The notes under the pieces: model-generated
What the model was told of the DNA's origin: nothing
What the model saw: the letters and a program-made list of their open reading frames with translations, nothing else
Databases searched by the model: none
Part shown: positions 1-64,000 of the stretch, piece after piece
Layout of the letters: each line of letters opens with the position of its first letter
Position numbering within the stretch: the stretch's first letter is position 1
Position numbers and translations under genes: made by a program
Sequence record: MT446407.1
Source: Escherichia virus TH34
Length of the DNA: 64,000 nt
Strand: one strand, 5' to 3'

Positions 1-37
1 ACTAAAGCACCACCAGGTCTCCCAATACCAAAATCAC

Positions 38-1795
38 CTACCTTAAGAACGTTTCACTATTTGTTCCAGTGTTCATTGTGGCTGAGTTGCCTAATCCAAG
101 ATTAGTTCTTGCTCCAGCTGCATTAGTTGCACCTGTACCACCACTAGCAACAGGGACGTTATTTAGTGTAGAGATGTTCCCTAATCCAAGATTAGTTCTT
201 GCTCCAGCTGCATTAGTTGCACCTGTACCACCACTAGCAACAGGGACGTTATTTAGTGTAGAGATGTTCCCTAATCCAAGATTAGTTCTTGCTCCAGCTG
301 CATTAGTTGCACCTGTACCACCCTGAGAAACAGAGAGAGCAGTCGTAAGTCCTGTAATAGAGGTTATGTCTGAGTTTGCACCAGAAGAAGCAGCTCCTAG
401 AGTAGTTCTAGAAATAGTAACATTACCTGTAGCTTCATCAGGAGCTTGATTGTTAACAGTAACCACATAAGGTTTCTGAGATTGAACAGACCCGTCATAT
501 TGAGAATCTTTGTCAGCGTCTGGAGCACGAATAGCTTCCCCACCAGTCCAATCTGGAAGTCGGATCCTGATGAAGTTGCTAGAGTCTGCATCAGTAAAAC
601 CATCAGCCAGTTTACCCCAAGAGAAATACTGCTTAGCACCGGACTGCCATTCAGTTTCACTAACTACTGGTAATTGGCCACTGACCAAAGATGGACCTAA
701 ATCTAAAGCACTTTCCTTAGAAACCAAGCGACCATCAGCAGGTAGTACACCGGGGTAAGAGATATTCTTAGCTGGGTCATATGGGAACATAACCATCTCA
801 CCGAGATACAAAGAAGGGTTCCCTGTAGGAATAGTAATATCAATGTTGCCAGATGAGTCAGGAGGTCGTGAGTTAACTGTAATAATACGACCTTCGGTTT
901 TAGCTGGAATTAGTGTTTTATTAGCTGAAACGGTGTAGAAAACATATTGAGTGTTTTCCCAAACCATAACAGATTCGCCTGTTTGACGATATTGAGCATT
1001 TGCATCAGCATCAGCTTTAGTTTGATATATTTTAATAGGTTTATCGAATTTGTCATTAATCTCTTGACGACTATATTGAGCAACGTTCAGAACGTTACCT
1101 AGGCCAACAACGTTCTTATCAAGAGTAAGGGCTACATCTCCAGTTTGTTCTGGACCATCATTAACTTTGATAGAACGAACAGAAGGGATTAAGTTAGCGA
1201 TATTACTGAGGCTGGTTTTATACACTTTGTTGTCATCAGGGTCAACATAAAAACCAATATCCCCTGCTTCTGGAACCCCCGTTGGGGCAGTGTTTAAGTC
1301 GGTTACAGAACCATCACGACCCGGCTCACCTTCAGGAATACCTAGCTTGATTTCACCAGTTTGGTTATTGAAAGAACCAGTAGCTTCAGAACCCGGAGGA
1401 AGAGTGGTCACTGTAACTTTCATAGCCAACAGGATATCAAGTTGCTGATCGACTTCAATCAGTTTTTGGTTAATCAAAGCAATAGAGTTGTTAGCATTAG
1501 CAACAGCTGCGTTAGTCTGTGCAATCAGTTGCATCAGTCGAGCATCTTGATCTTTAAAGTCCTGTTTCAGATCTTCAATATCTTGCTGTAATAGAATACC
1601 TTGCTTATAAAGTTTCTCTACTTCAGCAACAAGATCATCAACTGTACCAAACTTAGACTCAGCTAAAAGTGCCCAATATTTAGAATCAGCAGCATACTCA
1701 GCTGCTTGTTTATAGGCTCCGATAGAGCCTTCTGTTGCACCAAATTGGCCTACATTATTTACTGTAGTAGGTTCTTGGTTGTTATAAACGATCAT
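38..1795 (-). CDS. tail fibre / tail spike-like protein
   Basis: 585-aa ORF; heptad-rich coiled-coil N-terminus; Gly/Thr/Asn-rich C-terminus with 2.6 tandem copies of GGTGATNAAGARTNLGLGNISTLNNVPVAS; sits in structural block. Confidence 0.55.
   Translation of the reverse strand: MIVYNNQEPTTVNNVGQFGATEGSIGAYKQAAEYAADSKYWALLAESKFGTVDDLVAEVEKLYKQGILLQQDIEDLKQDFKDQDARLMQLIAQTNAAVANANNSIALINQKLIEVDQQLDILLAMKVTVTTLPPGSEATGSFNNQTGEIKLGIPEGEPGRDGSVTDLNTAPTGVPEAGDIGFYVDPDDNKVYKTSLSNIANLIPSVRSIKVNDGPEQTGDVALTLDKNVVGLGNVLNVAQYSRQEINDKFDKPIKIYQTKADADANAQYRQTGESVMVWENTQYVFYTVSANKTLIPAKTEGRIITVNSRPPDSSGNIDITIPTGNPSLYLGEMVMFPYDPAKNISYPGVLPADGRLVSKESALDLGPSLVSGQLPVVSETEWQSGAKQYFSWGKLADGFTDADSSNFIRIRLPDWTGGEAIRAPDADKDSQYDGSVQSQKPYVVTVNNQAPDEATGNVTISRTTLGAASSGANSDITSITGLTTALSVSQGGTGATNAAGARTNLGLGNISTLNNVPVASGGTGATNAAGARTNLGLGNISTLNNVPVASGGTGATNAAGARTNLGLGNSATMNTGTNSETFLR
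86..322. repeat. in-frame 90-bp tandem repeat, about 2.6 copies, inside the tail fibre gene
   Basis: near-identical units starting at about 90, 180 and 270 (cctaatccaagattagttcttgctccagctgcattagttgcacctgtaccacc...). Confidence 0.85.
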
Positions 1796-1804
1796 ATGTT
1801 CTCC

Positions 1805-2551
1805 TTATCTGTATCTACGAATGCCGTACACTTCTCGTGAGCTATTAAGACGGCTAATAGTATTAGGGATTACTAGAGGGGAACCTGAGTATTCTGCTTT
1901 CTTACTCTGCTCCACAATCTCGTCAAGGATTGCTTTACCAAGTGCTGACCACTTTTGAACTCCATTATCATCTTGAACGAATAAAGAAGCATGACGCAGA
2001 GTAAAATATAGAAGCAGCTCAGGAGCAATAGTTAGAATAGCACTGGTATCTTCATCAGAGTGGAACTCCGGTGGGTCTGCATAATAACTTAAAACTACAG
2101 CATTCTCAGCAGGGATTTCAGGTGCTCCATCATCAGGATAAACAGGAGTATCTGCATCAATTAGAGGGTAGAACATAAACCGACTACCTAAACGAGCAAA
2201 AACAACTTCCCCTTGATTCCAATTGGATGGGTTGACTGAGTTATTTCTCTTCAACCAGTCAAGTTCTTCAGGAGAGGTTACTCTGAACATCATTCCATTT
2301 GAAGCTCTCATAATCCACTGTGCTTCTAAAAAGTCAGGAGGGATAAAAGCAATACCATCCTTGATATCTAAATATACTTCTTTTTCCAGAGGAGGGATTC
2401 GTAAGTTACGATAGATTTCTTTCTCTGCAAAGTTAATAAAGTTTGGAATCTGATTAACAAATTCATCATCATCCCTATCGGCCCAGAGCGACACAGCCTT
2501 TTTAAGCCAGCCATAGGTATTGATAGGGTAAGCCACTTCAGGCATCGCCAT
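1805..2551 (-). CDS. hypothetical virion protein (position suggests head-tail joining or tail component)
   Basis: 248-aa ORF between tail fibre and capsid genes; no recognisable motif. Confidence 0.4.
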   Translation of the reverse strand: MAMPEVAYPINTYGWLKKAVSLWADRDDDEFVNQIPNFINFAEKEIYRNLRIPPLEKEVYLDIKDGIAFIPPDFLEAQWIMRASNGMMFRVTSPEELDWLKRNNSVNPSNWNQGEVVFARLGSRFMFYPLIDADTPVYPDDGAPEIPAENAVVLSYYADPPEFHSDEDTSAILTIAPELLLYFTLRHASLFVQDDNGVQKWSALGKAILDEIVEQSKKAEYSGSPLVIPNTISRLNSSREVYGIRRYR

Positions 2552-2611
2552 AATTGTGTCCTCCTAGTTGTGTATAGACAAAGAGAATACATTACACTTG
2601 GTCGTGTATAG

Positions 2612-2645
2612 GTCTTAAAGCAAGAAAAGCCGCCCGAAGGCAGCT
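2612..2645 (-). terminator. rho-independent terminator after the capsid/Ig gene (minus strand)
   Basis: minus-strand hairpin gctgcc-ttcg-ggcggc followed by ttttcttgcttt. Confidence 0.5.
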
Positions 2646-2855
2646 TAGGTTTATGCACCAGACTTGACAATATAAGTACGGAATATTGCGGAGGCTGGGT
2701 TAGTTCTGATTGAGATTTTAGTATCTTCACTGGTAATCGGAGCTGATAAAGTGATTGTCAACACCTGACCTGTTAAATCAACTTCCATCAAACCTACATC
2801 AGTGCCTTCTGTGTCATAAGTCAAAGCACCAACTACCGAACCCTGAGGTACACCA

Positions 2856-3515
2856 TCAAAAACGGACTACACCCGGTTGAGTGGAGTCAGTGATTGTGAT
2901 AGAGTCTGTAGCAAGAGGGTTCTCTGGAGCACCTACGACCACAGTGTTAGAAACAGTAGAAGCAACAAGGCCCGTAAGTTTCGGAGTAGCTGTGATTGTA
3001 GTGGTTGCTGTTACAGAAGTTTGAGTTTTATGAGTTGCTTTAACTGTAACTGTACCAGATGTGTTATCACCTAGGGTAAAAACTCCTGATGGGTTAAAAG
3101 ACCCCGCTGATGGAGGAGTTATCAAAAACTCATAATCAGAGAACGTTGAGTTAGTTGCTGTAAACATTGTGGTGAACGCTGTAGTGCTACCACCGATCTT
3201 ACCGGTGATTGGACCTCTTGTTACAATAGTAGCGGGCTCAAAAACAGATTGGACTGTAGCAGTACCTGTCTTACCACCTTTAGTTGCCGTAATAGTTGCT
3301 GGGGTTTCTTGCGACGCACTCGGTGCAGTATATAGCCCAGAAACAGAAACAGCCCCACCGCCTTCAACGGACCAACTAAATCCGGTTGTGCTTGTGGAGC
3401 CGTCGCTCATTTCTGCTGTAGCTGTAAACTGCTGAGTAGCCCCCGTCGGAAGGCTTGCAACCGACGAAGGACTAACAGTTACGGTATCTACTGTTACGCC
3501 GCCACTACCTTTCCC
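2856..3515 (-). CDS. Ig-like (BIG2-type) C-terminal extension of the major capsid protein, probably made by -1 frameshift
   Basis: about 220 aa Thr/Ser/Gly-rich with Ig-like repeats; reading frame is -1 relative to the capsid ORF and overlaps its 3' end; first in-frame ATG lies inside the capsid gene. Confidence 0.5.
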   Translation of the reverse strand, partial: GKGSGGVTVDTVTVSPSSVASLPTGATQQFTATAEMSDGSTSTTGFSWSVEGGGAVSVSGLYTAPSASQETPATITATKGGKTGTATVQSVFEPATIVTRGPITGKIGGSTTAFTTMFTATNSTFSDYEFLITPPSAGSFNPSGVFTLGDNTSGTVTVKATHKTQTSVTATTTITATPKLTGLVASTVSNTVVVGAPENPLATDSITITDSTQPGVVRF

Positions 3516-4555
3516 GCAGCAGTGAACAGAACACCGGAAGCGTATGGGTTGCGGTGACGCAGACCAACTTCCATTTCGATCATCCACTTCTCGTAAGAAC
3601 CGTCTTTAGCCAGTTCAGTACGCTTCGGTGCACGAAGAACCATCTGAGTCCAATCAGAGCTACGGAAGAAGTAAACTGCATCAGTAGGCATCCAACGGTT
3701 AACGATGATTTTATAGCTCTGACCCAGCGGGTCGGTGATGCTATTAACTTCGTAGATGAATTGTTTAGTGTTCTCAAAGATACGCTGACGAGAACCAACA
3801 GAGTTTTCCTGAAGCTTAGCGAAAACGCTAGCGTGAGCAGGGTTAATCATGATGATATCAGCTTCAGAACCTGCGGTATACAGCTGAAGAGTCATATCAA
3901 AGATATCTGCTTCATCAAAGCCTACGTTAGTGGTAGGGTTAGATGCGTTCTGTGCAACTTTAACAGTTACTGCACCGGTATCCGGGTCAGCAGGACCGTT
4001 CTTAGTCTTATCAACAACGCTACCAGACAGACCGCCATGAGCACACAGGAACTGGAAAGCACCAGTCTTACGAGCTGCATGAGTATCATTCAGACCAGCC
4101 AGAGCAGGATCAGCTGCTGAGTTAGTTAGATACTGGTCAGCCAGAACGTCGGTACGAGCCTGACCGGACAGCAAGATTTTCTCGAGGTCACGTTTAATCT
4201 CTTTACCTTTCTTCTCCAGCTGATACATCAGTTCACGACCACGACCGTAGTTAGCGGTGGTGTTAGCAGTATCAGAAACACGAACTACTTTACGCAGGAT
4301 CTGAGTTACGTTAGATTTGATAACAGTCGGTTGCATTTCACCGTCATCAGCGCGAGAGCCTTCAACGTGTGCGTTGTTAGCATCAACACTTGCCAGTGCA
4401 TCGGTCTGCCAGCTGAAAATAGTCTGGTTGATAGACTCTTTACCAGTCATAGACACAAACGGAGTATCTTGCGGAGAGAGGACAGAAATCCAGTTAGCAA
4501 AAGAAAGTTTTTTACCGTTCTGGTCGTAAGATACAAATAAAGTTGGATTTGCCAT
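3494..4555 (-). CDS. major capsid protein
   Basis: 353-aa ORF immediately downstream of the scaffold gene, upstream of the Ig-like extension and a terminator; strong RBS; assignment by position and size. Confidence 0.6.
   Translation of the reverse strand: MANPTLFVSYDQNGKKLSFANWISVLSPQDTPFVSMTGKESINQTIFSWQTDALASVDANNAHVEGSRADDGEMQPTVIKSNVTQILRKVVRVSDTANTTANYGRGRELMYQLEKKGKEIKRDLEKILLSGQARTDVLADQYLTNSAADPALAGLNDTHAARKTGAFQFLCAHGGLSGSVVDKTKNGPADPDTGAVTVKVAQNASNPTTNVGFDEADIFDMTLQLYTAGSEADIIMINPAHASVFAKLQENSVGSRQRIFENTKQFIYEVNSITDPLGQSYKIIVNRWMPTDAVYFFRSSDWTQMVLRAPKRTELAKDGSYEKWMIEMEVGLRHRNPYASGVLFTAAGKVVAA
3509..3515 (-). other. candidate -1 slippery heptamer G_GGA_AAG (minus-strand sense)
   Basis: capsid frame reads gcG GGA AAG gta gtg gcg gcg TAA; -1 frame reads GGG AAA GGT AGT GGC ... 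continuing into the Ig-like ORF. Confidence 0.5.
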
Positions 4556-4595
4556 GTTATGTTAGCTCCTATACTATTTAAAAATAATTTGTCGA

Positions 4596-5675
4596 TTAAT
4601 CTACGAGATACTTAAATGCATCTTCGTGACGAATGCGACCCTCTGAAAATGCCTTGGCAACCTTAGCGTTGTCTGGCGTATTGGAAGTACGAGACTTAGA
4701 AGAGTCGGACTTCACAACCTTACGTGGAGAACCCGGACGTTTAATCTTAGCCATTACCTGTTGCTTACCTTTATCAAATTGGTATGCTTTATGCAAAGCT
4801 AGGAAAATAGACGGACGATTCTCTTTCAAGACTTCTTCTTCTGTAGCACCGAGATCAATTGCATATTGCATCAGATTCTGATAAACACTGTCATCCCAAT
4901 TAGGAATTTCACGTTTCAATACATTAACACATTCGGTACATTTAGCTTGGAAGGCTTGCTGTTCTTTTGCTGCTGCATCTTGCTTGATCTTAACTTGCGC
5001 TTGTTCAAGCTGCTGACGACGAGCAGTGTACTTCTCTAAAAAGCGTTTGTTTTCAACATAGGCTTGTGGATCTTCAACTGCTAGCTTGTCCCAATCAAAA
5101 CCGTTATAATCTTCAATTACTCGGTCTGCTTCTAAGGACGCTAATTCTAATACATCCGCTAAACCACCTACACGCTCTTCAAAAGCTTCAACATGACGCT
5201 GAAGAACAGCTTCCCGTTCAGTCATATCGGAGCCAGTAACATAGCCATTTGATAACTCTTCAATAGTCATCTCACGACCATCAGGAAGGGTGATAACAGT
5301 TTCATAATCTACGTCGAAAGCATCACCTTCTTCGTATTCACTGTCAGTAGAATCATCGTGATCTACATCACTTGGTTCTTCATCTTCAACAACTTCATCA
5401 GAGTCGTCGTCTGAATCACCTTCATCGTCTTCTCCTTCCTCTTCTGAATCATCCCATCCTTCTTCATCTTCGAACGTGAGTTCATCACCCTTACCAAGAA
5501 GGTCGGAATCAAAGTCAAAGTTATCTCCAGTATCTTCTGGAAACTCACTGTCAATGTCCACTTCTGGTTCTTGTTCAGATTCTAATCGACTTAGGTCTTC
5601 TTTAAAAGATCCTTTCAAGTCATCAAGTTGGAGGAATGATTTAAAATCGTTTGGGTCTAAAAATTCATTTGCCAT
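4596..5675 (-). CDS. scaffolding protein
   Basis: 359 aa; highly acidic D/E-rich central part and helical C-terminus; located between portal and capsid genes. Confidence 0.55.
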   Translation of the reverse strand: MANEFLDPNDFKSFLQLDDLKGSFKEDLSRLESEQEPEVDIDSEFPEDTGDNFDFDSDLLGKGDELTFEDEEGWDDSEEEGEDDEGDSDDDSDEVVEDEEPSDVDHDDSTDSEYEEGDAFDVDYETVITLPDGREMTIEELSNGYVTGSDMTEREAVLQRHVEAFEERVGGLADVLELASLEADRVIEDYNGFDWDKLAVEDPQAYVENKRFLEKYTARRQQLEQAQVKIKQDAAAKEQQAFQAKCTECVNVLKREIPNWDDSVYQNLMQYAIDLGATEEEVLKENRPSIFLALHKAYQFDKGKQQVMAKIKRPGSPRKVVKSDSSKSRTSNTPDNAKVAKAFSEGRIRHEDAFKYLVD

Positions 5676-5911
5676 TAGGAATTATCTCCTGCACTATTGA
5701 TAGCAGCTTTTATGACCTCTTTTAAGCTACCAACCATTTTATACTTTTGATAACACTCTTCGCGTTTCTTTGACTCATGCACATCAGTTAAAACTATGTC
5801 TTTCATGAGGGTTTCTTTTAATGCCTCTAATGCTGCGTCAAGAATGCCGTTATGATTGAGAGCCGCCAAAGCGGCGGCATGCTCTTTATTGAATTGTTGT
5901 CTAGTATTCAT
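5675..5911 (-). CDS. hypothetical small protein
   Basis: 78-aa ORF between portal and scaffold genes. Confidence 0.35.
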   Translation of the reverse strand: MNTRQQFNKEHAAALAALNHNGILDAALEALKETLMKDIVLTDVHESKKREECYQKYKMVGSLKEVIKAAINSAGDNS

Positions 5912-5920
5912 TTAGTGTCC

Positions 5921-8164
5921 TTATTTTCTACTACCAAGCTTTCTATTAGGAATCCTAGAATCTTTGAGAGAACTCTGTTGTTCTTTCTTAGTTTCATTTG
6001 CTTCTTTCTTTTGGAGTTCCAAAGTCTTATCTTGAATTTTAGCTTGCTGGTCTACCTTCTCAAGATCAACCTGATGATTCATGGTCATCTGGAGTTCTTT
6101 CAGTATAGATTCATATTGACGAACCTGTTGCTGAAGGAGAGAAAGCTTATGCTTAGCTTGTTCAAGAGTAGCTGAGTTATCTTCCTTACGATTTTCGAGA
6201 GTCATCTGATCAGCAGCATTCTCTTGCTTGAATTGCAATTCTTCTTGACGCAAGCTGAACTCGTCCGCAGCTTTCTGCTGTTCAAACGTAGTACGTTCAC
6301 GCTGGTCGAATGCATCAGCAATCATCTTCTGAGAAGAAGCCTGTACGTTCTCAACCTGAGCTTTAGTCATCTCGAGCTGGAGGATTTCCATCGGAGAAGG
6401 CTGAGGAGGTTGATACTGTTCAAGAGGCATAAGATATTTATGAGTGTCTTTAATACCCATCAACTCAAAGATCTGTGCAGTCATATAACGATCTTGCTCC
6501 AGAGTAAAGAGAGGTGCAAGCTGAGCATCAGCAGCAATCAATTGCTTCAGGCTAATCAGTTTCTGTGCACGTTCTGATTTCTCAGTAGGAGAGATAGCTA
6601 CAACAACTTGTAAATTATGACGAGCTGGTAATTGTTTAGGATTTACTTCAACCATACCACGAGGGGTTTGAACCTGTAAAGGAACTTCACCATTTTCTCT
6701 GATAAGGTTGTAAATACCACGCATTAATTCAACCATACCATTATGAGCAATGTTACGACAAACCATACGGAGACGGTTCTGTGCAGCATTCATCATTAGA
6801 CCTACGGTTGCATATGCGTTATCATTCTTAAATACATCAGGGTTAATACCCATACCAAGTTTAGTAACACCTGTACGAGTTTCTTTCAACTCTTCAGACA
6901 TTCCTAACAGACCATCAATACCTTGAGGTAGATTGTGGTAAGGGAAGAGATCAATCGCATCCTGACGCTCCATTTCAACTACACCACCCGGACGGTTGTC
7001 TAGTAAAGAACGACGGTCATAGGCTCCTACAATGGCTTTATATCGACCATAGTTTGCGTTGTTAACGTTATCAATGTAACCACGGACAAGTGCTGTACGT
7101 AGGTCTTGAATATCTTTAGTAATGTCATACACGGATTGACCATAGAAGGAACCCGGAATAGGATAAGGACAGAAAGTAACAAACGGAATGCTAGTTACTT
7201 CTTCACAAGAGAGAATATGCTCACCTGCTTGGATTACTTGATAGAGTTTAGATTCTTTGTTATTATCCAATACACCTGTACGGATGTAATGTTCATAAAC
7301 CCAAACCATGCAAGCCACATCTTCAGTGTCCACACCAATGTCTGCATCAATGTCCTGTCTCCAGTCAGTACGTGACCAAGCAACTGTAGACTGAGTGGTG
7401 TCCATTGTATCAGTCCAGTCGTTAAACGCTTCGATCTCGTCTTTAGGGAAGCCCATTGCTAATAAATCATCTTTAGATTTACGTGTGCGATGACAGAAAT
7501 ACTGAGCATCTGCAAAAGAGGTAGCATGTTCGTCAACAAAGATTTGCTCTGAAGGAACATATTCTACTTTAACACGTTTTACTGTTTGTTTGTAAGTTAC
7601 TTTAACATCCACTGTTCCATCATCGTTTTCAGTGGTAAAGATTTCTAAATCTTGAAGTCCACCTGCTTCCATACCTTGTACGTATGCAGCCAAAGCTTCT
7701 GGAGGTACGCCCTCAGCCTCTTCTGTTTGGGTAGAGGTTTGTTCATCCCAATAGTATTTGATAAAAGAGTTACGTGTAACCAGACATTCCTGAGCCGCTG
7801 AGGAAATGATGTTATATCCCGGATTATCACGAAGCAAGATTTGGTTTACAAGCTTAGTTGCTACATCAGCTGCATCCGAATCTGCTTGGTTGTCCGCAAC
7901 AAACGTCACCGCTTCATCGCCTGAACAGAATACGTTAATGATATCTTGGAGAGTTCCGTTAACAGACTCCCATACTGTACGATCTACCCAACTAGAGCTT
8001 CCAGCAGTTACTGGAGCTGGTAAGTTTCCGTAGAAATATTCCCATGCTTCACGAGAATAACCTTTTACAGCGATGTCTACATAACCCTGTGCATAATTGA
8101 ATCGACGTTGAAGGTCAACGCGTAATTCATCCAAAATATCTTCACTAAATTTCTTCTTAGCCAT
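5921..8164 (-). CDS. portal protein with long C-terminal helical (barrel-like) extension
   Basis: 747 aa; directly downstream of large terminase; C-terminal about 150 aa Q/E/K-rich coiled coil as in P22-type portals. Confidence 0.65.
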   Translation of the reverse strand: MAKKKFSEDILDELRVDLQRRFNYAQGYVDIAVKGYSREAWEYFYGNLPAPVTAGSSSWVDRTVWESVNGTLQDIINVFCSGDEAVTFVADNQADSDAADVATKLVNQILLRDNPGYNIISSAAQECLVTRNSFIKYYWDEQTSTQTEEAEGVPPEALAAYVQGMEAGGLQDLEIFTTENDDGTVDVKVTYKQTVKRVKVEYVPSEQIFVDEHATSFADAQYFCHRTRKSKDDLLAMGFPKDEIEAFNDWTDTMDTTQSTVAWSRTDWRQDIDADIGVDTEDVACMVWVYEHYIRTGVLDNNKESKLYQVIQAGEHILSCEEVTSIPFVTFCPYPIPGSFYGQSVYDITKDIQDLRTALVRGYIDNVNNANYGRYKAIVGAYDRRSLLDNRPGGVVEMERQDAIDLFPYHNLPQGIDGLLGMSEELKETRTGVTKLGMGINPDVFKNDNAYATVGLMMNAAQNRLRMVCRNIAHNGMVELMRGIYNLIRENGEVPLQVQTPRGMVEVNPKQLPARHNLQVVVAISPTEKSERAQKLISLKQLIAADAQLAPLFTLEQDRYMTAQIFELMGIKDTHKYLMPLEQYQPPQPSPMEILQLEMTKAQVENVQASSQKMIADAFDQRERTTFEQQKAADEFSLRQEELQFKQENAADQMTLENRKEDNSATLEQAKHKLSLLQQQVRQYESILKELQMTMNHQVDLEKVDQQAKIQDKTLELQKKEANETKKEQQSSLKDSRIPNRKLGSRK

Positions 8165-8231
8165 CTAATCTCTCCCTCGGTTGATAGCTTGGAGTAAACT
8201 ACTAAAGGGAGGACTAGCCTCCCCACTATAT

Positions 8232-9773
8232 TTAGTAGCTTTGATTCCATCTGTTAATATTTTCTTGATAAAGCGACGAGCTACCATAGCTAGCGTCATG
8301 CTTAGACCGACCTCTGTGTGTAACAGAACAAGCTGAATATCGCATTGCGTCCATAAGGTCATCGTGTTCTTTAATAATCTTCCCAACTTTTCGATGGTAA
8401 CGTGCTTTCTCTTCAAAGAGCTTAGCACATGCGGTAGTATTAAAGACTTTGAATCGACCTGACATCATACGCTCACGAATATCAGTAATTCCTGGCTCCA
8501 CAAAGAAGTTCTTCTTACTATCCATTCCGATCTTGTTGTGGAAGGTATCATTTTGTACGTTTACTCCTGCATTTTTATAGAATTGTGCTACAGAAGCACC
8601 ACTTCCCTTCTCAATGTTATCAGCATCGTGAGGAAGAATGACTGGAATCCACTGACCACGACCATTAATAGCTGGTGCATGATACACTGGAGTAAAGCCA
8701 CTTTCTTTATAGCAGTCATAAATGTAGATTGTATCGGTGTTAGCATCATAAGCTGACCATACAGCTGCCGTCGGGTGATCAATACCAATATCAATGGCAC
8801 AAACACGTTTCCACGTATCAGGAATTTCAAACGGGTCACACTTAATTGAATCATCAGATACATCGTAAATCAAACCTGAACCCAACAGAGGCATACCTTT
8901 AGAGCGCATCTCTAGCTGCCATGCCGGAATACCTTCTGTCATATCCTTTATATCTTGGTCAGAGATGTGACCACCTAGGTCCACATGAGCATCCCACCAA
9001 GAAGCATTTTGGAAATACAGAGAACCTGTGTTCTCGTCCCCTTCACCTTTCATAAACTTGTCCACCAGCTCTGTTAATCCGTTCTCTGGTGTAGCTGTAA
9101 TCGTAACTAAACCTTTAGTAGTAAGTGTACGTGTTACGCACTGAGAGAAGATTGCCATACTTTCATAAGGATCTTCTTCGTCCAGCCAAATGTAATCCAC
9201 TGTAGCACCCATTAATGTGTGTTCACCCTGTTGGGTAGAACGAAACTCTAACGTACTCAGCCCATCAAATTCGCCTCTAGCATTTTGGTGCTTGATTTGT
9301 ACGATCTGTAATTTGTTTCCATCTCGTTCTATCGTGTCAATGACGATAGCGTCACGAGGAATAACACCCGTCCCTAATAAGTTTGTATCCTTTCCGATAG
9401 GTGTTCCAAATAATTCCTTTTGCAATACCTTTCTTGTAGAGTCCCCTGTAATCCCTACTGCCCAAGCCAATATGGGTCGATTAAATCTATATCCTGTCCA
9501 CCAAGTTGGGTAGCGACCTGTGACATGACAAGCAAACTCGTATGCCTCGCTGTAAGATTTACCAACACGGTTAGCTGCACACAGGAATCTAAAGCGATGC
9601 TTCAGTCCCGCTGCATAAAAGTCTTTCTGAAACTGGTATGCTTTAAAAGAAAGAATCCTATTATACTTTCTCCATTGATCTCTATCCTTCAGCATTTCAA
9701 GCAGAGCCTTCTTCTCCTCTACCGATAGCTTGTCTCCAGTTAGTGCTTCATATATTTCTTTATCTAATGACAT
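8232..9773 (-). CDS. terL: terminase large subunit
   Basis: 513 aa; Walker-A-like LCAANRVGKS near N-terminus; acidic residues consistent with a C-terminal nuclease domain; position upstream of portal. Confidence 0.8.
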   Translation of the reverse strand: MSLDKEIYEALTGDKLSVEEKKALLEMLKDRDQWRKYNRILSFKAYQFQKDFYAAGLKHRFRFLCAANRVGKSYSEAYEFACHVTGRYPTWWTGYRFNRPILAWAVGITGDSTRKVLQKELFGTPIGKDTNLLGTGVIPRDAIVIDTIERDGNKLQIVQIKHQNARGEFDGLSTLEFRSTQQGEHTLMGATVDYIWLDEEDPYESMAIFSQCVTRTLTTKGLVTITATPENGLTELVDKFMKGEGDENTGSLYFQNASWWDAHVDLGGHISDQDIKDMTEGIPAWQLEMRSKGMPLLGSGLIYDVSDDSIKCDPFEIPDTWKRVCAIDIGIDHPTAAVWSAYDANTDTIYIYDCYKESGFTPVYHAPAINGRGQWIPVILPHDADNIEKGSGASVAQFYKNAGVNVQNDTFHNKIGMDSKKNFFVEPGITDIRERMMSGRFKVFNTTACAKLFEEKARYHRKVGKIIKEHDDLMDAMRYSACSVTHRGRSKHDASYGSSSLYQENINRWNQSY

Positions 9774-9861
9774 GTTTCCTCCAATTAAAATAGAAAAGGG
9801 AGAGATCCCTCGCGAAAAGAACCCTCCCCTCTATTTACAGAATATGCTATCCTGTCTTCCT

Positions 9862-10338
9862 TTATTTGCTCTCGTCCGCTCCCTCCCCCTTTTCAGCGTC
9901 CTCAGAGTTGTCTTCTTCTGGAGGTAGCACATCTGCACCTAATGCTCCAGTCAAGAAGTCCTTGATTTGTGCGTTCAATGAATCTTCATTAATTACATTC
10001 TCTTCCTCAATCTTAATCTCAACAGAAGCTGCCTTCGGATATACCAGATCTGCAACTTTACTTGCAGCCTTGAATCTAAGATCAGGTGGAATATTTGGAT
10101 CTTCATAAATTTGAATCAACACTTCATCAGGGGACAGATGACTTGAAGCAACTCGGTCCAACATGAGCTGTGTCAACTTACCTCTACTACCTTTGGGTCG
10201 TCCGAACTTATTTCCCTTTTGGAACTTCCCTGTGCTTGGCTCCATACCACGGTTTTCCAATTCATCAGTTACACCGGGTAATCTTCCTGTAACCTCAGCT
10301 ACCTGTGCAGGCGTGAGTTCTCCTTTTTCTCCAAACAT
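9862..10338 (-). CDS. putative terminase small subunit
   Basis: 158 aa immediately upstream of terL; basic GRPKGSRG DNA-binding-like motif; acidic C-terminus. Confidence 0.4.
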   Translation of the reverse strand: MFGEKGELTPAQVAEVTGRLPGVTDELENRGMEPSTGKFQKGNKFGRPKGSRGKLTQLMLDRVASSHLSPDEVLIQIYEDPNIPPDLRFKAASKVADLVYPKAASVEIKIEEENVINEDSLNAQIKDFLTGALGADVLPPEEDNSEDAEKGEGADESK

Positions 10339-10403
10339 CTTATACTCCTTCTACATTATCGTTATAACAAAAAGCCTCCCACTAGAGGAGGCAACACCTT
10401 TTA

Positions 10404-11063
10404 TTAATCTACATTACCTACGTGTAGGTTGAACAAAGTCTGGAGAGCTACAGTTTCACCTTCCCAAGTCACTGGAACAGATTTGTCATTCTCTACATCA
10501 AAAGAAGAGGACGCCAAAAATTTTTTGTATTCTTCAAGCTCGGGGTCCAGAGCTTGTTCACTAGCATGTACCCACGTAACTACTTCATTACCTTCTTCAT
10601 CAATTACTACATTACGTGACCATTGATCTTTTGAATTTAAATAATTATTCAGAGCTTCATACTCGGCTTCTTCAATCATCTCAATCATTTCACGGGCATA
10701 GTCCGGTAGGTGTGCATGTTTGTCAGCTACATACGGAACAACTTCTAAATTGGATGGACACTTGCGTTTAACTTCTTTTGCTACAGTGAAATAATCTTTC
10801 ACATCTTTAGCTTCTGTACGAGGAATCAAACCTTCCCATAGTTCACGGGTTGAAGGAGCATGACCATACACAGAACCATGAGCCAGTTGTTTTACCATCT
10901 CAACTCGGGATTTACCTCCAGTAGTTTCATGAACACGATTCAGATAGAGAGTGTCCTCTGATAAAGGACGGAGATTACCATTGTAAACAACCTCGCCTTT
11001 ACATCCCATGTTCTCGTAGATTGCATTCAGTGTAGTAGTTCCTGTCATATTGTTATTCATCAT
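10404..11063 (-). CDS. hypothetical protein
   Basis: 219-aa ORF with good coding character; no confident motif. Confidence 0.45.
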   Translation of the reverse strand: MMNNNMTGTTTLNAIYENMGCKGEVVYNGNLRPLSEDTLYLNRVHETTGGKSRVEMVKQLAHGSVYGHAPSTRELWEGLIPRTEAKDVKDYFTVAKEVKRKCPSNLEVVPYVADKHAHLPDYAREMIEMIEEAEYEALNNYLNSKDQWSRNVVIDEEGNEVVTWVHASEQALDPELEEYKKFLASSSFDVENDKSVPVTWEGETVALQTLFNLHVGNVD

Positions 11064-11346
11064 TCTCTCCTTCAGTATTTACGTTATCACTATAACGATA
11101 ATCTTTAAACGTTTCAGCCTTGTAACTCACAAAGCATCTCATGTACAACCAGCCCAATGAACTAATGTCCATCGTAGCATCAAAATCTTCATCATCGTCT
11201 AGGTCTACTAATCTACCCAAACAACTCAATACCTCCTCCCCTTCATCAAATACAAATGCACATCTTTCAGTGCGGAAGTAAGGAAGCAGCTCTGATAAAA
11301 AGTCTAGAATCATTTTATATCTCCTCTGATATAAGAGAGTGATCAA
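11053..11346 (-). CDS. hypothetical acidic protein
   Basis: 97-aa ORF with a run of acidic residues (DLDDDEDFD). Confidence 0.35.
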   Translation of the reverse strand: MITLLYQRRYKMILDFLSELLPYFRTERCAFVFDEGEEVLSCLGRLVDLDDDEDFDATMDISSLGWLYMRCFVSYKAETFKDYRYSDNVNTEGENDE

Positions 11347-12450
11347 CCCATAAAGGCTTACTCATCTAAAGGCCCACCCATCTAATCTCTGAAGTAAAGG
11401 GGACTCCATAAAGGCTACCCCACATTAAGGCATACCCATAAAGGCCATGTCATGTTAAGGCCTATCCACCCATTTACTATTCCTCACCTTACCACAGTCT
11501 GCACATCTCCATGTACTCTTGTAATAAGCGTGTAATCGTTCATCACCTCTTGATATCCGGATTGGATAGTATTCGTGATTACATTTGAATTGCTTAACTA
11601 GTAACTTAATCTTCCACATAAAGTTGTTCCTCATACTTAAATCCACAACTAACGTTGGGGCATATAGTTATATATAAGAGTTTAAAATTCTGATTTGACC
11701 GAGTGGGGCTAGCCCCTCCGAGAGTGTTTTGGTAAAAAGGGGAGTCCTCATTTAAAAAAGGGTTATTACCGATGCAATCGCCTTTAGGAAATCAATCAGC
11801 CTTTAAGCTCTAAGCCTTGCCCTACCTGCTATCAGTGGCATGCCTACCCATAAATACCCTACCCATTGATATTAGACATGCATTATTTACCCATGTATAT
11901 CTAACCAGTGATTTCCTACCCGTATTTCTCTTACTCATGTTGAGAAGGGATGAAAGGCTAGACTCTGATGTACTGTACAGGCATACTAATAGAAGACTAT
12001 AACTAACCGGTATTAATAGTAACATAAGCATTAGTAACCTATATAAACTATATCGTTGATGACAATCCCCCAAGTGCTGACCAACTGCTTTGCAGGTTGG
12101 CCACGGTTTAATAGTAATAACTTATGTTAATGTTTCATGAGTGGATTATTGATGTATGTATCATTAGACTGGTATTAGTTTCTTTTATCATTCTTTTAGG
12201 TCTGTTTCTTTTTCAGCGTGTCTTTATTCTTTTTCTTTTAGTTGTTTGAGTAAATTATTTGACTGGTAATTAACTCCCGCATGGTCTGGTCTGTCATCTG
12301 TAACTAACTTACATTATACCCTACCCGTTTCCCCTTCCTCGTTAGGCTTCTTACCCATTGGCTAACCTATGCGGCACGTTCTACCCATCTGTCGTTGCCG
12401 TTGGTCTGCTACCCGTTCTATAAGTGTTATTAAGTAGTAAGCTGTATCTC
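11345..12450. repeat. repeat-rich divergent intergenic region (candidate genome terminus, pac site or regulatory hub)
   Basis: multiple short direct repeats: ccataaaggc x3 (11347-11450), (C)TACCC(A/G)T about 10 copies (11820-11960 and 12290-12420); AT/T-rich stretch 12100-12260; separates leftward late genes from rightward early genes. Confidence 0.35.
11455..11646 (-). CDS. small Cys/His zinc-finger-like protein
   Basis: 63 aa; C-x-H ... C-x2-C pattern shared with three small + strand ORFs at 22806-23383. Confidence 0.4.
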   Translation of the reverse strand: MDLSMRNNFMWKIKLLVKQFKCNHEYYPIRISRGDERLHAYYKSTWRCADCGKVRNSKWVDRP

Positions 12451-12522
12451 TGAATAAGAAAGTTTAGTAAATTAAATTCCTTTTAGATTCAGTGAGTTAT
12501 GAAATAGTTTGAAAATAAGTGG

Positions 12523-12550
12523 TTGACAAGTTTTTCCTTTAATATATAGT
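12523..12550 (+). promoter_or_regulatory. sigma70-type early promoter
   Basis: TTGACA (12523-12528), 16-nt spacer, TATAGT (12545-12550); upstream of the first early gene. Confidence 0.5.
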
Positions 12551-12595
12551 TGCGACTGTAATTTGTAGTTCACATCAACCGAAAGGATTAATGAA

Positions 12596-13459
12596 ATGTC
12601 AAAGTTAGCAATTAAATACTTGAATCAAGCAAATGATGTACTTTCTCCGTTAGGTCTTTCCGTTGGTGTGCCTTCTCAATGGATGGATAACCAGCAAGCT
12701 CGTACCAGCTTTAAAAACTCTGTCATTCTGGCTTGTCTTATCATAGATTCCGCTGCGAACGCCTTACAGTGTGAAGATGAGCAGTCAATGAAAGAGAATG
12801 GTTTTACAGATATGCAAGATGCTATCAACTGTTACATTCAGGCTAATTTAGATAGTTGGACTCAGAATGATTGGCCTGAATCTTGCCGCGATGTTAACGC
12901 AGTATTATCCCGCTTGTCTGCTATGGTTGAAGCTATTCAGAACAAGAAGAAGAAAGATAGTAAGCCTTCTATTGCAAGTAAGATTATGAAGTCTGTCAAC
13001 CTTGCAAGTTATGCGCTGGTTGCAGCTATCAGTGTTAGTGCTATCGCTACCAATGTGCAGGCAAAAGACTCTCTTTCTACAGGTCTGCAATCCTTTGTTA
13101 GCACGTTTAAGAATGCTCCTGATATGGCTTGCCGTGACGTTGGCAGTGATGGTAATGATTCATTTTGGAAGGTGCATTTTAACTCTGTAACCGTAAAAGA
13201 TGTGCGTGTCACTCTTACCCCGTTAAGTGAGAAATCAGGCATTCAGTCGGTTATTAATTTAAAGCGTGCTGATAGTGATCATGACATGGTTACATACTCT
13301 CTATATCAGAAGGTTGAGAAAGAGAAATTACAGTTCGTGACTAATCTCGTTAGCTATGGTGATGTTAGTGAAACTGTACTCGCTACCACTGCTTACAATG
13401 ACGGTGTAGCAGTTTATACAACCTTTATTAACTTTGCTAATTGTGAGGCTATCCAGTGA
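12596..13459 (+). CDS. early hypothetical protein
   Basis: 287-aa ORF with RBS aaaggatta upstream; first gene after the early promoter. Confidence 0.55.
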   Translation: MSKLAIKYLNQANDVLSPLGLSVGVPSQWMDNQQARTSFKNSVILACLIIDSAANALQCEDEQSMKENGFTDMQDAINCYIQANLDSWTQNDWPESCRDVNAVLSRLSAMVEAIQNKKKKDSKPSIASKIMKSVNLASYALVAAISVSAIATNVQAKDSLSTGLQSFVSTFKNAPDMACRDVGSDGNDSFWKVHFNSVTVKDVRVTLTPLSEKSGIQSVINLKRADSDHDMVTYSLYQKVEKEKLQFVTNLVSYGDVSETVLATTAYNDGVAVYTTFINFANCEAIQ

Positions 13460-13704
13460 ACGAATCATTTGCAACCGTAATAAACTCCCATATGTGCATC
13501 CAGCATGGTGATTTGGTTATCAGCGGTAAATATGGGCTTGTACTGATTCCTATCCGTGCTTTGGCTTCCTTGTCTTCAGCACATGCACGCATGACTATTG
13601 CCCGGTTGTCCGGCCTTGATCCGATGGATGCTAACGAATATCGTGATTTGCTGGTTAAATCCGGTCTATCACTGGAAGAACTGTTAACCGTCGAGGATCG
13701 TTAA
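13456..13704 (+). CDS. hypothetical small protein
   Basis: 82-aa ORF; start overlaps the upstream stop (translational coupling). Confidence 0.4.
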   Translation: MNESFATVINSHMCIQHGDLVISGKYGLVLIPIRALASLSSAHARMTIARLSGLDPMDANEYRDLLVKSGLSLEELLTVEDR

Positions 13705-13816
13705 TGGTGATTCATAAATACTTTTTGCATTGCCTGATTGCTTTCTGTATCATGTTATTTACCTATGACATGATTTCTTATGTTGCACGTTCTTTTTAAG
13801 GATTGCCCCAATCGTA

Positions 13817-14158
13817 TTGGAGGATTGGATTATGAAAATTAAATTAGCTGTATGTGCTGCCTTGTTCGCTGTTTCTTCCGTGTCTTATGCTGCCGTATTC
13901 AATGAGGCTAATCTCGATGGCCTGCAATGTACCTACCTTATGGAAAATTACGACACTGGCAAGAAGTCCAGCAAGGTAGTATTGATTGACCTGAATGACT
14001 ACGACAACAAGGTTGTTGATAGCAAATATGCGATGCTTGTTAACGAAGCTACAGGCAAACAAATTACTATTGATCACATGATGCGGTCTAGTATGACGTT
14101 GTTCGATGAGTCGATGAACGAAATATCATCCGGTAACGGCACTTGCACCAATCCGTAA
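13817..14158 (+). CDS. small secreted/periplasmic protein
   Basis: 113 aa; N-terminal signal peptide MKIKLAVCAALFAVSSVSYAAV; RBS ggagg upstream. Confidence 0.5.
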   Translation: MEDWIMKIKLAVCAALFAVSSVSYAAVFNEANLDGLQCTYLMENYDTGKKSSKVVLIDLNDYDNKVVDSKYAMLVNEATGKQITIDHMMRSSMTLFDESMNEISSGNGTCTNP

Positions 14159-14177
14159 CCAACCCGTAAGACTTCCT

Positions 14178-14204
14178 AAGCGCCCTTTTGAGGCGCTTTT
14201 TTCA
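14178..14204 (+). terminator. rho-independent terminator
   Basis: aagcgccc-tttt-gaggcgctt followed by a T-run. Confidence 0.6.
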
Positions 14205-14705
14205 TTTCTAAGGTGATTGCACATCTTGCCCCTGTTTAGCTCGTTAGAACGCCTCCTGTATGCCTTATTTTCGATTATAAGGCTTGTTTTCTTCCTCCCC
14301 TGATGTTATTCGTGCGCGTGCTCATCTATACCTAAAAGAAAGTGAAATTATTTTAGAAAAAGGTATTGCTTTCTTTGCTTGATAGATTTATATTTGAATC
14401 TCAGGTTTAGTTATGCAGTCGGTAACAAGCCTGATAGGCTAGACTTTTAGCCTTGCTCTTTAAAAACAAGGTTTGCTTAGGAGTGGTGCTAACAAGCGTC
14501 ATTACTATAAGGCACTTAGTTGATTATCCTAGTCGATTCCTCTTTCATGCGTGGATTTGGCGGCCTATAAGGTCGATACTTCAAAGAAATCAGCGTTTAA
14601 CAGTGTACTAGATTCTCTCAAGGCAAACTTTGTTTACTAGCTCTTTAAAAATTCGATTAGTGTATCTTGATAAACTCCCAACCATGCCATAATGAGGATT
14701 TATCC

Positions 14706-14906
14706 ATGAACATTTACACCTTCTCAAGCAAAGACACGCAAATCACTTGCACTAGCATTAACGTTACTAACATGATTATGAGAATAGTCGGTAGCACGTT
14801 ACAGCAAGCGAAAGAAATGATAGCTGATGCCGACAATGGCAAATCTATCGCGGTGTTATCGCTGGTAAGTACGGATAAAGATTTAACCTTTAAACGTATG
14901 AACTAA
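14706..14906 (+). CDS. hypothetical small protein
   Basis: ATG at 14706 preceded by gagga RBS; 66 aa; lies inside the ORF-poor region. Confidence 0.3.
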   Translation: MNIYTFSSKDTQITCTSINVTNMIMRIVGSTLQQAKEMIADADNGKSIAVLSLVSTDKDLTFKRMN

Positions 14907-14967
14907 GGTAGGTTAGCGGCCTCAATGGTCGCTAGTTTATCAAGATGCATTAATCGAAAAATAGTTG

Positions 14968-14995
14968 TTGACACGTCGAATCACTATGATAAGAT
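14968..14995 (+). promoter_or_regulatory. sigma70-type promoter
   Basis: TTGACA (14968-14973), 16-nt spacer, TAAGAT; A-rich upstream. Confidence 0.45.
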
Positions 14996-15002
14996 GTGAT
15001 CT

Positions 15003-15127
15003 CAGCAGTACAGAACACTTCCAGATAGATGATTAGCATCATGTAAAAAGGCTTAAACTGGAAGGAGTGGGAACACTCAAGGCACGACGCCGAGGAAGAC
15101 GGCGACATATTTAACGCTCTTTAACAA
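15003..15127 (+). ncRNA. candidate short transcript (promoter to hairpin + GCTCTTTAACAA element)
   Basis: no ORF; bounded by the promoter at 14968 and a cgccg/cggcg hairpin followed by the conserved motif at 15116-15127. Confidence 0.25.
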
Positions 15128-15199
15128 ATTATCATCTTGCCCTTTCGCATAGATTCAAGCGAGATAAGGGAATAGAATAAAAGAAGATGATAAAAAGAG

Positions 15200-15227
15200 T
15201 TGACAAGGTGAAACACTCTGTTAGAAT
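15200..15227 (+). promoter_or_regulatory. sigma70-type promoter
   Basis: TTGACA (15200-15205), 16-nt spacer, TAGAAT (15222-15227). Confidence 0.55.
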
Positions 15228-15234
15228 GTTCACT

Positions 15235-15394
15235 AAGCAAGGCAACTTGCTAAACAGTTCCCTAAGTGACGTAGCGCGGGAAAGGTGGCACATAGTGCAG
15301 CGCGTAGGTCGGGTATAGCCGCCCCGTTAGTGCATAAGTAGGCTTAAAAATGAAATGTTTGCGGAGTCATGAAAACCGCACCGCTCTTTAAAAA
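15235..15394 (+). ncRNA. candidate short transcript
   Basis: no ORF; ends with hairpin gcgg...ccgc followed by CCGCTCTTTAAAAA (15383-15394). Confidence 0.25.
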
Positions 15395-15497
15395 TATGAA
15401 TCAGAAAGTTAAGCGCAACCGCTTACAATCTTGTTAATCCAATGCGTGATTAACTAGTCATTCGAAAGAATAGACGAGAAAAAGATTTAAAAAGTGG

Positions 15498-15526
15498 TTG
15501 ACACGCTAAACGGGATGATTCATAAT
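15498..15526 (+). promoter_or_regulatory. sigma70-type promoter
   Basis: TTGACA (15498-15503), 17-nt spacer, CATAAT (15521-15526). Confidence 0.55.
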
Positions 15527-15532
15527 GAGCAC

Positions 15533-15620
15533 TCACTAGGCAACTAGTGAAACGCGAAACCACGGCGAACGGTGGCGGGAGGTGAGAAAGCACCTCGATA
15601 GATTTACCGCTCTTTAACAA
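15533..15620 (+). ncRNA. candidate short transcript
   Basis: no ORF; ends with CCGCTCTTTAACAA (15609-15620). Confidence 0.25.
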
Positions 15621-16437
15621 TTTAAACTTCTTCCTATATCGGTTGAACATGATGAGCAATAATAACCATTGCAAGTCATGCCAGATAAAACGATGTAAGG
15701 CGCTCTAGAGTATCAGAGAAAACGGCCTTGCAATCCCTTACTGGAAACGATGCCACTGATAAACGAAGTTATCGAGTACATGCAATGCTTAAGCTAATCA
15801 CCTACGGTTAAAGGGTAGCGGCGGCGGGGCTAGTAAAGTGCTACGGTAATAGACGTTAATCAGGGTAATCAATCCCGACTAATTTAGCTCAATAGCGAGC
15901 GACGGAATGAAGGTTAAAGAGTAGCAAATTGCTATTTAATAATAAGGTTTAAGTGTGAGTGTTTACTGAGCAAGTTGTTTGATGCACATCAATATGATGT
16001 GAGTACATAACAATGCAATGTAGTAAACCGTGAGAGAGATAATCAAACGCCAATTTATCAGGCGGTTAATGACTCTTTGCCATATACTTTCCCGTAGTAG
16101 GTGATAAGTCGGCTTAGAGAGTTAATATAAAAGGGTATCGCGGAGCGAACGTAAAGTAAACAGTAATGCTATCGGCTAGAAGGTTAGCTAATTAGAGATA
16201 GACACACTGCCTTATTATGATGATTAATCATCGCTGGCAAATCGGCTTCGTTTATAGCGATTAATAGAATCCACCGGATGAAACATCATGGCAAGTTAGG
16301 CGGCAAGGTTAACTCCTGATAAGTCCGCCTGATTTACCACTGATTACTAATAGTTAGTGATTAGTGTTAAGTCATTGTGACTTGAATAGCTCATAGAGAG
16401 CGGCGCATAGAGCGTTTCAATTAAAAGGTAAATTATC

Positions 16438-17340
16438 ATGGCTAAATCTTTCAATCTGGTTAATGAATCCGGTTTTAACGCACTGGCTAACAACATTCGC
16501 AGCAATAACGCAGCAATTAAGCAAGATGTTTCTAACTTCCTGTTAGGTCACTTACAGCACTTCCGTGCTAACGGTAAGAAGTTAGACGTGTTACAGGCGG
16601 CGGTAGACTTCCTGTTAACTGAACGTTACCGTGATTTAGATGTGATTGCAGTTGCAATTTCTTTCCTAACTCCTGTTAAGTACAACAGCGACGCGGCGAA
16701 CGGTAAAAAGAAATGGATTAATCTGGAAGGTGAAGCGAAAGCGAAAGAAGACGCTAAACCTGAACAAGTTAAGGCCAAAATGGAACAAAACCGTGCCCGC
16801 TGGTCTAACTCCTTTGAACGCTTTGCGAAAGGCGAAGACGTGCAGGTTGATAACCCAGCATTTTATAAAGGTTGCAACGACAACGTTCCGGTAGCAAATC
16901 AGATTAACCAGAAGGTTAACGAAAACTTTAATCAGGACATTTACGCTTTAACTGATCGTTTGGCTGCAATCCGTATTGAAGCGGCACTACTGGCCGATGA
17001 ACGCAACGGAGCATCTTCTGATAACACTATCGCATTGAGTGAAGAAGTAGGCAAAGTTAAGAAAACTTTCGATTCACTCCTTAAGAAAGTAACCGCATCA
17101 ACTGTATCTATCAGCGATGACTACTTGATTAACGCATCTTCAAAAGAGCTTGAATCTCTGGACTCATACGCTGATGAAATGGAAAAGGCGATCAACGAAA
17201 TGACCGAAAAATTGTCTAACCTTCGCGGTCGTATCTCAAATGCTTCAACTGTCAAAGCGAACGAGAAAGCGGCGGCAGACGAGGAAGAAGTATTGCGTAA
17301 AGCTGCCGAGATCATGGCAGCACGCCAACAAGCTGCATAA
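16438..17340 (+). CDS. early hypothetical protein (300 aa), predicted helical
   Basis: long ORF with RBS; followed by a strong terminator; no recognisable motif. Confidence 0.6.
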   Translation: MAKSFNLVNESGFNALANNIRSNNAAIKQDVSNFLLGHLQHFRANGKKLDVLQAAVDFLLTERYRDLDVIAVAISFLTPVKYNSDAANGKKKWINLEGEAKAKEDAKPEQVKAKMEQNRARWSNSFERFAKGEDVQVDNPAFYKGCNDNVPVANQINQKVNENFNQDIYALTDRLAAIRIEAALLADERNGASSDNTIALSEEVGKVKKTFDSLLKKVTASTVSISDDYLINASSKELESLDSYADEMEKAINEMTEKLSNLRGRISNASTVKANEKAAADEEEVLRKAAEIMAARQQAA

Positions 17341-17360
17341 CCTACAATAAAGAACATATA

Positions 17361-17394
17361 AGGCGCTATTCGAAAGGGTAGCGCCTTTTCTTTT
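17361..17394 (+). terminator. rho-independent terminator
   Basis: aggcgctat-tcgaaagg-gtagcgcct followed by tttcttttact. Confidence 0.6.
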
Positions 17395-17448
17395 ACTAGT
17401 GCATTGATTCAGTGTACTAATCAAAGAAACTAAAAAGAGATAAACACC

Positions 17449-17673
17449 ATGCCAAAATTGAAAACAGAAGTTAAGATGTATCGTAACGTCATCAACAACA
17501 TGACCTATCGAAAAACCGATAAATATGGAATCGAGTGTAAGTGCATTCTTACCGGTGAATGGTATCCGTCGCCGATTCAAGAACAAGCGTTAATTGAAAA
17601 CTCTGTTACTTACACTATCACGCAGGAAACTAAGCTAGGCCGATTCCTTCGTAAGTTAGGGCTACGCAAATGA
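17449..17673 (+). CDS. hypothetical small protein
   Basis: 74-aa ORF with RBS. Confidence 0.4.
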   Translation: MPKLKTEVKMYRNVINNMTYRKTDKYGIECKCILTGEWYPSPIQEQALIENSVTYTITQETKLGRFLRKLGLRK

Positions 17674-17891
17674 TCTTAACTCAATCCCATTTGTGTCCTA
17701 TCTGTAAGAAAGCGCGTGCTAATAACAATCATCGCAAGTGTAGCAGAATCCTACAGCGTCGTCGTAATGATGCCGAGATGGATAAAATGCACAAAAACCA
17801 GCATGAGCACGAAAGAAAACAAGCGGCGATCAATGCATCTTCTGTAATGTATCGTCGTGTAAGATCACTCCAATATAAGGATGCTATCTAA
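17670..17891 (+). CDS. small basic Cys-containing protein
   Basis: 73 aa; CPICKK...HRKC motif; very basic. Confidence 0.4.
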   Translation: MILTQSHLCPICKKARANNNHRKCSRILQRRRNDAEMDKMHKNQHEHERKQAAINASSVMYRRVRSLQYKDAI

Positions 17892-18100
17892 TGACCAGTT
17901 TAAGCACGTTAGAGAAGAAAGCTACTCGACTGCTAGGGCGTCGTGTCCGCTATCACTACCTGAATAAAGGTAAGGCATTAACCGGACGTATTACCACGGT
18001 GTCCAGTCGCTGCGGTAAGTTAATATCTGTAAGTGTCCTCTTTGATGGCGAACGTGTAGCAATTACACGTAGTTGGAAGTCGTTTAGTTTAATTGATTAA
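17891..18100 (+). CDS. small KOW/SH3-like protein, paralog group with 19807 and 19984
   Basis: 69 aa; LLGRRVRY...GRITTV pattern resembling the two ORFs at 19807-20169. Confidence 0.4.
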   Translation: MTSLSTLEKKATRLLGRRVRYHYLNKGKALTGRITTVSSRCGKLISVSVLFDGERVAITRSWKSFSLID

Positions 18101-18170
18101 GTTATTTGGTTAAGCCTTGCTATGTGGTAAGGCTTGCACGATATAATTTATCAGCGAAAGGAATAAAGCA

Positions 18171-18614
18171 ATGGCTAAATCTAAAATCAGCATGAAAGGC
18201 GGGCGTGTGTTCTCGATGAGTGAACTGGAAAAAGATAAGCCAGTCGCTACTAACCACATTAGCAAACGTAGCCTTAAACGTAGAGCTATCAAACAAACCG
18301 CTCAAGAACATAAACCCTCTACCGTAGCAAAGGTGTTAGGTCGTCGTGTTCATCGTGCTGATGCGCTTCTTAAAGCTGATCATAACCGTTCACTGTTAAC
18401 CAACGGTGCAGCGAAAACAGAAGAAGAGAAACGTTTAGAAATCTATTGCAACGGTCGCACTAAAGGTAAGCAGAAGAATAAAGGTAGCACTAAGCCACCG
18501 AAAGCTTTCCCTACTACTAGTCAATGTGCACCGGATGTTTTCTACGCTGACAGTCAGCATAAGTGGGGAGTCGAAAAATACATTGACCCCATCAAGGAAG
18601 CGAGAGTAAAGTAA
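18171..18614 (+). CDS. highly basic protein (possible nucleic-acid-binding)
   Basis: 147 aa, Lys/Arg-rich throughout. Confidence 0.45.
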   Translation: MAKSKISMKGGRVFSMSELEKDKPVATNHISKRSLKRRAIKQTAQEHKPSTVAKVLGRRVHRADALLKADHNRSLLTNGAAKTEEEKRLEIYCNGRTKGKQKNKGSTKPPKAFPTTSQCAPDVFYADSQHKWGVEKYIDPIKEARVK

Positions 18615-18855
18615 GCCTCTTCTCTGTACCAGTAGTCAACTACTATGACGCTCTTCTTGAGCGTCTTTGTGTCTGCCGCCTTTGTGCGGCTTTTTGCGTA
18701 GCTAGTGATGCCTAAAGGGCACTCCCTTTGTGAATCATTGGCATGGTTCAATCCCTATTGGATGGTCATTTGACCGGGCCTTTAACGAGGCCGCTTTTTT
18801 AAGAGTCTTTACGAGGATTCTTAAATGAGTGAGGTCATGTTCACTCTTTCAGGTC

Positions 18856-18882
18856 GCCCCGTCTTCGGATGGGGCTTTTTTA
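18856..18882 (+). terminator. rho-independent terminator
   Basis: gccccgtc-ttcg-gatggggc followed by ttttttat. Confidence 0.6.
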
Positions 18883-18909
18883 TGCCCGTAAAACAGGAGG
18901 TAGTAAGTT

Positions 18910-19320
18910 CTGATAACGACAGCCCAGCTACTTTTGACATTGACTATTTATTATGAGGCAGGGAATCAGCCAACCGCTTGCAAAGCATTAGTAGCGGATA
19001 CCGTAATAAACAGAATGTCACAACGAAAACTGACTGCCGAGCAGGTTATAAACCAACGAAACCAGTTCGAGTGGATACCCGTCTTATTAAAGAAGGAGAA
19101 ACCTTTCAAACGTTATGTAAAGCTAATTCGTGATGATAATCCCCTGATAAAGAAGTCAATCAGAGAGAGCGAGCGGCTTGCAAGGCGTGCACTGAAGAAA
19201 AGTTATGTGCCTTTATACAGTGGTACATACTTTCAGAGTAAGAGCGAAGGGGTGCCAAAGTGGTATACCAATCCAATGTATTGTGGTGATTTAGTGTTCA
19301 ATAATAGTGCCCGTGACTGA
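18910..19320 (+). CDS. SleB/CwlJ-like cell wall hydrolase (start codon uncertain, non-ATG)
   Basis: YYEAGNQ, VADTVINRM, NQRNQFEWI, SERLARRAL, PKWY segments match the CwlJ/SleB family pattern; no in-frame ATG or GTG after stop at 18904; AGGAGG at 18895-18900 is 9 nt upstream of CTG 18910. Confidence 0.55.
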   Translation: MITTAQLLLTLTIYYEAGNQPTACKALVADTVINRMSQRKLTAEQVINQRNQFEWIPVLLKKEKPFKRYVKLIRDDNPLIKKSIRESERLARRALKKSYVPLYSGTYFQSKSEGVPKWYTNPMYCGDLVFNNSARD

Positions 19321-19521
19321 TTCATAGGTGCCAAGATTGACAAACTAAATTTCCTTATAAATCACCTACTTATGATTTTCTCTGCAAAAAGTGGTAGTGA
19401 TTCGGAACCAGAGGTAATGACTGTATATAGACCTCTGAAAATTATTGATAGAAATTAAGTTTAGAAATAATAAATTCTAAATAATATTTCTTATAATATC
19501 TTACTTTAAGAGGATAAAGAT

Positions 19522-27490: not shown

Positions 27491-28708
27491 ATGTTCCCTG
27501 TAACACTTCAAAGCTGGAAAGAATCAGAAGACGTTGTAACCGTCTGGCCCCCTTGTTATGGTTTCCTGAAAGCAGGTTACTATCAGGGTGGTGATTATGA
27601 CGAAGATGAAGATGGTGATCCTGATTACTATAATACATACGATAGTAATTTCGGCTGGAATATCCGCATCAAGGTGTGGAGTGGAAATATGATGGTTCGT
27701 CAAGGCACTGCTGAAGAGAACGTTCTTGAGAATATGTTGCCTATGTCTGAAATCAAGTATATCTGGAACTCCGGAACACATCTTCCAGCTCACGGTGTAA
27801 GACGTTATGGTGATACTGAATATATCGCTACTCAGTATTTCCGTGAAGGGTTAGAAAATGAAGACCCTCGTCCTCCTTCTCATGTGGAAACATGGGCAGA
27901 AGAAAACAACCGTCCTGATATCACTGATCGTGTTGTTATGGAAACCTTTGCAGCATTCATGGATAAAGACCTTGACTCATGTCTGGTATGGCATGAAGTA
28001 GGGTTCATGGGTGTTTGTACTGATGGCTGTCCCGCTGATCGTGCTCTGTTCTATCTGATGTTGAATCGCACATTCTATACAGATGATGAAAAATCTGCTG
28101 TGTATGAAATGTTGAACAAGATGTATAAGAAGGGCTGGTCTCCTTTAGCCTCTCTTGCATTCAGCCGACTGATCAACTCTTCAGTGGATGTGTTCGGTAA
28201 CGAACGTGTTGCTTTAACAGGGAATGATTACGATTCCTGTATCTTCCAAGCATCTCTGTATACAGTGGGTGTTGGTAGTACGATGATTGAGCCTCGCCAG
28301 ACCAAATGGCGACAGTGTGAATACACTGAAGGTGAAGGTCATCTTCGTGATGAAGACTTCTCCAGTCTGATCTATCGCGGTGAAGGTGTTCGTGATTGTC
28401 GAGTGAACAACTCGATGTTCTTGCCAATCCTTTTGCCTCAATATTGCCATCTGTCGGAAGATACCCGCCCAATCATCACAGAAAAGTCACTCTTGGTTGA
28501 ATTTATCCGAGAGGTGGCTGAATCTGAAACATCTTTTGCTAAAATTGTGTTCGGTTATAACTGGAACAATGAAACAGCTTCAGCTCGAAGCTACAACATG
28601 TATAACATTATCAGTAGTATGTCCAATGGACTGACAGGTAGTAATTATACAGTACGTCCCTCAGAAGAGTGGGAAAACATTTTGGAAAAATTATTCTTCA
28701 ATAAATAG
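27491..28708 (+). CDS. hypothetical protein (cluster member, unknown function)
   Basis: 405-aa ORF with an acidic N-terminal patch; tightly packed with downstream cluster genes. Confidence 0.55.
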   Translation: MFPVTLQSWKESEDVVTVWPPCYGFLKAGYYQGGDYDEDEDGDPDYYNTYDSNFGWNIRIKVWSGNMMVRQGTAEENVLENMLPMSEIKYIWNSGTHLPAHGVRRYGDTEYIATQYFREGLENEDPRPPSHVETWAEENNRPDITDRVVMETFAAFMDKDLDSCLVWHEVGFMGVCTDGCPADRALFYLMLNRTFYTDDEKSAVYEMLNKMYKKGWSPLASLAFSRLINSSVDVFGNERVALTGNDYDSCIFQASLYTVGVGSTMIEPRQTKWRQCEYTEGEGHLRDEDFSSLIYRGEGVRDCRVNNSMFLPILLPQYCHLSEDTRPIITEKSLLVEFIREVAESETSFAKIVFGYNWNNETASARSYNMYNIISSMSNGLTGSNYTVRPSEEWENILEKLFFNK

Positions 28709-28716
28709 AGGCGAAT

Positions 28717-29667
28717 ATGTCAATCTCCGCATCGACTGCTCCGGTAACACCAGCAGAGAACTTTGGTGAGTCAGTGTTCAGAGGGCGAGCTTGTTTTGGT
28801 ACTTTCAACTGTCAGCATATGTATTCTGTTACAGACATTAATGGCGACAGTATCAATCTCTCAAGCCTTCGTGATAGAACTTCAGAAATTGGAGTTATTA
28901 ACTTCTGGCCTCACAATTTTTATGGCGTACCAGCTAAAGATATCGAAAGAGCTTTAGTTGAAGCAACAGACATTTTTAACTCAATGTCTTGCTATAAAAA
29001 CATGTTCTCTGTCACTTCGGTGAACTCAGTTGCCGTGAACCTTCGAGACCACCCAGCAGACAAGGTGTTTACTGGATTAATGACCCTCCGGAGTTATCTG
29101 GATGGGGATTTTATGGGAATGGAGTTCCTTCAGGAAGGCGTTCAAGACAAGGAAGAGTTGCTCAAGCGACAACGAATCGGCTTAGCTTTACGCTTGGCTG
29201 GTTTAAGTCGTAACTTCTTTGGTCGTTGGGATTATTCACATGATGTGGATACTGATGATGAATCAGCAGCGACCTATTTTACCGGTGAAATGAGTGCAAT
29301 CGCATTCTTGCCACTGGTCTGTTCAACTGATGAATTTTCTGAAAACGTATGGGTTCAGAATGTATTTGGTGTTGACGATAACAGAGATGGTTATGTACGA
29401 AACCATAATGACGGAGTTCTCCGCCGTATGGCTCGTCGTCGTGACCAAGACCCTGACTATTACGAGAGTATGAGTGAGTGGTTGCGTCTCTGGTCAATGT
29501 GTGCAGGCCATAAACGTGAAGTATTAGATCAGCGTATGGACAGAATTACTGTTCACAGTTTTATTGAACGCTTGATGCAAGCAGTACCTTCCTCAATGAC
29601 ACCAGAAGAAGCTGGTGCCCGTGTTGTTTCCCTTTTTGATGAACTTGTGGAGTATTACAATGACTAA
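28717..29667 (+). CDS. hypothetical protein (cluster member, unknown function)
   Basis: 316-aa ORF; overlaps the next start by 8 nt. Confidence 0.55.
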   Translation: MSISASTAPVTPAENFGESVFRGRACFGTFNCQHMYSVTDINGDSINLSSLRDRTSEIGVINFWPHNFYGVPAKDIERALVEATDIFNSMSCYKNMFSVTSVNSVAVNLRDHPADKVFTGLMTLRSYLDGDFMGMEFLQEGVQDKEELLKRQRIGLALRLAGLSRNFFGRWDYSHDVDTDDESAATYFTGEMSAIAFLPLVCSTDEFSENVWVQNVFGVDDNRDGYVRNHNDGVLRRMARRRDQDPDYYESMSEWLRLWSMCAGHKREVLDQRMDRITVHSFIERLMQAVPSSMTPEEAGARVVSLFDELVEYYND

Positions 29668-30466
29668 GCGTGCTTTCCTTATTGGTTCTGACCCTGAAAT
29701 GTTTGTTCGTACTGCTTCTGGTGTTATCACCTCTGTGGCTGGTAAGCTGGGCTGTTCTAAAGATAACAAAATCGATCTGGCCCCTGATGTTCGTCTTCAA
29801 GAAGACAACGTTCTGGCTGAATTTGATATTAACCCACAGAAAGGGTTCGAAGCGTTTGATGATAACATCCAGCGTGGTATTGATCTGACCAACAAAGTTC
29901 TTAATGAACGTGGTATGGAAGCTGCACTTGGGATTAGTTCTCATGTGTACACTTCTGAAGAGCTGCAATCATTCCATCCATCAGCCTTTGTGTTTGGCTG
30001 TACTCCTGATTTCAACGCCTTCACTGGTCAGAAAAACCCATCTCCGGTAGCGACAGACAAAGGTCTGCGTACTGCTGGCGGTCACGTACACCTCGGTGTT
30101 GCAGGGTCTTTGGAAGTAACTCGACAGACTCAGATGATGCTGGGTGTTCTCTGTGATTACTTCCTGTCACTTCCAGCAGTAATTATGGATAAGGACACTC
30201 GTCGTAAAGAGCTTTACGGCAAGGCATCTGCTATTCGTTATAAAGATTATGGTATTGAATACCGTTCTCTGTCGAACTTCTGGATTGGTGAACAGTCCAC
30301 TCGTAAGTTTGTTTACGATCAAGTTGATAAGGTTATTCAGGGCTGTGATATGGAAATTCTCATGTCTCTGCACTCCCGTCTGCCTATCGAAAAGCTTCAC
30401 AACATCATCAATAGCAATGATGTTAAAGAAGCGGATAAGTTCTCCTCTAAACTCCAGATTATCTAA
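29660..30466 (+). CDS. amidoligase-like protein (glutamine-synthetase-like COOH-NH2 ligase fold), paralog 1
   Basis: about 268 aa from ATG 29660; acidic motifs GSDPEMF and EFDINP, GGHVHLG (H-x-H) and GIEYRSL, the last two echoed in ORF 31099 (STHVHMD, VEFRIS). Confidence 0.4.
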   Translation: MTKRAFLIGSDPEMFVRTASGVITSVAGKLGCSKDNKIDLAPDVRLQEDNVLAEFDINPQKGFEAFDDNIQRGIDLTNKVLNERGMEAALGISSHVYTSEELQSFHPSAFVFGCTPDFNAFTGQKNPSPVATDKGLRTAGGHVHLGVAGSLEVTRQTQMMLGVLCDYFLSLPAVIMDKDTRRKELYGKASAIRYKDYGIEYRSLSNFWIGEQSTRKFVYDQVDKVIQGCDMEILMSLHSRLPIEKLHNIINSNDVKEADKFSSKLQII

Positions 30467-30475
30467 GGTGTTATC

Positions 30476-31102
30476 GTGAGCCTGTTAAGAGATTTTCAGC
30501 ATTATTATTGCGGAACATGGATTGCCCAACGTGCAGAACGAGGGATTAATTTACCTCTTTATGTACTCAACGTGAACCAAGCAAACCGCTTTGGAGAAGA
30601 TGACTTCTCTCACGAAGCAGAAATGGCCTTAACTTTTGAAGTTGAACGCTGGTCTAAGAACGCCGAAGGGCAGTTTGAACGACAGGTTGTTCAGGGCATT
30701 CCTGTGTTTGATCAAAGCCTTATTCTGGAATCTCCAGATGTGGGATACTTACAACACGGCAACAACATGGTAAGCTGGACTCATATCAACCCTGTTCGTC
30801 AGCGAGCTAAGGGTCTGATGGGGAACAAATTACGTGGTGCACCTCCTTCAATGGGTCGTTCGATTCCGGGAGAGCTGGTGTATAATCTGTTTAATCCTGA
30901 CTTCGAAGGTCTGGTTACTCGCTTCATCTACATCAACCCTGTCGATGGTAAAGTTTATTACAAAGGGGCACTTGTAGGTCAAGTTGATCTTTCTGCTGGT
31001 TACGGCGACAATGGTCGTCAATCTTTAAATCTTCTGGAGAAGTTCAAGCATATTTCTTCAGATCTGTCATCATATAATGTAGAGTTGGTGGAAACGTTAT
31101 GA
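30476..31102 (+). CDS. hypothetical protein (cluster member)
   Basis: 208-aa ORF; stop overlaps the next start. Confidence 0.5.
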   Translation: MSLLRDFQHYYCGTWIAQRAERGINLPLYVLNVNQANRFGEDDFSHEAEMALTFEVERWSKNAEGQFERQVVQGIPVFDQSLILESPDVGYLQHGNNMVSWTHINPVRQRAKGLMGNKLRGAPPSMGRSIPGELVYNLFNPDFEGLVTRFIYINPVDGKVYYKGALVGQVDLSAGYGDNGRQSLNLLEKFKHISSDLSSYNVELVETL

Positions 31103-32199
31103 CAACCGTAGCACAAGTTTTTGGATACCGTAATGCTCGTCTGGCTGAGCCGCACCCAAGCATCGCTTTTCAGTGTGGTATTGGCATCGAGCTGGAAGTT
31201 GAAGGAACCTCTGAAATTGATGCAGACCTTTGGGTTTGTACTGAAGATGGTTCACTTCGTGATGGCTGTGAGATGGTTTGTGCACGGCCTTACAACGGTG
31301 TAGAATTGCTTAGTGCTATTAACAATCTGAGTGAAGCAGTACAAGACTCTGAAGCTGAAGGGACTTGGCGCTGCTCTACTCACGTTCATATGGATATGCG
31401 TGACGCTGATAGTAACATCCTGAAGAAAGTAATTCTTGGATGGACGTTCTATGAAAAGATGATGTTCAAATGTTCTGGATACCATCGCTATCGTAGCAAC
31501 TTCTGTCCTGCCTTTGCTGTTGTTCAAGCACAGGTAATGAATGCTTCCGCAGCGTTCAACCGAGATGGTGAAGCCTTCTTCAATACTCTTGTTAATAGCT
31601 GGGACAAGTACACCTCCCTTAACCTATTACCTCTGGCTCAGTTTGGTTCTGTTGAATTTCGTATCTCAGAGCCAAAGTGGAAGAAAAGCCAACTCCTTAA
31701 TCTGGTCAACCGCTTCTTAGTTCTCAAGAAACTGGCTGTTGAGTATGCAGATTTGGATAATGAAGCATATGTTGAGAAACTGAATGAGCTACGCTTCGCT
31801 CCTATGATTCAGTATCTGCCTCTGGACTACACACCTAATGATGATGACCTGACTGGTGGTTATCGTTTGGCTCGTGATATTCTGTTCTGTCGTGAACATT
31901 CTGTTACTCTGGTTGGTCGTGTTCGTGTACAGCAGACCGGACCTGATGGTGAAATCCTTATCAACTTGCGTGATATGGGTGACTTCTACGGTTTCTTGGG
32001 ATATGTACGTGGTAATGCCAACTCTATTTATGAAGAGATCATGACCTATTACACCCCTCAGATTGAAAACACTCGAATCGCAACGGTTCGTGAAATTCGT
32101 CACATGTTTGCTCTGATGCGTGAATCAGGTAGCAGTGATGATAACGTCACTGGTTACATTCCAGACCATCTGGAAATGCAATTAGAACGACTGCTGTAA
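31099..32199 (+). CDS. amidoligase-like protein, paralog 2
   Basis: 366 aa; GIGIELEVEG (E-x-E), EDGSLRDGCEMV, STHVHMD, VEFRISEP motifs consistent with glutamine-synthetase-like amidoligases. Confidence 0.5.
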   Translation: MTTVAQVFGYRNARLAEPHPSIAFQCGIGIELEVEGTSEIDADLWVCTEDGSLRDGCEMVCARPYNGVELLSAINNLSEAVQDSEAEGTWRCSTHVHMDMRDADSNILKKVILGWTFYEKMMFKCSGYHRYRSNFCPAFAVVQAQVMNASAAFNRDGEAFFNTLVNSWDKYTSLNLLPLAQFGSVEFRISEPKWKKSQLLNLVNRFLVLKKLAVEYADLDNEAYVEKLNELRFAPMIQYLPLDYTPNDDDLTGGYRLARDILFCREHSVTLVGRVRVQQTGPDGEILINLRDMGDFYGFLGYVRGNANSIYEEIMTYYTPQIENTRIATVREIRHMFALMRESGSSDDNVTGYIPDHLEMQLERLL

Positions 32200-32276
32200 C
32201 ACAATGGGCGCTCTGATAAAGGGCGCATTTAAAGGTTAATTAGATGAAAGGGTTTACCCTTCAGGTGGATTAGAAA

Positions 32277-34310
32277 ATTTGTGGTATCGTATTAGCTGGG
32301 GGCAACATGACCTCCACAGACTTAGACGTATTCAACCAGCTTCTGTATGCTGGAGTCTTCCGTGGTCAGCACTCAACTGGTGTGTTCGGTCAGCGTAAAG
32401 GTGATGAAAAAGTATTTTCTTATAAAGAAGCACTTCCTTCCTATGCCTTCATGCTCCAGACAGGGTACACGAATCTTACTAAGGGGCTTACGAACTATGT
32501 AGTTCCTCCATCGTGGATTGTTGGTCATAGCCGACATGCCACACGTGGTGCGGTCAATGCTCGAAATGCTCACCCATTCTCTCATGGTGACATTACTCTG
32601 GTTCATAATGGTACACTGTTAGATCAGGAACTGTTACCAGATCATAAGAATTTCGAAGTTGATAGCGAAAACATCTGTCATTCAATCAACACCATCGGTG
32701 CAGCAGAGACTATCCAGAAGTTGGATGGTGCGTTCACTTTAATCTGGCATGACGCCAAAGACAATACTCTGCATATCATTCGTAACGATGAACGTCCTTT
32801 CCATCTGGCCCGTTGTGGTCTAGATTGGTTTGGTGCTTCTGAAGAAGATATGTTGATGTGGATTCTTAATCGTTCCAAGTCACACAAGAACCGTATCAAT
32901 GATCACTTTGAGTGTAAAGTGGGAACTGAATACATCTTTGATTTGTCTGGCAACCGTATGACTCTGACTCAAGAGGTGGAGCACAAGCTTCCGGTTTTTA
33001 CGGTAACGAGTCGCTGGGGCGGCTATTACTCGAACTCTTCTCTGTATCAGAACCAACAGACAAACAAATCAAGCAGCAGCACAAGCGACATTTACGGAAA
33101 CAAAGACGACAAGCCCGGCGTGACAAGCGGAGACATTCGTCGTCGTAAAGCGATTGAAGATCAGAATAAACTGGCTGCCGATCGTGGTCTTCCGTATCGT
33201 CGTGACGGTCGTGTGGATATCATTCCTCATGAGTTCCACGCTTATAACAACACTGACCGTGGTAAGATGGTTGGTTATATTTATGATGATGCTGCTCAAG
33301 AGTATGTTGAGGGTGATGTTCATAATGTAGCCAAGAGTGAATACTTGAAGGCTCTCGAAAACCCAAAGGTAGTGTATCGCGGGACAGTTGCTTGTATCTC
33401 CGAAGTGGACAGTATGATTCGCCTCGTACTCACTTCAGGGCTGTTTGTTGATGCTACCGATAAGGAGCCTCAAAGCACTACCGCTGATTTTGATGATGAT
33501 ATCCCTTTTGATTTAGAAGACTCCTTCATCACTAAGAATGGTGTGGAAGTCACCCGTAAGTTCTGGGAATCACATTCTCATGGTGATTGTGGCGGTTGTG
33601 ACAAGCATATTGAATGGAAAGATGCTAAGAAAGCTGTGTTCGCTTACCAAGCATATTGGCATCCGGCCTGTTTCGAAGCATTGTCCAAACCGTCTGAAGA
33701 AGATGAAGACATTCCTTTGGGTGTCTGTGCTGTATGTGGCAATGTTAAAACTGATTTCGAGTTTGATAACGAAATGAGTAAACTTCGTGGTGAAGATATT
33801 TGTTATGTCTGTGCCAAAGAGATCAAAGACAAAGTGACTAACACTACATTGTCTGAAGGTTACATTTGGACTAAAGCAGTTGACACAACCAACCCACGTC
33901 GCCCTGAAGTAGCAGTTCGTGTTGATCAGCGTATGCTTAGCCGGATGATTGTAATGGTCAGCTCAGCTAAACGTTCTGGTGACATTGAATTGTCTGATGT
34001 TCCAAATTCTTATTTGGAAAAACGTGGTGGTGATACCTATGCCATCTCTGTTTATGGTCCAAAGAATGCCCCAAAGGAGGTGCCCGCTGAGAAAGCGGAA
34101 ACATTTCCAGAAAAGCAAACAACTCTCCGAAAAACAGTTGTCAGTTACGACGGACAACGAACAGCTGAGTTCACAAAAGCCCTCTGGACTTCAATTGGGT
34201 TTTGTGCGGTCTGTTATAAACAAATTCCGTGGCGTGATGCAGAAATTTGCTCACTGAACAAAGAAAACAGGGTGATCTGTAATTCAGATTACTGTAAAGG
34301 TAAACATTAA
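32277..34310 (+). CDS. class-II glutamine amidotransferase (Ntn-hydrolase)-like protein with C-terminal zinc-ribbon region
   Basis: GAT-II motifs RGQHSTG, LVHNGTL, DGAFTLIWHD, IRNDERPFHL; the canonical N-terminal C-G-I-V is encoded at 32280 just upstream of the first ATG (32307), preceded by ATT (32277) and SD AGGTGG (32263-32268); C-terminal half has several C-x2-C pairs. Confidence 0.7.
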   Translation: MCGIVLAGGNMTSTDLDVFNQLLYAGVFRGQHSTGVFGQRKGDEKVFSYKEALPSYAFMLQTGYTNLTKGLTNYVVPPSWIVGHSRHATRGAVNARNAHPFSHGDITLVHNGTLLDQELLPDHKNFEVDSENICHSINTIGAAETIQKLDGAFTLIWHDAKDNTLHIIRNDERPFHLARCGLDWFGASEEDMLMWILNRSKSHKNRINDHFECKVGTEYIFDLSGNRMTLTQEVEHKLPVFTVTSRWGGYYSNSSLYQNQQTNKSSSSTSDIYGNKDDKPGVTSGDIRRRKAIEDQNKLAADRGLPYRRDGRVDIIPHEFHAYNNTDRGKMVGYIYDDAAQEYVEGDVHNVAKSEYLKALENPKVVYRGTVACISEVDSMIRLVLTSGLFVDATDKEPQSTTADFDDDIPFDLEDSFITKNGVEVTRKFWESHSHGDCGGCDKHIEWKDAKKAVFAYQAYWHPACFEALSKPSEEDEDIPLGVCAVCGNVKTDFEFDNEMSKLRGEDICYVCAKEIKDKVTNTTLSEGYIWTKAVDTTNPRRPEVAVRVDQRMLSRMIVMVSSAKRSGDIELSDVPNSYLEKRGGDTYAISVYGPKNAPKEVPAEKAETFPEKQTTLRKTVVSYDGQRTAEFTKALWTSIGFCAVCYKQIPWRDAEICSLNKENRVICNSDYCKGKH

Positions 34311-34321
34311 GAGGTGAAGTT

Positions 34322-34555
34322 ATGGAAGTTCGTAAATTGATGTTGGATAACGTTGTAACCACTCGACGTATCCCAATGACAAGCACAGGATGTGATAACC
34401 TTCGAGCTATTCAGAAATGGATGCAAGAAGGTATTGGGGGACTGGTTAACTCTCCAGTTGAAATCCCTTTCCCAACCGTTATCAATAACGTGTTGGCTGA
34501 CTATGTGAAATTGAAGGGGATTAAAGTTGAGCCTCATGTCAAGCAAGGGAGCTAA
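34322..34555 (+). CDS. hypothetical small protein
   Basis: 77-aa ORF with RBS gaggtgaag. Confidence 0.4.
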   Translation: MEVRKLMLDNVVTTRRIPMTSTGCDNLRAIQKWMQEGIGGLVNSPVEIPFPTVINNVLADYVKLKGIKVEPHVKQGS

Positions 34556-34757
34556 GCCTCACCTGACAATGCTGGAGTATCAACAACTCCGACTTCAACA
34601 ACTGGTAACGGAGCAGCGAAAGCTGTATCCGTTTGCTTTTAACCTAATTGATTCACCAAGCGATGACCAAGAAGACGAGATGTTCTCCAAGTATTGGGAA
34701 ATCGAAGTTAAAATTCAATCCTGTCGTAACGAAATTCTTAAACTAAAAGGTATCTAA
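34527..34757 (+). CDS. hypothetical small protein (start uncertain)
   Basis: 76-aa ORF overlapping the previous one; alternative start near 34569. Confidence 0.3.
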   Translation: MSLMSSKGAKPHLTMLEYQQLRLQQLVTEQRKLYPFAFNLIDSPSDDQEDEMFSKYWEIEVKIQSCRNEILKLKGI

Positions 34758-34759
34758 AA

Positions 34760-36007
34760 ATGACTACTCGTATCCGTGTTCTTCCGTATGGCCCTTCTGA
34801 TTCTGTTAACGCTCTGGTAACTGCCATTAGTGATACTATCCGTGATGAACGTATCAACGCTAACGTAATGGGTCTTCTTTCTGAGAACAGTCGCTGGCGT
34901 TCTCGTGAGGGTGATGTGGTTGTGAACTACGGGAACCGCCGCTATCCTGAATCCTTCTTTGGTTCTGCAACTGTTCTTAACCGTACCGCAGCCTTACACA
35001 TGGCAGCGAACAAACGTCGTGCTTTCAGCGTGATGGACCAAGCAGGTGTTAAAACTGTTGAGTATACAGATGTTCAAGAGATTGCTCAGGAGTGGTCAAA
35101 CTCTGGCAACATTGTGTATGAACGTCATGAACTGACTGGTCACTCTGGTTCGGGTATTATTGTTGTTGAGCCTCGTGATTCAGTTGGTCAAGCTGAACTG
35201 TACACCAAAGGTATTCAAGGCCCACGTCGTGAATGGCGTGTCCATGTGTTCAAAGGTGCAATCACCTATGTTCAGAAGAAAATTCGTCGTAATGGTTATC
35301 GTGAAGACCCTAACTATCGTGAAGATGTTCGTAACCATCACACTGGTTGGGTTTACTCAAGCTCTTTTACGGATGTTCCGAACGATGCATCTCTGATCAA
35401 CGCAGTGAAGGCCGTTGAATCGATGGGTCTGGATTTTGGTGCAGTTGATATCATTACTAAAGGTCGAGAAGCATGGGTACTGGAAGTTAATACAGCACCG
35501 GGCCTGACTGGTACAACTCTGGATACCTACCGTCACAACATCCTTGAGTTTGTTAAAGCTCAAAACCCTCTCTATACTCCTCAGTATAAAGTGGTTTACC
35601 AGACTCCTGTTGAAGCTCCAATTGAAGATGGAGATGGTGAATTGGTTGCTGACAGTGAAAGTGCTGATGATGAAAACTTCGCACTGGAAGGCCAAGTCGC
35701 ACAGCCGGTTGATTCAGTGGATGTAGTTCCTGAAGAAATGCAACTGGAAGGTCAGATGAATACTCAGACAATCCGTAATGCACCTACTGGTTATGTGTTG
35801 TCTCGTGGTTACTGGATTGCAGATATTCGTCATGTTCATAACAACCTGCAACCTAATGCAATGTCTGCCAATGTCATTCTGTTCTGCGATGGTCGTAACT
35901 TCTACCGCAGTGGCTGGAACGTTCCGGTTCATCCGCAACAAGTCCACAACCCTCGTAAGTTAGAGTCTGTAACTGTTGAAGGTAGTGAAGTGGCAGTAAC
36001 TCTGTAA
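34760..36007 (+). CDS. ATP-grasp superfamily ligase
   Basis: 415 aa; GHSGSGIIVVEP (Gly-rich loop), EWRVHVFKG, DFGAVDIITKGREAWVLEVNTAPGLTG motifs typical of RimK/glutathione-synthetase-like ATP-grasp enzymes. Confidence 0.7.
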   Translation: MTTRIRVLPYGPSDSVNALVTAISDTIRDERINANVMGLLSENSRWRSREGDVVVNYGNRRYPESFFGSATVLNRTAALHMAANKRRAFSVMDQAGVKTVEYTDVQEIAQEWSNSGNIVYERHELTGHSGSGIIVVEPRDSVGQAELYTKGIQGPRREWRVHVFKGAITYVQKKIRRNGYREDPNYREDVRNHHTGWVYSSSFTDVPNDASLINAVKAVESMGLDFGAVDIITKGREAWVLEVNTAPGLTGTTLDTYRHNILEFVKAQNPLYTPQYKVVYQTPVEAPIEDGDGELVADSESADDENFALEGQVAQPVDSVDVVPEEMQLEGQMNTQTIRNAPTGYVLSRGYWIADIRHVHNNLQPNAMSANVILFCDGRNFYRSGWNVPVHPQQVHNPRKLESVTVEGSEVAVTL

Positions 36008-36027
36008 TTAAACAAAAGGAATTTGTA

Positions 36028-36270
36028 ATGTTGTCTATCGAAGATTTGATCAGTCGTGGAATGACCGAACAAAAAGAACCTCTGATTGTTGGTTCTCGTA
36101 AAGCTATTAACCAACTCTGTGAAGAGTTTGGAATCACAAACAAGAGAATGATTGGTAATCAGTTCTCTGCAATTGTCACCTTCCTTAAACGAGGTGATAA
36201 ATATTCAATGGAATGTGTTGAGCGTATCATCGCAATTGCACAAGAAGATAAGGGAGTAACAACTCTGTGA
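36028..36270 (+). CDS. hypothetical small protein
   Basis: 80-aa ORF. Confidence 0.4.
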   Translation: MLSIEDLISRGMTEQKEPLIVGSRKAINQLCEEFGITNKRMIGNQFSAIVTFLKRGDKYSMECVERIIAIAQEDKGVTTL

Positions 36271-36452
36271 ATAAATACACAATCATGTTTCGTACAGTAA
36301 ACTCAGAAGGTAATATTCAATCTCTAGATATTCAAGCAGATCGCTTTGAATCACTTGGAACAAGTGTTAACTTCTTCCGAGGAGTAGAGTTGGTAGGTAC
36401 ATTCCAATCTGACGTGTTGACTGGTGTGATCAAACACTTCGAAGTAGAATAA
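36267..36452 (+). CDS. hypothetical small protein
   Basis: 61-aa ORF. Confidence 0.35.
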   Translation: MNKYTIMFRTVNSEGNIQSLDIQADRFESLGTSVNFFRGVELVGTFQSDVLTGVIKHFEVE

Positions 36453-36517
36453 TTTGCTTTAGCCTCTTCGGAAGAGGGGGCTAGTTCAAATTTAACTGAA
36501 ACACAAAAGGTAATATA

Positions 36518-36949
36518 ATGTCTGATAAAGTATTAGTAGCAACTTACGGCAGCTTGAGAAAAGGTCAACACAACCACGCTATCAATGCTCGTGCCGGTGG
36601 TGTGTCTATTGGTGAGGGTTGGACAGTGAACAACTGTAACCTGTATCAGTATTGCACAGCATACTTCCCAAGTGTGTCTCTGGAGCACGACAGCAATGGC
36701 AAGCCTGTTCGTGTGGAAGTATTTGAAACAACTCAAGCTGGTTTGGAAGGTCCGTATGACGGTCTGGAAGGTTATCGTGGTAAAGACAATCCATACACTT
36801 TCTACAATCGTACACTAATTCCAGTAGTGCTGGATAGTGGTGAAACTGTGGAAGCATGGATTTATCATATCGACGAAGAACAAGATGTTCTGGTTGAATC
36901 TGGCGACTGGACAGCGTATCTGGCAGGTGATCAGGATGACAGTAACTGA
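36518..36949 (+). CDS. gamma-glutamyl cyclotransferase-like (AIG2/GGCT fold) protein
   Basis: 143 aa; N-terminal ATYGSLRKGQHNH (YGSL motif) and downstream DGLEGY with a candidate catalytic Glu. Confidence 0.7.
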   Translation: MSDKVLVATYGSLRKGQHNHAINARAGGVSIGEGWTVNNCNLYQYCTAYFPSVSLEHDSNGKPVRVEVFETTQAGLEGPYDGLEGYRGKDNPYTFYNRTLIPVVLDSGETVEAWIYHIDEEQDVLVESGDWTAYLAGDQDDSN

Positions 36950-37142
36950 GCGACAGAAGCTGAGAAAGCTCGAGTCTGACTACTTAAAGTTACGGTGGAA
37001 GATTAACCGCTATGACAAGTTTGTCAGTATGCTTGACCGCAATAAACATTCTGAAGATTTTATCATGAGAACCCAATCAGCTTTACAGGGTTTTAAAAGT
37101 CTTCAAGATGATGTGTGGGAAGAAATACGTTCGTTTTATTGA
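36936..37142 (+). CDS. hypothetical small protein
   Basis: 68 aa from ATG 36936 with RBS aggtga. Confidence 0.35.
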   Translation: MTVTERQKLRKLESDYLKLRWKINRYDKFVSMLDRNKHSEDFIMRTQSALQGFKSLQDDVWEEIRSFY

Positions 37143-37178
37143 AGAAGTCTGCTCAAGGAATTCCAAGGAGGATAGAGC

Positions 37179-38969
37179 ATGTCAAAGATCATTTTAGGGG
37201 ATACAGGTTGTAAAGAATGTATCTCTCATGGTCGTGATAAGACCCACAATCACATGATTCTCTTCCGAAACGAAGAGTCCGGTGAAGAGTGGGGCAGTTG
37301 TAATCGTTGTGGTAGTTATGAAGTTTTCGAAAAGGGAACAACTCCTACACCGAATGAAAAGAAAGAACTATCCCCTGAAGAACTCCGAGAGATCTTAGAC
37401 GATTGCTTAGAGCTGCCTCAGGGTGAGCTTACTCGTCGTTTGATTCCTAAAGCTGTCTCTGAACGGTATGAATGCCGTATTGGTTTGAGTCAGACAGATG
37501 GGCAAACTCCTGATAGTTACTTCTTCCCTCGTGAACGTGATGGAAACATTGTTGGTTATGAAGTTAAGCTTCTAGACAGCAAGAAATTCTATTACATCGG
37601 CAGTGTTAAAGAAGCTGACCTATTCGGTATGGCTCAAGCACAACGCGGGGACGTGTACAACAAGAAGCTCTTCATCTTTGAAGACCCACTCTCTTGTATG
37701 TCTGGCTTCCATGTGCTCACTGCGTTCACGAACGCTACAAACATCAAACCTGCGTGTGTATCTCTACCGTTTGGTGCAGGTTCAATCTCTTCCGTTCTCT
37801 CACGTAACCGTGACTTCTTGAATGGTTTTGAGGAGATTGTGCTCTGCATGGACAATGATGATGCAGGTGAGATTGCATTAACTAAAGGTCGTGCATTATA
37901 TCCCCATGTTAAATTTGCTCGTATTCCGAAAGGAACCTTCACTTACAATGGTCAAGAGAAGGAAATCAAAGATGCAAATGACATGTTACTCGCTGGTCGA
38001 GGTCAAGAGCTATTCAACAATCTGAAATATTCAGCGAAGCGGGAATCACCTGCTGGTGCTGTTACTGTCTTTGATTGTTTAGAAGACGCTCTGAAGAAAG
38101 CGGAATGGGGTATTCCTTATCCGTGGAAAACTCTGAATGAAATGACCTTCGGCATTCGTTGGGGAGAGATGGTTGCAATCGGTGGTGGTGTTGGTTCAGG
38201 TAAAACCTTAATCGCACACGAACTGGTAGCATGGCTTTGCCTTGAGCATGGTTTTAATGGTGGTGGCTTCTTCTTGGAAGAGAAGGTAGGCATGTCTGTT
38301 AAAAACATTGCAGGTAAATCAGCATCTGTACCTTTCCACCGACCTGATGTTGAATATGAGGAATCTCAGCTACGTGACGAAGCACTCCGTTACGCTGACA
38401 AGTTCTTCTTGTATGACAACTTCGGACAGAATGAGTGGGATGATATTAAGCAGTGTATTCGCTTCTGGGTAGTTGAGAATCAGTGTAAGTTTATCATTCT
38501 TGATAACATCACTGCATTAGTTTCTCACCTAACTCCATCTGAGGTGAATACAGAAATCAGTAAGATTGCTTCAGAGCTTGCTGGTATGTGTAAGGAATTA
38601 GACTTCACTGCTTTTGTATTATCTCACTTGAATGCTCCGGCAGGTGGTGCTCCTCACGAAGAAGGTGGGCAGGTGAAAGAAGTTCAGTTCACTGGTTCAC
38701 GTTCACTGATGCGTTGGTGTCAGTGCATCATCGGTTTTGAGCGAGATAAGCAAGCGGATGGGTTAGGCAAGAACTTGTCAATCATACGACTTCTCAAGGA
38801 GCGTAACTACGGTCAGACAGGTGTTTGCTACACCAAGTATATCAATGAAACAGGTCGACTTGTAGAACGAGAAGATCACGAAGTTGATGAAGCTAATCCG
38901 TTTGTCTTGACCAATGGTGAGGATGCAGCTTCTCTGCTCACACAAGACGGGGAGGCACGACCTTGGTAA
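37179..38969 (+). CDS. DNA primase-helicase (T7 gp4-like)
   Basis: 596 aa; N-terminal Cys4 zinc ribbon (CKECISHG...CNRCG), TOPRIM-like [10 protein letters not shown], DnaB-type Walker [10 protein letters not shown]. Confidence 0.85.
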
Positions 38970-39511
38970 AGAAAATATTCGCCTTCGATATCGAGGGTGA
39001 TAATCTCTATGAGGGCATCCAAAATGTCTGGTGTATCTGGATATTTGATGTTCTTACAGGTGAACGGTGGGGGTATCGCCCTCACCAAATTGAAGAAGCT
39101 CTTCACAAACTGAAGGAAGCTGATATAGTTGTAGGACACAACATCATAGATTTTGACCTACCAGCTCTCTTTAAATTCTACTCTCATGTAATACCTTTCC
39201 ACTTCAATGTCTTTGATACACTTTGCCTGAGTCGTTATCTCAAGCCTGACCGTATTGGAGATAATCCAGAATATCCCAAAGGCGACCCTAGACATGGCCC
39301 TCGTGGTCATGGCCTCAAGCAATGGGGCGAATTTCTGGGTGAACTGAAGGGTGATTATGGTGAGCAGGAAGAAGCATGGGATGCATTCACTGAAGACATG
39401 TTCACATATTGTGAGCAAGACGTTAACTTAACAGTTAAGGTTTACATGTGTCTTTGCCAAATGGCAGGATTTGATTATAAGAATCCCCCATCTCTCAACT
39501 GGAAAATGTAG
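38963..39511 (+). CDS. stand-alone 3'-5' exonuclease (DnaQ/DEDD), probable proofreading subunit of a split family-A DNA polymerase
   Basis: 182 aa; Exo I FDIEGD, Exo [14 protein letters not shown], Exo III YCEQDV. Confidence 0.7.
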
Positions 39512-39513
39512 AA

Positions 39514-40950
39514 ATGATTAAGATTCCATTGTCTGAATTAAACCTTCAAGAAGGAGAAGCCCTCAGTGTAGGGCTTGACCTGATTCGTAATTTGATCAGA
39601 GATAACGTAGTCCCTGATGGTATCTATCCTGTTATTGCGGGTGGTGCTATCCGTGATACGTTCTTCCAAAATCGAACTCCGAATGACGTTGATATCTTCC
39701 TAGTTCAAGGAGGATTTCGTTGGAACACTCGTCAGGAAAACAGCCCTGCTAACGTGGGTAATGCTGCACTGTTCCTTGACAACTTCTTGTCTTGGACAGA
39801 GAGTAAAGGGCTTCAAACTACATCTCGCCTAGTTCAGCCTGTTAGTGGGACAAATTACGCTGAAGCACTTTTCACTTTCCAAGAGATTTTGGAAGTGGAG
39901 ATTGACGAAGTGAAGATTCAGATGATGATTAACCTCCCTCTGGATATGGATACTCTGAGAGGTCGCTTCCCTATGATTTGTCAAGGGTTTATGACTCTCG
40001 ATGATATGTATGTGTCGAACGAAGGTATGTTTGCAATGGCATATACTAATGATATCCCTGTGGTGACAAGTCGTGACATGAAGTATGTCCACAAAAAGTG
40101 GCCTGAAGCAACAGTTGCAGTTTACAGCAGTTCTACTGAGTATATGCACCTTGCAATGGGAGCTTTTGGTGAACCAGAAGTTCATCTGATCAGTGATTTA
40201 GTTGGGCCTATGGCTGGTGTAAACTTGTATCAGAATCAACGTCGCCACTACACCTTGAAGATGATGGAAACTGTATTAAATATTCCTCAGGAAGCGGGTC
40301 GTAACTATCTGGATGAAGAGGTTAACCTACAGACAGATTGGTCTAGTGAATTAACCACTATTGGTGTTGAAGCAATTACGCAGCCTTGGACTCCGGGAAC
40401 TGACAGACGTGACTCTTGGCAACAGACAAGATTCGCAGCACCTGCTACAGAGGCACCTCGTGATACTTTCACTGGTAGTTTTGGTAGTGCCCGTTCTTCT
40501 GGAATGGGTACTCGTACATGGCACGTCACTCATGATACAGGTGGAGTAACTGTTCGACCTGCTTCTTCTCCATCTATGGGTGATTTGCAGCGTTCCCGTC
40601 GTTCATGGGAAACAGTTAGCTCTGTTGTTCAGGGTCTACGTTCTAGTGATATAGAACGTGTAGAAGTTGGTGATTTGCCAACCCCTACAGAAGATCGGGT
40701 AGCAGCTATAGCGGCTCGTGAAGCTGCTCGTACTGGCTTTGCATCTTTAGCTAACGACGCTCGACCTGTTGGTCGTCGTAATGGTCTGGCTCATTCTAAC
40801 ACTGCACTTGGTGCAGAACTCCGAGCAACAGCTCGTGAATTAGTTGGTGAACTTGATAGTAACTTAGCAGGTGTTACGCTGACTCGTGAAACAGCTCGTA
40901 ACATGATTAACAATTTGACATCATCTGTACAAGGAAACAGAAACTCATGA
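39514..40950 (+). CDS. Pol-beta superfamily nucleotidyltransferase (CCA-adding / poly(A)-polymerase-like head) with low-complexity C-terminal half
   Basis: 478 aa; GGAIRD...DVD signature near N-terminus; C-terminal about 200 aa rich in S/T/R/A. Confidence 0.5.
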   Translation: MIKIPLSELNLQEGEALSVGLDLIRNLIRDNVVPDGIYPVIAGGAIRDTFFQNRTPNDVDIFLVQGGFRWNTRQENSPANVGNAALFLDNFLSWTESKGLQTTSRLVQPVSGTNYAEALFTFQEILEVEIDEVKIQMMINLPLDMDTLRGRFPMICQGFMTLDDMYVSNEGMFAMAYTNDIPVVTSRDMKYVHKKWPEATVAVYSSSTEYMHLAMGAFGEPEVHLISDLVGPMAGVNLYQNQRRHYTLKMMETVLNIPQEAGRNYLDEEVNLQTDWSSELTTIGVEAITQPWTPGTDRRDSWQQTRFAAPATEAPRDTFTGSFGSARSSGMGTRTWHVTHDTGGVTVRPASSPSMGDLQRSRRSWETVSSVVQGLRSSDIERVEVGDLPTPTEDRVAAIAAREAARTGFASLANDARPVGRRNGLAHSNTALGAELRATARELVGELDSNLAGVTLTRETARNMINNLTSSVQGNRNS

Positions 40951-41480
40951 GTCTTTTAGGTTCTCAAGAACTACACAACGTTATTGATAATGGCTTTTTA
41001 GATGCGGAGCATAAATATGTTAACGCTGCTAGCGTGGATATCCGTATTGGTGATACTATCCTTGTTGAAGAACAGGCTGACGGCATTGTTGACATTGATG
41101 CTAAAGAAAATCTCAAGTGGAAAGAAGTGAAAATCCCTGAAGATGGTATTGTCATCACTCCGGGACAATTCTTCTTAGCTCACTCAATGGAAGAGTTTAA
41201 CCTTCCAGATAACATCTCAAGTCTGTTTGTACTTCGCTCCTCAATGGCTCGTTGTGGTTTGAACCACTTACATGCTGGTTGGGCTGATGCAGGGTTTAAC
41301 AGCAGTAAGCTGACCTTTGAATTCCATAACGTTACCCACAACCACAGCTTACGAGTTCGTGCTGGGATGCGTGTTGGTCAGATGGTTATGTTTGAACACT
41401 CTCACGCTGGTGATGATTCCTATGCAGTGAAGGGTCGTTACAATGGCAGCAATGGGGTAGTTGCATCTAAAGGTGTATAA
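40947..41480 (+). CDS. dCTP deaminase / dUTPase-superfamily protein
   Basis: 177 aa; N-terminal LGSQELHNVIDNGFL and SVDIRIG pattern resembling Dcd-type enzymes. Confidence 0.5.
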   Translation: MSLLGSQELHNVIDNGFLDAEHKYVNAASVDIRIGDTILVEEQADGIVDIDAKENLKWKEVKIPEDGIVITPGQFFLAHSMEEFNLPDNISSLFVLRSSMARCGLNHLHAGWADAGFNSSKLTFEFHNVTHNHSLRVRAGMRVGQMVMFEHSHAGDDSYAVKGRYNGSNGVVASKGV

Positions 41481-41485
41481 CCAAG

Positions 41486-41677
41486 ATGAAAGAAGAAAAA
41501 GCTACTTACTTAGCTATTGGTTTTGTAGTTGGGGCATTTGCTATGGGAGTATTTATATCTAACGTTGGTCCAGATTCTAGCGTTAAGATTGAGACGAGAA
41601 GAGCCGCTTGTGAAATAAATCTCCCTCGTAATCAGGTCTGTGTAATGCAGTTTGTCCCTAAATCGGTTGACAGATAA
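41486..41677 (+). CDS. small membrane protein
   Basis: 63 aa with one TM segment (YLAIGFVVGAFAMGVFI). Confidence 0.4.
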   Translation: MKEEKATYLAIGFVVGAFAMGVFISNVGPDSSVKIETRRAACEINLPRNQVCVMQFVPKSVDR

Positions 41678-41889
41678 TGGAGTTTGGAACAATGAAAAGA
41701 CGTTGGGTAGTTCGTATTCACTGGAGCAGTGGTACAGAGTCAATGGGTATTAGGAATACCCGTCAAGAAGCTCGCGCTCATAAGAAGTTCTTGTTAAGTT
41801 GTGAAAGCACAATTAATAAGATCACTATCCACAAAGCTCAAGACTTTAAATCAGGTCGTTTCTATATCAGCGGAAAGGTACATTACTAA
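41677..41889 (+). CDS. TRQEAR-family small protein, paralog 1
   Basis: 70 aa; W..R..W....G....NTRQEARAHKK ... ending ...Y; shared with 41889 and 43752 ORFs. Confidence 0.45.
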   Translation: MEFGTMKRRWVVRIHWSSGTESMGIRNTRQEARAHKKFLLSCESTINKITIHKAQDFKSGRFYISGKVHY

Positions 41890-42104
41890 TGGATAAATTA
41901 TGGGCAGTTCGTACTAAATGGGCTAACAAAGCTCTTGGTGGTGATTGTATTCAATTATTCAACACAAGACAAGAGGCTCGTCTTGCTAAGAAAACTATAA
42001 AAGCTACAAAAGCTTTAGGAATCGCTGAAAAGGTGGAGATTCATCGTTGGATTGAAAATATCCAGAACAGTGCTGGATTCATATCCAGCAAGGTTTATTA
42101 CTAG
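41889..42104 (+). CDS. TRQEAR-family small protein, paralog 2
   Basis: 71 aa; WAVRTKW...NTRQEARLAKK. Confidence 0.45.
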   Translation: MDKLWAVRTKWANKALGGDCIQLFNTRQEARLAKKTIKATKALGIAEKVEIHRWIENIQNSAGFISSKVYY

Positions 42105-42156
42105 TTGGTAGTAGATATGATAACTCTCAAATGTATATACAGTATAAGAATATTGT

Positions 42157-42504
42157 ATGAAACAGGAGAGAGTTATGTTAGATTTGAGTAAAGTGGCCCC
42201 GCCATCTGAAGAGATTAGCAAAGCTAAAGTTATGCAGCAGTTCTATCATCGTGATATGCTTGGTCGTTATATCAAGAATCGTGATGTTGTTGCATGGTCT
42301 ATTGGAAATCAAGGTTATCTTCTCAAAGTGTTGCAAGTTACTGGCTCAACAGCCAAGCGAGTCAAAGTCTATGACCCTGAAATGGGGCGTTCTAAGTCTG
42401 TAGACCCACAGAATTGCATTGTTATTACCCAGCAGGTCATGGACAACATTGCTCGTAACGTAGCCAATTCAACCAATTTAGAAGGAGAGACTCCTAATGC
42501 ATAA
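42157..42504 (+). CDS. hypothetical protein
   Basis: 115-aa ORF. Confidence 0.4.
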   Translation: MKQERVMLDLSKVAPPSEEISKAKVMQQFYHRDMLGRYIKNRDVVAWSIGNQGYLLKVLQVTGSTAKRVKVYDPEMGRSKSVDPQNCIVITQQVMDNIARNVANSTNLEGETPNA

Positions 42505-43063
42505 TAATGTCTTCGACTTACCTGAACTAACACGAGTGGGTTCTAGTAACCCATTCTCTACAACTGACTCCTCTATCTCTCGTCTTGAGGGAATGAATAA
42601 ACTGATCAGCGGTAACAGTCTAGAGCACATCCTATGCGGTGTGCAGGCTAACCTTGAGCTTCTACACATCAAAGCAAAGAATTACCACTGGAACGTCTCT
42701 GGAGCTGGTTTCCAAGGTGTTCATGGTATGTTCGATGAATTAGAAGACTATGCTCGTGAAACAGGAGACCGAGTAGCTGAGCGAATGCGTTATCACTGTA
42801 TCAAAGTGGATGCAACAGCTAGTAGCTATCTTAGTTGTGCTTGGTTCAGAGAAGGTAGTGCTGATCTCGACATGGACGGTATGCTTTCCGACATGTGCAT
42901 GACTCTGATGTGTATCATTGAAAAGATGGACGAGTTTGATTCAGACTTGTGCACTTATCCAGTAGACCAGAGTATGCTTCAAGAAATTAATGAAGGTCTT
43001 GGCAAGTTCTGTTACTTCGTCAAGAGCAACATGTCCCACTCTAGTGGCGATGTGTCTTACTAA
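42497..43063 (+). CDS. Dps/ferritin-like protein
   Basis: 188 aa; LELLHIKAKNYHWNVSGAGFQGVHGMFDELEDYARETGDRVAERM closely follows the Dps helix pattern (HW..G..F...H..FDE....D..AER). Confidence 0.55.
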   Translation: MHNNVFDLPELTRVGSSNPFSTTDSSISRLEGMNKLISGNSLEHILCGVQANLELLHIKAKNYHWNVSGAGFQGVHGMFDELEDYARETGDRVAERMRYHCIKVDATASSYLSCAWFREGSADLDMDGMLSDMCMTLMCIIEKMDEFDSDLCTYPVDQSMLQEINEGLGKFCYFVKSNMSHSSGDVSY

Positions 43064-43084
43064 TCAAACCTCCGCCCTGTCTCT

Positions 43085-43306
43085 TTGTTTAAGAGGTGGG
43101 GCGAACTTCTTTATAAGGATGTGAATATGTTTTCAGCAATCGTATGGTCTGTGTGGGCAATTCTTGTTGGTGGTATTGTTTATCTGGCTCAAAAGCAAAT
43201 GCTTAAAGAAAATCCAAATGATGCCAAACCTATTAAACATGGTAGCATTGCTCTGGTAGTTTTCTCTGTTGTTATTCCTTTCCTTCTCCACCTGTGGACT
43301 GCATAA
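43085..43306 (+). CDS. small membrane protein (2 TM), holin-like topology
   Basis: 73 aa with two hydrophobic helices separated by a charged loop. Confidence 0.4.
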   Translation: MFKRWGELLYKDVNMFSAIVWSVWAILVGGIVYLAQKQMLKENPNDAKPIKHGSIALVVFSVVIPFLLHLWTA

Positions 43307-43483
43307 TGAAATTAAACCTCCCTGAAGAATTACAAGCACATGCCATTATCATTAGTGGCTGTGTGATGGGTCTTGGTCAGACAAAGAAGATTGCTCATGA
43401 CTTAGCAAAAGGTCAGTATAAATCTTTTATTGTTGTTCCTGCTACCCAGCGTCATATCAACCTGTTTATTAACAAGGAATAGA

Positions 43484-43759
43484 ATGAGTAAAGTAATTAA
43501 GTTTTATAGTAATTCATGTGCTCCATGTGCAGCTATGGCTCCTGTGTTTAAGAAGGTTGTGGCTGACTACAGTGTAGAAGTTGAAGAAGTAAATATCTCT
43601 GAAGGTGATGGTCGAGAGCGAGCCATTGAATATGGTGTTCGCAGTATCCCAGCCTTTGTCGTCCCTGATAAGAATAGTGGCGCTCATTACAGCTTATCAG
43701 GTATTCAAACTGAATCTAATCTCCGTGCATTTTTAGACACGGCTCTGAAAGGTGTTTAA
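43484..43759 (+). CDS. thioredoxin-like protein
   Basis: about 91 aa from ATG 43484 (RBS aaggaa); CAPC active-site motif in FYSNSCAPCAAMAP. Confidence 0.6.
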   Translation: MSKVIKFYSNSCAPCAAMAPVFKKVVADYSVEVEEVNISEGDGRERAIEYGVRSIPAFVVPDKNSGAHYSLSGIQTESNLRAFLDTALKGV

Positions 43760-43976
43760 TATGGAAAAGAAACCTTGGACTACTTTTTGGGTAGTTAAGT
43801 GGTTTAATTTTGATAGCACAATCCCTAGCTTCTCCTCATACACAACACGGAGAGAGGCTCGCCGCTTTAAGCGAGCTTTAAAAATTGCTAACACTGGCGC
43901 TTCTAAGATTACAATTCAGAAAGGGATTGAAACAGAAAGTGGAAGCAACATGATTTATAAAAAGATTCATTATTAA
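43752..43976 (+). CDS. TRQEAR-family small protein, paralog 3
   Basis: 74 aa; WVVKWF...TTRREARRFKR. Confidence 0.4.
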   Translation: MFNMEKKPWTTFWVVKWFNFDSTIPSFSSYTTRREARRFKRALKIANTGASKITIQKGIETESGSNMIYKKIHY

Positions 43977-43980
43977 GGAA

Positions 43981-44454
43981 GTGATGTTATACGGTAATTT
44001 GGAATACAACCCTGAAACTGGAGACTTCTTTAGGAATAGCAAAAAGCTAGGAGGAAAGAGGAGCAAGTATGCAACCCTTCGGTTTCAAGGTAAAGTAAGA
44101 AAAGCACATGTGGTTGCTTGGTTTATTTATTATGGGGAGTGGCCTACTTCTCAAATAGACCATGAAGATGGTAATAAGAGGAACAACTCAATCTCTAATC
44201 TTCGATTAGTAGACACCTCTACTAACTGTCACAATCAGTTTGGTGCAAGATCTTCAAACATACAATCAGGTTTTCAAGGGGTTAAAGTTGTTAAGTACAA
44301 ATCAGGCACTATTCGATATAGAGCAGTTATTTGTATTAATGGCAAAGATATACACCTAGGGATGTATGGAACTCCTGAAGAAGCACATCAAGTCTATATA
44401 GAACGGAAAAAGGAACTTTTACGTGAACGAACAACTAACAGCAACATTGATTGA
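43981..44454 (+). CDS. HNH homing endonuclease
   Basis: 157 aa; H-x-(D/E)-G-(N/D)-x-x-N-N motif DHEDGNKRNNSISNLRLV. Confidence 0.65.
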   Translation: MMLYGNLEYNPETGDFFRNSKKLGGKRSKYATLRFQGKVRKAHVVAWFIYYGEWPTSQIDHEDGNKRNNSISNLRLVDTSTNCHNQFGARSSNIQSGFQGVKVVKYKSGTIRYRAVICINGKDIHLGMYGTPEEAHQVYIERKKELLRERTTNSNID

Positions 44455-45073
44455 ACATATGGGAAGCGATAAATCCGTTGTGAATGCGGCAAGGGTTTCT
44501 TTTGGTGTTGTACGAGAAGGTGATTTAAATGAACGTGATGAAAGACTCATTAAATTCTTGGCAAGGGAAAAACACTGTACACCATTTCGTCATCCAACAA
44601 TTAGCTTCCGATGCAAAGCGCCAATCGCAATTGCACGACAACTTGGAAAACATCAAGTGGGGTTCTCGTGGAACGAAATGTCCCGGCGGTATAAAGATGG
44701 AGCAGTTGAACTCTTCATCCCTAAAGAGATTTTTGAAAGACCTTCGGACCTCCATGCAGGTGCAGGGAATCTCCTCACCACAGGAGCACAAAACTCTGCA
44801 CTAGTTCTGATTAACCGAGCATATGAAACAGCTCTTGAGTCGTACGATGAATTGATTAAGTTCATTGCTCCAGAACAAGCTCGATTCGTATTACCTCAGG
44901 GTATGATCACTGAGTGGGTATGGACTGGTTCTCTATATGGTTGGTCAGAGTTGTGTCGTCAGCGACTGTCAGACCATGCTCAGTATGAGGTGCGTTTGTT
45001 CGCATCAACAATTGATGAAGAGCTTCGTAAAATATATCCAATCTCTTGGGATGCATTACGTGAAGCCCACTAA
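44423..45073 (+). CDS. ThyX-like (flavin-dependent thymidylate synthase family) protein with divergent signature
   Basis: 216 aa; H..PF.H...SF......IARQL followed by GKHQ in the position of the canonical RHR, then SWNEMSRRY (ThyX S-x-x-x-S-x-R-Y-like). Confidence 0.5.
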   Translation: MNEQLTATLIEHMGSDKSVVNAARVSFGVVREGDLNERDERLIKFLAREKHCTPFRHPTISFRCKAPIAIARQLGKHQVGFSWNEMSRRYKDGAVELFIPKEIFERPSDLHAGAGNLLTTGAQNSALVLINRAYETALESYDELIKFIAPEQARFVLPQGMITEWVWTGSLYGWSELCRQRLSDHAQYEVRLFASTIDEELRKIYPISWDALREAH

Positions 45074-45245
45074 AGTATGTAGCTTCTGTCGAAAGCAGAA
45101 GCTTCTTATCAATTTCAAACTGAACGAGGAAACAGGTTTGGGTCATGCTTTTTGTCATGATTGCAGGCACTACCTCGAACAGAAGCAATACATAAACTGG
45201 TTGCATTACTACAACCCTAACATCTATAAGCACAAGGTTATCTAA

Positions 45246-45725
45246 ATGAAAGCTATTTTTGAAGGAAGGGAGTATGATGTTCCTGATTGGGTTAAATACA
45301 TAGCCCGTGACTATGATAATCTGGTTTGGGCATATGGAGACGTAAGACCTGTGTTTAATGAAAACACTGGTAGTTGGTCTAACATGTCAAAATTACCAGG
45401 ATTTATTCGGGCACTTGGCTCTTCTAGTCGTCCTGTAGGTTTCGCTGCTGACTCACTTGTTGAGGTTGGTGTTGAAAAGGAAATAGACAAGCCAGAAACA
45501 ATTTGGGTTCTATCTTCAAGCACCCCAATTAAAGGAAGTCGTGGGATTTCCTTCTATGTTGAGCCTGTCGCTTACTTCAAAAACAAGCCGACCATTAATG
45601 CTCTGATGTTAAAGAACATTCCTTATTCACAAGTTGCTACTTTGTTAGATAACGGAACAGTGCTTGTTGAGAATAATGGGACAAATCAAATCTTTTATGA
45701 TTTAGAAGAAAGGGTTTTAGAATGA
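45246..45725 (+). CDS. hypothetical protein
   Basis: 159-aa ORF. Confidence 0.45.
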   Translation: MKAIFEGREYDVPDWVKYIARDYDNLVWAYGDVRPVFNENTGSWSNMSKLPGFIRALGSSSRPVGFAADSLVEVGVEKEIDKPETIWVLSSSTPIKGSRGISFYVEPVAYFKNKPTINALMLKNIPYSQVATLLDNGTVLVENNGTNQIFYDLEERVLE

Positions 45726-45934
45726 AAGGTTTAGTGTTAGGAAAACACCGTTTTACTTTCCGCATCTCCGACAGGAACCCATACCCTACCAAGATTGAAC
45801 CTTACGAGATCATCTCTGAAGTGTTTATCTGGCCTTGGCAGAGTATCTATGATGTTGCTCTTAAGTCCAAGAAGAAGCTGATACCTGTTGGTATTTGGGC
45901 TGATGTTGATTTAGTTAAAATCGAAAAGGTTTAA
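45722..45934 (+). CDS. hypothetical small protein
   Basis: 70-aa ORF. Confidence 0.35.
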   Translation: MKGLVLGKHRFTFRISDRNPYPTKIEPYEIISEVFIWPWQSIYDVALKSKKKLIPVGIWADVDLVKIEKV

Positions 45935-45935
45935 A

Positions 45936-46166
45936 ATGAAAGTTTGGATATTGACACGAGAGATTAACCAGTATGACCAAGATGGTGCATATTTTGAAGC
46001 AGTCTTTCTGAATAAACCAACAGCTGAGCAATTAGCAGAAGCTGGTGTATCTTCCTATTGTATTGACTATACGTTAAAACAAACCCACTCTGATGGCTCT
46101 TGTGGTGGTCGGTCTGAACACATGGAAGATGAATGGTGGCTTTTAGAAGAGATTGAGGTTAAATAA
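45936..46166 (+). CDS. hypothetical small protein
   Basis: 76-aa ORF. Confidence 0.35.
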   Translation: MKVWILTREINQYDQDGAYFEAVFLNKPTAEQLAEAGVSSYCIDYTLKQTHSDGSCGGRSEHMEDEWWLLEEIEVK

Positions 46167-46487
46167 ATGATCAACGATAATACATTTAGGACTGGTAACG
46201 GAAACGAGATTAGTCCTGCTGAAGTGATTAAACGACACAGAACGCAGATGCTTATCCATTCCTATTTGTATTATTGGTTGGATGACCCAATCTGGTCTGA
46301 TGACAAATGGCAACAAGTGGCTGATGACTTAACCACTTTACAAGAGATGTATCCTGAGCCTATTGAATTCTTTGATTCAGAGTTCAATGGATGGAATGGC
46401 TCTACTGGTATGCACCTCCCTCATGACGAGCGTATAGCTTGTATGGCTACCGAAGTATATCGTTTACATAAGGACAAATCTATCTGA
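46167..46487 (+). CDS. stand-alone NAD-dependent DNA ligase domain-Ia-like protein
   Basis: 106 aa; LIHSYLYYWLDDPIWSDDKWQQVADDLTTLQEMYPEP resembles the LigA N-terminal Ia segment (YY.LD.P.ISD.EYD.L...L..LE...PE); no adenylation domain. Confidence 0.45.
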   Translation: MINDNTFRTGNGNEISPAEVIKRHRTQMLIHSYLYYWLDDPIWSDDKWQQVADDLTTLQEMYPEPIEFFDSEFNGWNGSTGMHLPHDERIACMATEVYRLHKDKSI

Positions 46488-46665
46488 AATGTTTTAAATG
46501 TGAATCCACACTTCTCCATCTGGACTCGAAAGTAATACGAGAGCTTGCTAAAGGCTCTCCGACGAAAGGGAAGAATAAGAAATTTGTCGAAGTTAAGGTT
46601 ACAGGTACTCATTGTTCAGAGTGTAAATCCTGTAGCTACACGTATGAAGAACTTGGAGGTAGAAA

Positions 46666-47403
46666 ATGAATCGCAGAGAAACTCGTAGAGAAGCACGGAA
46701 AGCAGCTCGTCGTGGTGAACAGGTGACTAATAAAGGTAAACGTGAGTATCAAGAAGTTGTTCTCGCTAAGCCTGTAGTTCCTCAGAATCAGTTTCAATCT
46801 GAACTGCTCAATGCTATCAAGACTAAACAAGTAGTCTTTACGGATGCTCCTGCTGGATGTGGTAAGACTTATGTTATCACAACAACTGTTATTGATGCTC
46901 TGAAAAGTGGGAAGATTCAAAAGATCATCCTAAGCCGTCCTGCTGTTGGTATGGGTAATTCACTTGGGTTACTTCCCGGTGGGTTGCGTGAGAAGTTCGA
47001 ACCATACCTGATGCCAATCGTTGATGTTATCACTCAGCGTTACGGTAAAGGCTTCTACGAGTGTCAAATTGGTAATGGTAACATTGAGTTCGTACCTCTG
47101 GAATACCTCCGTGGTCGTTCATTCAATGACGCTATTGTGATTGTTGATGAGTTCCAGAACACTACTCCTGATGAAGCATATTCAATCATGACCCGTCTTG
47201 GTGAAACCTCTCAGATGTTCTGTATGGGTGATACTAACCAGCATGACATGCGTGGTGAGAGTGGTTTGGAATGGGCTACTGACTTCATTGATCGTCATGA
47301 CTTATTTGAGTTTGCTGCTTTGGTTGACGGTGAGTCAGATGATATTGTTCGTTCAGGTTTCTGTAAAGCTATTGTTAAAGCAATGGAATCTGAAAAATCC
47401 TAA
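46666..47403 (+). CDS. phoH: PhoH-like ATPase
   Basis: 245 aa; Walker A DAPAGCGKTYV and ILSRPAVGMGNSLGLLPGGLREKFEPYL matching the PhoH core. Confidence 0.85.
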   Translation: MNRRETRREARKAARRGEQVTNKGKREYQEVVLAKPVVPQNQFQSELLNAIKTKQVVFTDAPAGCGKTYVITTTVIDALKSGKIQKIILSRPAVGMGNSLGLLPGGLREKFEPYLMPIVDVITQRYGKGFYECQIGNGNIEFVPLEYLRGRSFNDAIVIVDEFQNTTPDEAYSIMTRLGETSQMFCMGDTNQHDMRGESGLEWATDFIDRHDLFEFAALVDGESDDIVRSGFCKAIVKAMESEKS

Positions 47404-47469
47404 ACATAATGTATACTCCTTAGTGTACACTGATATATTAAGGAGTTATGATGACTGATAAGGCAAAAC

Positions 47470-47763
47470 GTGATTATGCACAAGAAAGACGTACCGCAAT
47501 CAAACGTGGGGAGACAGGTGTTGGTAGCAAGAGCGGAGATGCTCAGCGCCACCGTGCACGTCGCATCGTTGAAAAGCGCGATGGAAAAGCTGCTGTCCGA
47601 GGTAAAGATGTTGGACATAAACGATCAATCAAGTCGGGAGGTTCTAATGCGTCAAGTAACTTACGTGTTGAATCAGTCTCTGGAAATCGCTCGAACGGCG
47701 GCAAAAGTGGAGATCGTGCTGGAAAATCAGCAGGAGGAGTCAAATCGAGAAAAGGCGCTCTAA
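47470..47763 (+). CDS. hypothetical helical protein (alternative overlapping frame 47448-47771 encodes a low-complexity basic peptide)
   Basis: two overlapping ORFs; the 97-aa frame has more protein-like composition. Confidence 0.3.
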   Translation: MIMHKKDVPQSNVGRQVLVARAEMLSATVHVASLKSAMEKLLSEVKMLDINDQSSREVLMRQVTYVLNQSLEIARTAAKVEIVLENQQEESNREKAL

Positions 47764-47767
47764 GTCA

Positions 47768-48262
47768 ATGATTCCGATTTCCGACTACTTGTCATACGAC
47801 CTGGATACTGTTTTATTGATTTTTACCGAATCTAGCTCTAAAGGTAAGAAATGGAATAAATCACATCCGGGAAAAGTGGCAGGGGCTGTTGATGAAAAAG
47901 GGTATATCAGAGTTTACTTTGAAGAGAGGAGATGGAAAGCTCACAGACTTATAGCTTCTGTGCTCATACCTAACCCTGAAAATAAACCACAAATTAACCA
48001 CATCAATGGTAACAAAAGTGATAATAGGTTAGAGAACCTAGAGTGGGTCACTGGTCATGAAAATATGCAACATGCTTTTTCAACAGGTCTTAATGTTGGT
48101 AAAGAGAGGGATGCTAATGGAATGACTAAAATCAACACATTGGATGTGGAGAAGATCAAGAGTTTATATGTTAAAGGCTCTACCACTCATGGAACAAGAG
48201 CACTAGGTAAGATGTTTGGCGTAAGTCACACAGCTATCCGACATGCTTTAAGCTCAAGTTAA
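47768..48262 (+). CDS. HNH homing endonuclease with AP2-like DNA-binding region
   Basis: 164 aa; NHINGNKSDNRLENLEWVTGHENMQH. Confidence 0.65.
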   Translation: MIPISDYLSYDLDTVLLIFTESSSKGKKWNKSHPGKVAGAVDEKGYIRVYFEERRWKAHRLIASVLIPNPENKPQINHINGNKSDNRLENLEWVTGHENMQHAFSTGLNVGKERDANGMTKINTLDVEKIKSLYVKGSTTHGTRALGKMFGVSHTAIRHALSSS

Positions 48263-48267
48263 TATAA

Positions 48268-48297
48268 GGCTACCCATTTCGGGTGGCCTTTTCTTTT
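48268..48297 (+). terminator. rho-independent terminator
   Basis: ggctaccc-atttc-gggtggcc followed by ttttctttta. Confidence 0.55.
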
Positions 48298-48318
48298 ATA
48301 TAATCTAAGGTAATAAAT

Positions 48319-48570
48319 ATGTCTAAAGTAACTTATATCACTGTAACTGATTTCTTTCCTTTTCTGGATGTAACTGAAAGCTACACCTTCCCCGTGAGCA
48401 ATGTTACAAGCTCTGTTGAGATGATTCAATTTAACCCAACAACAGCTCGTACTAACGTGGCTCTTCGTGGTCCTGATGGCAAGTTCATCTCCTTCCGCGA
48501 TAAGGCTGTTCCTAAGCGTATTGCTAAGTCTATTGAAAATCTGAAACCTTTCCCTAACTTTGGTGCATAA
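48319..48570 (+). CDS. small protein, paralog pair member 1
   Basis: 83 aa; shares TARTNV.(L/I)RG.DGKF(I/L)S(F/Y)RD ... NLKPFP with the next ORF. Confidence 0.45.
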   Translation: MSKVTYITVTDFFPFLDVTESYTFPVSNVTSSVEMIQFNPTTARTNVALRGPDGKFISFRDKAVPKRIAKSIENLKPFPNFGA

Positions 48571-48829
48571 TATGAAGATTAGCTTAATCCAAATTCGTGA
48601 TCATCTCTTTAACGGTGACGCTCAGACTCATGATTACAAGGTTAATCAAGGACAACACCCTACCAATCATCTTATTGGAGGGATTTCTCTATTACCTAAT
48701 AAAACAGCACGGACGAATGTAATGATTCGTGGTAAGGATGGTAAATTCCTTTCTTATCGTGATCTTGAAATCTGTGCTGATGTTCGTACAGCTATGAACA
48801 ATCTGAAACCTTTCCCGACAGTGGAGTAA
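48560..48829 (+). CDS. small protein, paralog pair member 2
   Basis: 89 aa; same conserved core. Confidence 0.45.
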   Translation: MVHNMKISLIQIRDHLFNGDAQTHDYKVNQGQHPTNHLIGGISLLPNKTARTNVMIRGKDGKFLSYRDLEICADVRTAMNNLKPFPTVE

Positions 48830-48832
48830 GTT

Positions 48833-49186
48833 ATGCCAGTACCTCAACGCCTAGAACGTCACTGCGTTCTCAAATGGGACAATATTCATGACAACCTCTC
48901 CATTCAAGAGTTTCGTCAGTTTATTGAATTAACAGCGAAGATTAACCGAAACCAACCAGCTCGAAACTTTGTAGTGGTTAGTGATAAGTATCCTGAGTTG
49001 TATGAGCAGGTGTGGGGTATGAAACTTGCACAGGTTCAGAGAAACAGCAATGAACGAAGAGAAACTCGTAGACAGCGAGCAGAAGATATTCCAGCAGTCT
49101 TTTATGTGGATGAATTAACGGAATCCTATGAACAGTTAGATATTGTCGAGGATAACCAAGCGTTCACTGATTTAATATACCAATAA
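48833..49186 (+). CDS. hypothetical protein
   Basis: 117-aa ORF directly upstream of the polymerase gene. Confidence 0.4.
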   Translation: MPVPQRLERHCVLKWDNIHDNLSIQEFRQFIELTAKINRNQPARNFVVVSDKYPELYEQVWGMKLAQVQRNSNERRETRRQRAEDIPAVFYVDELTESYEQLDIVEDNQAFTDLIYQ

Positions 49187-49199
49187 TTATAAGGAGTGG

Positions 49200-51047
49200 G
49201 TGATGGATAACCCTGATAAGTTACCTTTCATAACGGAGATGACAGTCGCTGATATAATCTCAAAGCAGGCGAAGCATGGCGTCAACTTCCACAGAAGAAA
49301 CGCTCGGTGGTTTGTTCACCTTCTCAAAGAGATTATTGTCAATATTGATAAAGAACTGATTCCTCTCCTCCCCAAAATGCGGGTGGATGGTTCAACTTAT
49401 TCGAAACCTTTTAAGAAGTCAGGTTCTTTACAGAAGTGGCCTCAGCTCTATTGTGACAGAGTTGGTCTTAAAAGGGAAGATATCGGTGGGGCGTTTACTT
49501 GCGTTGAGTATGTAGACTTCGACCCATCGAAAGATGCACGTATCAAAGAAGCCTTGATGGACGAAGGCTTTATTCCTCCAGAGTGGAACACATCCAAGAA
49601 ACCTTGGAATACTTACGAAATCCGTAAAGCGATGAAGAAGTATGGCACATATGCTGCTTGGTATTCTGCTTGGATGCGGGGAAACGCTAAAGAAAAACAG
49701 ACAGCTGAGATGATTGACGCTGACATTCGTCGGTTCTTGGATAAACACTTCCGTTATCACACTGTCAATTACATGAAAGCGTACGTTAGTGGTTTAGGCT
49801 TGAATCCGAACAGGAAGAAGCCTGTAACCTTTGATGAAATTAAGAAAGCTTTAGCCATGTCAAACAAGTGGCCTACAGCTCCTACAAACCTCGAGGAGAC
49901 GCTTGAAGAAGGTCTTGGGGGTGAGCTAGGGGGTGTGGGAGGTTTGCTTAAGAGACGTGTTGTAGCGGCTCACAGGCTTGGCTTGATTAATGGTCTTATA
50001 GACAAGGAACGAGAAGATGGTAAGTTGTCCGCCGAAGCTAATAGCTGCGCTACTCCGACATTTCGTTTTAAACACCGTATTGTTGTTAATATTCCTTCTC
50101 GCGGTTTGTTTGGTCACGAGTGCCGCAGTCTATTTCAGTCTGACTGTACCTCAAGTGATAGTAATCACAATCCTATCATCATTACCAACCATATCCCTGA
50201 TGGGTGTTACGTACGAAAAGGTACAAACACTATCTACGAAGTGGGAAAACCGGGCAAGAAAGACAAACCGATAGGTGCTCTGAAATATTACATACCTTCT
50301 GGTCATGAAGTATTTCTTGGTTATGATGGTTCAGGGTTAGAACTGCGTATGCTGGCTCACTACCTTATTAAAGAGTGTCGTGAGATGTTGGCAGAGGCAG
50401 AACAAGAGAATAACCCAGCTAAGAAACGAGAAGCTGAACGCGGTTTAGCATCTGCCGTATTGTACAGAGATATTCTCTTACAGGGTGATATTCACTCCCA
50501 TAACCAGAAACTTGCTGGCTTGCCTACCCGTGATAATGCTAAGACGTTTATCTACGCATTCAACTACGGAGCTGGTGATGCTAAGCTAGGTAGTATTGTT
50601 GGTGGTGGGGCTGATGAAGGTTCTATAATGAGAGCTAGATTCTTAGCAGAGAACCCTTGTATTGCAATCCTTATTGAACGTATGACAGAGAAAGCACAAA
50701 GTGGATACATCTACGGTGTTGACGGTCGTCGTATTACAATGAGACGTGACGGTACAGGAAAGGTCATGACACACAAAGCCTTAAATACGCTCTTACAGAG
50801 CGCTGGGGCGATTGTTATGAAGTATGCAATGCTATTCCTCAATAAATGGATTGAGCGTGATGGTGTTCGTTGTGCGAAGGTTATCGACATGCATGATGAA
50901 GGTCAGTTCACTGTACATCGTGATGATGTTAACAAACTTCGCACTCTCACTGAGGAATGTGTTCGTAAAGCGGGTGAATACCTCAAGATGGAATGCCCTC
51001 TTGCATCAGATTGTAAGATTGGACTGAATTGGCAGCATACGCACTAA
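49200..51047 (+). CDS. family-A DNA polymerase, polymerase domain only
   Basis: 615 aa; motif A LGYDGSGLELRMLAHY, motif B RDNAKTFIYAFNYGAG, motif C MHDEGQF; no exonuclease motifs in this ORF. Confidence 0.8.
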   Translation: MMDNPDKLPFITEMTVADIISKQAKHGVNFHRRNARWFVHLLKEIIVNIDKELIPLLPKMRVDGSTYSKPFKKSGSLQKWPQLYCDRVGLKREDIGGAFTCVEYVDFDPSKDARIKEALMDEGFIPPEWNTSKKPWNTYEIRKAMKKYGTYAAWYSAWMRGNAKEKQTAEMIDADIRRFLDKHFRYHTVNYMKAYVSGLGLNPNRKKPVTFDEIKKALAMSNKWPTAPTNLEETLEEGLGGELGGVGGLLKRRVVAAHRLGLINGLIDKEREDGKLSAEANSCATPTFRFKHRIVVNIPSRGLFGHECRSLFQSDCTSSDSNHNPIIITNHIPDGCYVRKGTNTIYEVGKPGKKDKPIGALKYYIPSGHEVFLGYDGSGLELRMLAHYLIKECREMLAEAEQENNPAKKREAERGLASAVLYRDILLQGDIHSHNQKLAGLPTRDNAKTFIYAFNYGAGDAKLGSIVGGGADEGSIMRARFLAENPCIAILIERMTEKAQSGYIYGVDGRRITMRRDGTGKVMTHKALNTLLQSAGAIVMKYAMLFLNKWIERDGVRCAKVIDMHDEGQFTVHRDDVNKLRTLTEECVRKAGEYLKMECPLASDCKIGLNWQHTH

Positions 51048-51398
51048 TTGAAAATGAACTAGTCTTATTGATTAGTTCTTTTTAAGGAGACAAGGAAGTG
51101 GAAGAAGTAAAAAGTTCTGAATGGTGCTTGAAGCAACAAAAGCTCGCACAGGATGAAGGTCGTTTTGAAGACGCTAAAGCTTATGGTGAATTATTTCAAA
51201 CATGGGTAGAACGAGAGGAGAAAGCTAAATGATGGACCTGATTCGTAAACCCGCCCCAAAGTGGAACATCTATTACCAAGATTCCACTGGTAAATTTCAT
51301 AACCAACTGGTTTATACTGATGAAGAGCGAGATGAAGTCGTTGCTCAGATTGAAGCAGATGGTGGTACAGTTCTCAAAATCTACGAAAGGAATTAATA

Positions 51399-51641
51399 GT
51401 GACTCTAACCTCTAAAGAATTAAAAGAAACTCTGGAAACAACCGAAGGTAAACAACATCTCCTTGCACAGATTCACTCTATGGGTAAGGATACCTTACGT
51501 CAAGCTTTGTATGAACTGACTACTGCTGTTATCCAGATTGAAGCTAACGCTGAAGAAAGTTTGATTAAGTTAGAAGCTGCTAATGCAGAAATCAATGGAT
51601 TGAAGGTTCGTATTATCGAGCTGGAAACACAAAATAAATAA
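51399..51641 (+). CDS. small coiled-coil protein
   Basis: 80-aa helical ORF followed by a terminator. Confidence 0.4.
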   Translation: MTLTSKELKETLETTEGKQHLLAQIHSMGKDTLRQALYELTTAVIQIEANAEESLIKLEAANAEINGLKVRIIELETQNK

Positions 51642-51668
51642 GCTACCTTCGGGTGGCTTTTCTTGTCT
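51640..51668 (+). terminator. rho-independent terminator
   Basis: aagctacc-ttcg-ggtggctt followed by ttcttg. Confidence 0.55.
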
Positions 51669-51679
51669 AAGGAGCTGGT

Positions 51680-52072
51680 ATGAAGATTGGCTTAGATTAT
51701 GACGACACTTTTACAGCGGACAAAGAGATGTGGACACACATCGTAGGACTTATGAAGTCCCGTGGTCATGATGTTCGTATCGTGACTTACCGATTCGCTG
51801 AACCTAATGGGTATACAAATGAAGAACTACTGGCAGATGCTGCTAGTCTAGATATCCCGGTTATCTTTTGCAATGGTGTTCAGAAGGATTCTGTTACTCA
51901 GAGCTTAGGTTTCTTTGTGGATGTTTGGATTGATGACTTCCCTGTTGGTATTCCTAAAATGGACCACCTAGAAGGGATGCTGAAGGGCGTAAGACTTAAC
52001 GACCTTAGAGCAGCACCTCCAGTAGAAATAACCTCTCCTGTGTACTCTGAAGAGCCTCTGGTGATACGATGA
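51680..52072 (+). CDS. HAD-superfamily phosphatase-like (possible nucleotidase)
   Basis: 130 aa; N-terminal GLDYDDTF fits HAD motif I (D-x-D-x-T). Confidence 0.4.
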   Translation: MKIGLDYDDTFTADKEMWTHIVGLMKSRGHDVRIVTYRFAEPNGYTNEELLADAASLDIPVIFCNGVQKDSVTQSLGFFVDVWIDDFPVGIPKMDHLEGMLKGVRLNDLRAAPPVEITSPVYSEEPLVIR

Positions 52073-52251
52073 AGAAGTTCCTATGCTGGTCTATTGCCAT
52101 TGCTTTATTTCTTTGGGTGATGGATGCTCTTGGAGATTATAGTAAAGAAGATTGCGAGACTCGAATCTCAAAAGAGTTTAATGCACCTACTAAGTTTGTA
52201 GGTGGTCGCTGTTACGTTGAGGGTTGGAGTCGTACTAACACCCGTTACTAA
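52069..52251 (+). CDS. small membrane/secreted protein
   Basis: 60 aa with N-terminal hydrophobic segment. Confidence 0.35.
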   Translation: MKKFLCWSIAIALFLWVMDALGDYSKEDCETRISKEFNAPTKFVGGRCYVEGWSRTNTRY

Positions 52252-52259
52252 GGATTAAA

Positions 52260-52484
52260 ATGATTTACGTTCACACTTATAAGATTGGAAAGAAGACAGT
52301 TGACCGAGTTCATACTGATGAAGCCGAAGCTCAGGCTTCTTTAGCGGTTCTAGGTGGTAAGGTTAAAAATTATGTAGAGGCTGGTAAACCAGCTAGTAGC
52401 CCACCTGTTCTAGAGTATCTCGGAACAAATAATCCAGTCACAGCGATGACTGTCATCAATAATAAACAGAGAGAATTGTTGTAA
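52260..52484 (+). CDS. hypothetical small protein
   Basis: 74-aa ORF. Confidence 0.35.
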   Translation: MIYVHTYKIGKKTVDRVHTDEAEAQASLAVLGGKVKNYVEAGKPASSPPVLEYLGTNNPVTAMTVINNKQRELL

Positions 52485-52684
52485 TGTCTAACGAATATAT
52501 CATAAAGAATGCATCCCAAAGTGATTACAAATACCAAGTGATTGCTGACCGGAATGAACTACTAACTTTTGTTGACCTTATGGCTCTGAAAGAAGAGGTT
52601 GATAAGCTGGTGTCAGATGAACAATCCCGACTCTTACAAGAGTCTCTCAGCGGAGATTATATCTGCGATGGTTGTACTATCTAA
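52484..52684 (+). CDS. hypothetical small protein
   Basis: 66-aa ORF. Confidence 0.35.
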   Translation: MSNEYIIKNASQSDYKYQVIADRNELLTFVDLMALKEEVDKLVSDEQSRLLQESLSGDYICDGCTI

Positions 52685-52827
52685 AAGGTTTAAAGTCTGG
52701 CTAGACGAAGGAGCTGAATATCCTGAAAGTTCTGGCTGGAGAGTGATTCTGGAAACAGATGATAGGGAAGAGGCTGAAACGAAAGCTGAATCCTTCAACT
52801 ACTCATATTACGAGGACACGTACGAGA

Positions 52828-53448
52828 ATGGCTGAAGTTTACTTTGCAGGTGATGGTCACCTAGGCCATCGTAACATCTGTAATTTTAGAAAGAAGTTTA
52901 GCAGTATTGAAGAACATGACAAAGCTATCCTAGCAGCTTTTGACCATGTTACTAAACGTGATAAAACTTTCTTTACAGGTGATTGGGTGTTTGAGAGATA
53001 TGCACTTGATGTTATCGCTGAAGTAAAAGGAGAGAAACATCTTGTCCTAGGAAACCATGACAGATTAGAACTTCTCCCTGATATGATGAAAGTCTTTAGA
53101 CACATCAGTGGTGATTATAAATACAAAGAGTTTTGGGTAACTCATATTCCTATTCACTCTGATGAAATGAGAGGAAAGTATAATATCTATGCTCATACTC
53201 ATAACTCTACTATTAAAGATTGGAGATACTTTTGTACTTCTATGGAACAAATTGATTATAGAGCTGTGTCTCTGCAAGAGATTAGAAAAGAACTGGAAAG
53301 TAGGAAAGAGTGGGTAGCTTCTTTATTACAAAAAGATTATCCAATTACCAGCGAAGTACAAGAGATGTTAAGCAAGCAAGCTGAATCTAACTTACCTTTT
53401 CAGAGAACAGTAGAACAAACTAGCTTTAAAGGTCTTTTAGAATGGTAG
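52828..53448 (+). CDS. calcineurin-like metallophosphoesterase
   Basis: about 206 aa from ATG 52828; motifs YFAGDGHLGH, GDW and LGNHD. Confidence 0.65.
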   Translation: MAEVYFAGDGHLGHRNICNFRKKFSSIEEHDKAILAAFDHVTKRDKTFFTGDWVFERYALDVIAEVKGEKHLVLGNHDRLELLPDMMKVFRHISGDYKYKEFWVTHIPIHSDEMRGKYNIYAHTHNSTIKDWRYFCTSMEQIDYRAVSLQEIRKELESRKEWVASLLQKDYPITSEVQEMLSKQAESNLPFQRTVEQTSFKGLLEW

Positions 53449-53459
53449 AAGTTATTGTT

Positions 53460-53790
53460 TTTAAGTTAAGTTAATTAGTTTTCTTTTGATTTTAATAGAG
53501 AATCAAAGTCCTAGGAGTCCTCAACCTAAATCAAGGATTTCCTTAATTCTCTATTTTTATCTCGCAGGTGTCTCCTGCCCTTCGGTACTTGCAAGGGTTA
53601 CGATGATTGCCCAATATACAAGCCTGCAATAGCTTTACTAGCTATACCATATATACATTACTACTTACTATTATCTACTACCAAAAAGGTTATAGTATAA
53701 TAGAACCTTATCTGTATAGGTGTAATGTATATAGTATACCAACCGCTCAAAGAGAGCAACAATCTTGAATTTATATAAGGAAATATTAAT
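53460..53790. promoter_or_regulatory. structured AT-rich intergenic region (candidate replication origin or phage-specific promoter)
   Basis: inverted repeat tagagaat...attctcta around palindrome tcctagga (53506-53554); GC hairpin ctcgcaggtgtctcctgcccttcgg; iterated tacta/tatag words; TATAAT at 53696. Confidence 0.3.
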
Positions 53791-54531
53791 ATGTCTATGA
53801 TCCCTGAACTGTCTGTATCCCGTAAATCCAACTACGATGTAATCCCTGATGGCGAGTACGAAGCACGCATTGTTCGTGTAGTAGGTTTAGGTGTTCACAA
53901 TCGTGACCCTTGGATTGACCCTAAGACCAAAGCAGTTACTCCTAAGAACCCAGCTTTCCGTATGGACTTGGCATTTGAACTGATTGGTGTTGATGCTACT
54001 GGCACAGATAATGATGGTAAGGCATTGGACCCACGTCCTGCTTGTCAGTTTAAATCCTTCGATGTAAACCCACGAGCTAAGAACTCTGGTATTCTGAACC
54101 TAATTAAAATGATCGACCCAAGTGTTCAAGCACTGAAAGGTGATTTGGGTTGGTTCAAAGATATGCTGCTTGGTCAGCCTGTCAACATTCTGGTTAACTC
54201 TTACACCAACAAAGCTGGTGAGAAGAAAAACTCTATCAAGAGCATCACTCCAATCCCAACTAAGTATCGTGATGCTGTAGGTGCTCCTCGTAGTGAGTTG
54301 ATCTTCTTCGAACCGTATGCTGAAACTGACGCTAACTTGGCTGCTTATCAAGCTATGTTTCCATTCCAACGTAACCTTCTGACCCAAGCTAATGATGCTA
54401 AAAACATCCCTCTGGCTGGTCGTGAAGTTACTCGCGCTTCTGACACTGAACAGAAAGACGCGACTCCAAGTATCCCTACTATTAATGAAGAGCCGCAATC
54501 TACCTTTGAAGAAGATGACAGCCCTTTCTAA
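53791..54531 (+). CDS. single-stranded DNA-binding protein (T7 gp2.5-like)
   Basis: 246 aa; ITPIPTKYRDAVGAP resembles the gp2.5 core as recalled; acidic C-terminal tail ending FEEDDSPF. Confidence 0.55.
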   Translation: MSMIPELSVSRKSNYDVIPDGEYEARIVRVVGLGVHNRDPWIDPKTKAVTPKNPAFRMDLAFELIGVDATGTDNDGKALDPRPACQFKSFDVNPRAKNSGILNLIKMIDPSVQALKGDLGWFKDMLLGQPVNILVNSYTNKAGEKKNSIKSITPIPTKYRDAVGAPRSELIFFEPYAETDANLAAYQAMFPFQRNLLTQANDAKNIPLAGREVTRASDTEQKDATPSIPTINEEPQSTFEEDDSPF

Positions 54532-54552
54532 TGAATCTCTCCTTGTAATAGC

Positions 54553-54578
54553 TTAGCCACCTTCGGGTGGCTTTTTTC
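54553..54578 (+). terminator. rho-independent terminator
   Basis: tagccacc-ttcg-ggtggctt followed by ttttcg. Confidence 0.6.
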
Positions 54579-54590
54579 GTTGGAGTTAAA

Positions 54591-54938
54591 ATGGAAAAGC
54601 TTCAAAACAATATCGGCTTCTTAGTCTTTACAGCCCTTGTATTCTTTGGTGGGATGAAGTTTGAGCAATATCGAAATGATAGTAACACTCTTGACCAAGA
54701 GAAGAAACAACAAGAGATTGAGATTGAGAGAGCTAAGGCTGCTGATGAAGTAGCTCAGAAAGTTCTTACCAGTATAACCAACTGGAAGAAGAACACAGAA
54801 ACTATTTATAAAGAGATGCATTATGAAAAGACTAAGCCAGTTTTTTACAATGTGTGCGCTAGCGATGAGTATGTCAGCTTGTTCAACGAGCGACAACAGC
54901 AGGCAGCTAATGCCCTTACCAACAAACCTAAAAGCTGA
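54591..54938 (+). CDS. i-spanin (Rz-like)
   Basis: N-terminal TM (IGFLVFTALVFFGG) then charged coiled coil; contains the embedded o-spanin start in another frame. Confidence 0.6.
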   Translation: MEKLQNNIGFLVFTALVFFGGMKFEQYRNDSNTLDQEKKQQEIEIERAKAADEVAQKVLTSITNWKKNTETIYKEMHYEKTKPVFYNVCASDEYVSLFNERQQQAANALTNKPKS

Positions 54939-55083
54939 GTGTGATGTTGATCTCCCTTTGCTTCAGAGTGCACAGGGAGTGGCATTTGCAACAACATTAG
55001 AGTGGTATCAGGACAACTACACAACCTGTGCTGCTAACCATAATGGTTTACTGAAAGCTCTCAAGGAGAGAGGAATACAATGA
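54823..55083 (+). CDS. o-spanin (Rz1-like lipoprotein)
   Basis: signal peptide with lipobox MSAC; Pro-rich mature region; overlaps the 3' end of the i-spanin gene. Confidence 0.6.
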   Translation: MKRLSQFFTMCALAMSMSACSTSDNSRQLMPLPTNLKAECDVDLPLLQSAQGVAFATTLEWYQDNYTTCAANHNGLLKALKERGIQ

Positions 55084-55304
55084 TCAGAGCGGAACTTACA
55101 ATACCAGAAGGTGTTACTCAACTTCATGCAGTATGGGAATATAATAATCAGGTTTGGGGACGAACTTTTAAATTCTTTGTAGATGGAGATCAATCCTATT
55201 GGGCCTATTACGACCCTGAAGAAGATATGTGGATTAAGGTAAGTGGTATTCAGACAGCCATCCCTTGTCCTGACACAGCAATGTATTTGTTCTGTGTAGT
55301 TTAA
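55080..55304 (+). CDS. hypothetical small protein
   Basis: 74-aa ORF. Confidence 0.4.
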   Translation: MIRAELTIPEGVTQLHAVWEYNNQVWGRTFKFFVDGDQSYWAYYDPEEDMWIKVSGIQTAIPCPDTAMYLFCVV

Positions 55305-55328
55305 TATAAAGTAAGTTAAGGACGACTT

Positions 55329-55979
55329 ATGAAGAAGAAGACAACACCCACACGCTATCGTATTCATGGCATTCCTATTAAATATTATCCAACCTTCGAT
55401 GAATTCTATCGAGAGAACTGGAAAGTTGTGCATCGCTATTTTATGTATGACATTAAAGATTATCACGAAGCAGAGGATGTTGCTCAGGAAGTATTACTGA
55501 ACGCTTGGCGTTTTGTGTTTGCAAAGCAAGAAGAACTTCTGCTCGCTGATGAAAAAGATATTGAACACATGACTTATCGTGTTAAGAATATCATCTGGTC
55601 TATTCGTTCTAACCGTCAGACAGTTGGAGATCGACGTATCTACTCTATTCCAGAGGCTGATATGTTTAGACCTCCTGAGATGAACTCATGGGAAAGTCCT
55701 TTAGAGATTGCGATGGATAAGCATGACTCTACTGGAGACCCCTTCTTGGAATCTAGAATCTTTTTCTTCTTCCAAGACTTAAGTGATATTATGGATACCA
55801 AGAAAATGGCAAGCATGTTCTCTATGCTCTTCCTTGGAATACCTCACGATCACATCCAGCAAGAGCTGGGAATTTCACACGGAACTTTCTATCGCCGATA
55901 TGCAGAGAATCGTGATCTGTACGAAGCTGTAGTAGAGAAGCACTTTGATAAAGAAGATCTTCAAGGGATGATTCAATAA
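55329..55979 (+). CDS. phage-encoded ECF-like sigma factor
   Basis: 216 aa; region-2-like [20 protein letters not shown] and C-terminal HTH-like [19 protein letters not shown]. Confidence 0.55.
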
Positions 55980-56575
55980 TGAGTAAACCATTAGTAGTAA
56001 TTCTGAATGGACCACCGGGTTGTGGTAAAGATACAATCGCTAATGCTTGGTTAGAGAAGACCGTCGGTAACACTGAGTTTAGGCCGCATGTAAAGGCTTT
56101 TAAGGAGCCTATGTATCGAGTGGCTGCTGCTGCATTAGGACTTCCTCTTTATGAGTTCATGGAGCTATACAACGATCGTGAGTGGAAAGAATATAGCCGT
56201 CCTGAATGGGGCGGTAAGACAGTTCGAGATTTAATGATTGCGACTAGTGAGAACTACCTGAAACCAATGTTTGGTGACACCTGCATGGGTAAGCTTGCTG
56301 TTAGCAGTATTCAACAACGCATCCCAACACAGAATGATGTTATTGTATTCTCTGATGGTGGATTTAAAGCAGAAGTTGAAGAACTGGAAAAACATTTCCA
56401 TGTTCGAGTAATTCAGATTCATCGTGATGGCTGTACTTTTGAAGGAGACTCTCGTTCCTATATTGAAGGCGCGAACCTTTCAACCTACCTTCTCTTTAAT
56501 GATTGTTCTATAGAAGAGGCGGTGGAGTATTTAGAATACAGTATTGCACAGACACGGAGAGATCTCTATGCCTGA
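55979..56575 (+). CDS. P-loop kinase (deoxynucleoside monophosphate kinase-like)
   Basis: 198 aa; N-terminal Walker A VVILNGPPGCGKDT. Confidence 0.5.
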   Translation: MSKPLVVILNGPPGCGKDTIANAWLEKTVGNTEFRPHVKAFKEPMYRVAAAALGLPLYEFMELYNDREWKEYSRPEWGGKTVRDLMIATSENYLKPMFGDTCMGKLAVSSIQQRIPTQNDVIVFSDGGFKAEVEELEKHFHVRVIQIHRDGCTFEGDSRSYIEGANLSTYLLFNDCSIEEAVEYLEYSIAQTRRDLYA

Positions 56576-57389
56576 TGTAATCTATCCTGAAGTAGCAATT
56601 GTGGATGCAGATGTTCTTAGGTATGAAGTTGGTGCTCTTACACAAGAGCATCCTTTCCTAGACACAGGTCGTGTTCCAGTTGATTATGGATTCTTGATTG
56701 AACGTCTCCAACATAAGATTGATGTAATCATCTCAAGAACTGGTTGTGAAAGAACAATCTTTTATTTCAGCGAAGGTGGTAACTTCCGCTTCGATGTTGC
56801 CAAGCAGCAAGGTTATAAAGCTAACCGACCTCCGGGAGAAAGGCCACATCACTGGCAGAACGTTAGTGATTATATCAAAGAACATTACCAGTATGTTGAA
56901 GTGTTTGGCAGAGAAGCAGATGATGCACTCGCTGAACGACAGCGTATAGAAAAGAACACAATCATCTGTACTCGTGATAAGGATTTGTTAATCACTCCCG
57001 GATGGCATTACCGCTGGGCTTGCGGTGAACGACAGAAAGAAGTACCCCCTCATTACGTATCAGAGGAAGTAGCATGGCAGAACTTCTTCTATCAGATGTT
57101 GATTGGAGACAGTACAGATAACATCCCCGGATGTGGTGAGAAAGTTGAAATGATGTGGGGCGGTAACTTAGTTATGCGTCGTAAGGGTATTGGTAGCAAA
57201 GCTGCTATCAAACTTATTGAGAAGGTATTCGATAAGTGGACTCTTTATCATATTATACGAATGGAATACTATAAGAGGTTCGAGGAAGAAGCAGAAGCTA
57301 AGATGTTAGAAAATGCTCGATTGCTCTTCGTTGGACAAGCTGAAGGCGACCTCTTTGATTGGTCGTGGTTAGATAAATCTTGGGAATAA
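56568..57389 (+). CDS. 5'-3' exonuclease / flap endonuclease (T7 gp6-like)
   Basis: YKANRPP, READDALA, ICTRDKDL and H3TH signature GDSTDNIPG. Confidence 0.8.
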   Translation: MPDVIYPEVAIVDADVLRYEVGALTQEHPFLDTGRVPVDYGFLIERLQHKIDVIISRTGCERTIFYFSEGGNFRFDVAKQQGYKANRPPGERPHHWQNVSDYIKEHYQYVEVFGREADDALAERQRIEKNTIICTRDKDLLITPGWHYRWACGERQKEVPPHYVSEEVAWQNFFYQMLIGDSTDNIPGCGEKVEMMWGGNLVMRRKGIGSKAAIKLIEKVFDKWTLYHIIRMEYYKRFEEEAEAKMLENARLLFVGQAEGDLFDWSWLDKSWE

Positions 57390-57399
57390 GGATATTATA

Positions 57400-57591
57400 A
57401 TGGGTAAATTTGACTATCGTTCGTATGATGAAAATTCCTCTAATCGTGAGTCTCGTAAAGACCAGAAGATTAAACACCAAGCATTTGATCGTCGTACAGG
57501 ACGTATCCCTCGTGCTGAAAAAGAATCACATCGTATTAACAAACGTATTTGGGAAGATGCTGACATGGATGTAGGTTATGGAGAAAGCTGA
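57400..57591 (+). CDS. hypothetical small basic protein
   Basis: 63-aa ORF. Confidence 0.35.
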   Translation: MGKFDYRSYDENSSNRESRKDQKIKHQAFDRRTGRIPRAEKESHRINKRIWEDADMDVGYGES

Positions 57592-58030
57592 GAAAACTAG
57601 ATGCTCTTTTAGTTATAACCCGGAGACTGGATTGTTCTCCGGACTTTCTATATACACTGACAGAGATGGTTATCTGTACACTTTTATTGATAGAAAGAAT
57701 TTCCGCTTGCACCGATTGGTTTTTCTTTTAGAAGGTGAAGATATTTCTGGAAAACTTATAGATCACATTGATGGTGATAGGCAGAATAATAAAAGAAATA
57801 ACTTAAGGCTTGTAAACTCTCAAGAGAATACCTACAATAAAAGAGTAGGAAGAAACAATACTACCGGACATAAGGGAATTACTCAAGAGCCAAATGGTAA
57901 GTGGAGAGCTAGGATTTCTGCAAACAAGAAAAGATATTCTCTAGGAGTGTTTGATTCTTTAGAAGAAGCTGTTGCTGCTTTAAGTGAAGAGAGACAAAAA
58001 CTACATGGAGAATATGCAAATGAAGGCTGA
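57578..58030 (+). CDS. HNH homing endonuclease with AP2-like region
   Basis: 150 aa; DHIDGDRQNNKRNNLRLV and GKWRARI. Confidence 0.65.
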   Translation: MEKAEKTRCSFSYNPETGLFSGLSIYTDRDGYLYTFIDRKNFRLHRLVFLLEGEDISGKLIDHIDGDRQNNKRNNLRLVNSQENTYNKRVGRNNTTGHKGITQEPNGKWRARISANKKRYSLGVFDSLEEAVAALSEERQKLHGEYANEG

Positions 58031-58421
58031 AAAAACCAGATGTTCAAATCAGTGGACTGAAGCACGATACAATTCCTTCATCAAGTCAGGGATTCGTTCT
58101 CTCACTAGAAAGTGGAAGCCTATGTTTGACTCTCTTAAAGAGGCTCAGACAGAGCGTAAGATCAACCCCAAAACTGGTAAACTGGCAATGCACTATAAGT
58201 GTGCCATGTGCGGTAATGACTCTCCTCTTAAAGAGGTAGCTGTTGACCATATCAACCCTATTGTTCCAGTGGACCATGCAGCTTCTTGGGATGAAATCAT
58301 CGAGAGAGCTTTGGTTGAAGTAGATGGCTTTCAAGTCTTGTGTAAAGAGCCTTGTCATAAGATTAAAACTAAGGAAGAGAATGATGCAAGACGAGAATTT
58401 AAAAAATCTAGAGACTCCTGA
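58020..58421 (+). CDS. HNH endonuclease (start uncertain, 58005-58020)
   Basis: Cys-rich CAMCGN...DHINP...CHK HNH core; N-terminus shares KAEKTRCS with the upstream HNH gene. Confidence 0.55.
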   Translation: MKAEKTRCSNQWTEARYNSFIKSGIRSLTRKWKPMFDSLKEAQTERKINPKTGKLAMHYKCAMCGNDSPLKEVAVDHINPIVPVDHAASWDEIIERALVEVDGFQVLCKEPCHKIKTKEENDARREFKKSRDS

Positions 58422-58683
58422 AGAAAGAGAAGTCTTTGAATCTATGAATAAGGAAAACACCTATGATCAAGTATCTACGAAACAAGTTCTTCGCTTTAGC
58501 TATCGTAATTGGAGAGGTGAAATTGCAGACCGCTCCGTTGTTCCTATACGAACCTCAGTTGCTTCTTCCCGTTATCATAATGGGGGCAAACCTTGTTGGA
58601 TAATGACCGCTTGGGACAATGACAAGAATGACATTCGAGAGTTTAAGCTCTCTGATATTATTAAGTATTATGATCTAATCTAG
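58381..58683 (+). CDS. hypothetical protein
   Basis: about 100 aa from ATG 58381. Confidence 0.4.
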   Translation: MMQDENLKNLETPEEREVFESMNKENTYDQVSTKQVLRFSYRNWRGEIADRSVVPIRTSVASSRYHNGGKPCWIMTAWDNDKNDIREFKLSDIIKYYDLI

Positions 58684-58762
58684 GAGGTCTTATGATTGAC
58701 TTCGAAGAAGAAAATTGGGATGTATGATGAATTCGATGGATTCTAACATCTAGAAATAAAGA

Positions 58763-58792
58763 AGCCCCCTTCCTTTTCAGGTTGGGGGCTTT
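58763..58792. terminator. bidirectional rho-independent terminator between convergent gene blocks
   Basis: aagccccc...gggggctt hairpin with T-runs on both strands. Confidence 0.6.
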
Positions 58793-58798
58793 TCTCGT

Positions 58799-61700
58799 TT
58801 ACTCCTTAGCTCGAACTCTAACACGGAGTTTAGCTTGACGCTTACTTCTCTCCAACTTGTCAGACAGAGAACCACGTTTGACTTTCAACTCTCCCTCGTC
58901 ATTATACTTCTCCAAGAACTGTAAATACTCTTGTCGAGTAGTTGTCTTGTAAGAAGGAATCTTAACATCAGGATTCTCTTCAATCACACGTCTAATCTTC
59001 GCCACATCATCCCGCCCTAAAAGTTTCCCTTTAGCTTGTTCAGCAGTAGAACCAAAGATTTTCTCCAGTGCTCTAGATTTGTTACCACCCGCTGAAGCAG
59101 CACCAAGTTTCGCAATAGCAGAGTAATCATCAGCACTAAACCAAGCCACTGGATTATCTCCATATTGTTTCTTGTTCTCCGCAGCAGTTTGTAAAGCACG
59201 CACAAAGCGACGGTTGTTACCAGCCTTATCAGCACCATGAACTCTATCTAGAACCTCTGCTACACTAGCCAGTTCCTGCAAGTCTTTACCTTCGATAAAA
59301 GCTTTCTCTGCTTTGTTAGCAAAGTCATCTTCCTGCTTCTTAATGCTTTCCAGTATATCAGAGGAGGCTTGAGATCTTTCATCTTCCGGCAACGCCGAAC
59401 GAACTTTCTCCATTTCCAACTCTTCATCCTGAAGTTTCTTCAACTCAGAATCTACCTTCCTAGCATCTTCGATAGCTTTCGAAGTATCTGCATCTACCTC
59501 TACCTTCCCATCCATATCACCAGTTGCCTTAGCAATATCTTTCTCGATTGGTGTCATCTTCTCAAAATCCTTAGCAAACTTTGAAATATCCGACTCAATA
59601 CGAGAACGAGCATTCTGGTGCTCAGTAGGAGTCATAGGTTTCTCCAGAAGAGAGTAACGGTTATCCATATAAGAACCTGCAAAGATTTCTGCATCTTCTT
59701 TAGGAATCCCTTTATCCTCCATAGAACGCATCAGGCGCTTATGAATGTCATCACGTTGACGTTGTATTGCCATGCGATCGTTCTCTGCTTCCTGAGCTTC
59801 TTTGAGCTTCTTGTCACGTTGTACACGGGAATCAATGTCGTATTTACGGTTCATCTCTTCCGCCTGTTCGTACATCTTATTCCACTTAGCTTCTCGAGCA
59901 TCTTCTTCCGCTTCAGTGAGACGACGCTTACGGTCGATGTAATCACTTTCTGCGTTGTGGATACGTTCGATAATACTACGGAAACGCTCCGGTGGTACAG
60001 GAGAGTTTTTCTCGTGGTGAGCTGCTAACTGTTTCAGTGTACGACCTTCCTGAGCCTCACGTACCGACTCTGGTAAATCTTTCAACAGGTTCTCCATCTC
60101 CGATTTCTGAGCCGCTATAGCCTCGAGAGACTGTCTTTCTGTCTCTACTGCTGCCTTGGCATCACTACGAGCTTTAGCCCTGTTACGGAGCGTCTCAAGA
60201 CGTTCTTGACGTGCTTGCAAATGTTTAGCTGCTGCTTCGTACTGAGAGTTCTTATTAGCTTTGTTGAACATGTTAACTTCACGGTTATATGTGTTAATGA
60301 AGCCATCCCATATATCCTTCATCTGTCCCACTTCCAAAGCATCTTCCCTTCCAGCCTTCTCTGAAGCTTTAAACTTCCCATCTACAAAGTCTTCCATCAA
60401 CTTACGCATAGCATCTTTTTGAGCTGGACGTAATGGCTCTGCATCAAGAAGTAGATTGATTTCGCTGTGTAACTCTTTCTTCTGGTCAACCAGCTTAGGA
60501 GCATCAGCTTTATCAAGCTTTTTATTCTCTGCAAGAGCTTCTTCATACATCCTATTAAACTCATCATCACGTTGTTTCTGATACAGACGTTCAGACCTAC
60601 GCTTCAGTGAATCTAGACTAGTCACGTTTCCTCCAATACCTTTCTCCTCAGCACGTAATGCCTTGGTAGCAATATCAGAAGGTAGACCACGTTCCTTAAC
60701 CCAATCAGCAAACGAAGAACGAACACGTTGTGACTTAGCAGCAGCAATACCCTGTTGAGAAGCAAGCTGGTTACGAGCCATCTCAGCATGGCGTTCAGCA
60801 TTGTTAGCTTGGTCTTCCTGACGGATACGACGCATCAACTCTTTCGGGTCGCCTTTATAAGAAAGGAAGTTCTCAGCTGTGGCTTTAGCCTTAGCACCTG
60901 CCGTATACAGAGAACGAGCAAAGCGATCTGCACGATCTTTAGTAGCTTGACGGGCAGCACTTGACATAGCAGCCAGACGCTCTATTCCAGTAGCTGGTTT
61001 AACAGGCTCAGGCTCAATCTCAGGAGCTTTAGGAGCACGGGTAGGTAATGGCTCAGCTTGAACTGTAGGCTCCTCAGGAACGCTCTCAGCAGCCTTGCTA
61101 GCCTCTTCTGCTTCTTGACGTTTACGAGCTTCTGCAACAGCACGACGTTGGGCAACTAAATCCCTTGCGGTAGTAACTGGTTCTTGTGGAACTGGCTCTG
61201 GAGTTGGTTCTTCCTGAACCCTGTTAGCTTCGGCTTCTTGACGTCTAGCTTCAGCTTCCTTCAAAGCACGTCTCTGTGCGACCAAATCACGAGCAGTTAA
61301 AGGAGAGGTTTCTGGAGAGGAAATTTCTTCCGTCACAGTAGTAGCAGAAGGCTCCCGAACCGGTTCGATTTCCGTGTCATTTTGAGTCTTAAATTTAATG
61401 TCATCAACTTCAGGTTCTTTCTCCATCGCAGCACGGGCTTCATCAGCCTGAGCACGAGCACGAGTTACTTCCATATCACTACGAGCAAGAGAACGAATAG
61501 CTTCACTGTTAGCAGCCTGCTGGCTTTCGCGTTGAGAGCGAGCACGGTCAGAACGGAAACGGTTAAGAACATGCTTAGCAGCACCAAGAGGATTCTTAAT
61601 CAGAACTGGAGGAGCAGCTTCTTTAAAACCATCAGCAGTCAGAGAAGTCCAACCACGGTCTTGATTACTCATTAACTTAGCTGTATTATTCAGAGTGAAA

Positions 61701-63217
61701 GCATCTTGGATTGGGTTGAAACCTTCAGGCATTCCTTTAAGTTTCTTCAAACCACCAATAGCAGTTTTCATTTCTGGAGATACATTATCAGCCAGTTTCT
61801 GAAGCTCTGTAGCTTTCTCTATGAAGTTATTAAAGTCTTCACCATCACGAGCTTTGAATCGATTAGCTTCGTTATAGAAAGTTTTATAAGCATCAATGAA
61901 ATCACGATCTGCTTGGGTACGATTCTTAATGTCCATAGCACTACCAGTAAAATCACCACTGGCACGAGCAGCTATTAATTCACGATCAAGATTATCCAGA
62001 ACATCAGACAGAGATTTAGTGTTGTCTTTTGTATAATCAGCCATTGCATCTTTCATTGCCACAGCTTGTTTCTGGTTATGTTCGTTGTCTGCGTTAGCTT
62101 TACCTTGCTTTTTATTAGGAGCAGCAAGAGGATTTAAACCCGGAACATTAGAACGATCTTCCAGAATAGTAGCAGCCTTCTCAGCACGACTTTGATCAGT
62201 ATTAAGGATACGCTGAGCAGCAGGGGAGTCCATAGCCACAGCATCAGTAACACGGAAACCGTTCTCATCGAGGAGGTTAAGAGCGGAAGCTGTGTTAGCG
62301 TTATCAGCTTTAGAGTAAGCCTCTCTTAGTTCGTCTGCATTTTTAGCTGAGCGAATAGCTTCATCTTCAGCGGCAATGTCAGTCTTAACGTGTTCTGGAG
62401 TACGGTCAAAGACTTGAGGACTAGGACGACTTATCAATCCATGAACCCCACCGATAGCCCCACCGTAAGCAGCACCCATCGCACCTTCTTCTACAGCACC
62501 TTCAATAATGTTAGCAAGAGTAGTGTCATCACCATATTTGTTCTGTGCTTCAGCAGCACCTACAAGAGCACCACCTTTAGCACCAGCCACTGCGTTAGAT
62601 GCTACACTCTGACCAACACGACCTAGAGTAGTAGAAGCAGTTCCTGTCATCCCCGGAAGAATCTTCTGAGCTGCAAAGTTAGCACCACCAACTAGACCAG
62701 CATCAAGAACAGACTTCTCTTCACCCTCTTCTGGAGTTTGGTCCGCATAAGCCCTACCTGTTTCACGAGCTGCAATAACAGCAGCAGCTACAGCTGGGTT
62801 AGCGACCGTAAGACCGATATCAGCGGCAACGCCAGCATACTGACCTACAGATTTACCTACACCATCTTCGATTTGAGAAAGACGTTCTTCTAGTAAGTTT
62901 TTAGAGTTGTCTTGAATACGCTTACCATAACTTGTCTGTGTACCAGCTAGATTTTCTCCAATCTCAACTAATCCACCAATACCTCTAGCAGCACTAGCTG
63001 CAATGTTTGCACCACCTGATTGAATAGCGTTGGACACACCTTGGGCAAAATCACCAACCAACCCCGGTTGCTCTTCTTGTTTAGGAGCTGGAGCAGCCTC
63101 AGGAATCGTTCCACCCGCTGCTTTATACTGTTCTCGCATCTGAGACTGTTGCTCAGGGGAGGCATTCAAATACGCAGGGCTTTTAGAAGCTTCTTCCCAC
63201 GGTTTTAAGTTAGCCAT
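58799..63217 (-). CDS. large virion protein (tape-measure or internal ejection-protein-like)
   Basis: 1472 aa; Gly/Ala-rich N-terminal region, extensive coiled coil, internal duplicated segment TARDLVAQRRA...EAE. Confidence 0.5.
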   Translation of the reverse strand: MANLKPWEEASKSPAYLNASPEQQSQMREQYKAAGGTIPEAAPAPKQEEQPGLVGDFAQGVSNAIQSGGANIAASAARGIGGLVEIGENLAGTQTSYGKRIQDNSKNLLEERLSQIEDGVGKSVGQYAGVAADIGLTVANPAVAAAVIAARETGRAYADQTPEEGEEKSVLDAGLVGGANFAAQKILPGMTGTASTTLGRVGQSVASNAVAGAKGGALVGAAEAQNKYGDDTTLANIIEGAVEEGAMGAAYGGAIGGVHGLISRPSPQVFDRTPEHVKTDIAAEDEAIRSAKNADELREAYSKADNANTASALNLLDENGFRVTDAVAMDSPAAQRILNTDQSRAEKAATILEDRSNVPGLNPLAAPNKKQGKANADNEHNQKQAVAMKDAMADYTKDNTKSLSDVLDNLDRELIAARASGDFTGSAMDIKNRTQADRDFIDAYKTFYNEANRFKARDGEDFNNFIEKATELQKLADNVSPEMKTAIGGLKKLKGMPEGFNPIQDAFTLNNTAKLMSNQDRGWTSLTADGFKEAAPPVLIKNPLGAAKHVLNRFRSDRARSQRESQQAANSEAIRSLARSDMEVTRARAQADEARAAMEKEPEVDDIKFKTQNDTEIEPVREPSATTVTEEISSPETSPLTARDLVAQRRALKEAEARRQEAEANRVQEEPTPEPVPQEPVTTARDLVAQRRAVAEARKRQEAEEASKAAESVPEEPTVQAEPLPTRAPKAPEIEPEPVKPATGIERLAAMSSAARQATKDRADRFARSLYTAGAKAKATAENFLSYKGDPKELMRRIRQEDQANNAERHAEMARNQLASQQGIAAAKSQRVRSSFADWVKERGLPSDIATKALRAEEKGIGGNVTSLDSLKRRSERLYQKQRDDEFNRMYEEALAENKKLDKADAPKLVDQKKELHSEINLLLDAEPLRPAQKDAMRKLMEDFVDGKFKASEKAGREDALEVGQMKDIWDGFINTYNREVNMFNKANKNSQYEAAAKHLQARQERLETLRNRAKARSDAKAAVETERQSLEAIAAQKSEMENLLKDLPESVREAQEGRTLKQLAAHHEKNSPVPPERFRSIIERIHNAESDYIDRKRRLTEAEEDAREAKWNKMYEQAEEMNRKYDIDSRVQRDKKLKEAQEAENDRMAIQRQRDDIHKRLMRSMEDKGIPKEDAEIFAGSYMDNRYSLLEKPMTPTEHQNARSRIESDISKFAKDFEKMTPIEKDIAKATGDMDGKVEVDADTSKAIEDARKVDSELKKLQDEELEMEKVRSALPEDERSQASSDILESIKKQEDDFANKAEKAFIEGKDLQELASVAEVLDRVHGADKAGNNRRFVRALQTAAENKKQYGDNPVAWFSADDYSAIAKLGAASAGGNKSRALEKIFGSTAEQAKGKLLGRDDVAKIRRVIEENPDVKIPSYKTTTRQEYLQFLEKYNDEGELKVKRGSLSDKLERSKRQAKLRVRVRAKE

Positions 63218-63282
63218 AATTTCTCCTTATAAATAAAAATGTCCTACCTCCTATATACATTATAAGAGATAGGACTTAGGTC

Positions 63283-63936
63283 TTACTGAGTCATCCAATC
63301 AGTGTTAGAAGACAAAGCACCATTAAGTTTAGGATTGGTTGCTGAACCACCAACAGCTGCTTCAGACTCTGCTTCGAATACACCGAGAGGGTCATAGAAA
63401 CCAGCAGAAGGAATAGCTCGGTTAACAAGAGCAGTTGCACGTTTCTTGTCCATACCAGAACCAACATAAGCTTCAATAGTTGCTTTCTTAGAATCCTTAA
63501 CACCTTTCTCAGCAGAAGAAGCACCAACAGTTGCTTGCTTACGGGCATAGGAAAGAGCGGCATCGGATGGACGATAACCAGCTTTAAGAGACCAAGTGTT
63601 ACCTACCTTAACAAGAATGGATGGGTCTTCTGCGAAGTGTGACAAGTCATCAGCTTGCAGAGAACGGTTAGCGCCAATCTCAGCTCTTGCGGAGTTCATA
63701 ATAGCCTGCATGTAAGCAGAACGAGCAGTCTGATAATCACCATCCTTAACTGCTTTGTCTGCCAAATCCAAGTCTTTATGAGACTGGTTAAACAGTCCTG
63801 CCTTCTCTGCCCACTGTTTAGCAACCGTACCTTCAGCAGTGTTCTGAGCAAGACGAACTTCTTTCGGGTTAAAGTTAAAACTTTGAGCAGCTTGTTCTGC
63901 ACGGTCTGCCTTAACTTGATCACGATAACCAATCAA
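63283..63936 (-). CDS. virion-associated protein (may extend beyond the window)
   Basis: 217-aa ORF upstream of the large virion protein; minus-strand coding appears to continue to the window edge. Confidence 0.4.
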   Translation of the reverse strand: MIGYRDQVKADRAEQAAQSFNFNPKEVRLAQNTAEGTVAKQWAEKAGLFNQSHKDLDLADKAVKDGDYQTARSAYMQAIMNSARAEIGANRSLQADDLSHFAEDPSILVKVGNTWSLKAGYRPSDAALSYARKQATVGASSAEKGVKDSKKATIEAYVGSGMDKKRATALVNRAIPSAGFYDPLGVFEAESEAAVGGSATNPKLNGALSSNTDWMTQ

Positions 63937-64000
63937 CTCTTTCTGTTTCTCAAACTGAGCATCAGCACGTTGTTCAGCAGCACGACGAGTTTCAGCAGCA

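Follow-up and report, generated by a model that had tools for sequence, protein, structure and literature searches.

We analysed a stretch of 64,000 nt from Escherichia virus TH34 (MT446407.1), one strand, referred to here as the window. It belongs to a coliphage of the Gordonclarkvirinae (phiEco32/ECBP2-like), ECBP2/Bas88 branch, and shares 99% DNA identity with phage TH42 and 98% with Bas88, with annotations that agree. Positions 27491–36949 form a compact plus-strand block (Table 1), in which neighbouring ORFs overlap by 8, 4, 20, 4 and 14 nt and the remaining gaps measure 2–77 nt. These recomputed values bear out the tight packing described in the initial annotation, and every ORF was found where that annotation had placed it. 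The amidotransferase gene directly follows the Amidoligase_2 gene, the cyclotransferase gene lies 4.3 kb further downstream, and the primase/helicase (replication) genes come directly after the block.

Table 1. Genes of the plus-strand block at 27491–36949 of the TH34 window
Product	Coordinates	Strand	Family or basis
Protein A, 405 aa, encoded at the start of the cassette	27491..28708	+	conserved PHROG
Protein B, 316 aa	28717..29667	+	PHROG 13102
GS/GCS-superfamily carboxylate-amine ligase, 'phiEco32-like COOH-NH2 ligase type 2'	29660..30466	+	PF14395, PHROG 3815
Protein C, 208 aa, GTG start	30476..31102	+	conserved PHROG
GS/GCS-superfamily amidoligase (Amidoligase_2)	31099..32199	+	PF12224, PHROG 7469
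Class-II (Ntn) glutamine amidotransferase, middle region, three C-terminal Cys clusters/zinc ribbons	32277..34310	+	GATase_6
DUF7195, small conserved protein, 77 aa, always behind the amidotransferase gene	34322..34555	+	PF23825
Small ORF, 73 aa, between the DUF7195 and ATP-grasp genes	34536..34757	+	conserved in position only
RimK/MptN-like ATP-grasp ligase (residues 1–270), acidic linker, C-terminal domain of about 70 aa	34760..36007	+	PHROG 2599
phiEco32 gp79 homolog, transcription factor	36028..36270	+	80% identity to phi32_79
Small ORF, 61 aa, in the position that phi32_78 takes in phiEco32	36267..36452	+	gene order
Gamma-glutamyl(amine) cyclotransferase-like protein, AIG2/GGACT fold	36518..36949	+	PF06094, PHROG 2520

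The block represents, in the Gordonclarkvirinae, an early/middle cassette that is conserved among podophages. In phiEco32, the same five enzyme families occur in the same order and in the same position upstream of primase/helicase, with proteins 41–80% identical to those of TH34 and no essential difference. The layout upstream of primase/helicase is common to phiEco32, LUZ24 and GAP52, and comparison of gene neighbourhoods found one fixed order across phiEco32-like, Privateer/GAP52-like and LUZ24-like phages, as well as in one metagenomic contig (L006). Each of the four large enzymes is encoded in 298–330 of 50,697 phage records, with near-identical lineage counts (Pseudomonas about 120, Escherichia 92–93, Aeromonas 9–11, Proteus 8, Salmonella 7, Cronobacter 6); by family, the COOH-NH2 ligase is present in 310 records, Amidoligase_2 in 298, the ATP-grasp protein in 315 and the cyclotransferase in 165. 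Peptides of the ATP-grasp protein, amidotransferase, cyclotransferase and protein C have been detected in crude SU10 lysate preparations.

The phiEco32-type amide-ligase cassette has been in the literature since 2009–2013, and its annotation in TH34 is correct and not new. Citing papers name Iyer et al. (2009, Mol Biosyst) and Hardies et al. (2013) as its source and call it a "peptidoglycan modification cassette". The initial annotation had presented the cluster as a candidate uncharacterised system; the system is real, but it is no discovery, since PF14395 takes its name from phiEco32 and the annotations of near-identical phages agree. That such combinations had only been predicted computationally agrees with our literature searches, which found no experimental test of cassette function and no substrate, product or phenotype for any cassette gene in any phage.

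Profile-HMM searches (Pfam, PHROG, NCBIfam) upheld all of the enzyme assignments: the ORFs belong to the amidoligase, GAT-II, ATP-grasp and GGACT families and not to unrelated ones. The first GS-like ligase matches PF14395, COOH-NH2_lig (E = 3.5e-8, 33.5 bits; gathering cut-off 25), and its residues D11-P-E13, E48-D-N, H142-x-H144 and E200-Y-R202 are invariant in five lineages. The second matches PF12224, Amidoligase_2 (E = 1.7e-6, 28.5 bits; gathering cut-off 22), with E31-x-E33-x-E35, H95-x-H97-x-D99 and E186-F-R188 invariant in five lineages. Both are amidoligase-type proteins, as first proposed, but the paralogy claimed for them holds at most at the superfamily level. Their Pfam families differ, pairwise BLAST detected no similarity between them, and they have just three motifs in common, arranged in one order. 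In Pfam, both families belong to one superfamily.

The product of 34760–36007 is an ATP-grasp-type ligase, as the initial annotation had it, nearest to the alpha-L-glutamate ligases. It matches PHROG 2599 with E = 6e-172, PHROG 20552 covers residues 340–409, and an alignment to RimK in the PDB covers the Mg/ATP motif GAVDI...LEVNTAPGL. RimK, MptN and CofF are its best family matches, and the C-terminal Mg/ATP motif is kept; RimK differs in lacking the extra C-terminal domain, and the phage scores fall far below the equivalog cut-offs. NCBIfam gives MptN (E = 6e-9, 35 bits against a cut-off of 350), the RimK family (E = 7e-7, 28.8 against 143) and S6 ligase (24 against 331), and the Pfam RimK score of 20.7 bits is just under the cut-off of 21; with scores under the family cut-offs in both collections, assignment as RimK proper is unsupported. 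By family and motif, the cassette encodes three carboxylate-amine ligases, two of GS/GCS type and one RimK/MptN-type ATP-grasp, with catalytic motifs intact.

The amidotransferase gene starts with ATT at 32277, where a Shine-Dalgarno sequence is present, and phiEco32 also uses an ATT start; because of this start codon, a plain ORF scan begins the gene at 32307. From ATT the protein reads M-C-G-I-V, which puts Cys first after the initiator Met, as required of class-II amidotransferases, and M-C-G also begins the proteins of LUZ24, GAP52 and Privateer (the last at a corrected start). The product matches GATase_6 (E = 9.4e-15), and Cys1, R29, R86, T89, N111-G112 and D129 are invariant in four lineages. 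When its profile is aligned with the glutaminase domain of GlmS (1xff), equivalents of GlmS R73, T76, N98-G99 and D123 are present in the phage protein. By this alignment, the phage Ntn glutaminase keeps all of the GlmS residues that hold the free alpha-amino and alpha-carboxylate groups of L-glutamine.

The Cys-rich zinc-ribbon tail noted in the initial annotation comprises three Cys clusters, two having paired CxxC motifs (CxxC at 438/441, 484/487 + 509/512 and 643/646; additional Cys at 465, 658, 668 and 673), and zinc ribbons occur on every amidotransferase compared. Profile searches with residues 240–677 gave a weak LIM/zinc-ribbon match and none to a synthase family; as the protein has no fused synthase domain, the acceptor enzyme, if any, must work in trans. 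Matches to GlmS, PurF, AsnB and EgtC (PDB and NCBIfam profiles) are all weak, that to EgtC (E = 2e-3 in the PDB, 6.5e-3 in NCBIfam) being weaker than those to GlmS or PurF. The amidotransferase may be an ammonia donor or a gamma-glutamyl hydrolase, as its sequence fits either role.

The cyclotransferase-like protein matches PF06094, GGACT, over profile positions 2–119 of 120 (E = 7.6e-16, 59.2 bits; cut-off 22.8), and the substrate-binding YG(S/T)L motif can be read as Y10-G-S-L13, which supports the original assignment. A search for the catalytic Glu found a candidate L-E-G-Y motif in the TH34 protein and in LUZ24 gp22; solved GGACTs aligned too poorly to establish its equivalence.

Proteins A, B and C, listed at first as "three sizeable unknowns", indeed have no Pfam or NCBIfam match, yet they are conserved members of the cassette (PHROGs) rather than incidental neighbours: together with DUF7195, they keep a fixed order with the enzymes across distant phage lineages. 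Protein A has invariant, enzyme-like residues (C22-Y-G-F, W92-N, D183-R, D248, H284, R286), and a confident predicted structure found no match in the PDB. Enzyme-like as it is, its chemistry could alter the whole picture. Protein B is probably a distant paralog of A, with C-[YF]-G and PAD[KR]xxxxLM motifs in both, although an hhalign comparison of A with B was not significant. A non-circular HMM matches Privateer gp093 (E = 1e-4), and in GAP52 the model of A matches two proteins, 314 and 290 aa long; these lengths agree with gp029 and gp028, which occupy the B and A positions in that phage. Structure prediction for protein C gave SH3/Tudor/KOW-like beta-barrels and a conserved flexible loop of low confidence, R108-Q-R-x-K112-G; the stop codon of its gene overlaps the amidoligase start.

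DUF7195 (PF23825, E = 1.4e-18) is homologous to Privateer gp088 (E = 1.6e-12) and occupies the equivalent position in contig L006. Family profile searches gave no match for either small ORF, the 73-aa one being annotated at the equivalent position in Bas88 and phiEco32 (phi32_81). The gp79 protein of phiEco32 is a sigma-70-displacing transcription factor (PMC8948821, PMC12276001), and the TH34 homolog lies within the cassette yet outside the pathway. The cluster as first drawn thus stands for the enzymes and accessory members but not for this embedded gene, which serves transcription control. The present analysis adds that A, B, C and DUF7195 are fixed members and that the gp79 homolog falls outside the pathway.

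What does the cassette make? Class-II amidotransferases and GGCT/GGACT enzymes both require that the alpha-amine of the gamma-glutamyl group be free. In peptidoglycan stems, D-isoglutamate is N-acylated and of D configuration. Because both enzyme types need the free alpha-amine, a gamma-glutamyl handle fits, whereas the N-acylated stem D-isoglutamate does not. We favour, while giving it only about an even chance of being right, ATP-dependent amide-bond chemistry on a gamma-glutamyl group with a free alpha-amino group, leading to a small peptide-like product. The initial annotation read the cluster as a pathway for making and trimming amide linkages of gamma-glutamyl or peptide-like type, which agrees with this analysis and with the literature.

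The published hypothesis is peptidoglycan modification, stated in papers citing Iyer 2009 and Hardies 2013: the ligases would make unusual stem-peptide linkages, breakdown or recycling of the stem would fall to the amidotransferase and cyclotransferase, and the altered wall would bar superinfecting phages or ready the cell for lysis. Peptidoglycan does have a gamma-glutamyl linkage, which a ligase and glutamine amidotransferase, MurT/GatD, are reported to amidate (PMC3267633). As in that system, the phage amidotransferase may act in trans with an ATP-dependent ligase that amidates a carboxylate, but GatD is class I (with a triad) and MurT is of Mur type, whereas the TH34 amidotransferase is class II and its ligases are GS-like or ATP-grasp. 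In Privateer and GAP52, an endolysin gene precedes the cassette by 1–2 kb. The cassette itself shows no domain of Mur-ligase, Fem or transpeptidase type, and in family profile searches its proteins match no envelope or cell-wall family. The ATP-grasp protein gives weak D-Ala-D-Ala ligase matches, but it matches alpha-L-glutamate ligases best, not Ddl. Moreover, the amidotransferase retains Asp and Arg for a free alpha-amino and alpha-carboxylate, and the cyclotransferase needs for cyclisation the free alpha-amine that N-acylated stem D-isoglutamate lacks. This active-site logic argues against either enzyme acting directly on stem peptides, and we consider the hypothesis unlikely.

Protein tagging, akin to pupylation or RimK/LysX chemistry, also seems improbable to us. 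Host or phage proteins would receive glutamate or a short peptide on a lysine or at the C-terminus, and the cyclotransferase and amidotransferase would serve to undo the tag or to prime it. The relevant enzymes do act on proteins elsewhere: GS-like ligases in the Pup system, RimK-family ATP-grasps on protein C-termini, and GGACT enzymes on epsilon-(gamma-glutamyl)-lysine. The zinc ribbons, the SH3-like protein C and DUF7195, conserved parts that look non-catalytic, suggest a macromolecular partner. However, no Pup-like tag with a conserved C-terminal Gln/Glu was found among the small cassette ORFs, whose C-termini vary by lineage (QGS, IKP, YFE), and a cryo-EM/mass-spectrometry study of SU10 virions mentions no isopeptide, and modifications only as routine search settings. 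In addition, the amidotransferase site looks suited to a free amino acid, not a protein-bound residue.

The weakest reading, a DNA or nucleotide modification pathway that would explain the resistance of Gordonclarkvirinae to restriction-modification systems, is very improbable: a scan of about 35 window proteins found no dUMP hydroxymethylase, TET/JBP, 5-HMUDK, aGPT-Pplase, DpdA or glycosylase domain, TH34 encodes an ordinary ThyX and dCTP deaminase, DNA of a LUZ24-like phage with the same cassette is cleaved by 11 of 16 restriction enzymes, the cassette also occurs in phage groups without reported DNA modification, and we know of no ligase of these families that acts on DNA bases. In its favour, the window retains 24 EcoRV, 10 EcoKI and 103 EcoP1 sites, and resistance to these enzymes is thus not explained by site avoidance; replication genes lie directly downstream; A and B are enzyme-like without a known fold; and in viral metagenomes, amidoligase and amidotransferase domains occur alongside genes for thymidine hypermodification (PMC8989533).

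In the favoured gamma-glutamyl pathway, a gamma-glutamyl group with its alpha-amine free would serve as the handle of ATP-driven chemistry. One GS-like ligase would form a gamma-glutamyl amide on an amine, and the remaining ligases would lengthen or amidate the product, the ATP-grasp enzyme most likely by adding glutamate; this last assignment is only a lead, as the glutamate-ligase matches are far under the curated cut-offs. The amidotransferase would supply ammonia to a ligase in trans, like GatD for MurT, or hydrolyse a gamma-glutamyl amide, like EgtC. Ergothioneine EgtA/EgtC likewise combine a GS/GCS-superfamily ligase with a stand-alone Ntn amidotransferase domain lacking a cis synthase; that system differs in that homologs of EgtB, EgtD and EgtE were not found in TH34 and in the zinc ribbons of the phage protein.

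The cyclotransferase would remove the gamma-glutamyl group as 5-oxoproline, like BtrG in butirosin synthesis. There, the ATP-grasp enzyme BtrJ installs gamma-glutamyl as a protecting group while the intermediate is on a carrier protein, and GGCT-fold BtrG removes it. By analogy, the pairing of an ATP-grasp ligase with a gamma-glutamyl cyclotransferase in TH34 suggests a transient gamma-glutamyl handle, although the cassette is without ACP, decarboxylase or acyltransferase homologs and the phage ATP-grasp is nearest to alpha-L-glutamate ligases. The outcome would be a small peptide-like product or tag, built on or passed on by accessory proteins. Protein C, whose conserved flexible loop contains an invariant Lys, is the best candidate for a carrier or adaptor, a role to which that low-confidence loop and the gene order point. 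For the phages that carry this cassette, we favour such a product or tag over direct remodelling of peptidoglycan stems.

The source phage is a Gordonclarkvirinae coliphage, and its 9.5-kb cassette region matches 98 phage records, with DNA identities of 99.2% to Escherichia virus TH42, 98.1% to Bas88 and 95.8% to ECBP2. Checking the window for ORFs recovered every gene of the initial annotation, all on the + strand. The tight packing described there is borne out by five start/stop overlaps, with remaining gaps of 2–77 nt. HMM searches likewise upheld all of the enzyme assignments (see the table). The ATP-grasp protein matches the NCBIfam models of MptN and RimK-family glutamate ligases, and its Mg/ATP motif aligns to solved RimK structures; its nearest relatives appear to be alpha-L-glutamate ligases, though these matches lie far under the model cut-offs. 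A YGSL motif is present in the cyclotransferase. The two glutamine-synthetase-like (GS-like) ligases, the COOH-NH2 ligase and the amidoligase, had been described as paralogous. Acidic, His-x-His and Glu-x-Arg motifs are invariant in both and lie in the same order, but no pairwise similarity between the two was found. Searching PDB sequences with both GS-like ligases and the full-length amidotransferase gave no matches.

Genes of the cassette and other features of the window. Records, number among 50,697 phage records with a tblastn match.
Feature	Coordinates	Strand	Assignment	Records
ProQ/FinO ORF	25785–26198		Early 137-aa ORF; RNA-chaperone domain, 27.8 bits vs cut-off 27	
A	27491–28708	+	No Pfam or NCBIfam match	
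B	28717–29667	+	No Pfam or NCBIfam match	
COOH-NH2 ligase	29660–30466	+	PF14395 'Phage phiEco32-like COOH.NH2 ligase type 2', above Pfam threshold	310
C	30476–31102	+	No Pfam or NCBIfam match	
Amidoligase	31099–32199	+	PF12224 Amidoligase_2, above Pfam threshold	298
Amidotransferase	32277–34310	+	Class-II glutamine amidotransferase domain, above Pfam threshold	330
DUF7195 protein	34322–34555		Small ORF after amidotransferase	
ATP-grasp	34760–36007	+	Slightly below Pfam RimK threshold; PHROG 2599	315
gp79 homolog	36028–36270		80% identical to phiEco32 gp79	
Cyclotransferase	36518–36949	+	PF06094 GGACT, above Pfam threshold	165
478-aa protein	39514–40950		'Nucleotidyltransferase' or CCA-adding enzyme in relatives' annotation; no Pfam or NCBIfam match	
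dCTP deaminase	40947–41480			
Ferritin-like ORF	42497–43063		Domain match, E 2e-7	
HNH_3 ORF	43981–44454		Homing-endonuclease-like	
HNH_3 ORF	47768–48262		Homing-endonuclease-like	
HNH_3 ORF	57578–58030		Homing-endonuclease-like	

The cassette is already known from comparative genomics. The PF14395 family takes its name from phiEco32, and the records of Bas88, ECBP2 and LUZ24 carry matching product names. Papers with reference to Iyer et al. 2009 and Hardies et al. 2013 describe, under the name 'peptidoglycan modification cassette', a conserved set comprising a gamma-glutamyl amidoligase, a second amidoligase, an ATP-grasp protein, a glutamine amidotransferase and a gamma-glutamyl cyclotransferase. 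It is listed there in RIO-1, phiEco32, 7-11, PA11, tf, MR299-2, LUZ24, PaP3 and CW02, and the proposed role is alteration of the cell wall, leading to a superinfection block or preparing for lysis. Our search of the literature found no experimental test of any cassette gene.

Gene order is identical in phiEco32, LUZ24, Privateer, GAP52 and one metagenomic contig: A, B, COOH-NH2 ligase, C, amidoligase, amidotransferase, DUF7195 (in a conserved position), (small ORF), ATP-grasp and, farther on, cyclotransferase and primase/helicase. The five enzymes are co-inherited with the four accessory proteins A, B, C and DUF7195. Lineage counts are nearly equal for the four large enzymes (Pseudomonas ∼120, Escherichia 92–93, Aeromonas 9–11, Proteus 8, Salmonella 7, Cronobacter 6), and the lower count for the cyclotransferase is due in part to limited sensitivity for the LUZ24-like copies. 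In a collection of 5.8 billion proteins, PF14395 homologs lie mostly on metagenomic contigs of up to ∼170 kb. The few with source names come from phages, MAGs or flagged contaminants, the one genomic context inspected is phage-like, and no cellular context pointing to a substrate was found among these homologs. One gene between those for ATP-grasp and cyclotransferase is not to be counted in the pathway, namely the homolog of gp79. In phiEco32, gp79 is a small factor that acts on both sigmas: host sigma-70 is displaced and the phage sigma is activated. A sigma-70 promoter scan gave fewer sites than shuffled sequences (17 versus 36), and no exact match to the phiEco32 middle-promoter motif was seen near the cassette.

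The amidotransferase begins with an ATT codon (32277–32279), 7 nt downstream of AGGTGGA, giving the N-terminus M-C-G-I-V. Because of this start codon, a plain ORF scan shortens the protein and drops the catalytic Cys1. The phiEco32 gene (phi32_83) has the same ATT start and no in-frame ATG close by; ATT has thus been kept between the two phages despite only ∼67% protein identity, while GAP52 uses ATG. LUZ24, GAP52 and Privateer all keep Cys1. In Privateer (10134–11936 of its comparison locus), the annotation places the start of the gene 13 codons before M-C-G-I-V, and the true start is probably M14, which would leave Cys as the N-terminal nucleophile. Only a profile of the amidotransferase domain built from four sequences, one per lineage, reached PDB entries (GlmS, PurF, AsnB and EgtC). 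When this profile is aligned with the glutaminase domain of GlmS, the positions that correspond to R73, T76, N98-G99 and D123 are invariant across the four lineages. Given the conservation of these glutamine-binding residues, the predicted pocket is made for L-glutamine or a gamma-glutamyl amide with free alpha-amino and alpha-carboxylate groups. The protein is without a fused synthase domain. Its Cys-rich tail was correctly recognized at the outset, as C-terminal CxxC...CxxC zinc ribbons occur in every lineage.

To link A, B and C to other lineages without circularity, HMMs were built excluding the Privateer and LUZ24 test sequences. The HMM of C matches Privateer gp091 (8e-26) and LUZ24 gp17 (8e-5), that of B matches Privateer gp093 (1e-4), and that of A weakly matches Privateer gp094 (6e-4). 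Against predicted viral structures (Foldseek), the model of A retrieved uncharacterised proteins of ∼290–320 aa from Proteus, Aeromonas and Cronobacter phages, with two matches per genome in GAP52 and in LAh_8. By their lengths of 314 and 290 aa, the GAP52 matches agree with gp029 and gp028, the pair of genes directly upstream of the COOH-NH2 ligase. These paired matches, weak HMM cross-hits between the A and B families, and two short motifs common to both in the same order (C-[YF]-G and PAD[KR]xxxxLM) suggest that A and B have diverged from one another and share a single fold, despite a non-significant hhalign comparison of the two families. The model of A had no match in the PDB. A carries numerous polar residues that are invariant (Cys, His, Asp, Arg, Trp) and may be an enzyme. 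For C, a fold search returned only generic SH3, Tudor and KOW barrels.

The initial proposal, a pathway that builds and trims gamma-glutamyl or peptide-like amide bonds and has been predicted only computationally, is supported by the HMM family assignments and the literature. Judged by sequence, the three ligases, the glutaminase-type Ntn hydrolase and the cyclotransferase are apparently all active. To our knowledge, the substrates of class-II amidotransferases and of GGCT/GGACT enzymes are limited to gamma-glutamyl compounds with a free alpha-amine. It follows from this established enzymology that the pathway very probably proceeds via a terminal gamma-glutamyl intermediate. The same pattern is seen in ergothioneine synthesis (EgtA ligase and EgtC amidohydrolase, the latter among the weak amidotransferase matches), in butirosin synthesis (ATP-grasp BtrJ and cyclotransferase BtrG) and in gamma-glutamyl amine metabolism. 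Alternatively, the amidotransferase could act in trans as the ammonia source of a ligase, as GatD does for MurT. More speculatively, the zinc ribbons, C and DUF7195 might mean that a carrier or adaptor assists the process and that the chemistry does not run in free solution.

As for the acceptor, protein tagging is possible, though not likely; no Pup-like tag was found, and the virion study of SU10 that was searched makes no mention of isopeptide or other unusual modification. We also rejected the idea that the enzymes are virion components: the SU10 material had been precipitated with PEG rather than purified on CsCl, and gp20–24 are the ejection proteins. Peptidoglycan, the target named in the literature, seems about equally unlikely. 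The D-isoglutamate of its stem peptides has an acylated nitrogen and the D configuration, features that suit neither the amidotransferase pocket nor the cyclotransferase chemistry, and the cassette contains no Mur or Fem-type domains. Least probable, and in our estimate a long shot, is a modification of DNA. Here the cassette, with A and B as enzyme-like members whose fold is unknown, would attach an amino-acid- or peptide-type group covalently to phage DNA or to DNA precursors, and this modification would be why Gordonclarkvirinae resist restriction so broadly. The appeal of the idea is that the resistance was published without explanation and that the window retains many EcoRV, EcoKI and EcoP1 sites, but no known base-modification enzyme is present, ThyX and the dCTP deaminase are ordinary, and 11 of 16 restriction enzymes cut the DNA of a LUZ24-like phage that carries this cassette.

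Two sites are strongly depleted in the window, CCWGG (8 observed versus ∼150 expected) and GATC (138 versus ∼240–300), and there are no PstI, SacI, NcoI, ScaI, KpnI or SmaI sites. Since EcoRV (24), EcoKI (10) and EcoP1 (103) sites are not avoided, site loss accounts for only part of the published resistance. The BASEL study proposed the 478-aa protein and the adjoining dCTP deaminase as possible DNA-modification genes; the ferritin-like ORF lies downstream of the latter. The three HNH_3 ORFs, two with AP2 DNA-binding domains, are inserted amid replication and nucleotide-metabolism genes. In the comparison loci, an RnlB RNA ligase 2 lies inside the GAP52 cassette (2378–3343) and RtcB lies upstream in Privateer (23–1024). 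The presence of RNA repair genes in or beside the cassette of the 7-11/Privateer lineage may reflect coincidental early-region clustering.

The finding itself adds nothing beyond public annotations and literature, and its interest lies in the open function. What is added here is that A, B, C and DUF7195 are constant members of the cassette, that the amidotransferase has an intact pocket of the glutamine type and starts at ATT, that A matches nothing in the PDB and that the gp79 homolog falls outside the pathway, all of which provide testable handles for experiments. Present in ∼300 genomes, the cassette is among the most widespread multi-enzyme modules of virulent Proteobacteria podophages, phages of the LUZ24 and Kuravirus groups that are candidates for therapy are among the carriers, and its function has gone some 15 years without a test. 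Once known, the product of the cassette would disclose either a novel means by which phages redirect the chemistry of the host or a novel modification of macromolecules, and would give a function to at least four protein families that lack an assigned one: A, B, C and DUF7195.

Follow-up and report, generated by a model that had tools for sequence, protein, structure and literature searches.

To our knowledge, work on natural AUU starts in bacteria covers only a handful of genes, such as infC and pcnB in E. coli. Of these, pcnB is a single chromosomal gene, with neither a conserved structured leader nor recurrence across a family that we know of. In GlmS, E. coli PurF and AsnB, enzymes of the class-II amidotransferase (GAT-II) fold, the Cys1 nucleophile becomes free once the initiator Met has been cleaved off. 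Some class-II amidotransferases carry propeptides, and in two such proteins, B. subtilis PurF and GltB, Cys1 is uncovered post-translationally. For infC, which encodes IF3, translation is limited by IF3 discrimination, with reinitiation and de novo initiation taking about equal shares (PMC3592434). The AUU start of pcnB, a natural gene, holds expression low according to Binns & Masters 2002, as cited in PMC3592434.

The window considered here, i.e. the whole 64,000-nt stretch of DNA that was analysed, comes from a phiEco32-like coliphage and carries a GAT gene with a probable AUU start, as in infC and pcnB (Table 1). The likeness to infC extends to a Shine-Dalgarno sequence (SD) in the -13..-8 register (GGAGGA in infC, GGUGGA in the phage) and to an upstream-ORF stop at -6..-4, leaving a 3-nt gap (the UAA of thrS and the UAG of a mini-ORF, respectively). 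However, infC has no compact hairpin abutting its SD and is preceded by the whole of thrS rather than by an ORF of 9 codons; it is also under autoregulation by IF3, its product, while the phage product is an enzyme whose IF3 sensitivity is putative. GlmS, PurF and AsnB share with the phage protein the fold and the Cys1 nucleophile but are encoded by AUG genes, unlike this gene and about 20% of its phage family, where AUU or AUC is found.

Table 1. Features of the GAT gene and its leader, in window coordinates.
Feature	Position	Strand	Remarks
Amidoligase, upstream gene of the same cluster	31099..32199	+	Pfam Amidoligase_2, 28.5 bits (cutoff 22)
Conserved 7-bp stem-loop just 3′ of the amidoligase stop codon	32208..32226	+	Predicted fold; no real U-tract
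Invariant 56-nt block, the whole translation-initiation module	32229..32284	+	Gordonclarkvirinae
9-codon mini-ORF MKGFTLQVD with stop TAG	32244..32273	+	In frame with GAT; encloses hairpin and SD
5-bp hairpin AAGGG-UUUA-CCCUU	32248..32261	+	Inside mini-ORF; 3′ end at -16 from AUU, one base before SD
Shine-Dalgarno AGGUGGA	32263..32269	+	GGUGGA at -13..-8 relative to AUU
In-frame UAG closing the mini-ORF	32271..32273	+	-6..-4 relative to AUU
AUU, inferred GAT initiation codon	32277..32279	+	Position of ATG in homologues; CDS start in some records
Full GAT gene	32277..34310	+	677 codons plus stop, from translation
UGU, Cys1, N-terminal nucleophile	32280..32282	+	C1-G2 invariant in alignments A1, A2 and A4
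First ATG, internal Met10 and not the start	32307..32309	+	No counterpart in phiEco32 and KBNP1711

The GAT product has a class-II GAT domain at its N-terminus, matched by Pfam GATase_6 (55.2 bits, cutoff 27) and more weakly by GATase_7 (25.3 bits against a cutoff of 25), and a Cys-rich C-terminal part. In a PDB profile search, the GAT family profile matched the amidotransferase domains of GlmS, PurF and AsnB, with residue 1 of the E. coli PurF chains falling on profile position 1. The upstream gene is labelled 'amidoligase enzyme' in the Bas88 and SU7 records, and the SU10 orthologue of GAT was detected with 9 peptides by mass spectrometry (PMC4281155). Given that a scan of bacterial genomes for GAT relatives returned only 5, the family is essentially viral; relatives in IMG/VR number 537.

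All of the elements listed by a first-pass annotation of this DNA (mini-ORF, TAG, AAA, ATT, TGT, first ATG and AGGTGG) were found where it had placed them. A single reading frame runs from the mini-ORF through AAA (32274), ATT (32277), TGT for Cys (32280) and GGT ATC GTA TTA GCT GGG GGC AAC to ATG 32307, with the Cys1 codon adjoining the ATT and lying 9 codons 5′ of this first ATG, as that annotation had noticed. Since Cys1 is needed by GAT-II and is encoded 5′ of the first ATG, such a protein cannot start at 32307, and the in-frame UAG at -6..-4 rules out a canonical in-frame start further upstream. Alignment with homologues, the check that had been proposed, shows that the CGIV-type N-terminus is conserved and that canonical-start homologues have ATG precisely at the ATT position, directly before the same Cys. 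The codon equivalent to 32307 is CTG in phiEco32 and CTC in KBNP1711. Because the homologue ATG aligns with the ATT and ATG 32307 is unconserved, AUU initiation is the best reading; judging from the sequence, the GAT-II gene very probably begins at AUU 32277. The orthologous start position is thus occupied by a near-cognate codon, no usable canonical start exists in frame, and an SD stands at functional spacing (AGGTGG at 32263-32268, 8 nt before the ATT). An out-of-frame UUG (32279) overlaps AUU-UGU; initiation at this codon, with which an ORF of 39 codons begins, could compete with that at the AUU.

Of 166 distinct viral loci that encode homologues, 33, about one in five, have ATT or ATC at exactly the start position, and AUU initiation is strongly favoured among the three mechanisms put forward in the first-pass annotation. 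In the coding sequence, C1-G2 immediately follows the start codon in 165 of these 166 loci, and Cys-Gly-(Ile/Leu)-Val is found at the N-terminus without exception in any aligned homologue. Of the 32 AUU/AUC loci checked, 26 have a stop in frame and lack any canonical codon upstream from which in-frame translation could begin. These loci are scattered over the protein tree beside ATG sisters; the close relatives O4 (ATC) and FBPa8 (ATT) are distinguished only by which pyrimidine they have as third base, and among closely related Pseudomonas phages the leader has been exchanged with a breakpoint at the Cys codon. In the Pseudomonas phages O4 and PPAT, an AUC and an AUG leader, respectively, precede coding sequences with about 79% nucleotide identity in the first ~100 nt.

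Conservation of the leader is pronounced at the nucleotide level. All 56 nt at 32229-32284 are invariant in every column among 7 diverged phages, in which the majority of third codon positions in the neighbouring genes vary, and the 71-nt leader is found at at least 95% identity in 96 of 98 phage records. Aeromonas phage BUCT695 retains 85.7% identity over 84 nt (88.6% over the 71-nt leader), unlike its coding DNA, which is no longer alignable. Further upstream, the stem-loop behind the amidoligase gene is changed in phiEco32 and KBNP1711 on both sides of the stem with pairing kept (GCGCUCU/AGGGCGC versus GUGCCUC/GGGGCAC). It was not called in a terminator scan and may be an attenuator or a stabiliser of mRNA ends. 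An Rfam 15 scan of the leader gave chance-level matches only (E >= 0.6, scores far under thresholds), and scans for sigma-70 promoters and intrinsic terminators returned none at the leader.

A compact hairpin one base before the SD was overlooked in the first-pass annotation. In BUCT695 it is changed in the loop only (UUAA), and a related leader, L271, has one additional A-U pair (AAGGGA-UUUA-UCCCUU). Across the survey, a hairpin abutting the SD is present in 23 of 33 AUU/AUC loci vs 15 of 132 canonical loci (Fisher 6e-11), and in 12% of shuffles; no clear hairpin is seen in the other 10 of the 33. MAFFT merely right-anchored the 16 leaders, and as the hairpins sat in differing registers in this alignment the stems were tabulated by script; the AUU/AUC hairpins comprised 19 distinct stem sequences, in which 128 pairs were Watson-Crick and 7 were G-U. 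In E. coli reporters, weak hairpins 5′ of the initiation region raised expression (PMC3592434). Within the window, a search for further hairpin-SD-AUY genes turned up, besides the GAT gene itself, just a tRNA T-arm and one site inside a coding region.

Other structures were considered and rejected. An alternative fold that would sequester the SD, GGUUUACC pairing with GGUGGAUU, is the MFE structure in the window and is broken, uncompensated, by both BUCT695 substitutions; a lower stem UUAAUU/GAUUAG is also lost in BUCT695. On inspection, a loop-to-spacer pseudoknot, a prfB-like +1 frameshift and hopping over the UAG found no matching codons or led into the wrong frame.

The sequence around the start is biased as well: AUU/AUC leaders have G at -9 in 93%, A at -8 in 70% and U at -7 in 78%, and A at -3 in 24 of 27 vs 38 of 78 canonical leaders. 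The SD is mismatched centrally to GGAGG, and its BUCT695 counterpart is AGGCGG. Spread of a single ancestral leader cassette through recombination, as opposed to many independent origins, could account for part of the link between hairpin and AUU/AUC. We tentatively suggest, at somewhat less than even confidence, that the hairpin-SD-AUU/AUC leader is a distinct, exchangeable initiation module for near-cognate starts, in which the SD-abutting helix in the infC register together with GAU at -9..-7 and A at -3 would make AUU/AUC usable and possibly IF3-responsive. Such a module would serve about 20% of phage GAT-II genes in at least three groups (Gordonclarkvirinae, Grimontviridae and Zobellviridae) and be swappable at the Cys codon.

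In the mechanism that we propose, a 30S subunit would bind the SD AGGUGGA in the register known from E. coli infC (-13..-8), while the 5-bp hairpin would keep the landing pad single-stranded, set its 5′ boundary and perhaps stack on the SD helix. The initiator tRNA would then pair with AUU, a step that should be sensitive to IF3 discrimination and, the codon being near-cognate, would give low translation. Ribosomes that end the 9-codon mini-ORF at the UAG, 3 nt upstream, may contribute some reinitiation. Deformylase and methionine aminopeptidase, for which Met-Cys is a good substrate, would finally take off fMet and expose Cys1. Since a reporter study (PMC3592434) found AUU weaker than AUG by a factor of 6-8, a low yield is expected.

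A stricter coupling would have the mini-ORF translated and the hairpin melted, with the same ribosome stopping at the UAG and restarting at the AUU 3 nt on, so that without mini-ORF translation no GAT would be made. The UAG does lie next to the restart site, in the same stop-3nt-AUU geometry as thrS-infC, where about half of initiations come from reinitiation; the mini-ORF is preserved in BUCT695 (MKGLTLQAD), L062 has a comparable 12-codon ORF around hairpin and SD, and a genuine upstream gene ends at -7 in L091, L092 and L098. On the other hand, the mini-ORF ATG, kept in coliphages and BUCT695, is replaced by CTG in L271, though hairpin, SD, UAG and AUU are retained there. The BUCT695 mini-ORF has no preceding SD, the hairpin begins 1 nt past the mini-ORF ATG, inside the region that a 30S subunit must occupy, and the leader is conserved as nucleotides, without synonymous variation. 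Since such an ORF is missing from most AUU/AUC lineages, where the upstream genes stop at -16..-44, and L271 has CTG, termination-reinitiation is not general. Its obligatory form is unlikely here, and what stands of this first-pass suggestion is a possible contribution, as the thrS-infC geometry would allow. The same annotation had also offered read-through of the UAG, yielding a precursor with a propeptide of about 12 residues that is removed autocatalytically. B. subtilis PurF would be a model for this, and the mini-ORF is in frame with GAT in the window, BUCT695 and L271. Yet B. subtilis PurF and GltB, which the phage protein would resemble in having Cys1 uncovered post-translationally, need a continuous ORF from a canonical start to the Cys, and here the in-frame UAG at 32271 intervenes. 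The mini-ORF peptide is unconserved in L271, other AUU/AUC lineages have in-frame stops at variable positions (-3 to -57) and no in-frame start, the family otherwise starts with Met-Cys and has no propeptide, and efficient natural UAG read-through is, as far as we know, absent from E. coli; this route is very improbable.

ATG 32307 is the first canonical start, and many gene callers would instead have the protein begin there (Met-Thr-Ser...), which would make it a non-catalytic GAT-like domain devoid of the Cys; SU7 is annotated so. The nine codons from Cys1 to the ATG are nevertheless conserved as protein across families, the ATG is missing in phiEco32 and KBNP1711, and no SD precedes it except GGGGG, so that we give this start practically no weight. 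The invariant leader might also act chiefly in transcription or RNA stability, as a phage promoter with a 5′-terminal protective hairpin, the link to AUU being secondary. Relatives have TTTAAATGTAA about 20-25 nt before the start, which resembles the phiEco32 gp36 promoter element tAATGTAtA with its TSS 6-8 bp downstream, and a window transcript from such a site would begin near the mini-ORF ATG and carry the hairpin at its 5′ end. However, the window has a degenerate form of it (AAAGGTTAA), at which promoter scans made no call, the gp36 motif being neither enriched nor well matched at the leader. The GAT gene is in the early region, and many metagenomic loci have an upstream ORF that contains the hairpin or ends immediately 5′ of it. 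As the fixed distance to the start codon and the restriction to AUU/AUC starts would also be left unexplained, we consider this explanation improbable. Direct initiation at AUU 32277 remains our preferred reading.

The records of phiEco32 (EU330206, 2008) and Bas88, along with some newer ones, already place the gene start at the ATT. Many others, including SU7, the KBNP1711 RefSeq record, BUCT695, O4 and FBPa8, leave the catalytic Cys out of the GAT annotation, so function predictions and expression constructs derived from them would be wrong. Literature searches turned up no publication that deals with ATT starts in these GAT genes. New here are the invariant 56-nt block, the infC-like SD/stop register, the association between hairpin and AUU/AUC, and the leader swaps at the Cys codon. 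These genes, with their dozens of AUU/AUC starts, constant SD register and covarying hairpin, form a natural data set on how near-cognate starts function, and they offer a way to ask if phages hold an enzyme low or conditional via IF3-sensitive initiation.

The N-terminal 230 residues of the class-II glutamine amidotransferase (GAT) protein match Pfam GATase_6 above cutoff, and a PDB search with the family profile hits the GlmS, PurF and AsnB amidotransferase domains, profile position 1 (Cys) aligning to residue 1 of E. coli PurF. Cys1-Gly2 is invariant across three alignments of diverse homologues, and homologues from Proteus, Cronobacter, Vibrio and Pseudoalteromonas phages start ATG-TGT, with their ATG at the position of the window ATT. 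The first-pass annotation had claimed that the catalytic Cys is encoded upstream of the first ATG and had proposed homologue alignment as a check; these matches bear it out, canonical homologues starting directly before the conserved Cys. Since Cys1 belongs to the protein and the first ATG is not conserved (CTG in phiEco32, CTC in KBNP1711), a start at that ATG is excluded for the family. SU10 proteomics shows that the orthologue is made, a result limited to its presence (PMC4281155). The C-terminal ~440 residues returned no Pfam match; a Ser/Asn-rich linker is followed by several CxxC pairs (among them HGDCGGCDKH, GVCAVCGN...ICYVCAKE and GFCAVCYKQ) that may form zinc-ribbon-like modules.

Features of the window around the GAT start and elsewhere
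Feature	Window position	Sequence or remark
tRNA-Arg gene	23393-23468	anticodon TCT
Stem-loop after amidoligase stop codon	32208-32226	pairing kept despite changes on both sides (phiEco32, KBNP1711)
Counterpart of TTTAAATGTAA	32228-32240	TTTAAAGGTTAAT, degenerate but invariant
Invariant segment	32229-32284	56 nt
Mini-ORF	32244-32273	ATG AAA GGG TTT ACC CTT CAG GTG GAT, then TAG (32271-32273)
Hairpin, 5 bp	32248-32261	AAGGG-UUUA-CCCUU; within mini-ORF, 3' end one base before Shine-Dalgarno
Shine-Dalgarno-like (SD)	32263-32268	AGGTGG, read from sequence
GAU at -9..-7	32268-32270	
GAT gene (+)	32277-34310	ATT start, preceded by AAA
Out-of-frame UUG ORF	32279-32398	39 codons (LWYRISWGQHDL...)
Cys1 codon	32280	TGT, then GGT ATC GTA TTA GCT GGG GGC AAC
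First ATG	32307	
GAT C-terminal part	33000-34310	
ORF, 164 aa	47768-48262	HNH-like motif HINGNKSDNRLENLEW; by eye, probably homing endonuclease

On re-reading, all coordinates of the first-pass annotation proved correct and the elements it named stand; the 5-bp hairpin had been overlooked.

Megablast of window 31900-33400 (98.7% identity to coliphages TH42 and Bas88, ~76% to phiEco32) identifies the source, at sequence level, as a phiEco32-like podophage (Gordonclarkvirinae). The GAT gene is clustered with an amidoligase (Pfam Amidoligase_2), a COOH-NH2 ligase and a RimK-like ATP-grasp gene; for this cluster, peptide or cell wall modification has been proposed (Iyer 2009, as cited in PMC10580990). 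The stem-loop following the amidoligase gene is ruled out as a typical terminator, being without a U-tract. A scan of 100,044 bacterial and archaeal genomes turned up only 5 relatives, and the family is therefore essentially viral.

Three IMG/VR scans gave 166 distinct loci whose tblastn match begins at Cys1. The codon before Cys1 is ATG in 119, ATT in 24, ATC in 9, TTG in 11 and GTG in 2; in the one other locus (L025), TGC stands immediately 5' of the matched Cys codon, with ATG one codon further upstream. The loci lack phylogenetic independence and the samples are query-biased, the ATT/ATC share ranging by clade from 1/37 new loci to about one third. ATT/ATC starters are dispersed over the tree, adjoining ATG sisters; upstream of the start codon, 26 of 32 carry a stop in frame and lack any canonical start in frame.

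A compact hairpin (dG <= -4 kcal/mol, 3' end 9-22 nt before the start codon) was called in 23/33 ATT/ATC loci, 15/132 canonical-start loci and 12% of shuffled ATT/ATC leaders (Fisher's exact test for start-codon class, 6e-11), calls that vary with the energy threshold chosen. Counted by distinct leader clusters, it is present in 19/27 ATT/ATC vs 3/78 ATG. Among the 19 distinct hairpins the stems are unrelated, with arm bases averaging 27% identity, and consist of 128 Watson-Crick and 7 G-U pairs. The most frequent arrangement is a hairpin ending at -14..-16, then GGAGGAUAG, four bases and AUU; an IMG/VR search with this pattern returned 8 GAT genes, all 8 with the hairpin, and the same search with ATG replacing AUU returned zero matches. 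One contig (L152, 3300042270_000005) carries AGGAGGAUAG plus four bases with UUG before Cys1, so this SD-UAG spacer type is not strictly tied to AUU.

ATT/ATC leaders keep to a rigid register, with G-9 in 93%, A-8 in 70% and U-7 in 78%. GAU at -9..-7 occurs in 18/27 ATT/ATC clusters (L030, L036, L041 and L153 among the loci) vs 2/78 ATG clusters (p = 9e-12), and A at -3 in 24/27 vs 38/78. GAU is fully complementary to AUC and, allowing wobble, to AUU; a stable pairing of it was not predicted. From the end of the upstream gene to the start, the distance is usually 16-44 nt in ATT/ATC loci vs 2-8 nt in ATG loci; a structured spacer thus takes the place of tight coupling.

The invariant segment is common to 7 phages that diverge at most third codon positions of the flanking genes, and the 71-nt leader is present at >=95% identity in 96/98 phage records. 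Aeromonas phage BUCT695 (Grimontviridae) retains it (85.7% over 84 nt; 88.6% over the 71-nt query), although its coding DNA is no longer alignable to the window and identity in the GAT domain is down to 57%. By neighbour-joining BUCT695 falls beside an ATG-starting Cronobacter phage, with two ATG-starting contigs between it and the phiEco32 clade, a placement that implies either exchange or repeated loss of the leader. A contig of 624 bp from a Herbiconiux assembly (L271) carries this type of leader, with CTG replacing the mini-ORF ATG and one more A-U pair in the stem (AAGGGA-UUUA-UCCCUU); L153 has AGGAGGAUUAGAAA-AUU-UGUGG in common with the window, preceded by an unrelated 7-bp hairpin.

Pseudomonas phages O4, K4, Ty and IME180 carry AACCUC-GUU-GAGGUU, then CGGAGGAUAAAAUU, then AUC; FBPa8 has the same leader but starts with AUU. 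PA11 and TC6, close relatives that are 92% identical to these from the Cys codon onward, have another leader with UUG as start codon; PPAT, more distant at 79%, has AUG. The Cys codon is the exact point at which homology between O4-type and PA11-type phages is lost. In PPAT and PA11 the ancestral initiation region directly drives the GAT gene; in O4 (L264 472-663) and FBPa8 (L265 471-662) a 64-codon Cys-rich ORF occupies it, and the GAT gene downstream is preceded by a hairpin-SD-AUY unit. On these differences the leader behaves as an exchangeable unit; its start-codon third base drifts between U and C, and G was not found.

In Grimontviridae relatives (L005, L007, L016-L021), TTTAAATGTAA lies ~20-25 nt before the GAT start, 3' of a GC-rich hairpin, and resembles the phiEco32 gp36 promoter element tAATGTAtA; a transcript from the window counterpart would start near the mini-ORF ATG.

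The E. coli K-12 thrS-infC junction (CAAUUGGAGGAAUAAGGU-AUU) has GGAGGA at -13..-8, with the stop codon of thrS at -6..-4; likewise, the window has GGUGGA and UAG at these positions. In a reporter study, AUU expression was 6-8 times below AUG, the infC junction was fourfold weaker than its AUG variant and about half of its initiations were reinitiation; weak hairpins flanking an initiation region on the 5' side stimulated expression, and one just before a second-cistron SD did not block that SD (PMC3592434). With the GAT start position and the leader/start-codon associations established, we commit to de novo initiation at the AUU, on an initiation region dedicated to the GAT gene. The hairpin would be an enhancer or positioner, initiation would be IF3-sensitive, and N-terminal processing would remove the initiator Met and expose Cys1. 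AUU initiation was one of three routes offered by the first-pass annotation. Of the others, reinitiation after the mini-ORF would be auxiliary at most, and read-through with a propeptide is rejected on the Met-Cys starts of the rest of the family and in-frame stops in other lineages. A prfB-like +1 frameshift was rejected by inspection (no matching codons, or the wrong frame). The out-of-frame UUG, an overlap (A-UU-UG-U) inherent to every ATT-TGY start, could use the same SD and compete with AUU for initiating ribosomes.

AUU-start annotations date back to 2008 but are inconsistent across records. AUU is the CDS start in phiEco32 (EU330206, gp83) and Bas88; SU7 and BUCT695 start at a downstream ATG and RefSeq KBNP1711 at a GTG far downstream, and most of the 98 records carrying the leader have no feature covering it. 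In SU7, RefSeq KBNP1711, BUCT695, O4 and FBPa8 (L002, L003, L005, L264, L265) the CDS starts 10 to >40 codons past the Cys, and the deposited proteins therefore lack the nucleophile. A literature search, not reaching the primary phiEco32 papers, found no paper discussing this start.

A single ancestral cassette spread by recombination would mean fewer independent origins; even then, selection is implied for keeping the helix and a pyrimidine-ending start codon. Possible reasons why this enzyme uses AUU or AUC are that a glutaminase is kept at low dosage or that Met is removed completely.

Follow-up and report, generated by a model that had tools for sequence, protein, structure and literature searches.

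A family-A DNA polymerase whose exonuclease and polymerase domains are encoded by separate genes is already known from publications on phiEco32, on the LUZ24 group and on the Kuravirus-like group. The report of the split in phiEco32 is credited to Savalia et al. 2008 (PMC3517423); the same source notes separate genes in LUZ24-like phages and an intron in the LUZ24 polymerase gene. The phiEco32 or Kuravirus-like group (Gordonclarkvirinae; 7-11, Privateer, Vp_R1, BUCT695) shows the same separately encoded polymerase and 3'-5' exonuclease subunit as the locus described here, and LUZ24-like Pseudomonas phages (Bruynoghevirus: LUZ24, PaP3, tf, Ab22) possess the same two genes with the same break point, annotated 'DNA polymerase part I / part II'. 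In cyanophage S-SBP1 a T7-like PolA is split into adjacent genes, and AF2 predicts a complex that re-forms the unsplit enzyme (Czernecki et al., NAR 2023, PMC10201439). The claim in that paper to the first case among PolAs overlooks the earlier reports on phiEco32 and LUZ24.

Three further systems are functional analogies from other polymerase families with unrelated interfaces, namely Pol III (family C), PolD (family D) and the PhiKZ enzyme (family B). In E. coli Pol III, polymerase (alpha) and proofreading (epsilon) activities reside in separate gene products that assemble. The DP1 and DP2 subunits of archaeal PolD have been drawn on as an analogy for the split PolA (PMC10201439), and the two parts of the split PhiKZ polymerase (DNAP-N/DNAP-C) form a stable 1:1 complex, as seen by cryo-EM (PMC13648687). 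S-SBP1 by prediction and PhiKZ by experiment thus set a precedent for the reassembly of split polymerases.

Two genes corresponding to T7 gp5

The window, a stretch of 64,000 nt of Escherichia virus TH34 (MT446407.1), is DNA of an E. coli podophage resembling phiEco32, and phage Bas88 is 96% identical to it across this stretch. DNA identity to Bas88, ECBP2 and others was 90-96%, and the region was matched at the DNA level by 98 records. Its T7-type DNA polymerase is contained in two genes that lie 9.7 kb apart, one for a small, putatively proofreading exonuclease and one for the polymerase (Table 1). This split had been proposed in an earlier note from a DEDD exonuclease ORF devoid of polymerase motifs and a polymerase-only ORF, and Pfam, the motifs and alignment to gp5 agree in confirming it.

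Table 1. Location of the features discussed in the text
Feature	Position	Strand	Remarks
T7 gp4-like primase-helicase	37179..38969	+	Pfam DnaB_C above cutoff; Toprim_2 sub-threshold (18.9 vs 22.1 bits)
Stand-alone 3'-5' exonuclease subunit, DEDDy, putatively proofreading	38963..39511	+	182 aa, TTG start; corresponds to T7 gp5 1-199
Exo I motif FDIEGD	38984..39001	+	aa 8-13; D9, E11 invariant in 34 homologues
Exo II motif GHNIIDFD	39134..39157	+	aa 58-65; H59, N60, D65 invariant in 34 homologues
Exo III motif YCEQD	39407..39421	+	aa 149-153; Y149, D153 invariant in 34 homologues
Cargo between the halves	39514..49186	+	24 same-strand ORFs (ORF list, Pfam, PHROG)
Phage thioredoxin, CAPC active site	43484..43759	+	Pfam Thioredoxin, E 1.9e-12; PHROG 22
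HNH_3 + AP2 homing-type endonuclease	43981..44454	+	Pfam E 7e-14; 442-nt insertion vs Bas88
HNH_3 endonuclease	47768..48262	+	Pfam E 4e-10; insertion of ~480-510 nt vs Bas88 (507 nt) and ECBP2
Polymerase-only subunit	49203..51047	+	614 aa; corresponds to T7 gp5 204-704; Pfam DNA_pol_A
Motif A DGSGLELR	50325..50348	+	D375, E380, R382 invariant
Motif B RDNAKTFIYAFNYG	50529..50570	+	R443, K447, Y451, Y455, G456 invariant; Y451 equivalent to T7 Y526
Motif C HDE	50892..50900	+	H564, D565, E566; invariant
Separate 5'-3' (FEN/gp6-like) exonuclease	56544..57389	+	weak Pfam 5_3_exonuc_N and 5_3_exonuc, below gathering cutoffs

The exonuclease ORF passed the gathering score of Pfam DNA_pol_A_exo1 (PF01612; 28.1 vs 23.6 bits) and matched PHROG 403 and PHROG 38876, both 'DNA polymerase exonuclease subunit'; no polymerase motifs were found in its 182 aa. 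The six catalytic-motif residues D9, E11, N60, D65, Y149 and D153 were invariant across 34 stand-alone homologues (38-97% identity), and by its sequence the ORF encodes a complete DEDDy 3'-5' exonuclease. Residues 5-181 aligned with gp5 1-199 (hhalign probability 99.6%), and gp5 was the best PDB match (phmmer). Modelled alone by AF2, the protein gave a confident compact fold (pLDDT 93.2, pTM 0.89). The top 27 Foldseek matches of this model were all T7 gp5 (E 8e-11 to 3.5e-8), followed by exonuclease domains of family-B polymerases at about 1e-4. Membership in an unrelated RNase family, which had been considered at the outset, is refuted by these 27 best structural matches.

The only Pfam match of the polymerase ORF was DNA_pol_A (aa 362-612). 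Its residues 2-614 aligned with gp5 204-704 (hhalign probability 100%), gp5 was its best PDB sequence match, and T7 gp5 made up the top 27 Foldseek matches of a confident AF2 model (pLDDT 90.4). Motifs A, B and C were invariant in 60 polymerase-only homologues, and the T7-type motif-B tyrosine and the C-terminal His are present. An exonuclease domain was absent from this ORF according to Pfam, the family profile (which first aligns at gp5 204) and the AF2 model, in which the N-terminal region to about residue 270 is mostly helical with three short strands and lacks an RNase H-like sheet. The ORF therefore spans gp5 204-704 only. It had been described earlier as a 615-aa ORF at 49200-51047 with motifs A, B and C and polymerase function only; this description holds apart from the start (GTG 49200), which is one codon off. 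Sequence context places the true start almost certainly at ATG 49203, giving 614 aa, because AAGGAG lies 7 nt upstream and the annotation of relatives agrees.

Alignment to gp5, proposed in the earlier note as a check, set the domain boundaries at gp5 1-199 for the exonuclease and 204-704 for the polymerase. In hhalign comparisons of family profiles the two ORFs together tile the whole of gp5, no part of it being absent or present twice, at E values far beyond chance expectation (9e-25 for the exonuclease, 1e-53 for the polymerase). On PHROG 17, a fused-polymerase profile, they occupy positions 670-826 and 837-1233. The break point is thus a surface linker between the two domains (gp5 ~199-204). 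The C-terminal tail of the exonuclease, GFDxxNPPxLxW, is strongly conserved in the stand-alone family and aligns with the gp5 linker FPPEIDF, which leads into the polymerase domain.

T7 gp5 is the best match of both halves in sequence and structure, and shares with them the DEDDy residues, motifs A/B/C, the motif-B Tyr, the C-terminal His and the place downstream of a primase-helicase. Unlike the window's enzyme it is one polypeptide, and the polymerase half of the window carries about 170 extra residues: some 100 in the thumb (aa ~135-250), 45 before motif A and 25 after it. These insertions could change the exonuclease interface.

Split inteins and introns occur in phage polymerase genes. 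Rejoining of the halves in one chain, by a split intein, trans-splicing or ribosomal bypass, was weighed given the HNH insertions inside the polymerase gene of relatives, and nothing was found that speaks for it. The ORFs tile gp5 without extra junction residues and so leave no space for intein halves, 24 same-strand ORFs intervene, and the two genes are each furnished with a ribosome-binding site and a stop codon of their own. An error in sequencing or assembly is at odds with the recurrence of this layout in some 98 phages sequenced independently, and in distant genera. Both explanations are effectively refuted.

Gene order and age of the split

The exonuclease gene follows the primase-helicase gene directly, at the head of the slot held by gp5 in the T7 gene order. 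Its TTG start at 38963 lies inside the last helicase codons and overlaps the helicase stop (junction ...GGAGGCACGACCTTGGTAA), an overlap shared with Ab22 and BUCT695. In the records of Bas88 and ECBP2 the helicase ORF is labelled 'DNA primase/helicase', the homologous exonuclease ORF 'DNA polymerase exonuclease subunit' and the distant ORF 'DNA polymerase'; the exonuclease label is thus already carried by GenBank as well as PHROGs.

The order helicase, exonuclease, cargo, polymerase is kept in Ab22, BUCT695, Bas88 and the window, with spacers of 1.9, 6.2, 8.9 and 9.7 kb, respectively. Ab22 also agrees with the window upstream (ATP-grasp, GGACT, primase-helicase, exonuclease overlapping the helicase stop), whereas its spacer holds 7 small ORFs instead of 24 and its polymerase, at 545 aa against 614, has the thumb insertion only in part. 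Identity to the LUZ24-like proteins was 41% over residues 10-615 of the polymerase and about 33-34% for the exonuclease. S-SBP1 has the same break between exonuclease and polymerase, but there the genes are adjacent and overlapping, having arisen by a 1-nt frameshift, and the split was called recent. A fused relative shows helicase, ligase and then the fused polymerase.

The two genes are inherited together: at >=60% identity, i.e. at least that value, the exonuclease was found in 97 phage records and the polymerase in 98. In a simple NJ tree of polymerases (Kimura distances) the phiEco32-like and LUZ24-like enzymes formed one clade in 169 of 200 bootstraps. Of 200 replicates, 103 placed a second, short split lineage with the fused forms and 42 placed it with the window's clade; because of this unstable position it is uncertain how many times fission occurred independently. 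The same order in LUZ24-like phages (1.9 kb) and in BUCT695, an Aeromonas phage (6.2 kb), makes it likely that the fission is old and happened before phiEco32-like and LUZ24-like phages diverged, and that the gap has grown since.

The spacer of the window comprises 9,691 nt with 24 tiled ORFs on the + strand; the earlier estimate of about 20 genes was low, while both HNH_3 genes it included are present. It encodes a nucleotidyltransferase, dCTP deaminase, a ferritin/Dps-like protein, thioredoxin, ThyX, an NAD-ligase Ia domain, PhoH and the two HNH endonucleases, and is colinear with Bas88 and ECBP2, indels aside. The HNH genes are presence/absence indels relative to Bas88, which lacks them; they arrived recently and are not what split the polymerase gene. 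Differences from the phiEco32 group are at strain level only, the window having these two extra genes and an uninterrupted polymerase, unlike ECBP2 and BUCT695, in which an endonuclease insertion lies inside the polymerase gene.

A probable two-subunit enzyme

These observations suggest that the phage quite probably produces a two-subunit T7-type family-A DNA polymerase, and that the subunits are likely to reassemble non-covalently into a gp5-like proofreading enzyme. An ancestral gp5-like gene would have lain downstream of the primase-helicase gene and been broken in the solvent-exposed linker between its domains (gp5 ~199-204). The exonuclease half would have been kept beside the helicase gene while nucleotide-metabolism and mobile genes piled up between the halves, to 9.7 kb. 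Today the exonuclease would be translated from the TTG overlapping the helicase stop, possibly by translational coupling, and the 614-aa polymerase from a strong ribosome-binding site of its own. Docking would most likely use the exonuclease/thumb-palm interface of gp5, and mismatched primer ends would be passed on from the polymerase to the DEDDy active site. No biochemical or structural data on such a complex in this clade were found in the searchable literature. Equal stoichiometry is not guaranteed, because the apparent translational coupling links the exonuclease to the helicase, not the polymerase, and a TTG start is weak. The earlier note had set proofreading in trans against a split by gene insertion. 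These are compatible rather than mutually exclusive, and both probably apply, because it is exactly the linker between the domains that is broken, the exonuclease gene has kept its place behind the primase-helicase gene and the gap consists of variable cargo.

It might be thought that an exonuclease encoded 9.7 kb from the polymerase and coupled to the helicase is a free-standing nuclease without stable polymerase binding, editing mismatched ends in true trans after their release, or serving recombination, primer/end processing or host DNA breakdown. The confident fold of the exonuclease modelled alone suggests that it may be stable by itself, and Exo I and a diDNase, stand-alone DEDD enzymes with other roles, are among its weaker structural matches. 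We consider this unlikely, since its nearest relatives in sequence and structure are solely gp5-type proofreading domains, it occurs one-to-one with a polymerase that has no exonuclease, and its conserved tail still corresponds to the gp5 linker. Moreover, Czernecki et al. (PMC10201439) state that in PolAs the exonuclease domain is known to be a structural requirement for stability.

Less probable still is an exonuclease that rides on the primase-helicase instead, as an editor shared by the replisome and loosely like a holoenzyme-held proofreading subunit. The stop/start overlap in the window, Ab22 and BUCT695 suggests that the helicase and the exonuclease are coupled in translation and made in matched amounts, but the adjacency is more simply a leftover of the ancestral gp4-gp5 order, and in contig L008 a phosphoesterase gene separates the two genes. 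None of the analyses gave evidence of an interface between helicase and exonuclease.

For the two-subunit polymerase a further partner can be proposed. T7 uses host thioredoxin, whereas the phage of the window has a thioredoxin gene of its own, whose product is, speculatively, a processivity partner; this hypothesis was posed for the related phage Privateer (PMC7881722). A separate 5'-3' exonuclease gene lies downstream of the polymerase, Bas88 has an 'exonuclease' annotated at the matching place, and a 5'-3' exonuclease subunit has been named for this phage group (PMC9965538). It belongs to the context of the locus only; in T7, too, it is a separate gene.

Correspondence of the two proteins to T7 gp5

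The window encodes its family-A DNA polymerase as a stand-alone exonuclease and a separate polymerase protein, whereas in T7 gp5 both domains reside in the same polypeptide. The earlier note had proposed this split, and the motifs, the Pfam matches and the alignment to gp5 agree with it. The exonuclease ORF scored 28.1 bits against PF01612 (gathering cutoff 23.6) and possesses all three DEDD motifs ascribed to it, namely Exo I as FDIEGD (DxE), Exo II (Nx3[FY]D) and Exo III as YCEQD (Yx3D). It also matched PHROG 403 (E 9e-39) and PHROG 38876 (E 7e-66). The AlphaFold2 model (pLDDT 93.2, pTM 0.89) has an RNase H-like fold that superposes on the PolA proofreading domain in Foldseek. The best 27 matches to the PDB were chains of T7 gp5 (E 8e-11 to 3.5e-8, query TM-score 0.61-0.75), which excludes that the protein belongs to an unrelated RNase family; the next class, exonuclease domains of family-B polymerases, was weaker in E value by ~3,000-fold or more. 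By motifs and predicted fold the protein is a DEDDy 3'-5' exonuclease of the PolA proofreading type (PF01612), and the corresponding activity is predicted for it.

Residues D9, E11, H59, N60, D65, Y149 and D153 were unchanged in all 34 stand-alone homologues, which are 163-195 aa long and 38-97% identical to the window protein. Strongly kept among these homologues is also the C-terminal tail GFDxxNPPxLxW, matching the linker of gp5 into its polymerase domain. The invariant catalytic residues and the conserved tail indicate that purifying selection maintains a presumably active enzyme as well as the stretch adjoining the polymerase in gp5.

The polymerase ORF scored 85.7 bits against DNA_pol_A (cutoff 34.3). 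As claimed in the earlier note, it contains motifs A (DGSGLELR, of the form DxxxxELR), B (RDNAKTFIYAFNYG, of the RxxxKxxxFxxxYG type) and C (HDE), which with their catalytic residues are invariant across 60 polymerase-only homologues (524-618 aa, alignable end to end). The 615-aa ORF described from 49200 is real, but its likely start is not this GTG but the ATG at 49203, one codon later, because AAGGAG lies 7 nt before the ATG and the relatives are annotated in this way. Both the window polymerase and T7 gp5 terminate in His, and His704 of T7 is functionally important. For the AlphaFold2 model of the polymerase (pLDDT 90.4, pTM 0.78) the best 27 Foldseek matches to the PDB were again T7 gp5 chains. 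Tyr451 occupies the place of T7 Y526 (motif-B position B3), at which a tyrosine is a stated feature of the T7-like cluster #5 PolAs (PMC10201439). Motifs, tyrosine, closest relative and C-terminal His place the protein, on sequence grounds, with the T7-like family-A polymerases (gp5 type, cluster #5).

Exonuclease motifs are absent from the polymerase, as had been stated: Pfam gave no PF01612 match within the ORF, which begins at the equivalent of gp5 residue 204. In the model, helices of the thumb make up most of the N-terminal region up to about residue 270; it also has three short strands but lacks an RNase H-like sheet. A hidden or degenerate exonuclease remnant in this region is therefore ruled out by the predicted fold together with the gp5 alignment. 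With regard to the thioredoxin-binding loop that gp5-type polymerases have in the thumb, for thioredoxin-dependent processivity, residues ~53-134 align weakly to gp5 283-362 (BLASTP E 2e-5) and are ordered in the model. The extra length of the protein relative to gp5 consists of insertions in the thumb (~135-250), before motif A (~315-370) and after motif A (~391-415).

Alignment to gp5 had been suggested for mapping the domain boundaries, and hhalign provided them. The profile of the 34 exonucleases (query 5-181) aligned to gp5 1-199 (probability 99.6%, E 9e-25) and that of the 60 polymerases (query 2-614) to gp5 204-704 (probability 100%, E 1e-53), so the two proteins tile gp5 completely. 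The break is located in the short gp5 linker ...FPPEIDFT/DVGY/TTFW.... In agreement with this, the fused-polymerase family phrog_17 is covered by the exonuclease at profile positions 670-826 and by the polymerase at 837-1233. The profile alignments revealed no surplus residues relative to gp5 at either terminus that might be a sign of an intein or intron, and in having no extra sequence at the break the window differs from split-intein or intron-interrupted polymerases. Covalent rejoining of the halves, by a split intein for instance, is excluded by this lack of surplus junction residues. That the split is an artefact of assembly is likewise excluded, since the arrangement is found in many independent genomes. 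In the LUZ24-like Pseudomonas phage Ab22 (locus L003) the exonuclease (6546-7055) ends in ..TVDWLKSE and the polymerase (8983-10620) begins with VDWRKSLF.., both including the equivalent of T7 FWSESL; this shared segment looks like a short duplication or an overlap scar at the fission point.

Co-occurrence and possible association of the two subunits

A megablast search with window positions 37,000-52,000 matched 98 phage records, nearly all from podophages that infect E. coli or Shigella and belong to the phiEco32/Kuravirus-like group (Gordonclarkvirinae). Closest were Escherichia phage StefiGeyer_Bas88 (96.0% identity, 92% covered) and ECBP2 (93.9% identity); at the protein level the exonuclease and polymerase ORF products were each 99.5-99.8% identical to those of Escherichia virus TH42. 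The two genes co-occur one-to-one in the related genomes: homologues of at least 60% identity were present in 97 of the 98 records for the exonuclease and in 98 for the polymerase. In all compared genomes the stand-alone exonuclease gene is located 3' of the primase-helicase gene, and the same strand carries the polymerase-only gene further downstream. The exonuclease starts with a TTG, 7 nt after GGAGG, that falls inside the final codons of the primase-helicase gene, and a directly following, overlapping exonuclease gene was also found in Bas88, ECBP2, Ab22 as well as Aeromonas phage BUCT695. The primase-helicase itself (C-terminus at window 38920-38969) ends in ...DGEARPW with an aromatic terminal residue, and the helicase of the metagenomic contig SRR29270393_1924898 (L008, positions 1-414) ends in EEEEDVKYEF. 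The tail of T7 gp4 is acidic, Phe-terminated and binds gp5, and we take both of these C-termini to recall it.

A polymerase encoded by two genes is already known for phiEco32-like and LUZ24-like phages, from the literature and from routine annotation, and the window matches these phages in the place of the exonuclease, in the downstream polymerase-only gene on the same strand and in the co-presence of both. As a discovery it therefore matters little. Separate exonuclease and polymerase genes of phiEco32 are credited to Savalia et al. 2008 in PMC3517423, and for the Kuravirus-like group the polymerase, the 5'-3' exonuclease and the 3'-5' exonuclease have been described as separately encoded subunits (PMC9965538, 2023). 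In GenBank/RefSeq the exonuclease ORF of Bas88, ECBP2 and Ab22 is labelled 'DNA polymerase exonuclease subunit', and PHROGs too has families of this name. A fission of PolA in S-SBP1-like cyanophages, adjacent and recent, has been called the first in PolAs (PMC10201439, 2023). There the genes are adjacent, overlapping and separated by a frameshift, whereas in the window 9,691 nt and 24 ORFs intervene; the window clade is older and more dispersed and is not covered by that study.

The best-supported reading is that the two proteins form a two-subunit gp5-like enzyme, in which they would bind each other at what was ancestrally the inter-domain interface, with proofreading as in T7 gp5. We infer this association from how exactly the proteins tile gp5, from the conservation of catalytic and linker residues, from the one-to-one co-occurrence and from the precedent of other split polymerases. 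For the split PolA of S-SBP1, AlphaFold2 predicts that the unsplit structure is re-formed (PMC10201439), and the split family-B polymerase of PhiKZ makes a stable 1:1 complex seen by cryo-EM (PMC13648687). PMC10201439 also mentions a structural requirement of PolAs for their exonuclease domain. The rival readings are that the exonuclease is truly free and acts without binding the polymerase, or that it is bound to the helicase; our literature search found no biochemical report of exonuclease-polymerase association for this clade. For studying or tuning fidelity, a T7-type polymerase with a proofreading subunit that is detachable by nature could be a convenient tool.

The TTG start of the exonuclease is weak and presumably coupled to helicase translation, and the polymerase has a strong ribosome binding site to itself, so the ratio of the two proteins could be set independently or vary in the course of infection. 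Replication fidelity, or how strand displacement is balanced against idling, could be set or varied along with it. The processivity factor of T7 gp5 is the host thioredoxin, and the thioredoxin encoded between the halves could join them as a processivity subunit, making a gp5-like enzyme of three parts; a thioredoxin homologue of phage Privateer has been proposed as such a factor (PMC7881722). That the separation of the exonuclease is exploited in this way, with the thioredoxin as a possible further subunit, seems improbable to us.

Origin of the split and the genes between the halves

From the exonuclease stop to the polymerase ATG there are 9,691 nt with 24 tightly tiled ORFs on the + strand, which comparison with Pfam, PHROG and Bas88 revealed as ordinary conserved genes. 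The estimate of about 20 genes, two HNH endonucleases included, was thus close.

Features of the split polymerase locus in the window
Feature	Position	Strand	Remarks
Stand-alone exonuclease ORF	38963-39511	+	TTG start, 182 aa; Pfam DNA_pol_A_exo1
'Nucleotidyltransferase'	39514-40950		478 aa, directly after exonuclease; PHROG 12715, E 4e-155
Thioredoxin	43484-43759		91 aa; CAPC active site; Pfam, PHROG
HNH_3 + AP2 endonuclease	43981-44454	+	Pfam; 442-nt clean insertion relative to Bas88
NAD-dependent DNA ligase, N-terminal NAD+-binding Ia domain alone	46167-46487		106 aa; Pfam Nlig-Ia, E 8e-34
HNH_3 endonuclease	47768-48262	+	Pfam; 507-nt clean insertion relative to Bas88, also absent in ECBP2
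Polymerase-only ORF	49200-51047	+	Single Pfam match DNA_pol_A, residues 362-612

The earlier note implied that the HNH genes had caused the split. This role is rejected because Bas88 has neither of the two insertions and ECBP2 also lacks the second. Apart from this point and the shift of the start by one codon, its observation and its interpretation were right.

The distance between the halves varies from 1.9 kb with 7 small ORFs in Ab22 to 6.2 kb in BUCT695, 8.9 kb in Bas88, 9.0 kb in ECBP2 and 9.7 kb in the window. The window and Ab22 polymerases are 41% identical over residues 10-615. Neighbour joining of the polymerase domains, with T7 as the root, united all long polymerase-only forms of phiEco32-like and LUZ24-like phages in a single clade in 169 of 200 bootstraps. 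A 45-kb contig with a fused relative (P0151, 618 aa) has the order primase-helicase, ligase, fused exonuclease-polymerase, and in T7 the order is gp4, three small genes, gp5. The simplest history suggested by these sequences would be that a gp5-like gene 3' of the helicase gene was split long ago and that cargo genes then accumulated between its halves.

A second, short split lineage is represented by L008, with a 147-aa exonuclease (profile E 2e-49), one intervening gene and a polymerase-only gene. The intervening gene (1324-1599) encodes a 91-aa endonuclease of the Endo VII/HNH type (PHROG 3322, E 8.5e-29), for which the Pfam search gave no match. A further contig, the one with P0143, shows the same pattern, with the helicase followed by genes for 61, 176 (a putative exonuclease) and 92 aa and then the polymerase-only gene. 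In 103 of 200 bootstraps L008 was placed among the fused forms, and in 42 it joined the phiEco32/LUZ24 clade. Its arrangement illustrates how a split of this kind could begin, with a mobile gene being inserted at the linker. The series from one endonuclease gene to 1.9, 6.2 and 9.7 kb illustrates how a fission site can turn into a landing zone for cargo genes.

The polymerase genes of relatives carry endonuclease-containing insertions of their own at the most conserved motifs (loci L002 14724-15308 and L004 24096-24872), while the gene is uninterrupted in the window. In ECBP2 an insertion of 607 nt, which includes an HNH gene, is situated exactly 5' of motif C (HDE), corresponding to window 50894/50895 (codon 563/564). 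In BUCT695 and many metagenomic relatives the first polymerase fragment is ~437-460 aa long and ends around the end of motif B. Such insertions may be either group I introns or genuine additional splits. Directly 3' of the polymerase gene (window 51048-51052) a 345-nt segment is missing compared with Bas88, where it encodes the hypothetical protein Bas88_0040, and with ECBP2. A third HNH_3 paralogue is present at window 57578-58030 and contains AP2 like the first HNH gene.

A scan of 36-52 kb found 23 promoter-like sites against 32 expected from shuffles and 17 terminator-like sites against 10.6. The strongest hairpins on the + strand (43073 and 48266) both lie between the halves, but the specificity of the scan is too low to tell if the exonuclease and polymerase genes are co-transcribed.

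Among the intervening genes, the Nlig-Ia ORF is far too short for a ligase; its homologues are annotated plainly as 'DNA ligase' in relatives. Three paralogous ORFs of ~70 aa (41677-41889, 41889-42104 and 43752-43976) are 32-37% identical and all end in ..K[VI][HY]Y, and a tandem pair (48319-48570 and 48560-48829) shares a C-terminal core of 55% identity. The 478-aa nucleotidyltransferase, which had no match in the Pfam search, shows a GGxxRD...DxD head and a long C-terminal half rich in Ser, Arg and Thr; BUCT695 lacks it at the position after the exonuclease. Upstream of the primase-helicase (34760-36949) there are genes for an ATP-grasp protein (RimK-like, 'S6 glutaminyl transferase') and a gamma-glutamyl cyclotransferase. 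This pairing is common to LUZ24-like phages, BUCT695 and the P0143 contig and occurs in Bas88 too; the module travels with the split-polymerase replication block.

Follow-up and report, generated by a model that had tools for sequence, protein, structure and literature searches.

The open reading frame (ORF) at 39514..40950 on the + strand runs from an ATG to a TGA and encodes 478 aa. It is the nucleotidyltransferase (NTase) gene that phiEco32-like phages (Gordonclarkvirinae; PHROG 12715) conserve in their replication module. It lies in the window, the 64,000-nucleotide stretch of Escherichia virus TH34 (MT446407.1) that we analyzed. Judged from sequence, we tentatively read the product, at somewhat less than even confidence, as an active nucleotidyltransferase that may serve phage DNA replication or counter-defence, and not the rebuilding of tRNA CCA ends.

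A conserved gene of the replication operon

The window belongs to a Suseptimavirus, a phiEco32-like podophage, and phage TH42 is 99.6% identical to it. Residues 1-471 of the ORF product aligned with positions 1-456 of the 457 in the PHROG 12715 profile (E 4.3e-155). This end-to-end match, together with homologues across phage records (full-length in 22, the N-terminal domain in ∼97), shows that the ORF is not a chance reading frame. The gene is not new: RefSeq labels its product "nucleotidyltransferase", it is in a PHROG, and it has been discussed in the literature. A homologue was seen by mass spectrometry in an SU10 lysate in 2014 (PMC4281155), and the BASEL paper of 2025 flagged the pair of dCTP deaminase and nucleotidyltransferase in Gordonclarkvirinae (PMC11990801). 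A word-indexed homologue search reached only relatives of at least 84% identity; remoter ones were recovered with an alignment query and an exhaustive profile search, and within 1.84 billion proteins the NTase clade amounted to just ∼31 clusters when grouped at 50% identity. The window protein had no match in Pfam, NCBIfam, PADLOC, or PDB sequences, and in a PDB profile search motif A of the CCA-adding enzymes was the sole match.

The NTase gene sits in a tightly packed block whose genes touch or overlap at their start and stop codons. The first gene encodes a primase/helicase (37179..38969, +) and is followed by a 182 aa PolA 3′-5′ exonuclease subunit (38963..39511, +; PF01612, PHROG 38876/403, synteny), the NTase, and a 177 aa dCTP deaminase (40947..41480, +; PF22769, E 1.4e-34, synteny). 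The NTase start lies 2 nt past the exonuclease stop, and its own stop overlaps the deaminase start (ATGA). We observed the order primase/helicase, PolA exonuclease subunit, NTase in all family members with context, down to 22-25% identity, and the gene after the NTase was a dCTP deaminase wherever the contig was long enough to identify it. Second-tier relatives adjoin PolA, or FEN and endonuclease genes. Promoter-like sites were not above shuffles, and no terminator-like site marked the NTase as a separate transcription unit. Adjacency of genes nevertheless falls short of proof of physical or functional coupling. Elsewhere the phage encodes ThyX and, at 49200..51047, a 615-aa PolA polymerase subunit, which rules out the NTase as a stand-in for a missing PolA polymerase domain.

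The nucleotidyltransferase head and its phage relatives

The first-pass annotation had read a GGAIRD...DVD signature at the N terminus and a Pol-beta-type nucleotidyltransferase, and both readings hold. The folded N-terminal domain (aa 1-276; 39514..40341, + strand, as are all segments of the gene given below) comprises a Pol-beta nucleotidyltransferase head and a family-specific alpha/beta subdomain; its model has a pLDDT of 85.8, and its best Foldseek matches are class II CCA-adding enzymes. HMM and structure comparison likewise put the class II CCA-adding and poly(A) polymerase heads nearest, by motif and by fold, with no PADLOC match to a CD-NTase. Motif A (aa 43-60; 39640..39693), GGAIRD ... 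N-D58-V-D60, is a helix-turn with two catalytic Asp and aligns with motif A of CCA-adding enzymes. GGAIRD occupies residues 43-48, and DVD residues 58-60, within N-DVD-IF (57-62); G43, G44, R47, D48, D58, and D60 are unchanged in 36/36 family members. A beta-hairpin (aa 122-138; 39877..39927) carries the candidate third carboxylate, E124: this position is D or E in all 36 sequences, I125 and Q136 are invariant, and M138 is found in 35/36. The catalytic triad, a point on which the earlier reading could have failed, is thus kept. The ORF product has every hallmark of the Pol-beta superfamily: within an alpha/beta sandwich, the hG[GS] helix-turn leads into a strand that bears [DE]h[DE]h, and an adjacent strand supplies a third carboxylate. 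The N-domain is a Pol-beta-type NTase with the full catalytic set of GG-x-x-RD, D58-x-D60, and an acidic residue at 124.

Two further segments are less familiar. From hhalign alignments and column counts, the segment R-F-P-M-I-C-Q-G (aa 151-158; 39964..39987) is the putative counterpart of motif B and appears to match in position both the class II motif B (RRDFTINA) and F-D-F-T-V-C-M-G of Gad2, an equivalence that leans partly on general knowledge of class II enzymes. P153 is invariant in this segment, and the RRD ribose-sensing residues are missing from it. The helix D188-x-x-Y191-V-H-K-K195-W-P (aa 188-197; 40075..40104) is family-specific and invariant (consensus D/E-x-x-Y-x-x-K-K-[WY]-P), with D or E at position 188 in 36/36 sequences and Y191 and K195 unchanged; it belongs to the subdomain that the family has where class II enzymes carry their neck, body, and tail; the small nucleotidyltransferases that resemble LUZ24 gp42 carry the same K-Y-P/K-W-P helix.

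Profile comparisons place the ORF product within a phage-specific clade of minimal NTases, together with the LUZ24 gp42-like proteins (PHROG 7967 and 1614; ∼200-310 aa), which are found in Bruynoghevirus, T7-like phages, and ICP1, and more distantly with Gad2. By hhalign, the family matched the small phage NTases, LUZ24 gp42 included, over 166 columns with a probability of 99.4% (E 3e-21), and these in turn matched the Gad2 family with a probability of 96.5% (E 9e-10). The direct comparison of the family with Gad2 was weak (probability 41%, E 3e-4) and ended at Gad2 residue ∼116. PHROG 1614 is the common hub, matched by the window protein, Gad2, and gp42, and a profile search of the 1.84 billion proteins reached the small NTases at E 2e-7. 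In BFVD, the structural neighbours were phage proteins 137-215 aa long (TM 0.52-0.57), and two carry the name 'PolyA pol head domain-containing'. The gp42-like NTases share GGAxRD, DxDIF, xQxM, F-[DP]-x-x-C, and the K-[YW]-P helix with the ORF product, their genes likewise lie in DNA replication/recombination modules, and gp42 likewise has a C-terminal extension. However, most of them are half the size of the ORF product and lack its extra 205-276 subdomain and long tail, and their neighbours are FEN or endonuclease genes, whereas those of the ORF are the PolA exonuclease subunit and the dCTP deaminase.

Gad2 (PF26128), or Gabija anti-defence protein 2, comes from Bacillus phage SPbetaL7 (Yirmiya et al., bioRxiv 10.1101/2023.05.01.538930), and its mechanism is still not established (PMC12904381). 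Both Gad2 and the ORF product are phage-encoded, ∼400 aa long, and begin with an NTase head of one subtype, with GGA...D-x-D-I-[FY], an invariant Q on the next hairpin, and F-[DP]-x-x-C-x-G in common. The differences are also clear: Gad2 has GGAITS where the ORF family has GGAxRD, and it ends in a folded region conserved family-wide, in contrast to the predicted disordered tail of the ORF product. No counterpart of that conserved region (aa ∼120-390) was found in the window tail. The Pfam copy searched with the window protein lacked PF26128; among precomputed matches, PF26128 was absent from window-type proteins, and the Kuravirus homologue P0023 had a 'faint' match to it. Furthermore, Gad2 lies in a variable anti-defence locus, whereas the ORF gene is core and fixed in the replication operon, so a housekeeping role in replication or nucleotide metabolism fits at least as well as counter-defence. 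We take the clade of Gad2 and the small phage NTases, on these alignments, to be the nearest functional lead.

The C-terminal tail

The C-terminal extension (aa 277-478; 40342..40947) is lineage-specific and predicted to be disordered, as judged from pLDDT, composition, and dN/dS. The last ∼200 aa had been described as S/T/R/A-rich, low-complexity, and unlike the body of a tRNA nucleotidyltransferase. The composition agrees: the 202 residues contain 12% T, 11% A, 11% R, 11% S, and 9% G, with a pI of 8.9. There is also no helical body or tail domain; the AlphaFold model has a pLDDT below 50 here, with four short predicted helices. "Low-complexity" stands only in part. The composition is biased, but Shannon entropy per 40-residue window fell modestly, from 3.7-3.9 to 3.2-3.5 bits, we found no tandem repeats in the tail at the DNA level, and its distal 130 aa are well kept inside the genus.

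The suspicion that the ORF might be two genes fused by a frameshift did not survive the comparative check, in which eight relatives held the frame and the tail dN/dS was 0.30. The eight relatives keep one frame throughout, with all indels multiples of three; a common frame runs to a common C terminus (..SVQGNRNS) in eight phage genomes and in 22 independent clusters formed at 90% identity; and the other frames of the tail contain 3-26 stops. The dN/dS values were 0.295 for the tail and 0.089 for the N-domain. These comparisons indicate that the tail is translated, under purifying selection, and fast-evolving. A frameshift or assembly fusion, for which the odd tail composition is the sole point in favour, is ruled out, to within a vanishing probability, by frame conservation, by the tail dN/dS, and by the profile cover of residues 1-471.

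Tails vary between lineages. Family members of 274-285 aa end without one, tail pI ranges from 5 to 11 (the Kuravirus tails are acidic, pI 5.0-5.3), and these charge differences argue against a simple nucleic-acid-binding role. The best-conserved segment is a block at aa 353-375 (40570..40638; PSMGDLQRSRRSWETVSSVVQGL), with a predicted helix at 355-372 and a conservation of at least 90% at R362 across 40 sequences; the alignment of the window tail with that of the homologue P0083 anchors at this block (z 5.1). A linear motif shared over all tails was not found, as just 3/28 lineage pairs beat composition-matched shuffles, and we hold the block as tentative because most pairs did no better than shuffles. 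Many short-tailed relatives end in aromatic residues, which recall the C-terminal docking tails of phage replisome proteins.

Possible functions of the enzyme

The reading that we favour, as set out at the start, would work as follows. A Mg2+-dependent enzyme would take an NTP or dNTP and attach its nucleotide to a 3′-OH acceptor, most probably a nucleic-acid end. Co-translated with the phage replisome and working beside it, the NTase might process or shield the ends of replicating phage DNA or RNA against host nucleases, in a Gad2-like counter-defence or a replication-support role. The tail may be a flexible docking or regulatory arm, and the enzyme would not rebuild tRNA CCA ends. The characterised close structural relatives all work on RNA 3′ ends and not on DNA, an observation that weighs against the DNA-end proposal.

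Repair of tRNA 3′ ends, the role that the first-pass annotation put first, is unlikely and on balance disfavoured. Here, the enzyme would restore C, C, or A on host or phage tRNAs trimmed by defence nucleases, and the arginine-rich tail would replace the absent tRNA-binding body and tail domains. Its nearest relatives by motif and fold, the class II CCA-adding enzymes and poly(A) polymerases, point this way, as do the mildly basic tail of the window copy (pI 8.9) and the tRNA carried by the phage. The latter, noted in the first-pass annotation, is indeed present as a single tRNA-Arg(TCT) at 23393..23468. However, it lies ∼16 kb from the NTase gene, which is always inside the DNA-replication operon, and the tRNA gene itself encodes CCA. 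The acidic Kuravirus tails also speak against a tail that takes over tRNA binding. GGAIRDTFFQNRTPNDVD fits the class II motif A pattern GGxVRDxxL(x5)DxD, with a one-residue gap relative to motif A of PDB 6ibp, but the likeness to class II enzymes (PF01743 head; PDB 3aql, 1miv, 3h37, 1ou5) ends with the ∼140-160 residues that superpose. With E. coli Cca, hhalign aligned motif A alone (27-29 columns), and no counterpart of the motif B RRD or the motif D EDxxR was found in these alignments; where class II enzymes have RRD, the ORF product has (R)FPxxC. The window protein scored below the PF01743 (PolyA_pol head) gathering threshold, with no Pfam match at E up to 0.1, and the Kuravirus homologues, at 22.2 bits, fell short of the cut-off of 23. 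Class II enzymes rely on their neck, body, and tail domains to select nucleotides and grip the tRNA. All three are missing from the ORF product, which has no helical body or tail domain for RNA binding and ends in predicted disorder where class II enzymes have a helical tRNA-binding domain. The head-only match, the absent neck, body, and tail, the missed Pfam thresholds, and the encoded CCA together argue that, by membership, the ORF product is not a true tRNA CCA-adding enzyme.

A bolder proposal, which we consider quite unlikely, is a Gad2-like counter-defence enzyme hard-wired in the replisome operon. Such an enzyme would act on phage DNA ends or replication intermediates, by tailing or some other nucleotidylation, or would produce an unusual nucleotide jointly with the dCTP deaminase. 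Host nucleases that sense DNA ends or read sequences, among them Gabija, RecBCD, and restriction-modification (RM) systems, would thereby be blinded. If true, this would explain why Gordonclarkvirinae resist restriction so broadly, and it would show the way in which Gad2-type enzymes act.

Three other readings seem improbable. The first, suggested in the BASEL paper, pairs the NTase with the neighbouring dCTP deaminase in a pathway that modifies DNA or makes a non-canonical nucleotide, and would account for the RM resistance of Gordonclarkvirinae. These phages resist RM systems with no known gene for modification or anti-restriction, and the authors named the deaminase and nucleotidyltransferase pair (PMC11990801). 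Restriction sites are plentiful in the window (24 for EcoRV, 10 for EcoKI, and 103 for EcoP1), so the resistance does not come from site loss. The overlap of the deaminase start with the NTase stop also favours this pathway, and the lack of an RRD ribose sensor at the motif-B position would be compatible with dNTP use. On the other side, the ThyX encoded by the phage suggests an ordinary dTTP-supply role for the dCTP deaminase, the protein has no glycosyl-, methyl-, or amino-acyl-transfer domains, and the relatives in LUZ24-like phages lack an adjoining deaminase. We also count against it that no pathway known to us for modifying DNA bases employs a class II-like Pol-beta nucleotidyltransferase.

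We likewise give little weight to a nucleotide signal or decoy synthase that would make a cyclic or linear oligonucleotide, jamming or pre-empting host nucleotide-sensing immunity or mimicking CD-NTases. There is a precedent for counter-defence by small phage Pol-beta-superfamily enzymes: MNT-like NTases (Bcp1, Av05) reportedly can make 3′3′-cGAMP or c-di-AMP, products that inhibit TIR-STING (bioRxiv 10.1101/2022.06.09.495361). These form a separate clade, however, with MNT-type GS-x-AY[GAN]T-x4-SDxD as opposed to the GGAIRD...NDVD (GGAxRD) of the ORF product, and no sequence or profile link between the two was found. CD-NTases of CBASS (cGAS/DncV-like) are recognised by a profile match and a bilobed fold; PADLOC gave no such match, and the C-terminal helical lobe is missing.

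Protein modification is similarly doubtful: the head would attach AMP or UMP to a protein, perhaps a host protein or the S/T-rich tail of the NTase itself, or the tail would make the protein mainly a replisome scaffold. The long flexible S/T-rich tail, the tight co-location with replisome genes, and the aromatic ends of short-tailed relatives are consistent with this. Yet a purely structural role would hardly explain why the catalytic residues are so strictly conserved, the nearest characterised relatives act on nucleic-acid ends and not on proteins, and tails are unconserved between most lineages.

What is new here is that a gene already annotated does not, by membership, encode a CCA-adding enzyme, that a narrow, phage-only clade of minimal NTases is linked to the LUZ24 gp42-like proteins and distantly to Gad2, and that the NTase is tied to the PolA exonuclease subunit wherever neighbours were readable. 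The Gordonclarkvirinae phages of BASEL now grow on E. coli K-12, which makes an NTase knockout feasible; such a knockout could probe both the restriction resistance of these phages and the mechanism of Gad2-type enzymes.

The head domain and its catalytic residues

The window protein, encoded inside a replisome operon, is best seen as a class-II-like nucleotidyltransferase that has only the head domain and ends in a disordered tail. The phage is a phiEco32-like podophage (subfamily Gordonclarkvirinae, genus Suseptimavirus); over 5 kb around the ORF, the window shares 99.6% identity with Escherichia virus TH42 and 94% with ECBP2. We recovered the ORF exactly where the first-pass annotation had placed it, at 39514..40950 (+), with an ATG start, 478 aa and a TGA stop, and with the GGAIRD and DVD motifs at residues 43-48 and 58-60. 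The gene is real and of an expressed type. It is also already annotated and discussed in the literature: the protein and PHROG 12715 ('nucleotidyltransferase') align over their full length (E 4e-155), and RefSeq labels the ECBP2 and SU7 copies 'nucleotidyltransferase'.

Searches of Pfam, NCBIfam, PADLOC and PDB sequences with the window protein returned no match. Kuravirus homologues scored 22.2 bits against PF01743, with a cut-off of 23, and E. coli Cca aligned with the family in motif A only. A model of residues 1-285, built from a 36-sequence alignment, had a mean pLDDT of 85.8 and a pTM of 0.85. Its structure matches were E. coli poly(A) polymerase (3aql; score 10.4), the B. stearothermophilus CCA-adding enzyme (1miv; 9.4), 4wby (9.2), the T. 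maritima CCA enzyme (3h37; 8.9), the human CCA enzyme (1ou5; 8.5), TENT5C (7.6) and CdnE (7.5), and Foldseek gave a concordant result. Only the head domain (141-161 residues) could be superposed; the neck, body and tail domains of class II enzymes are absent, in agreement with the earlier remark that the C-terminus is unlike a tRNA-nucleotidyltransferase body.

G43, G44, R47, D48, D58, D60, F62, Y115, I125, Q136, P153, Y191 and K195 are invariant in the 36 family members, positions 124 and 188 are D or E throughout, and E127 is not conserved. Since D58 and D60 are invariant and position 124 is always acidic, the acidic triad (D58, D60 and E124), for which the first-pass annotation had proposed an alignment check, is present. 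An R-F-P-M-I-C-Q-G segment stands where class II enzymes carry motif B and is probably its positional equivalent; the RRD ribose sensor is absent. The Pol-beta head of the protein is of the class II subtype, with its catalytic residues intact, and the original family assignment was broadly right.

A disordered but constrained tail

AlphaFold gave residues 277-478 (40342..40947, +) a pLDDT <50, with four short helices. These last 202 residues are rich in T/A/R/S/G (pI 8.9), as had been noted for the C-terminal ~200 aa; the label 'low-complexity' captured this bias but overstated it, as the drop in entropy is modest (about 3.8 to about 3.3-3.5 bits) and conservation within the genus is good over the distal 130 aa. 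No DNA tandem repeats were found in the tail. The concern that it might reflect a frameshift or fusion proved unfounded, and we excluded such an artefact: 22 90%-identity clusters (independent assemblies) and 8 phage genomes reach the same C-terminus in frame, length differences between relatives are all multiples of three, the other five frames contain 3-26 stops, and dN/dS (Nei-Gojobori, 28 pairs) is 0.295 in the tail versus 0.089 in residues 1-276. The tail value indicates a sequence that is translated and constrained, although relaxed.

Between genera, tails are barely alignable, exceeding composition-matched shuffles in only 3 of 28 lineage pairs; one such pair is the window tail and that of the homologue P0083 (z 5.1), with VRPASS..RRSWE as the anchor. 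In family members of 274-285 aa a long tail is absent altogether, and the extension is a lineage-specific expansion. Four residues (N-N-T-P or similar) common to most Suseptimavirus copies are missing from the window copy. Many short-tailed members have aromatic residues at their C-terminal ends (..RFSFN, ..IRWQW, ..TTWDW, ..RRFNF, ..GGWTF, ..SEYDF; homologues P0080, P0087, P0092, P0093, P0089 and P0085), which might be a docking motif.

Relationship to small phage nucleotidyltransferases and Gad2

When 1.84 billion representative proteins were searched exhaustively with the family profile, only 31 clusters scored E <1e-10, so the family is narrow. A second tier (E 2e-7 to 1e-3) held small phage proteins, most about 170-290 aa and near the PF01743 threshold, including LUZ24 gp42 and its relatives; some carry solid precomputed matches to Pfam PF26128 'Gad2'. 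In profile-profile comparisons, our family matched the small nucleotidyltransferases (probability 99.4%, E 3e-21, 166 columns), and these matched the Gad2 family (96.5%, E 9e-10, 119 columns; Gad2 sequence from SPbetaL7, OQ921347); the direct comparison of our family with Gad2 was weak (41%, E 3e-4, 101 columns). A PHROG 1614 match is common to the window protein, Gad2, gp42 and the small nucleotidyltransferases, and structural neighbours in BFVD were phage proteins 137-215 aa long (TM 0.52-0.57), of which two bear the name 'PolyA pol head domain-containing'. From these scores, the common PHROG and the BFVD neighbours, we assign the window protein to a phage-specific clade of minimal class-II-like nucleotidyltransferases as a divergent, enlarged member, and Gad2 as a distant one; the comparisons establish remote homology of the window protein to gp42-like proteins and Gad2. 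The Pfam Gad2 match of a Kuravirus homologue was only 'faint', and we do not place the window protein in the Gad2 family itself.

Gad2 inhibits Gabija, by genetic evidence, and is a predicted nucleotidyltransferase (bioRxiv 10.1101/2023.05.01.538930); as of February 2026, its mode of action had yet to be worked out (PMC12904381). The phage nucleotidyltransferases that produce decoy cyclic dinucleotides form a separate, MNT-like clade, different from that of the window protein. On a metagenome contig (L015:134-2460), the genes after the small Gad2-like nucleotidyltransferase P0107 encode an AAA_28 protein and GTP cyclohydrolase I, a pairing that we take to be reminiscent of 7-deazaguanine DNA-modification gene sets.

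Replication-block context and proposed role

The ORF begins 2 nt past the stop of the gene for the PolA 3'-5' exonuclease subunit (38963..39511, +; 182 aa), and its TGA shares bases with the start codon (ATG) of a dCTP deaminase gene. The order primase/helicase, exonuclease subunit, nucleotidyltransferase holds in every member with readable flanking DNA, even at merely 22-25% identity, and dCTP deaminase is the next gene wherever the contig is long enough to identify one; this replisome synteny is fixed. Second-tier relatives adjoin PolA or stand between flap endonuclease and endonuclease. The family A DNA polymerase is encoded as two separate subunits, with a distance of about 9.7 kb and many ORFs between their genes, nucleotide-metabolism genes among them; as the polymerase subunit is encoded downstream (49200..51047, +; 615 aa), we ruled out a replacement polymerase.

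A ferritin/Dps-like 'DNA-binding protein' gene (42497..43063, +; PF00210, PHROG 3636) is kept within the block in all relatives. In the window, a thioredoxin-like ORF (43430..43759, +) and ThyX (44423..45073, +) come after it, and relatives whose contigs extend far enough also have a thioredoxin and ThyX (PF02511). Three paralogous ORFs of 70-74 aa (41677..41889, 41889..42104 and 43752..43976, +), 35-39% identical, have in common W..V..W, T-R-x-E-A-R..K and a C-terminal K-[VI]-[HY]-Y. Directly upstream of the block lies an amide-bond/peptide-ligase-type cluster (29615..36949, +) comprising a COOH-NH2 ligase (29615..30466, +), an amidoligase (31099..32199, +), a glutamine amidotransferase (32307..34310, +), a RimK-like ATP-grasp (34760..36007, +) and a gamma-glutamyl cyclotransferase-like ORF (36518..36949, +).

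The phage does carry its own tRNA, as first noted: a single tRNA-Arg(TCT) at 23393..23468 (+). The proposed link to the enzyme is weak; the tRNA lies 16 kb away, and its 3' CCA is encoded in the genome. Canonical CCA repair is unlikely, and less likely than a role in replication or protection, because the protein has neither the domains that handle tRNA nor the selection motifs and the gene associates with DNA enzymes.

A DNA-modification pathway with the dCTP deaminase appears somewhat less likely still. Gordonclarkvirinae are remarkably RM-resistant, and the deaminase-nucleotidyltransferase pair was speculated to be a sign of DNA modification (BASEL paper; PMC11990801). The window keeps 24 EcoRV, 10 EcoKI and 103 EcoP1 sites, which favours modification; the resistance therefore does not come from site loss and needs another explanation. 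Against modification, ThyX leaves the deaminase an ordinary role. The restriction-site profile of the whole window is uneven, with only 4 CCWGG, 138 GATC (238-300 expected) and 599 six-base palindromes in total (811 expected); 14 palindromes, PstI and SacI sites included, are absent. Nucleotide-signal synthesis and protein nucleotidylation are each as improbable as the modification pathway.

Our preferred reading, a tentative one, is that the enzyme would move nucleotides onto the 3'-OH of an acceptor, which is probably the end of a nucleic acid, and that this transfer would serve phage DNA replication or its protection.

Follow-up and report, generated by a model that had tools for sequence, protein, structure and literature searches.

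A stand-alone version of the DNA ligase-like N-terminal NAD+-binding domain, termed Nlig-Ia, was described by Iyer, Burroughs, Anantharaman, and Aravind (Viruses 2022; PMC9503650, section 3.5.1), who found it as a solo protein in 81 phages and presented ECBP2_0056 as the exemplar. Eighty of these 81 phages are without any ligase, the ligand-binding residues are conserved in the solo proteins, and two roles were proposed in silico, namely an NAD+ sensor or a shield that protects NAD+ from NADase effectors (PMC9503650). The corresponding domain Ia of the NAD+-dependent ligase LigA is tethered to the nucleotidyltransferase domain, as in the structures from E. coli (2OWO and 5TT5) and E. faecalis (1TA8 and 1TAE), whereas solo Nlig-Ia is not. 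The role of NAD+ in the conflict between phages and bacteria is a very active field, and the counter-defense systems NARP1, NARP2, and NARP3 likewise concern NAD+ in this conflict, possibly as a response to the same selective pressure. However, the NARP systems are enzymes or transporters that rebuild NAD+, while Nlig-Ia lacks a catalytic domain and is unrelated to them in sequence. In the literature that we searched, we found no experimental work on solo Nlig-Ia or on PF22745, the Pfam family that represents it.

The 2022 publication already covered the family, the solo nature of its members, its exclusion from phages that encode a ligase, and the idea of an NAD+ sensor. The value of the present analysis lies in refinements and in the correction of annotations. 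The points that we add to the published description are an invariant C-terminal motif in a module that LigA lacks, two replacements in the pocket (LigA D36 to Gln and E34 to Lys), a fusion to a helicase, and an apparent coupling to a zinc-ribbon gene and phoH; PhoH and the helicase fusion are absent from the 2022 paper.

The DNA analyzed here, referred to as the window, is a 64,000-nt stretch of sequence record MT446407.1 and derives from an E. coli podophage of ~77 kb that belongs to the phiEco32 group (Gordonclarkvirinae). Its nearest relatives in nucleotide identity are TH42 (94.6%), Bas88 and TH43 (96.3%), and ECBP2 (92%; genus Suseptimavirus). A preliminary description of the window, made from the letters and a list of open reading frames, had pointed out an ORF for a 106-aa protein, and we confirmed its boundaries, strand, and ATG start (Table 1). 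The ATG is abutted by the TAA of the upstream ORF (46164-46166), as read directly from the sequence. The gene is orthologous to ECBP2_0056 and to phi32_62 of phiEco32. The protein is identical to ECBP2_0056 at 102 of 106 residues (96%), and the gene order of ECBP2 matches that of the window (ThyX, Nlig-Ia, and PhoH, with other genes between). Like the described solo proteins, it matches the profile over the full length, has a solo architecture, and is encoded by a ligase-less phage, with no substantive difference. The window protein belongs to an already described and named family and is effectively the same protein as ECBP2_0056. Bas88 encodes a 99% identical protein (Bas88_0047) and is a member of the BASEL collection of E. 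coli phages, which makes ligand-binding and knockout work on the family straightforward. No NARP-type product is annotated in Bas88.

Table 1. Positions of the solo Nlig-Ia gene, its parts, and neighboring features in the window
Feature	Position	Strand	Evidence
478-aa protein between the polymerase exonuclease subunit and dCTP deaminase	39514..40950	+	phrog_12715 'nucleotidyltransferase', E=4.3e-155
GAGG Shine-Dalgarno sequence, 8 nt 5' of the ATG of the Nlig-Ia gene	46155..46158	+	Direct sequence reading
Solo Nlig-Ia gene, 106 aa, ATG start	46167..46487	+	ORF listing; PF22745, E=7.7e-34; phrog_6466, E=3.7e-38
Residues 16-66, helix-loop-helix homologous to LigA domain Ia (E. coli LigA residues 3-53)	46212..46364	+	hhalign, 97.4%
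Predicted nicotinamide-nucleotide site: Y35, Y36, D45, W48, Q49	46269..46313	+	Conservation and column mapping to LigA
Invariant motif F73-x2-W76-x-G78-S-T80-G81-M-H83-L84-P85	46383..46421	+	Invariant columns; outside the LigA-matched part
Third helix, residues 88-105, family-specific	46428..46481	+	AlphaFold2; PF22745 coverage in solo proteins, not LigA
Zinc-ribbon gene (CxxC...CxxC), 61 codons, CTG start, unannotated in Bas88 and ECBP2	46484..46669	+	phrog_14369, E=4.6e-25, positions 2-61/61
phoH-like P-loop ATPase gene	46666..47403	+	phrog_170, E=7.7e-82
Intrinsic-terminator-like hairpin, 10-bp stem with 6 GC pairs, then a T-run	48266..48290	+	Only convincing terminator in 43.5-49.5 kb

The preliminary description took the product for a stand-alone protein similar to LigA domain Ia and left this similarity to be judged by profile searches, in which it proved significant. 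The window protein matched PF22745 ('Nlig-Ia, DNA ligase-like N-terminal NAD+-binding domain') with 116.7 bits over profile positions 1-91 of 92. Full-length E. coli LigA matched the same model through its residues 4-54 (44.8 bits, E=2e-11), which is also above the curated gathering cutoff of 27 bits. When a profile of 53 family members was compared by hhalign with a profile of 31 LigA N-termini, the probability was 97.4% with E=1.1e-11. The AlphaFold2 model contains helices at residues 17-37 and 45-61, an alpha-helical hairpin that is superposable on solved Ia domains; Foldseek superposed the predicted model on LigA over ~47 residues at 0.6-1.1 Å. When the PDB sequences were searched with the protein alone, the LigA matches were no more than marginal (E~0.2) and were mixed with STN1, so that it is the profile and fold evidence that carries weight. 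LigA domain Ia and the solo family have in common H18, Y20, Y22, Y/H23, D26, D32, L42, and an aromatic residue at position 35 (E. coli numbering). The Pfam match, the match of LigA to the same model, the hhalign comparison, and the superposition are four independent lines of evidence that establish that the resemblance to LigA domain Ia is real. A sub-threshold match of two family members to Imm41 (PF15592) was rejected as spurious, because Imm41, described as having an alpha+beta fold and mixed toxin associations, is unlike the all-alpha Nlig-Ia.

The remaining parts of a ligase are missing from both the protein and the phage. A Pfam search of the 106-aa protein detected no PF01653 adenylation domain, OB, zinc-finger, HhH, or BRCT domain (for comparison, E. 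coli LigA scores 370 bits against PF01653), and the KxDG motif is absent from the sequence on direct reading. Searches with E. coli LigA and T7 ligase (tblastn and phmmer) against the window and the complete Bas88 genome found no ligase core of the NAD+ or ATP type; the ~13 kb of the phage genome outside the window were covered through relatives only. The sole match in these searches was the Nlig-Ia ORF itself, via LigA residues 12-53, and the Bas88 annotation contains no other ligase. We also considered the 478-aa 'nucleotidyltransferase' as a hidden ligase core, and rejected it: the protein has no Pfam match, is recognized only by phrog_12715, and gave no ligase-like match. The earlier statement that the protein cannot be a ligase is upheld by the lack of the catalytic lysine motif and the core domains and by the lack of a ligase core in the window and Bas88. 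The phage brings its own replisome (a primase/helicase plus a family-A polymerase whose exonuclease subunit is separate), and since it encodes no ligase, it would need the LigA of its host.

The predicted nicotinamide-nucleotide site of the solo family combines residues shared with LigA and systematic substitutions. Five residues of E. coli LigA, Y22, H23, D32, Y35, and D36, are reportedly essential for its reaction with NAD+, according to work attributed to Sriskanda and Shuman in 2002. These positions map to Y35, Y36, D45, W48, and Q49 of the window protein, respectively, all of which are invariant in 53 of 53 family members (37-86% identical to the query). Hence Y22, H/Y23 (Tyr in most LigAs and His in E. 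coli), and D32 are kept, whereas Y35 and D36 are replaced. The replacement of Tyr35 by Trp48 is conservative and is fixed in the solo family. That of LigA-invariant D36 by Gln49 is non-conservative and is found in all 53 members, and two further positions are changed nearly as consistently: LigA-invariant E34 is Lys47 in 44 of 53 members, and E46 is Gln59 in 52. Two aromatic residues stack on the nicotinamide ring in LigA (review PMC7470946), and these stacking residues, Y22 and Y35, correspond to the invariant Y35 and W48 of the family. The pattern of substitutions suggests that the shape of the pocket is probably retained while its charge is reduced. Because D36 is reportedly required for the reaction of LigA with NAD+ and is Gln in the family, the ligand or its binding mode may differ; the ligand may be NMN, NAD+ in a different binding mode, or a close analogue.

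The C-terminal part of the protein has no counterpart in LigA. The LigA match spans only positions 2-52 of the 92-position PF22745 profile, while the window protein also matches the C-terminal segment, and the hhalign alignment to LigA ends at residue 66 of the window protein. About 40% of the protein (residues ~67-105) is thus a family-specific module absent from LigA. Where LigA has the invariant D56-S-P-x2-R-V-G linker (DSPTQRVG in E. coli), the solo family has a longer, different conserved loop and the third helix. The motif in this loop, F-x2-W-x-G-x-T-G-x-H-L-P in its general form, is among the most strongly conserved elements of the family: F73, W76, G78, T80, G81, H83, L84, and P85 are invariant in 53 of 53 sequences. 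Together with H31, Y35, Y36, D39, D45, W48, Q49, A52, and L55, they make up the 17 family-invariant residues, all of which are present in the window protein. In the AlphaFold2 model, the loop (residues 62-87) is predicted to be ordered, with a block pLDDT of 85-95, and is without regular secondary structure. In a BFVD fold search, matches to the whole fold (TMq 0.75-0.89) were restricted to other solo proteins and a single helicase fusion, and most full-length viral NAD+ ligases aligned over only ~40-52 columns.

The family has many members and, judging from its conservation pattern, is under strong constraint. An exhaustive search with the family profile yielded, at 50% identity, 990 representatives with E<=0.001, of which 542 had E<=1e-10; nearly all are 75-190 aa long and carry no effector domain. 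At least 226 sequenced phage records contain a member, comprising 87 of Escherichia, 59 of Arthrobacter, 37 of Clostridium, 16 of Erwinia jumbo phages, 10 of Rhodococcus, and others. The hosts belong to the Proteobacteria, Actinobacteria, and Firmicutes, and this breadth over three phyla is compatible with a ligand, or a host target, that is universal. Many GenBank records label these solo proteins of ~100 aa as 'DNA ligase' or 'NAD-dependent DNA ligase' (e.g., Bas88_0047, phi32_62, and the Arthrobacter and Clostridium genes). These labels are wrong, because every catalytic domain is missing. Among the longer members, seven had no Pfam match in their extensions, two of these have in common a stretch similar to phrog_13900 ('minor head protein'), and one metagenomic homolog has a C-terminal CPSC...CWSC extension.

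A different architecture was found in the Rhodococcus phages ReqiPepy6 (CL92_gp052; positions 3959-5587 of the locus compared) and ReqiPoco6 (Gp102), in which Nlig-Ia forms the N-terminus of a 542-aa protein and carries the motif as FDGSTGFHLP. The rest of this protein is a phage DNA helicase (phrog_62, E=2.9e-63, with weak DEAD, ResIII, and Helicase_C matches), and the ReqiPepy6 protein is nevertheless annotated as 'DNA ligase'. The full-length fusion occurs in only nine phage records. No Nlig-Ia was found within 6 kb of the orthologous helicases in Gordonia, Arthrobacter, Streptomyces, and Lactococcus phages, and the fusion is therefore clade-specific, a hint rather than a general linkage.

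The gene sits in a module for replication or nucleotide metabolism in every lineage examined. In the window, it lies within a long co-directional block of a thioredoxin-like gene, ThyX, small ORFs, Nlig-Ia, and phoH, with the family-A DNA polymerase farther downstream. Arthrobacter phage Soondubu has the order primase/helicase, Pol I, Nlig-Ia (directly after Pol I), and DUF7169. In Clostridium phage CS43, NrdD and NrdG flank Nlig-Ia, and DnaB, primase, and dUTPase are encoded nearby. The surroundings of the gene include thymidine kinase and DHFR in Erwinia phage AH06, and RNR, dCMP deaminase, and a redoxin on a metagenomic contig. On metagenomic T4-like contigs it lies between PhoH/PDDEXK/DUF932 and gp59/gp32. 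In this lineage (L020, L021, and L022), PhoH and the PDDEXK nuclease are ~5 kb upstream and gp59/gp32 are downstream, and in two of the contigs (L020 and L022) the gene is placed between an SNase-domain gene and DUF8361. Proximity to PhoH thus recurs in a second lineage, whereas adjacency to PhoH is seen only in the Gordonclarkvirinae. No adjacent partner gene conserved across lineages was found in the loci compared.

In the window, the 178-bp 'gap' between Nlig-Ia and phoH holds a zinc-ribbon gene that ORF finders had missed, with the translation LKCFKCE...HCSECKSC.... Its product is homologous to phi32_61 of phiEco32, which has no Pfam match at E<=0.01, hence none to the LigA zinc-finger model PF03119. 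The start codon is ATG in phiEco32 and CTG in the window, Bas88, and ECBP2. The CTG overlaps the stop codon of Nlig-Ia (cTGA) and stands 9 nt after AAGGA, and the stop codon of the zinc-ribbon gene in turn overlaps the ATG of phoH (ATGA). From these overlapping stop and start codons, Nlig-Ia, the zinc-ribbon gene, and phoH look translationally coupled in the clade to which the window phage belongs. A scan for promoters and terminators gave nothing above chance adjoining the Nlig-Ia gene.

The ThyX-to-phoH block is flanked by two ORFs on the + strand (43981..44454 and 47768..48262) in which HNH-type motifs are discernible by eye (DHEDGNKRNN...NLR and INHINGNKSDNRLENLEW). Both are apparently absent from Bas88 at these positions, and the terminator-like hairpin listed in Table 1 lies directly 3' of the second. 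These ORFs look like homing-endonuclease insertions, and they probably explain the gapped alignments of the window to its relatives (84-93% coverage, in three pieces).

The explanation that we favor, giving it about an even chance, is that the protein is a non-catalytic nicotinamide-nucleotide-binding module that acts as a sensor or regulator. This is essentially the proposal of Iyer et al. (PMC9503650), with the qualification that the genomic setting and the fused helicase point to DNA replication and not to an accessory counter-defense locus. The preliminary description had likewise suggested binding of NAD+/NMN and sensing of NAD+ depletion, in agreement with the in silico proposal, but had missed the family-specific module, the substitutions in the NMN site, and the existing name of the family. 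The first two helices, like the part of LigA that holds the NMN half of NAD+, would bind NAD+, NMN, or a close analogue, with Y35 and W48 sandwiching the nicotinamide ring and D45 serving as the equivalent of LigA D32. The W-x-G-S-T-G-M-H-L-P loop and the third helix could complete the pocket, replacing what the nucleotidyltransferase domain supplies in a ligase; alternatively, they may present a surface through which a partner senses whether ligand is bound. As such, the protein would be a small ligand-dependent sensor or regulator within the replication and nucleotide-metabolism program of the phage, reporting, for example, a collapse of NAD+ caused by the NADase defenses of the host. Candidate partners are the host LigA, the putatively co-translated zinc-ribbon protein and PhoH ATPase, or a helicase. 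The N-terminal fusion to the phrog_62 helicase is the arrangement expected for a sensor or regulatory module. On the other hand, the pocket differs from that of LigA (D36 to Gln, E34 to Lys, and E46 to Gln), and a single domain of ~100 aa has no evident output and no adjacent partner conserved across lineages. The genomic context, moreover, is one of replication and nucleotide metabolism and not of recognizable counter-defense loci.

The main rival explanation, which we regard as unlikely, is that the protein is a trans-acting partner of the host LigA. Solo Ia would dock on the nucleotidyltransferase domain at the place where LigA's own Ia closes during adenylylation, and would serve either to pass on scavenged NAD+ under NAD+ depletion or to recruit LigA to the ligase-less replisome of the phage. 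A phage that has replication genes and no ligase must use LigA, and the published count of 80 ligase-less phages among 81 (PMC9503650) points in this direction. So do the position of the gene among replication genes in several lineages (Soondubu, CS43, and the T4-like contigs) and the helicase fusion in the Rhodococcus phages. The additional motif does not vary among phages whose hosts are very distant from one another, as expected for a universally conserved target such as LigA. However, the tethered Ia of the host LigA would have a large advantage in local concentration, and most small and medium-sized phages are ligase-less anyway, so that the exclusion may largely reflect this base rate. 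An outright takeover of LigA by the phage, in which NAD+ is captured by the protein's own complete pocket, made up of the Ia hairpin and the invariant loop, and the protein docks in trans or tethers LigA to phage replication proteins, has in our estimation a similarly modest chance, roughly one in five. If true, the takeover would keep Okazaki fragments on phage DNA sealed when NADase defenses collapse the NAD+ pool. It would be counter-defense of a new kind, shielding one essential NAD+-consuming enzyme and not the pool, and the protein would be the first known trans-acting cofactor domain of a ligase.

We consider it improbable, though less so than the explanations that follow, that the protein is a counter-defense sponge or shield, sequestering NAD+ or an NAD+-derived signal or product against NADase-based or Thoeris-like defenses. 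The known phage sponges Tad1 and Tad2 are typically small single-domain ligand binders, which counts for this possibility. NAD+ is, by estimate, a metabolite in the millimolar range, and stoichiometric shielding by a protein is therefore implausible; the signals of Thoeris, cyclic ADPR isomers, are without the nicotinamide moiety that domain Ia recognizes. Phage counter-measures to NAD+-depleting defenses are common and varied, and the shielding of NAD+ is among the two published proposals (PMC9503650). Nevertheless, the gene is embedded in replication and nucleotide-metabolism modules and not in accessory regions, and a sponge is hard to square with the helicase fusion.

Inhibition of the host LigA, also raised in the preliminary description, could take the form of a decoy Ia that blocks LigA adenylylation and so halts the replication and repair of host DNA. 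Competition of a free Ia-like domain for the docking surface of Ia on the nucleotidyltransferase domain is conceivable in principle, but the outcome would be self-defeating, because the phage has no replacement ligase and its replication, as reasoned above, would require nick sealing. Among the roles that had been suggested in that description, we judge this one the least plausible, and we place it at a very low probability.

Still less credible is a reader of 5'-NAD-capped RNA that directs capped RNAs to a helicase or ATPase (PhoH or the SF2 helicase). The NMN moiety recognized by domain Ia is the exposed part of the NAD cap, and some PhoH-family proteins act on RNA. The apparent coupling to the zinc-ribbon and PhoH-like ATPase genes and the SF2 helicase fusion would be circumstantial evidence in its favor. 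However, the fused helicase is annotated in PHROG as a DNA helicase, and the adjacency to PhoH is confined to the Gordonclarkvirinae, PhoH being ~5 kb away in the one T4-like lineage. Finally, a decayed remnant of a phage NAD+-dependent ligase gene, which the many 'DNA ligase' labels in GenBank might suggest, can be dismissed with near certainty, given the 990 clusters at 50% identity, the 17 invariant residues, the conserved C-terminal module that LigA lacks, the clean start, stop, and Shine-Dalgarno sequences, and the absence of ligase-core remnants downstream.

Some further genes of the window are recorded here as observations in their own right. At ~27100..36950 (+), corresponding to Bas88_0068-0080, there are genes for an amidoligase, a COOH-NH2 ligase, a glutamine amidotransferase-like protein, an ATP-grasp (RimK-like) protein, and a gamma-glutamyl cyclotransferase, with the names taken from the Bas88 annotation; the cluster looks like a system for peptide or metabolite modification. 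A GGACT gene is also present near Nlig-Ia in an unrelated metagenomic phage. The title of a 2026 preprint reports phage phosphatases that counter RES-mediated NAD+ depletion. The window encodes a calcineurin-like phosphoesterase at 52759..53448 (+), identified by a weak Metallophos match.
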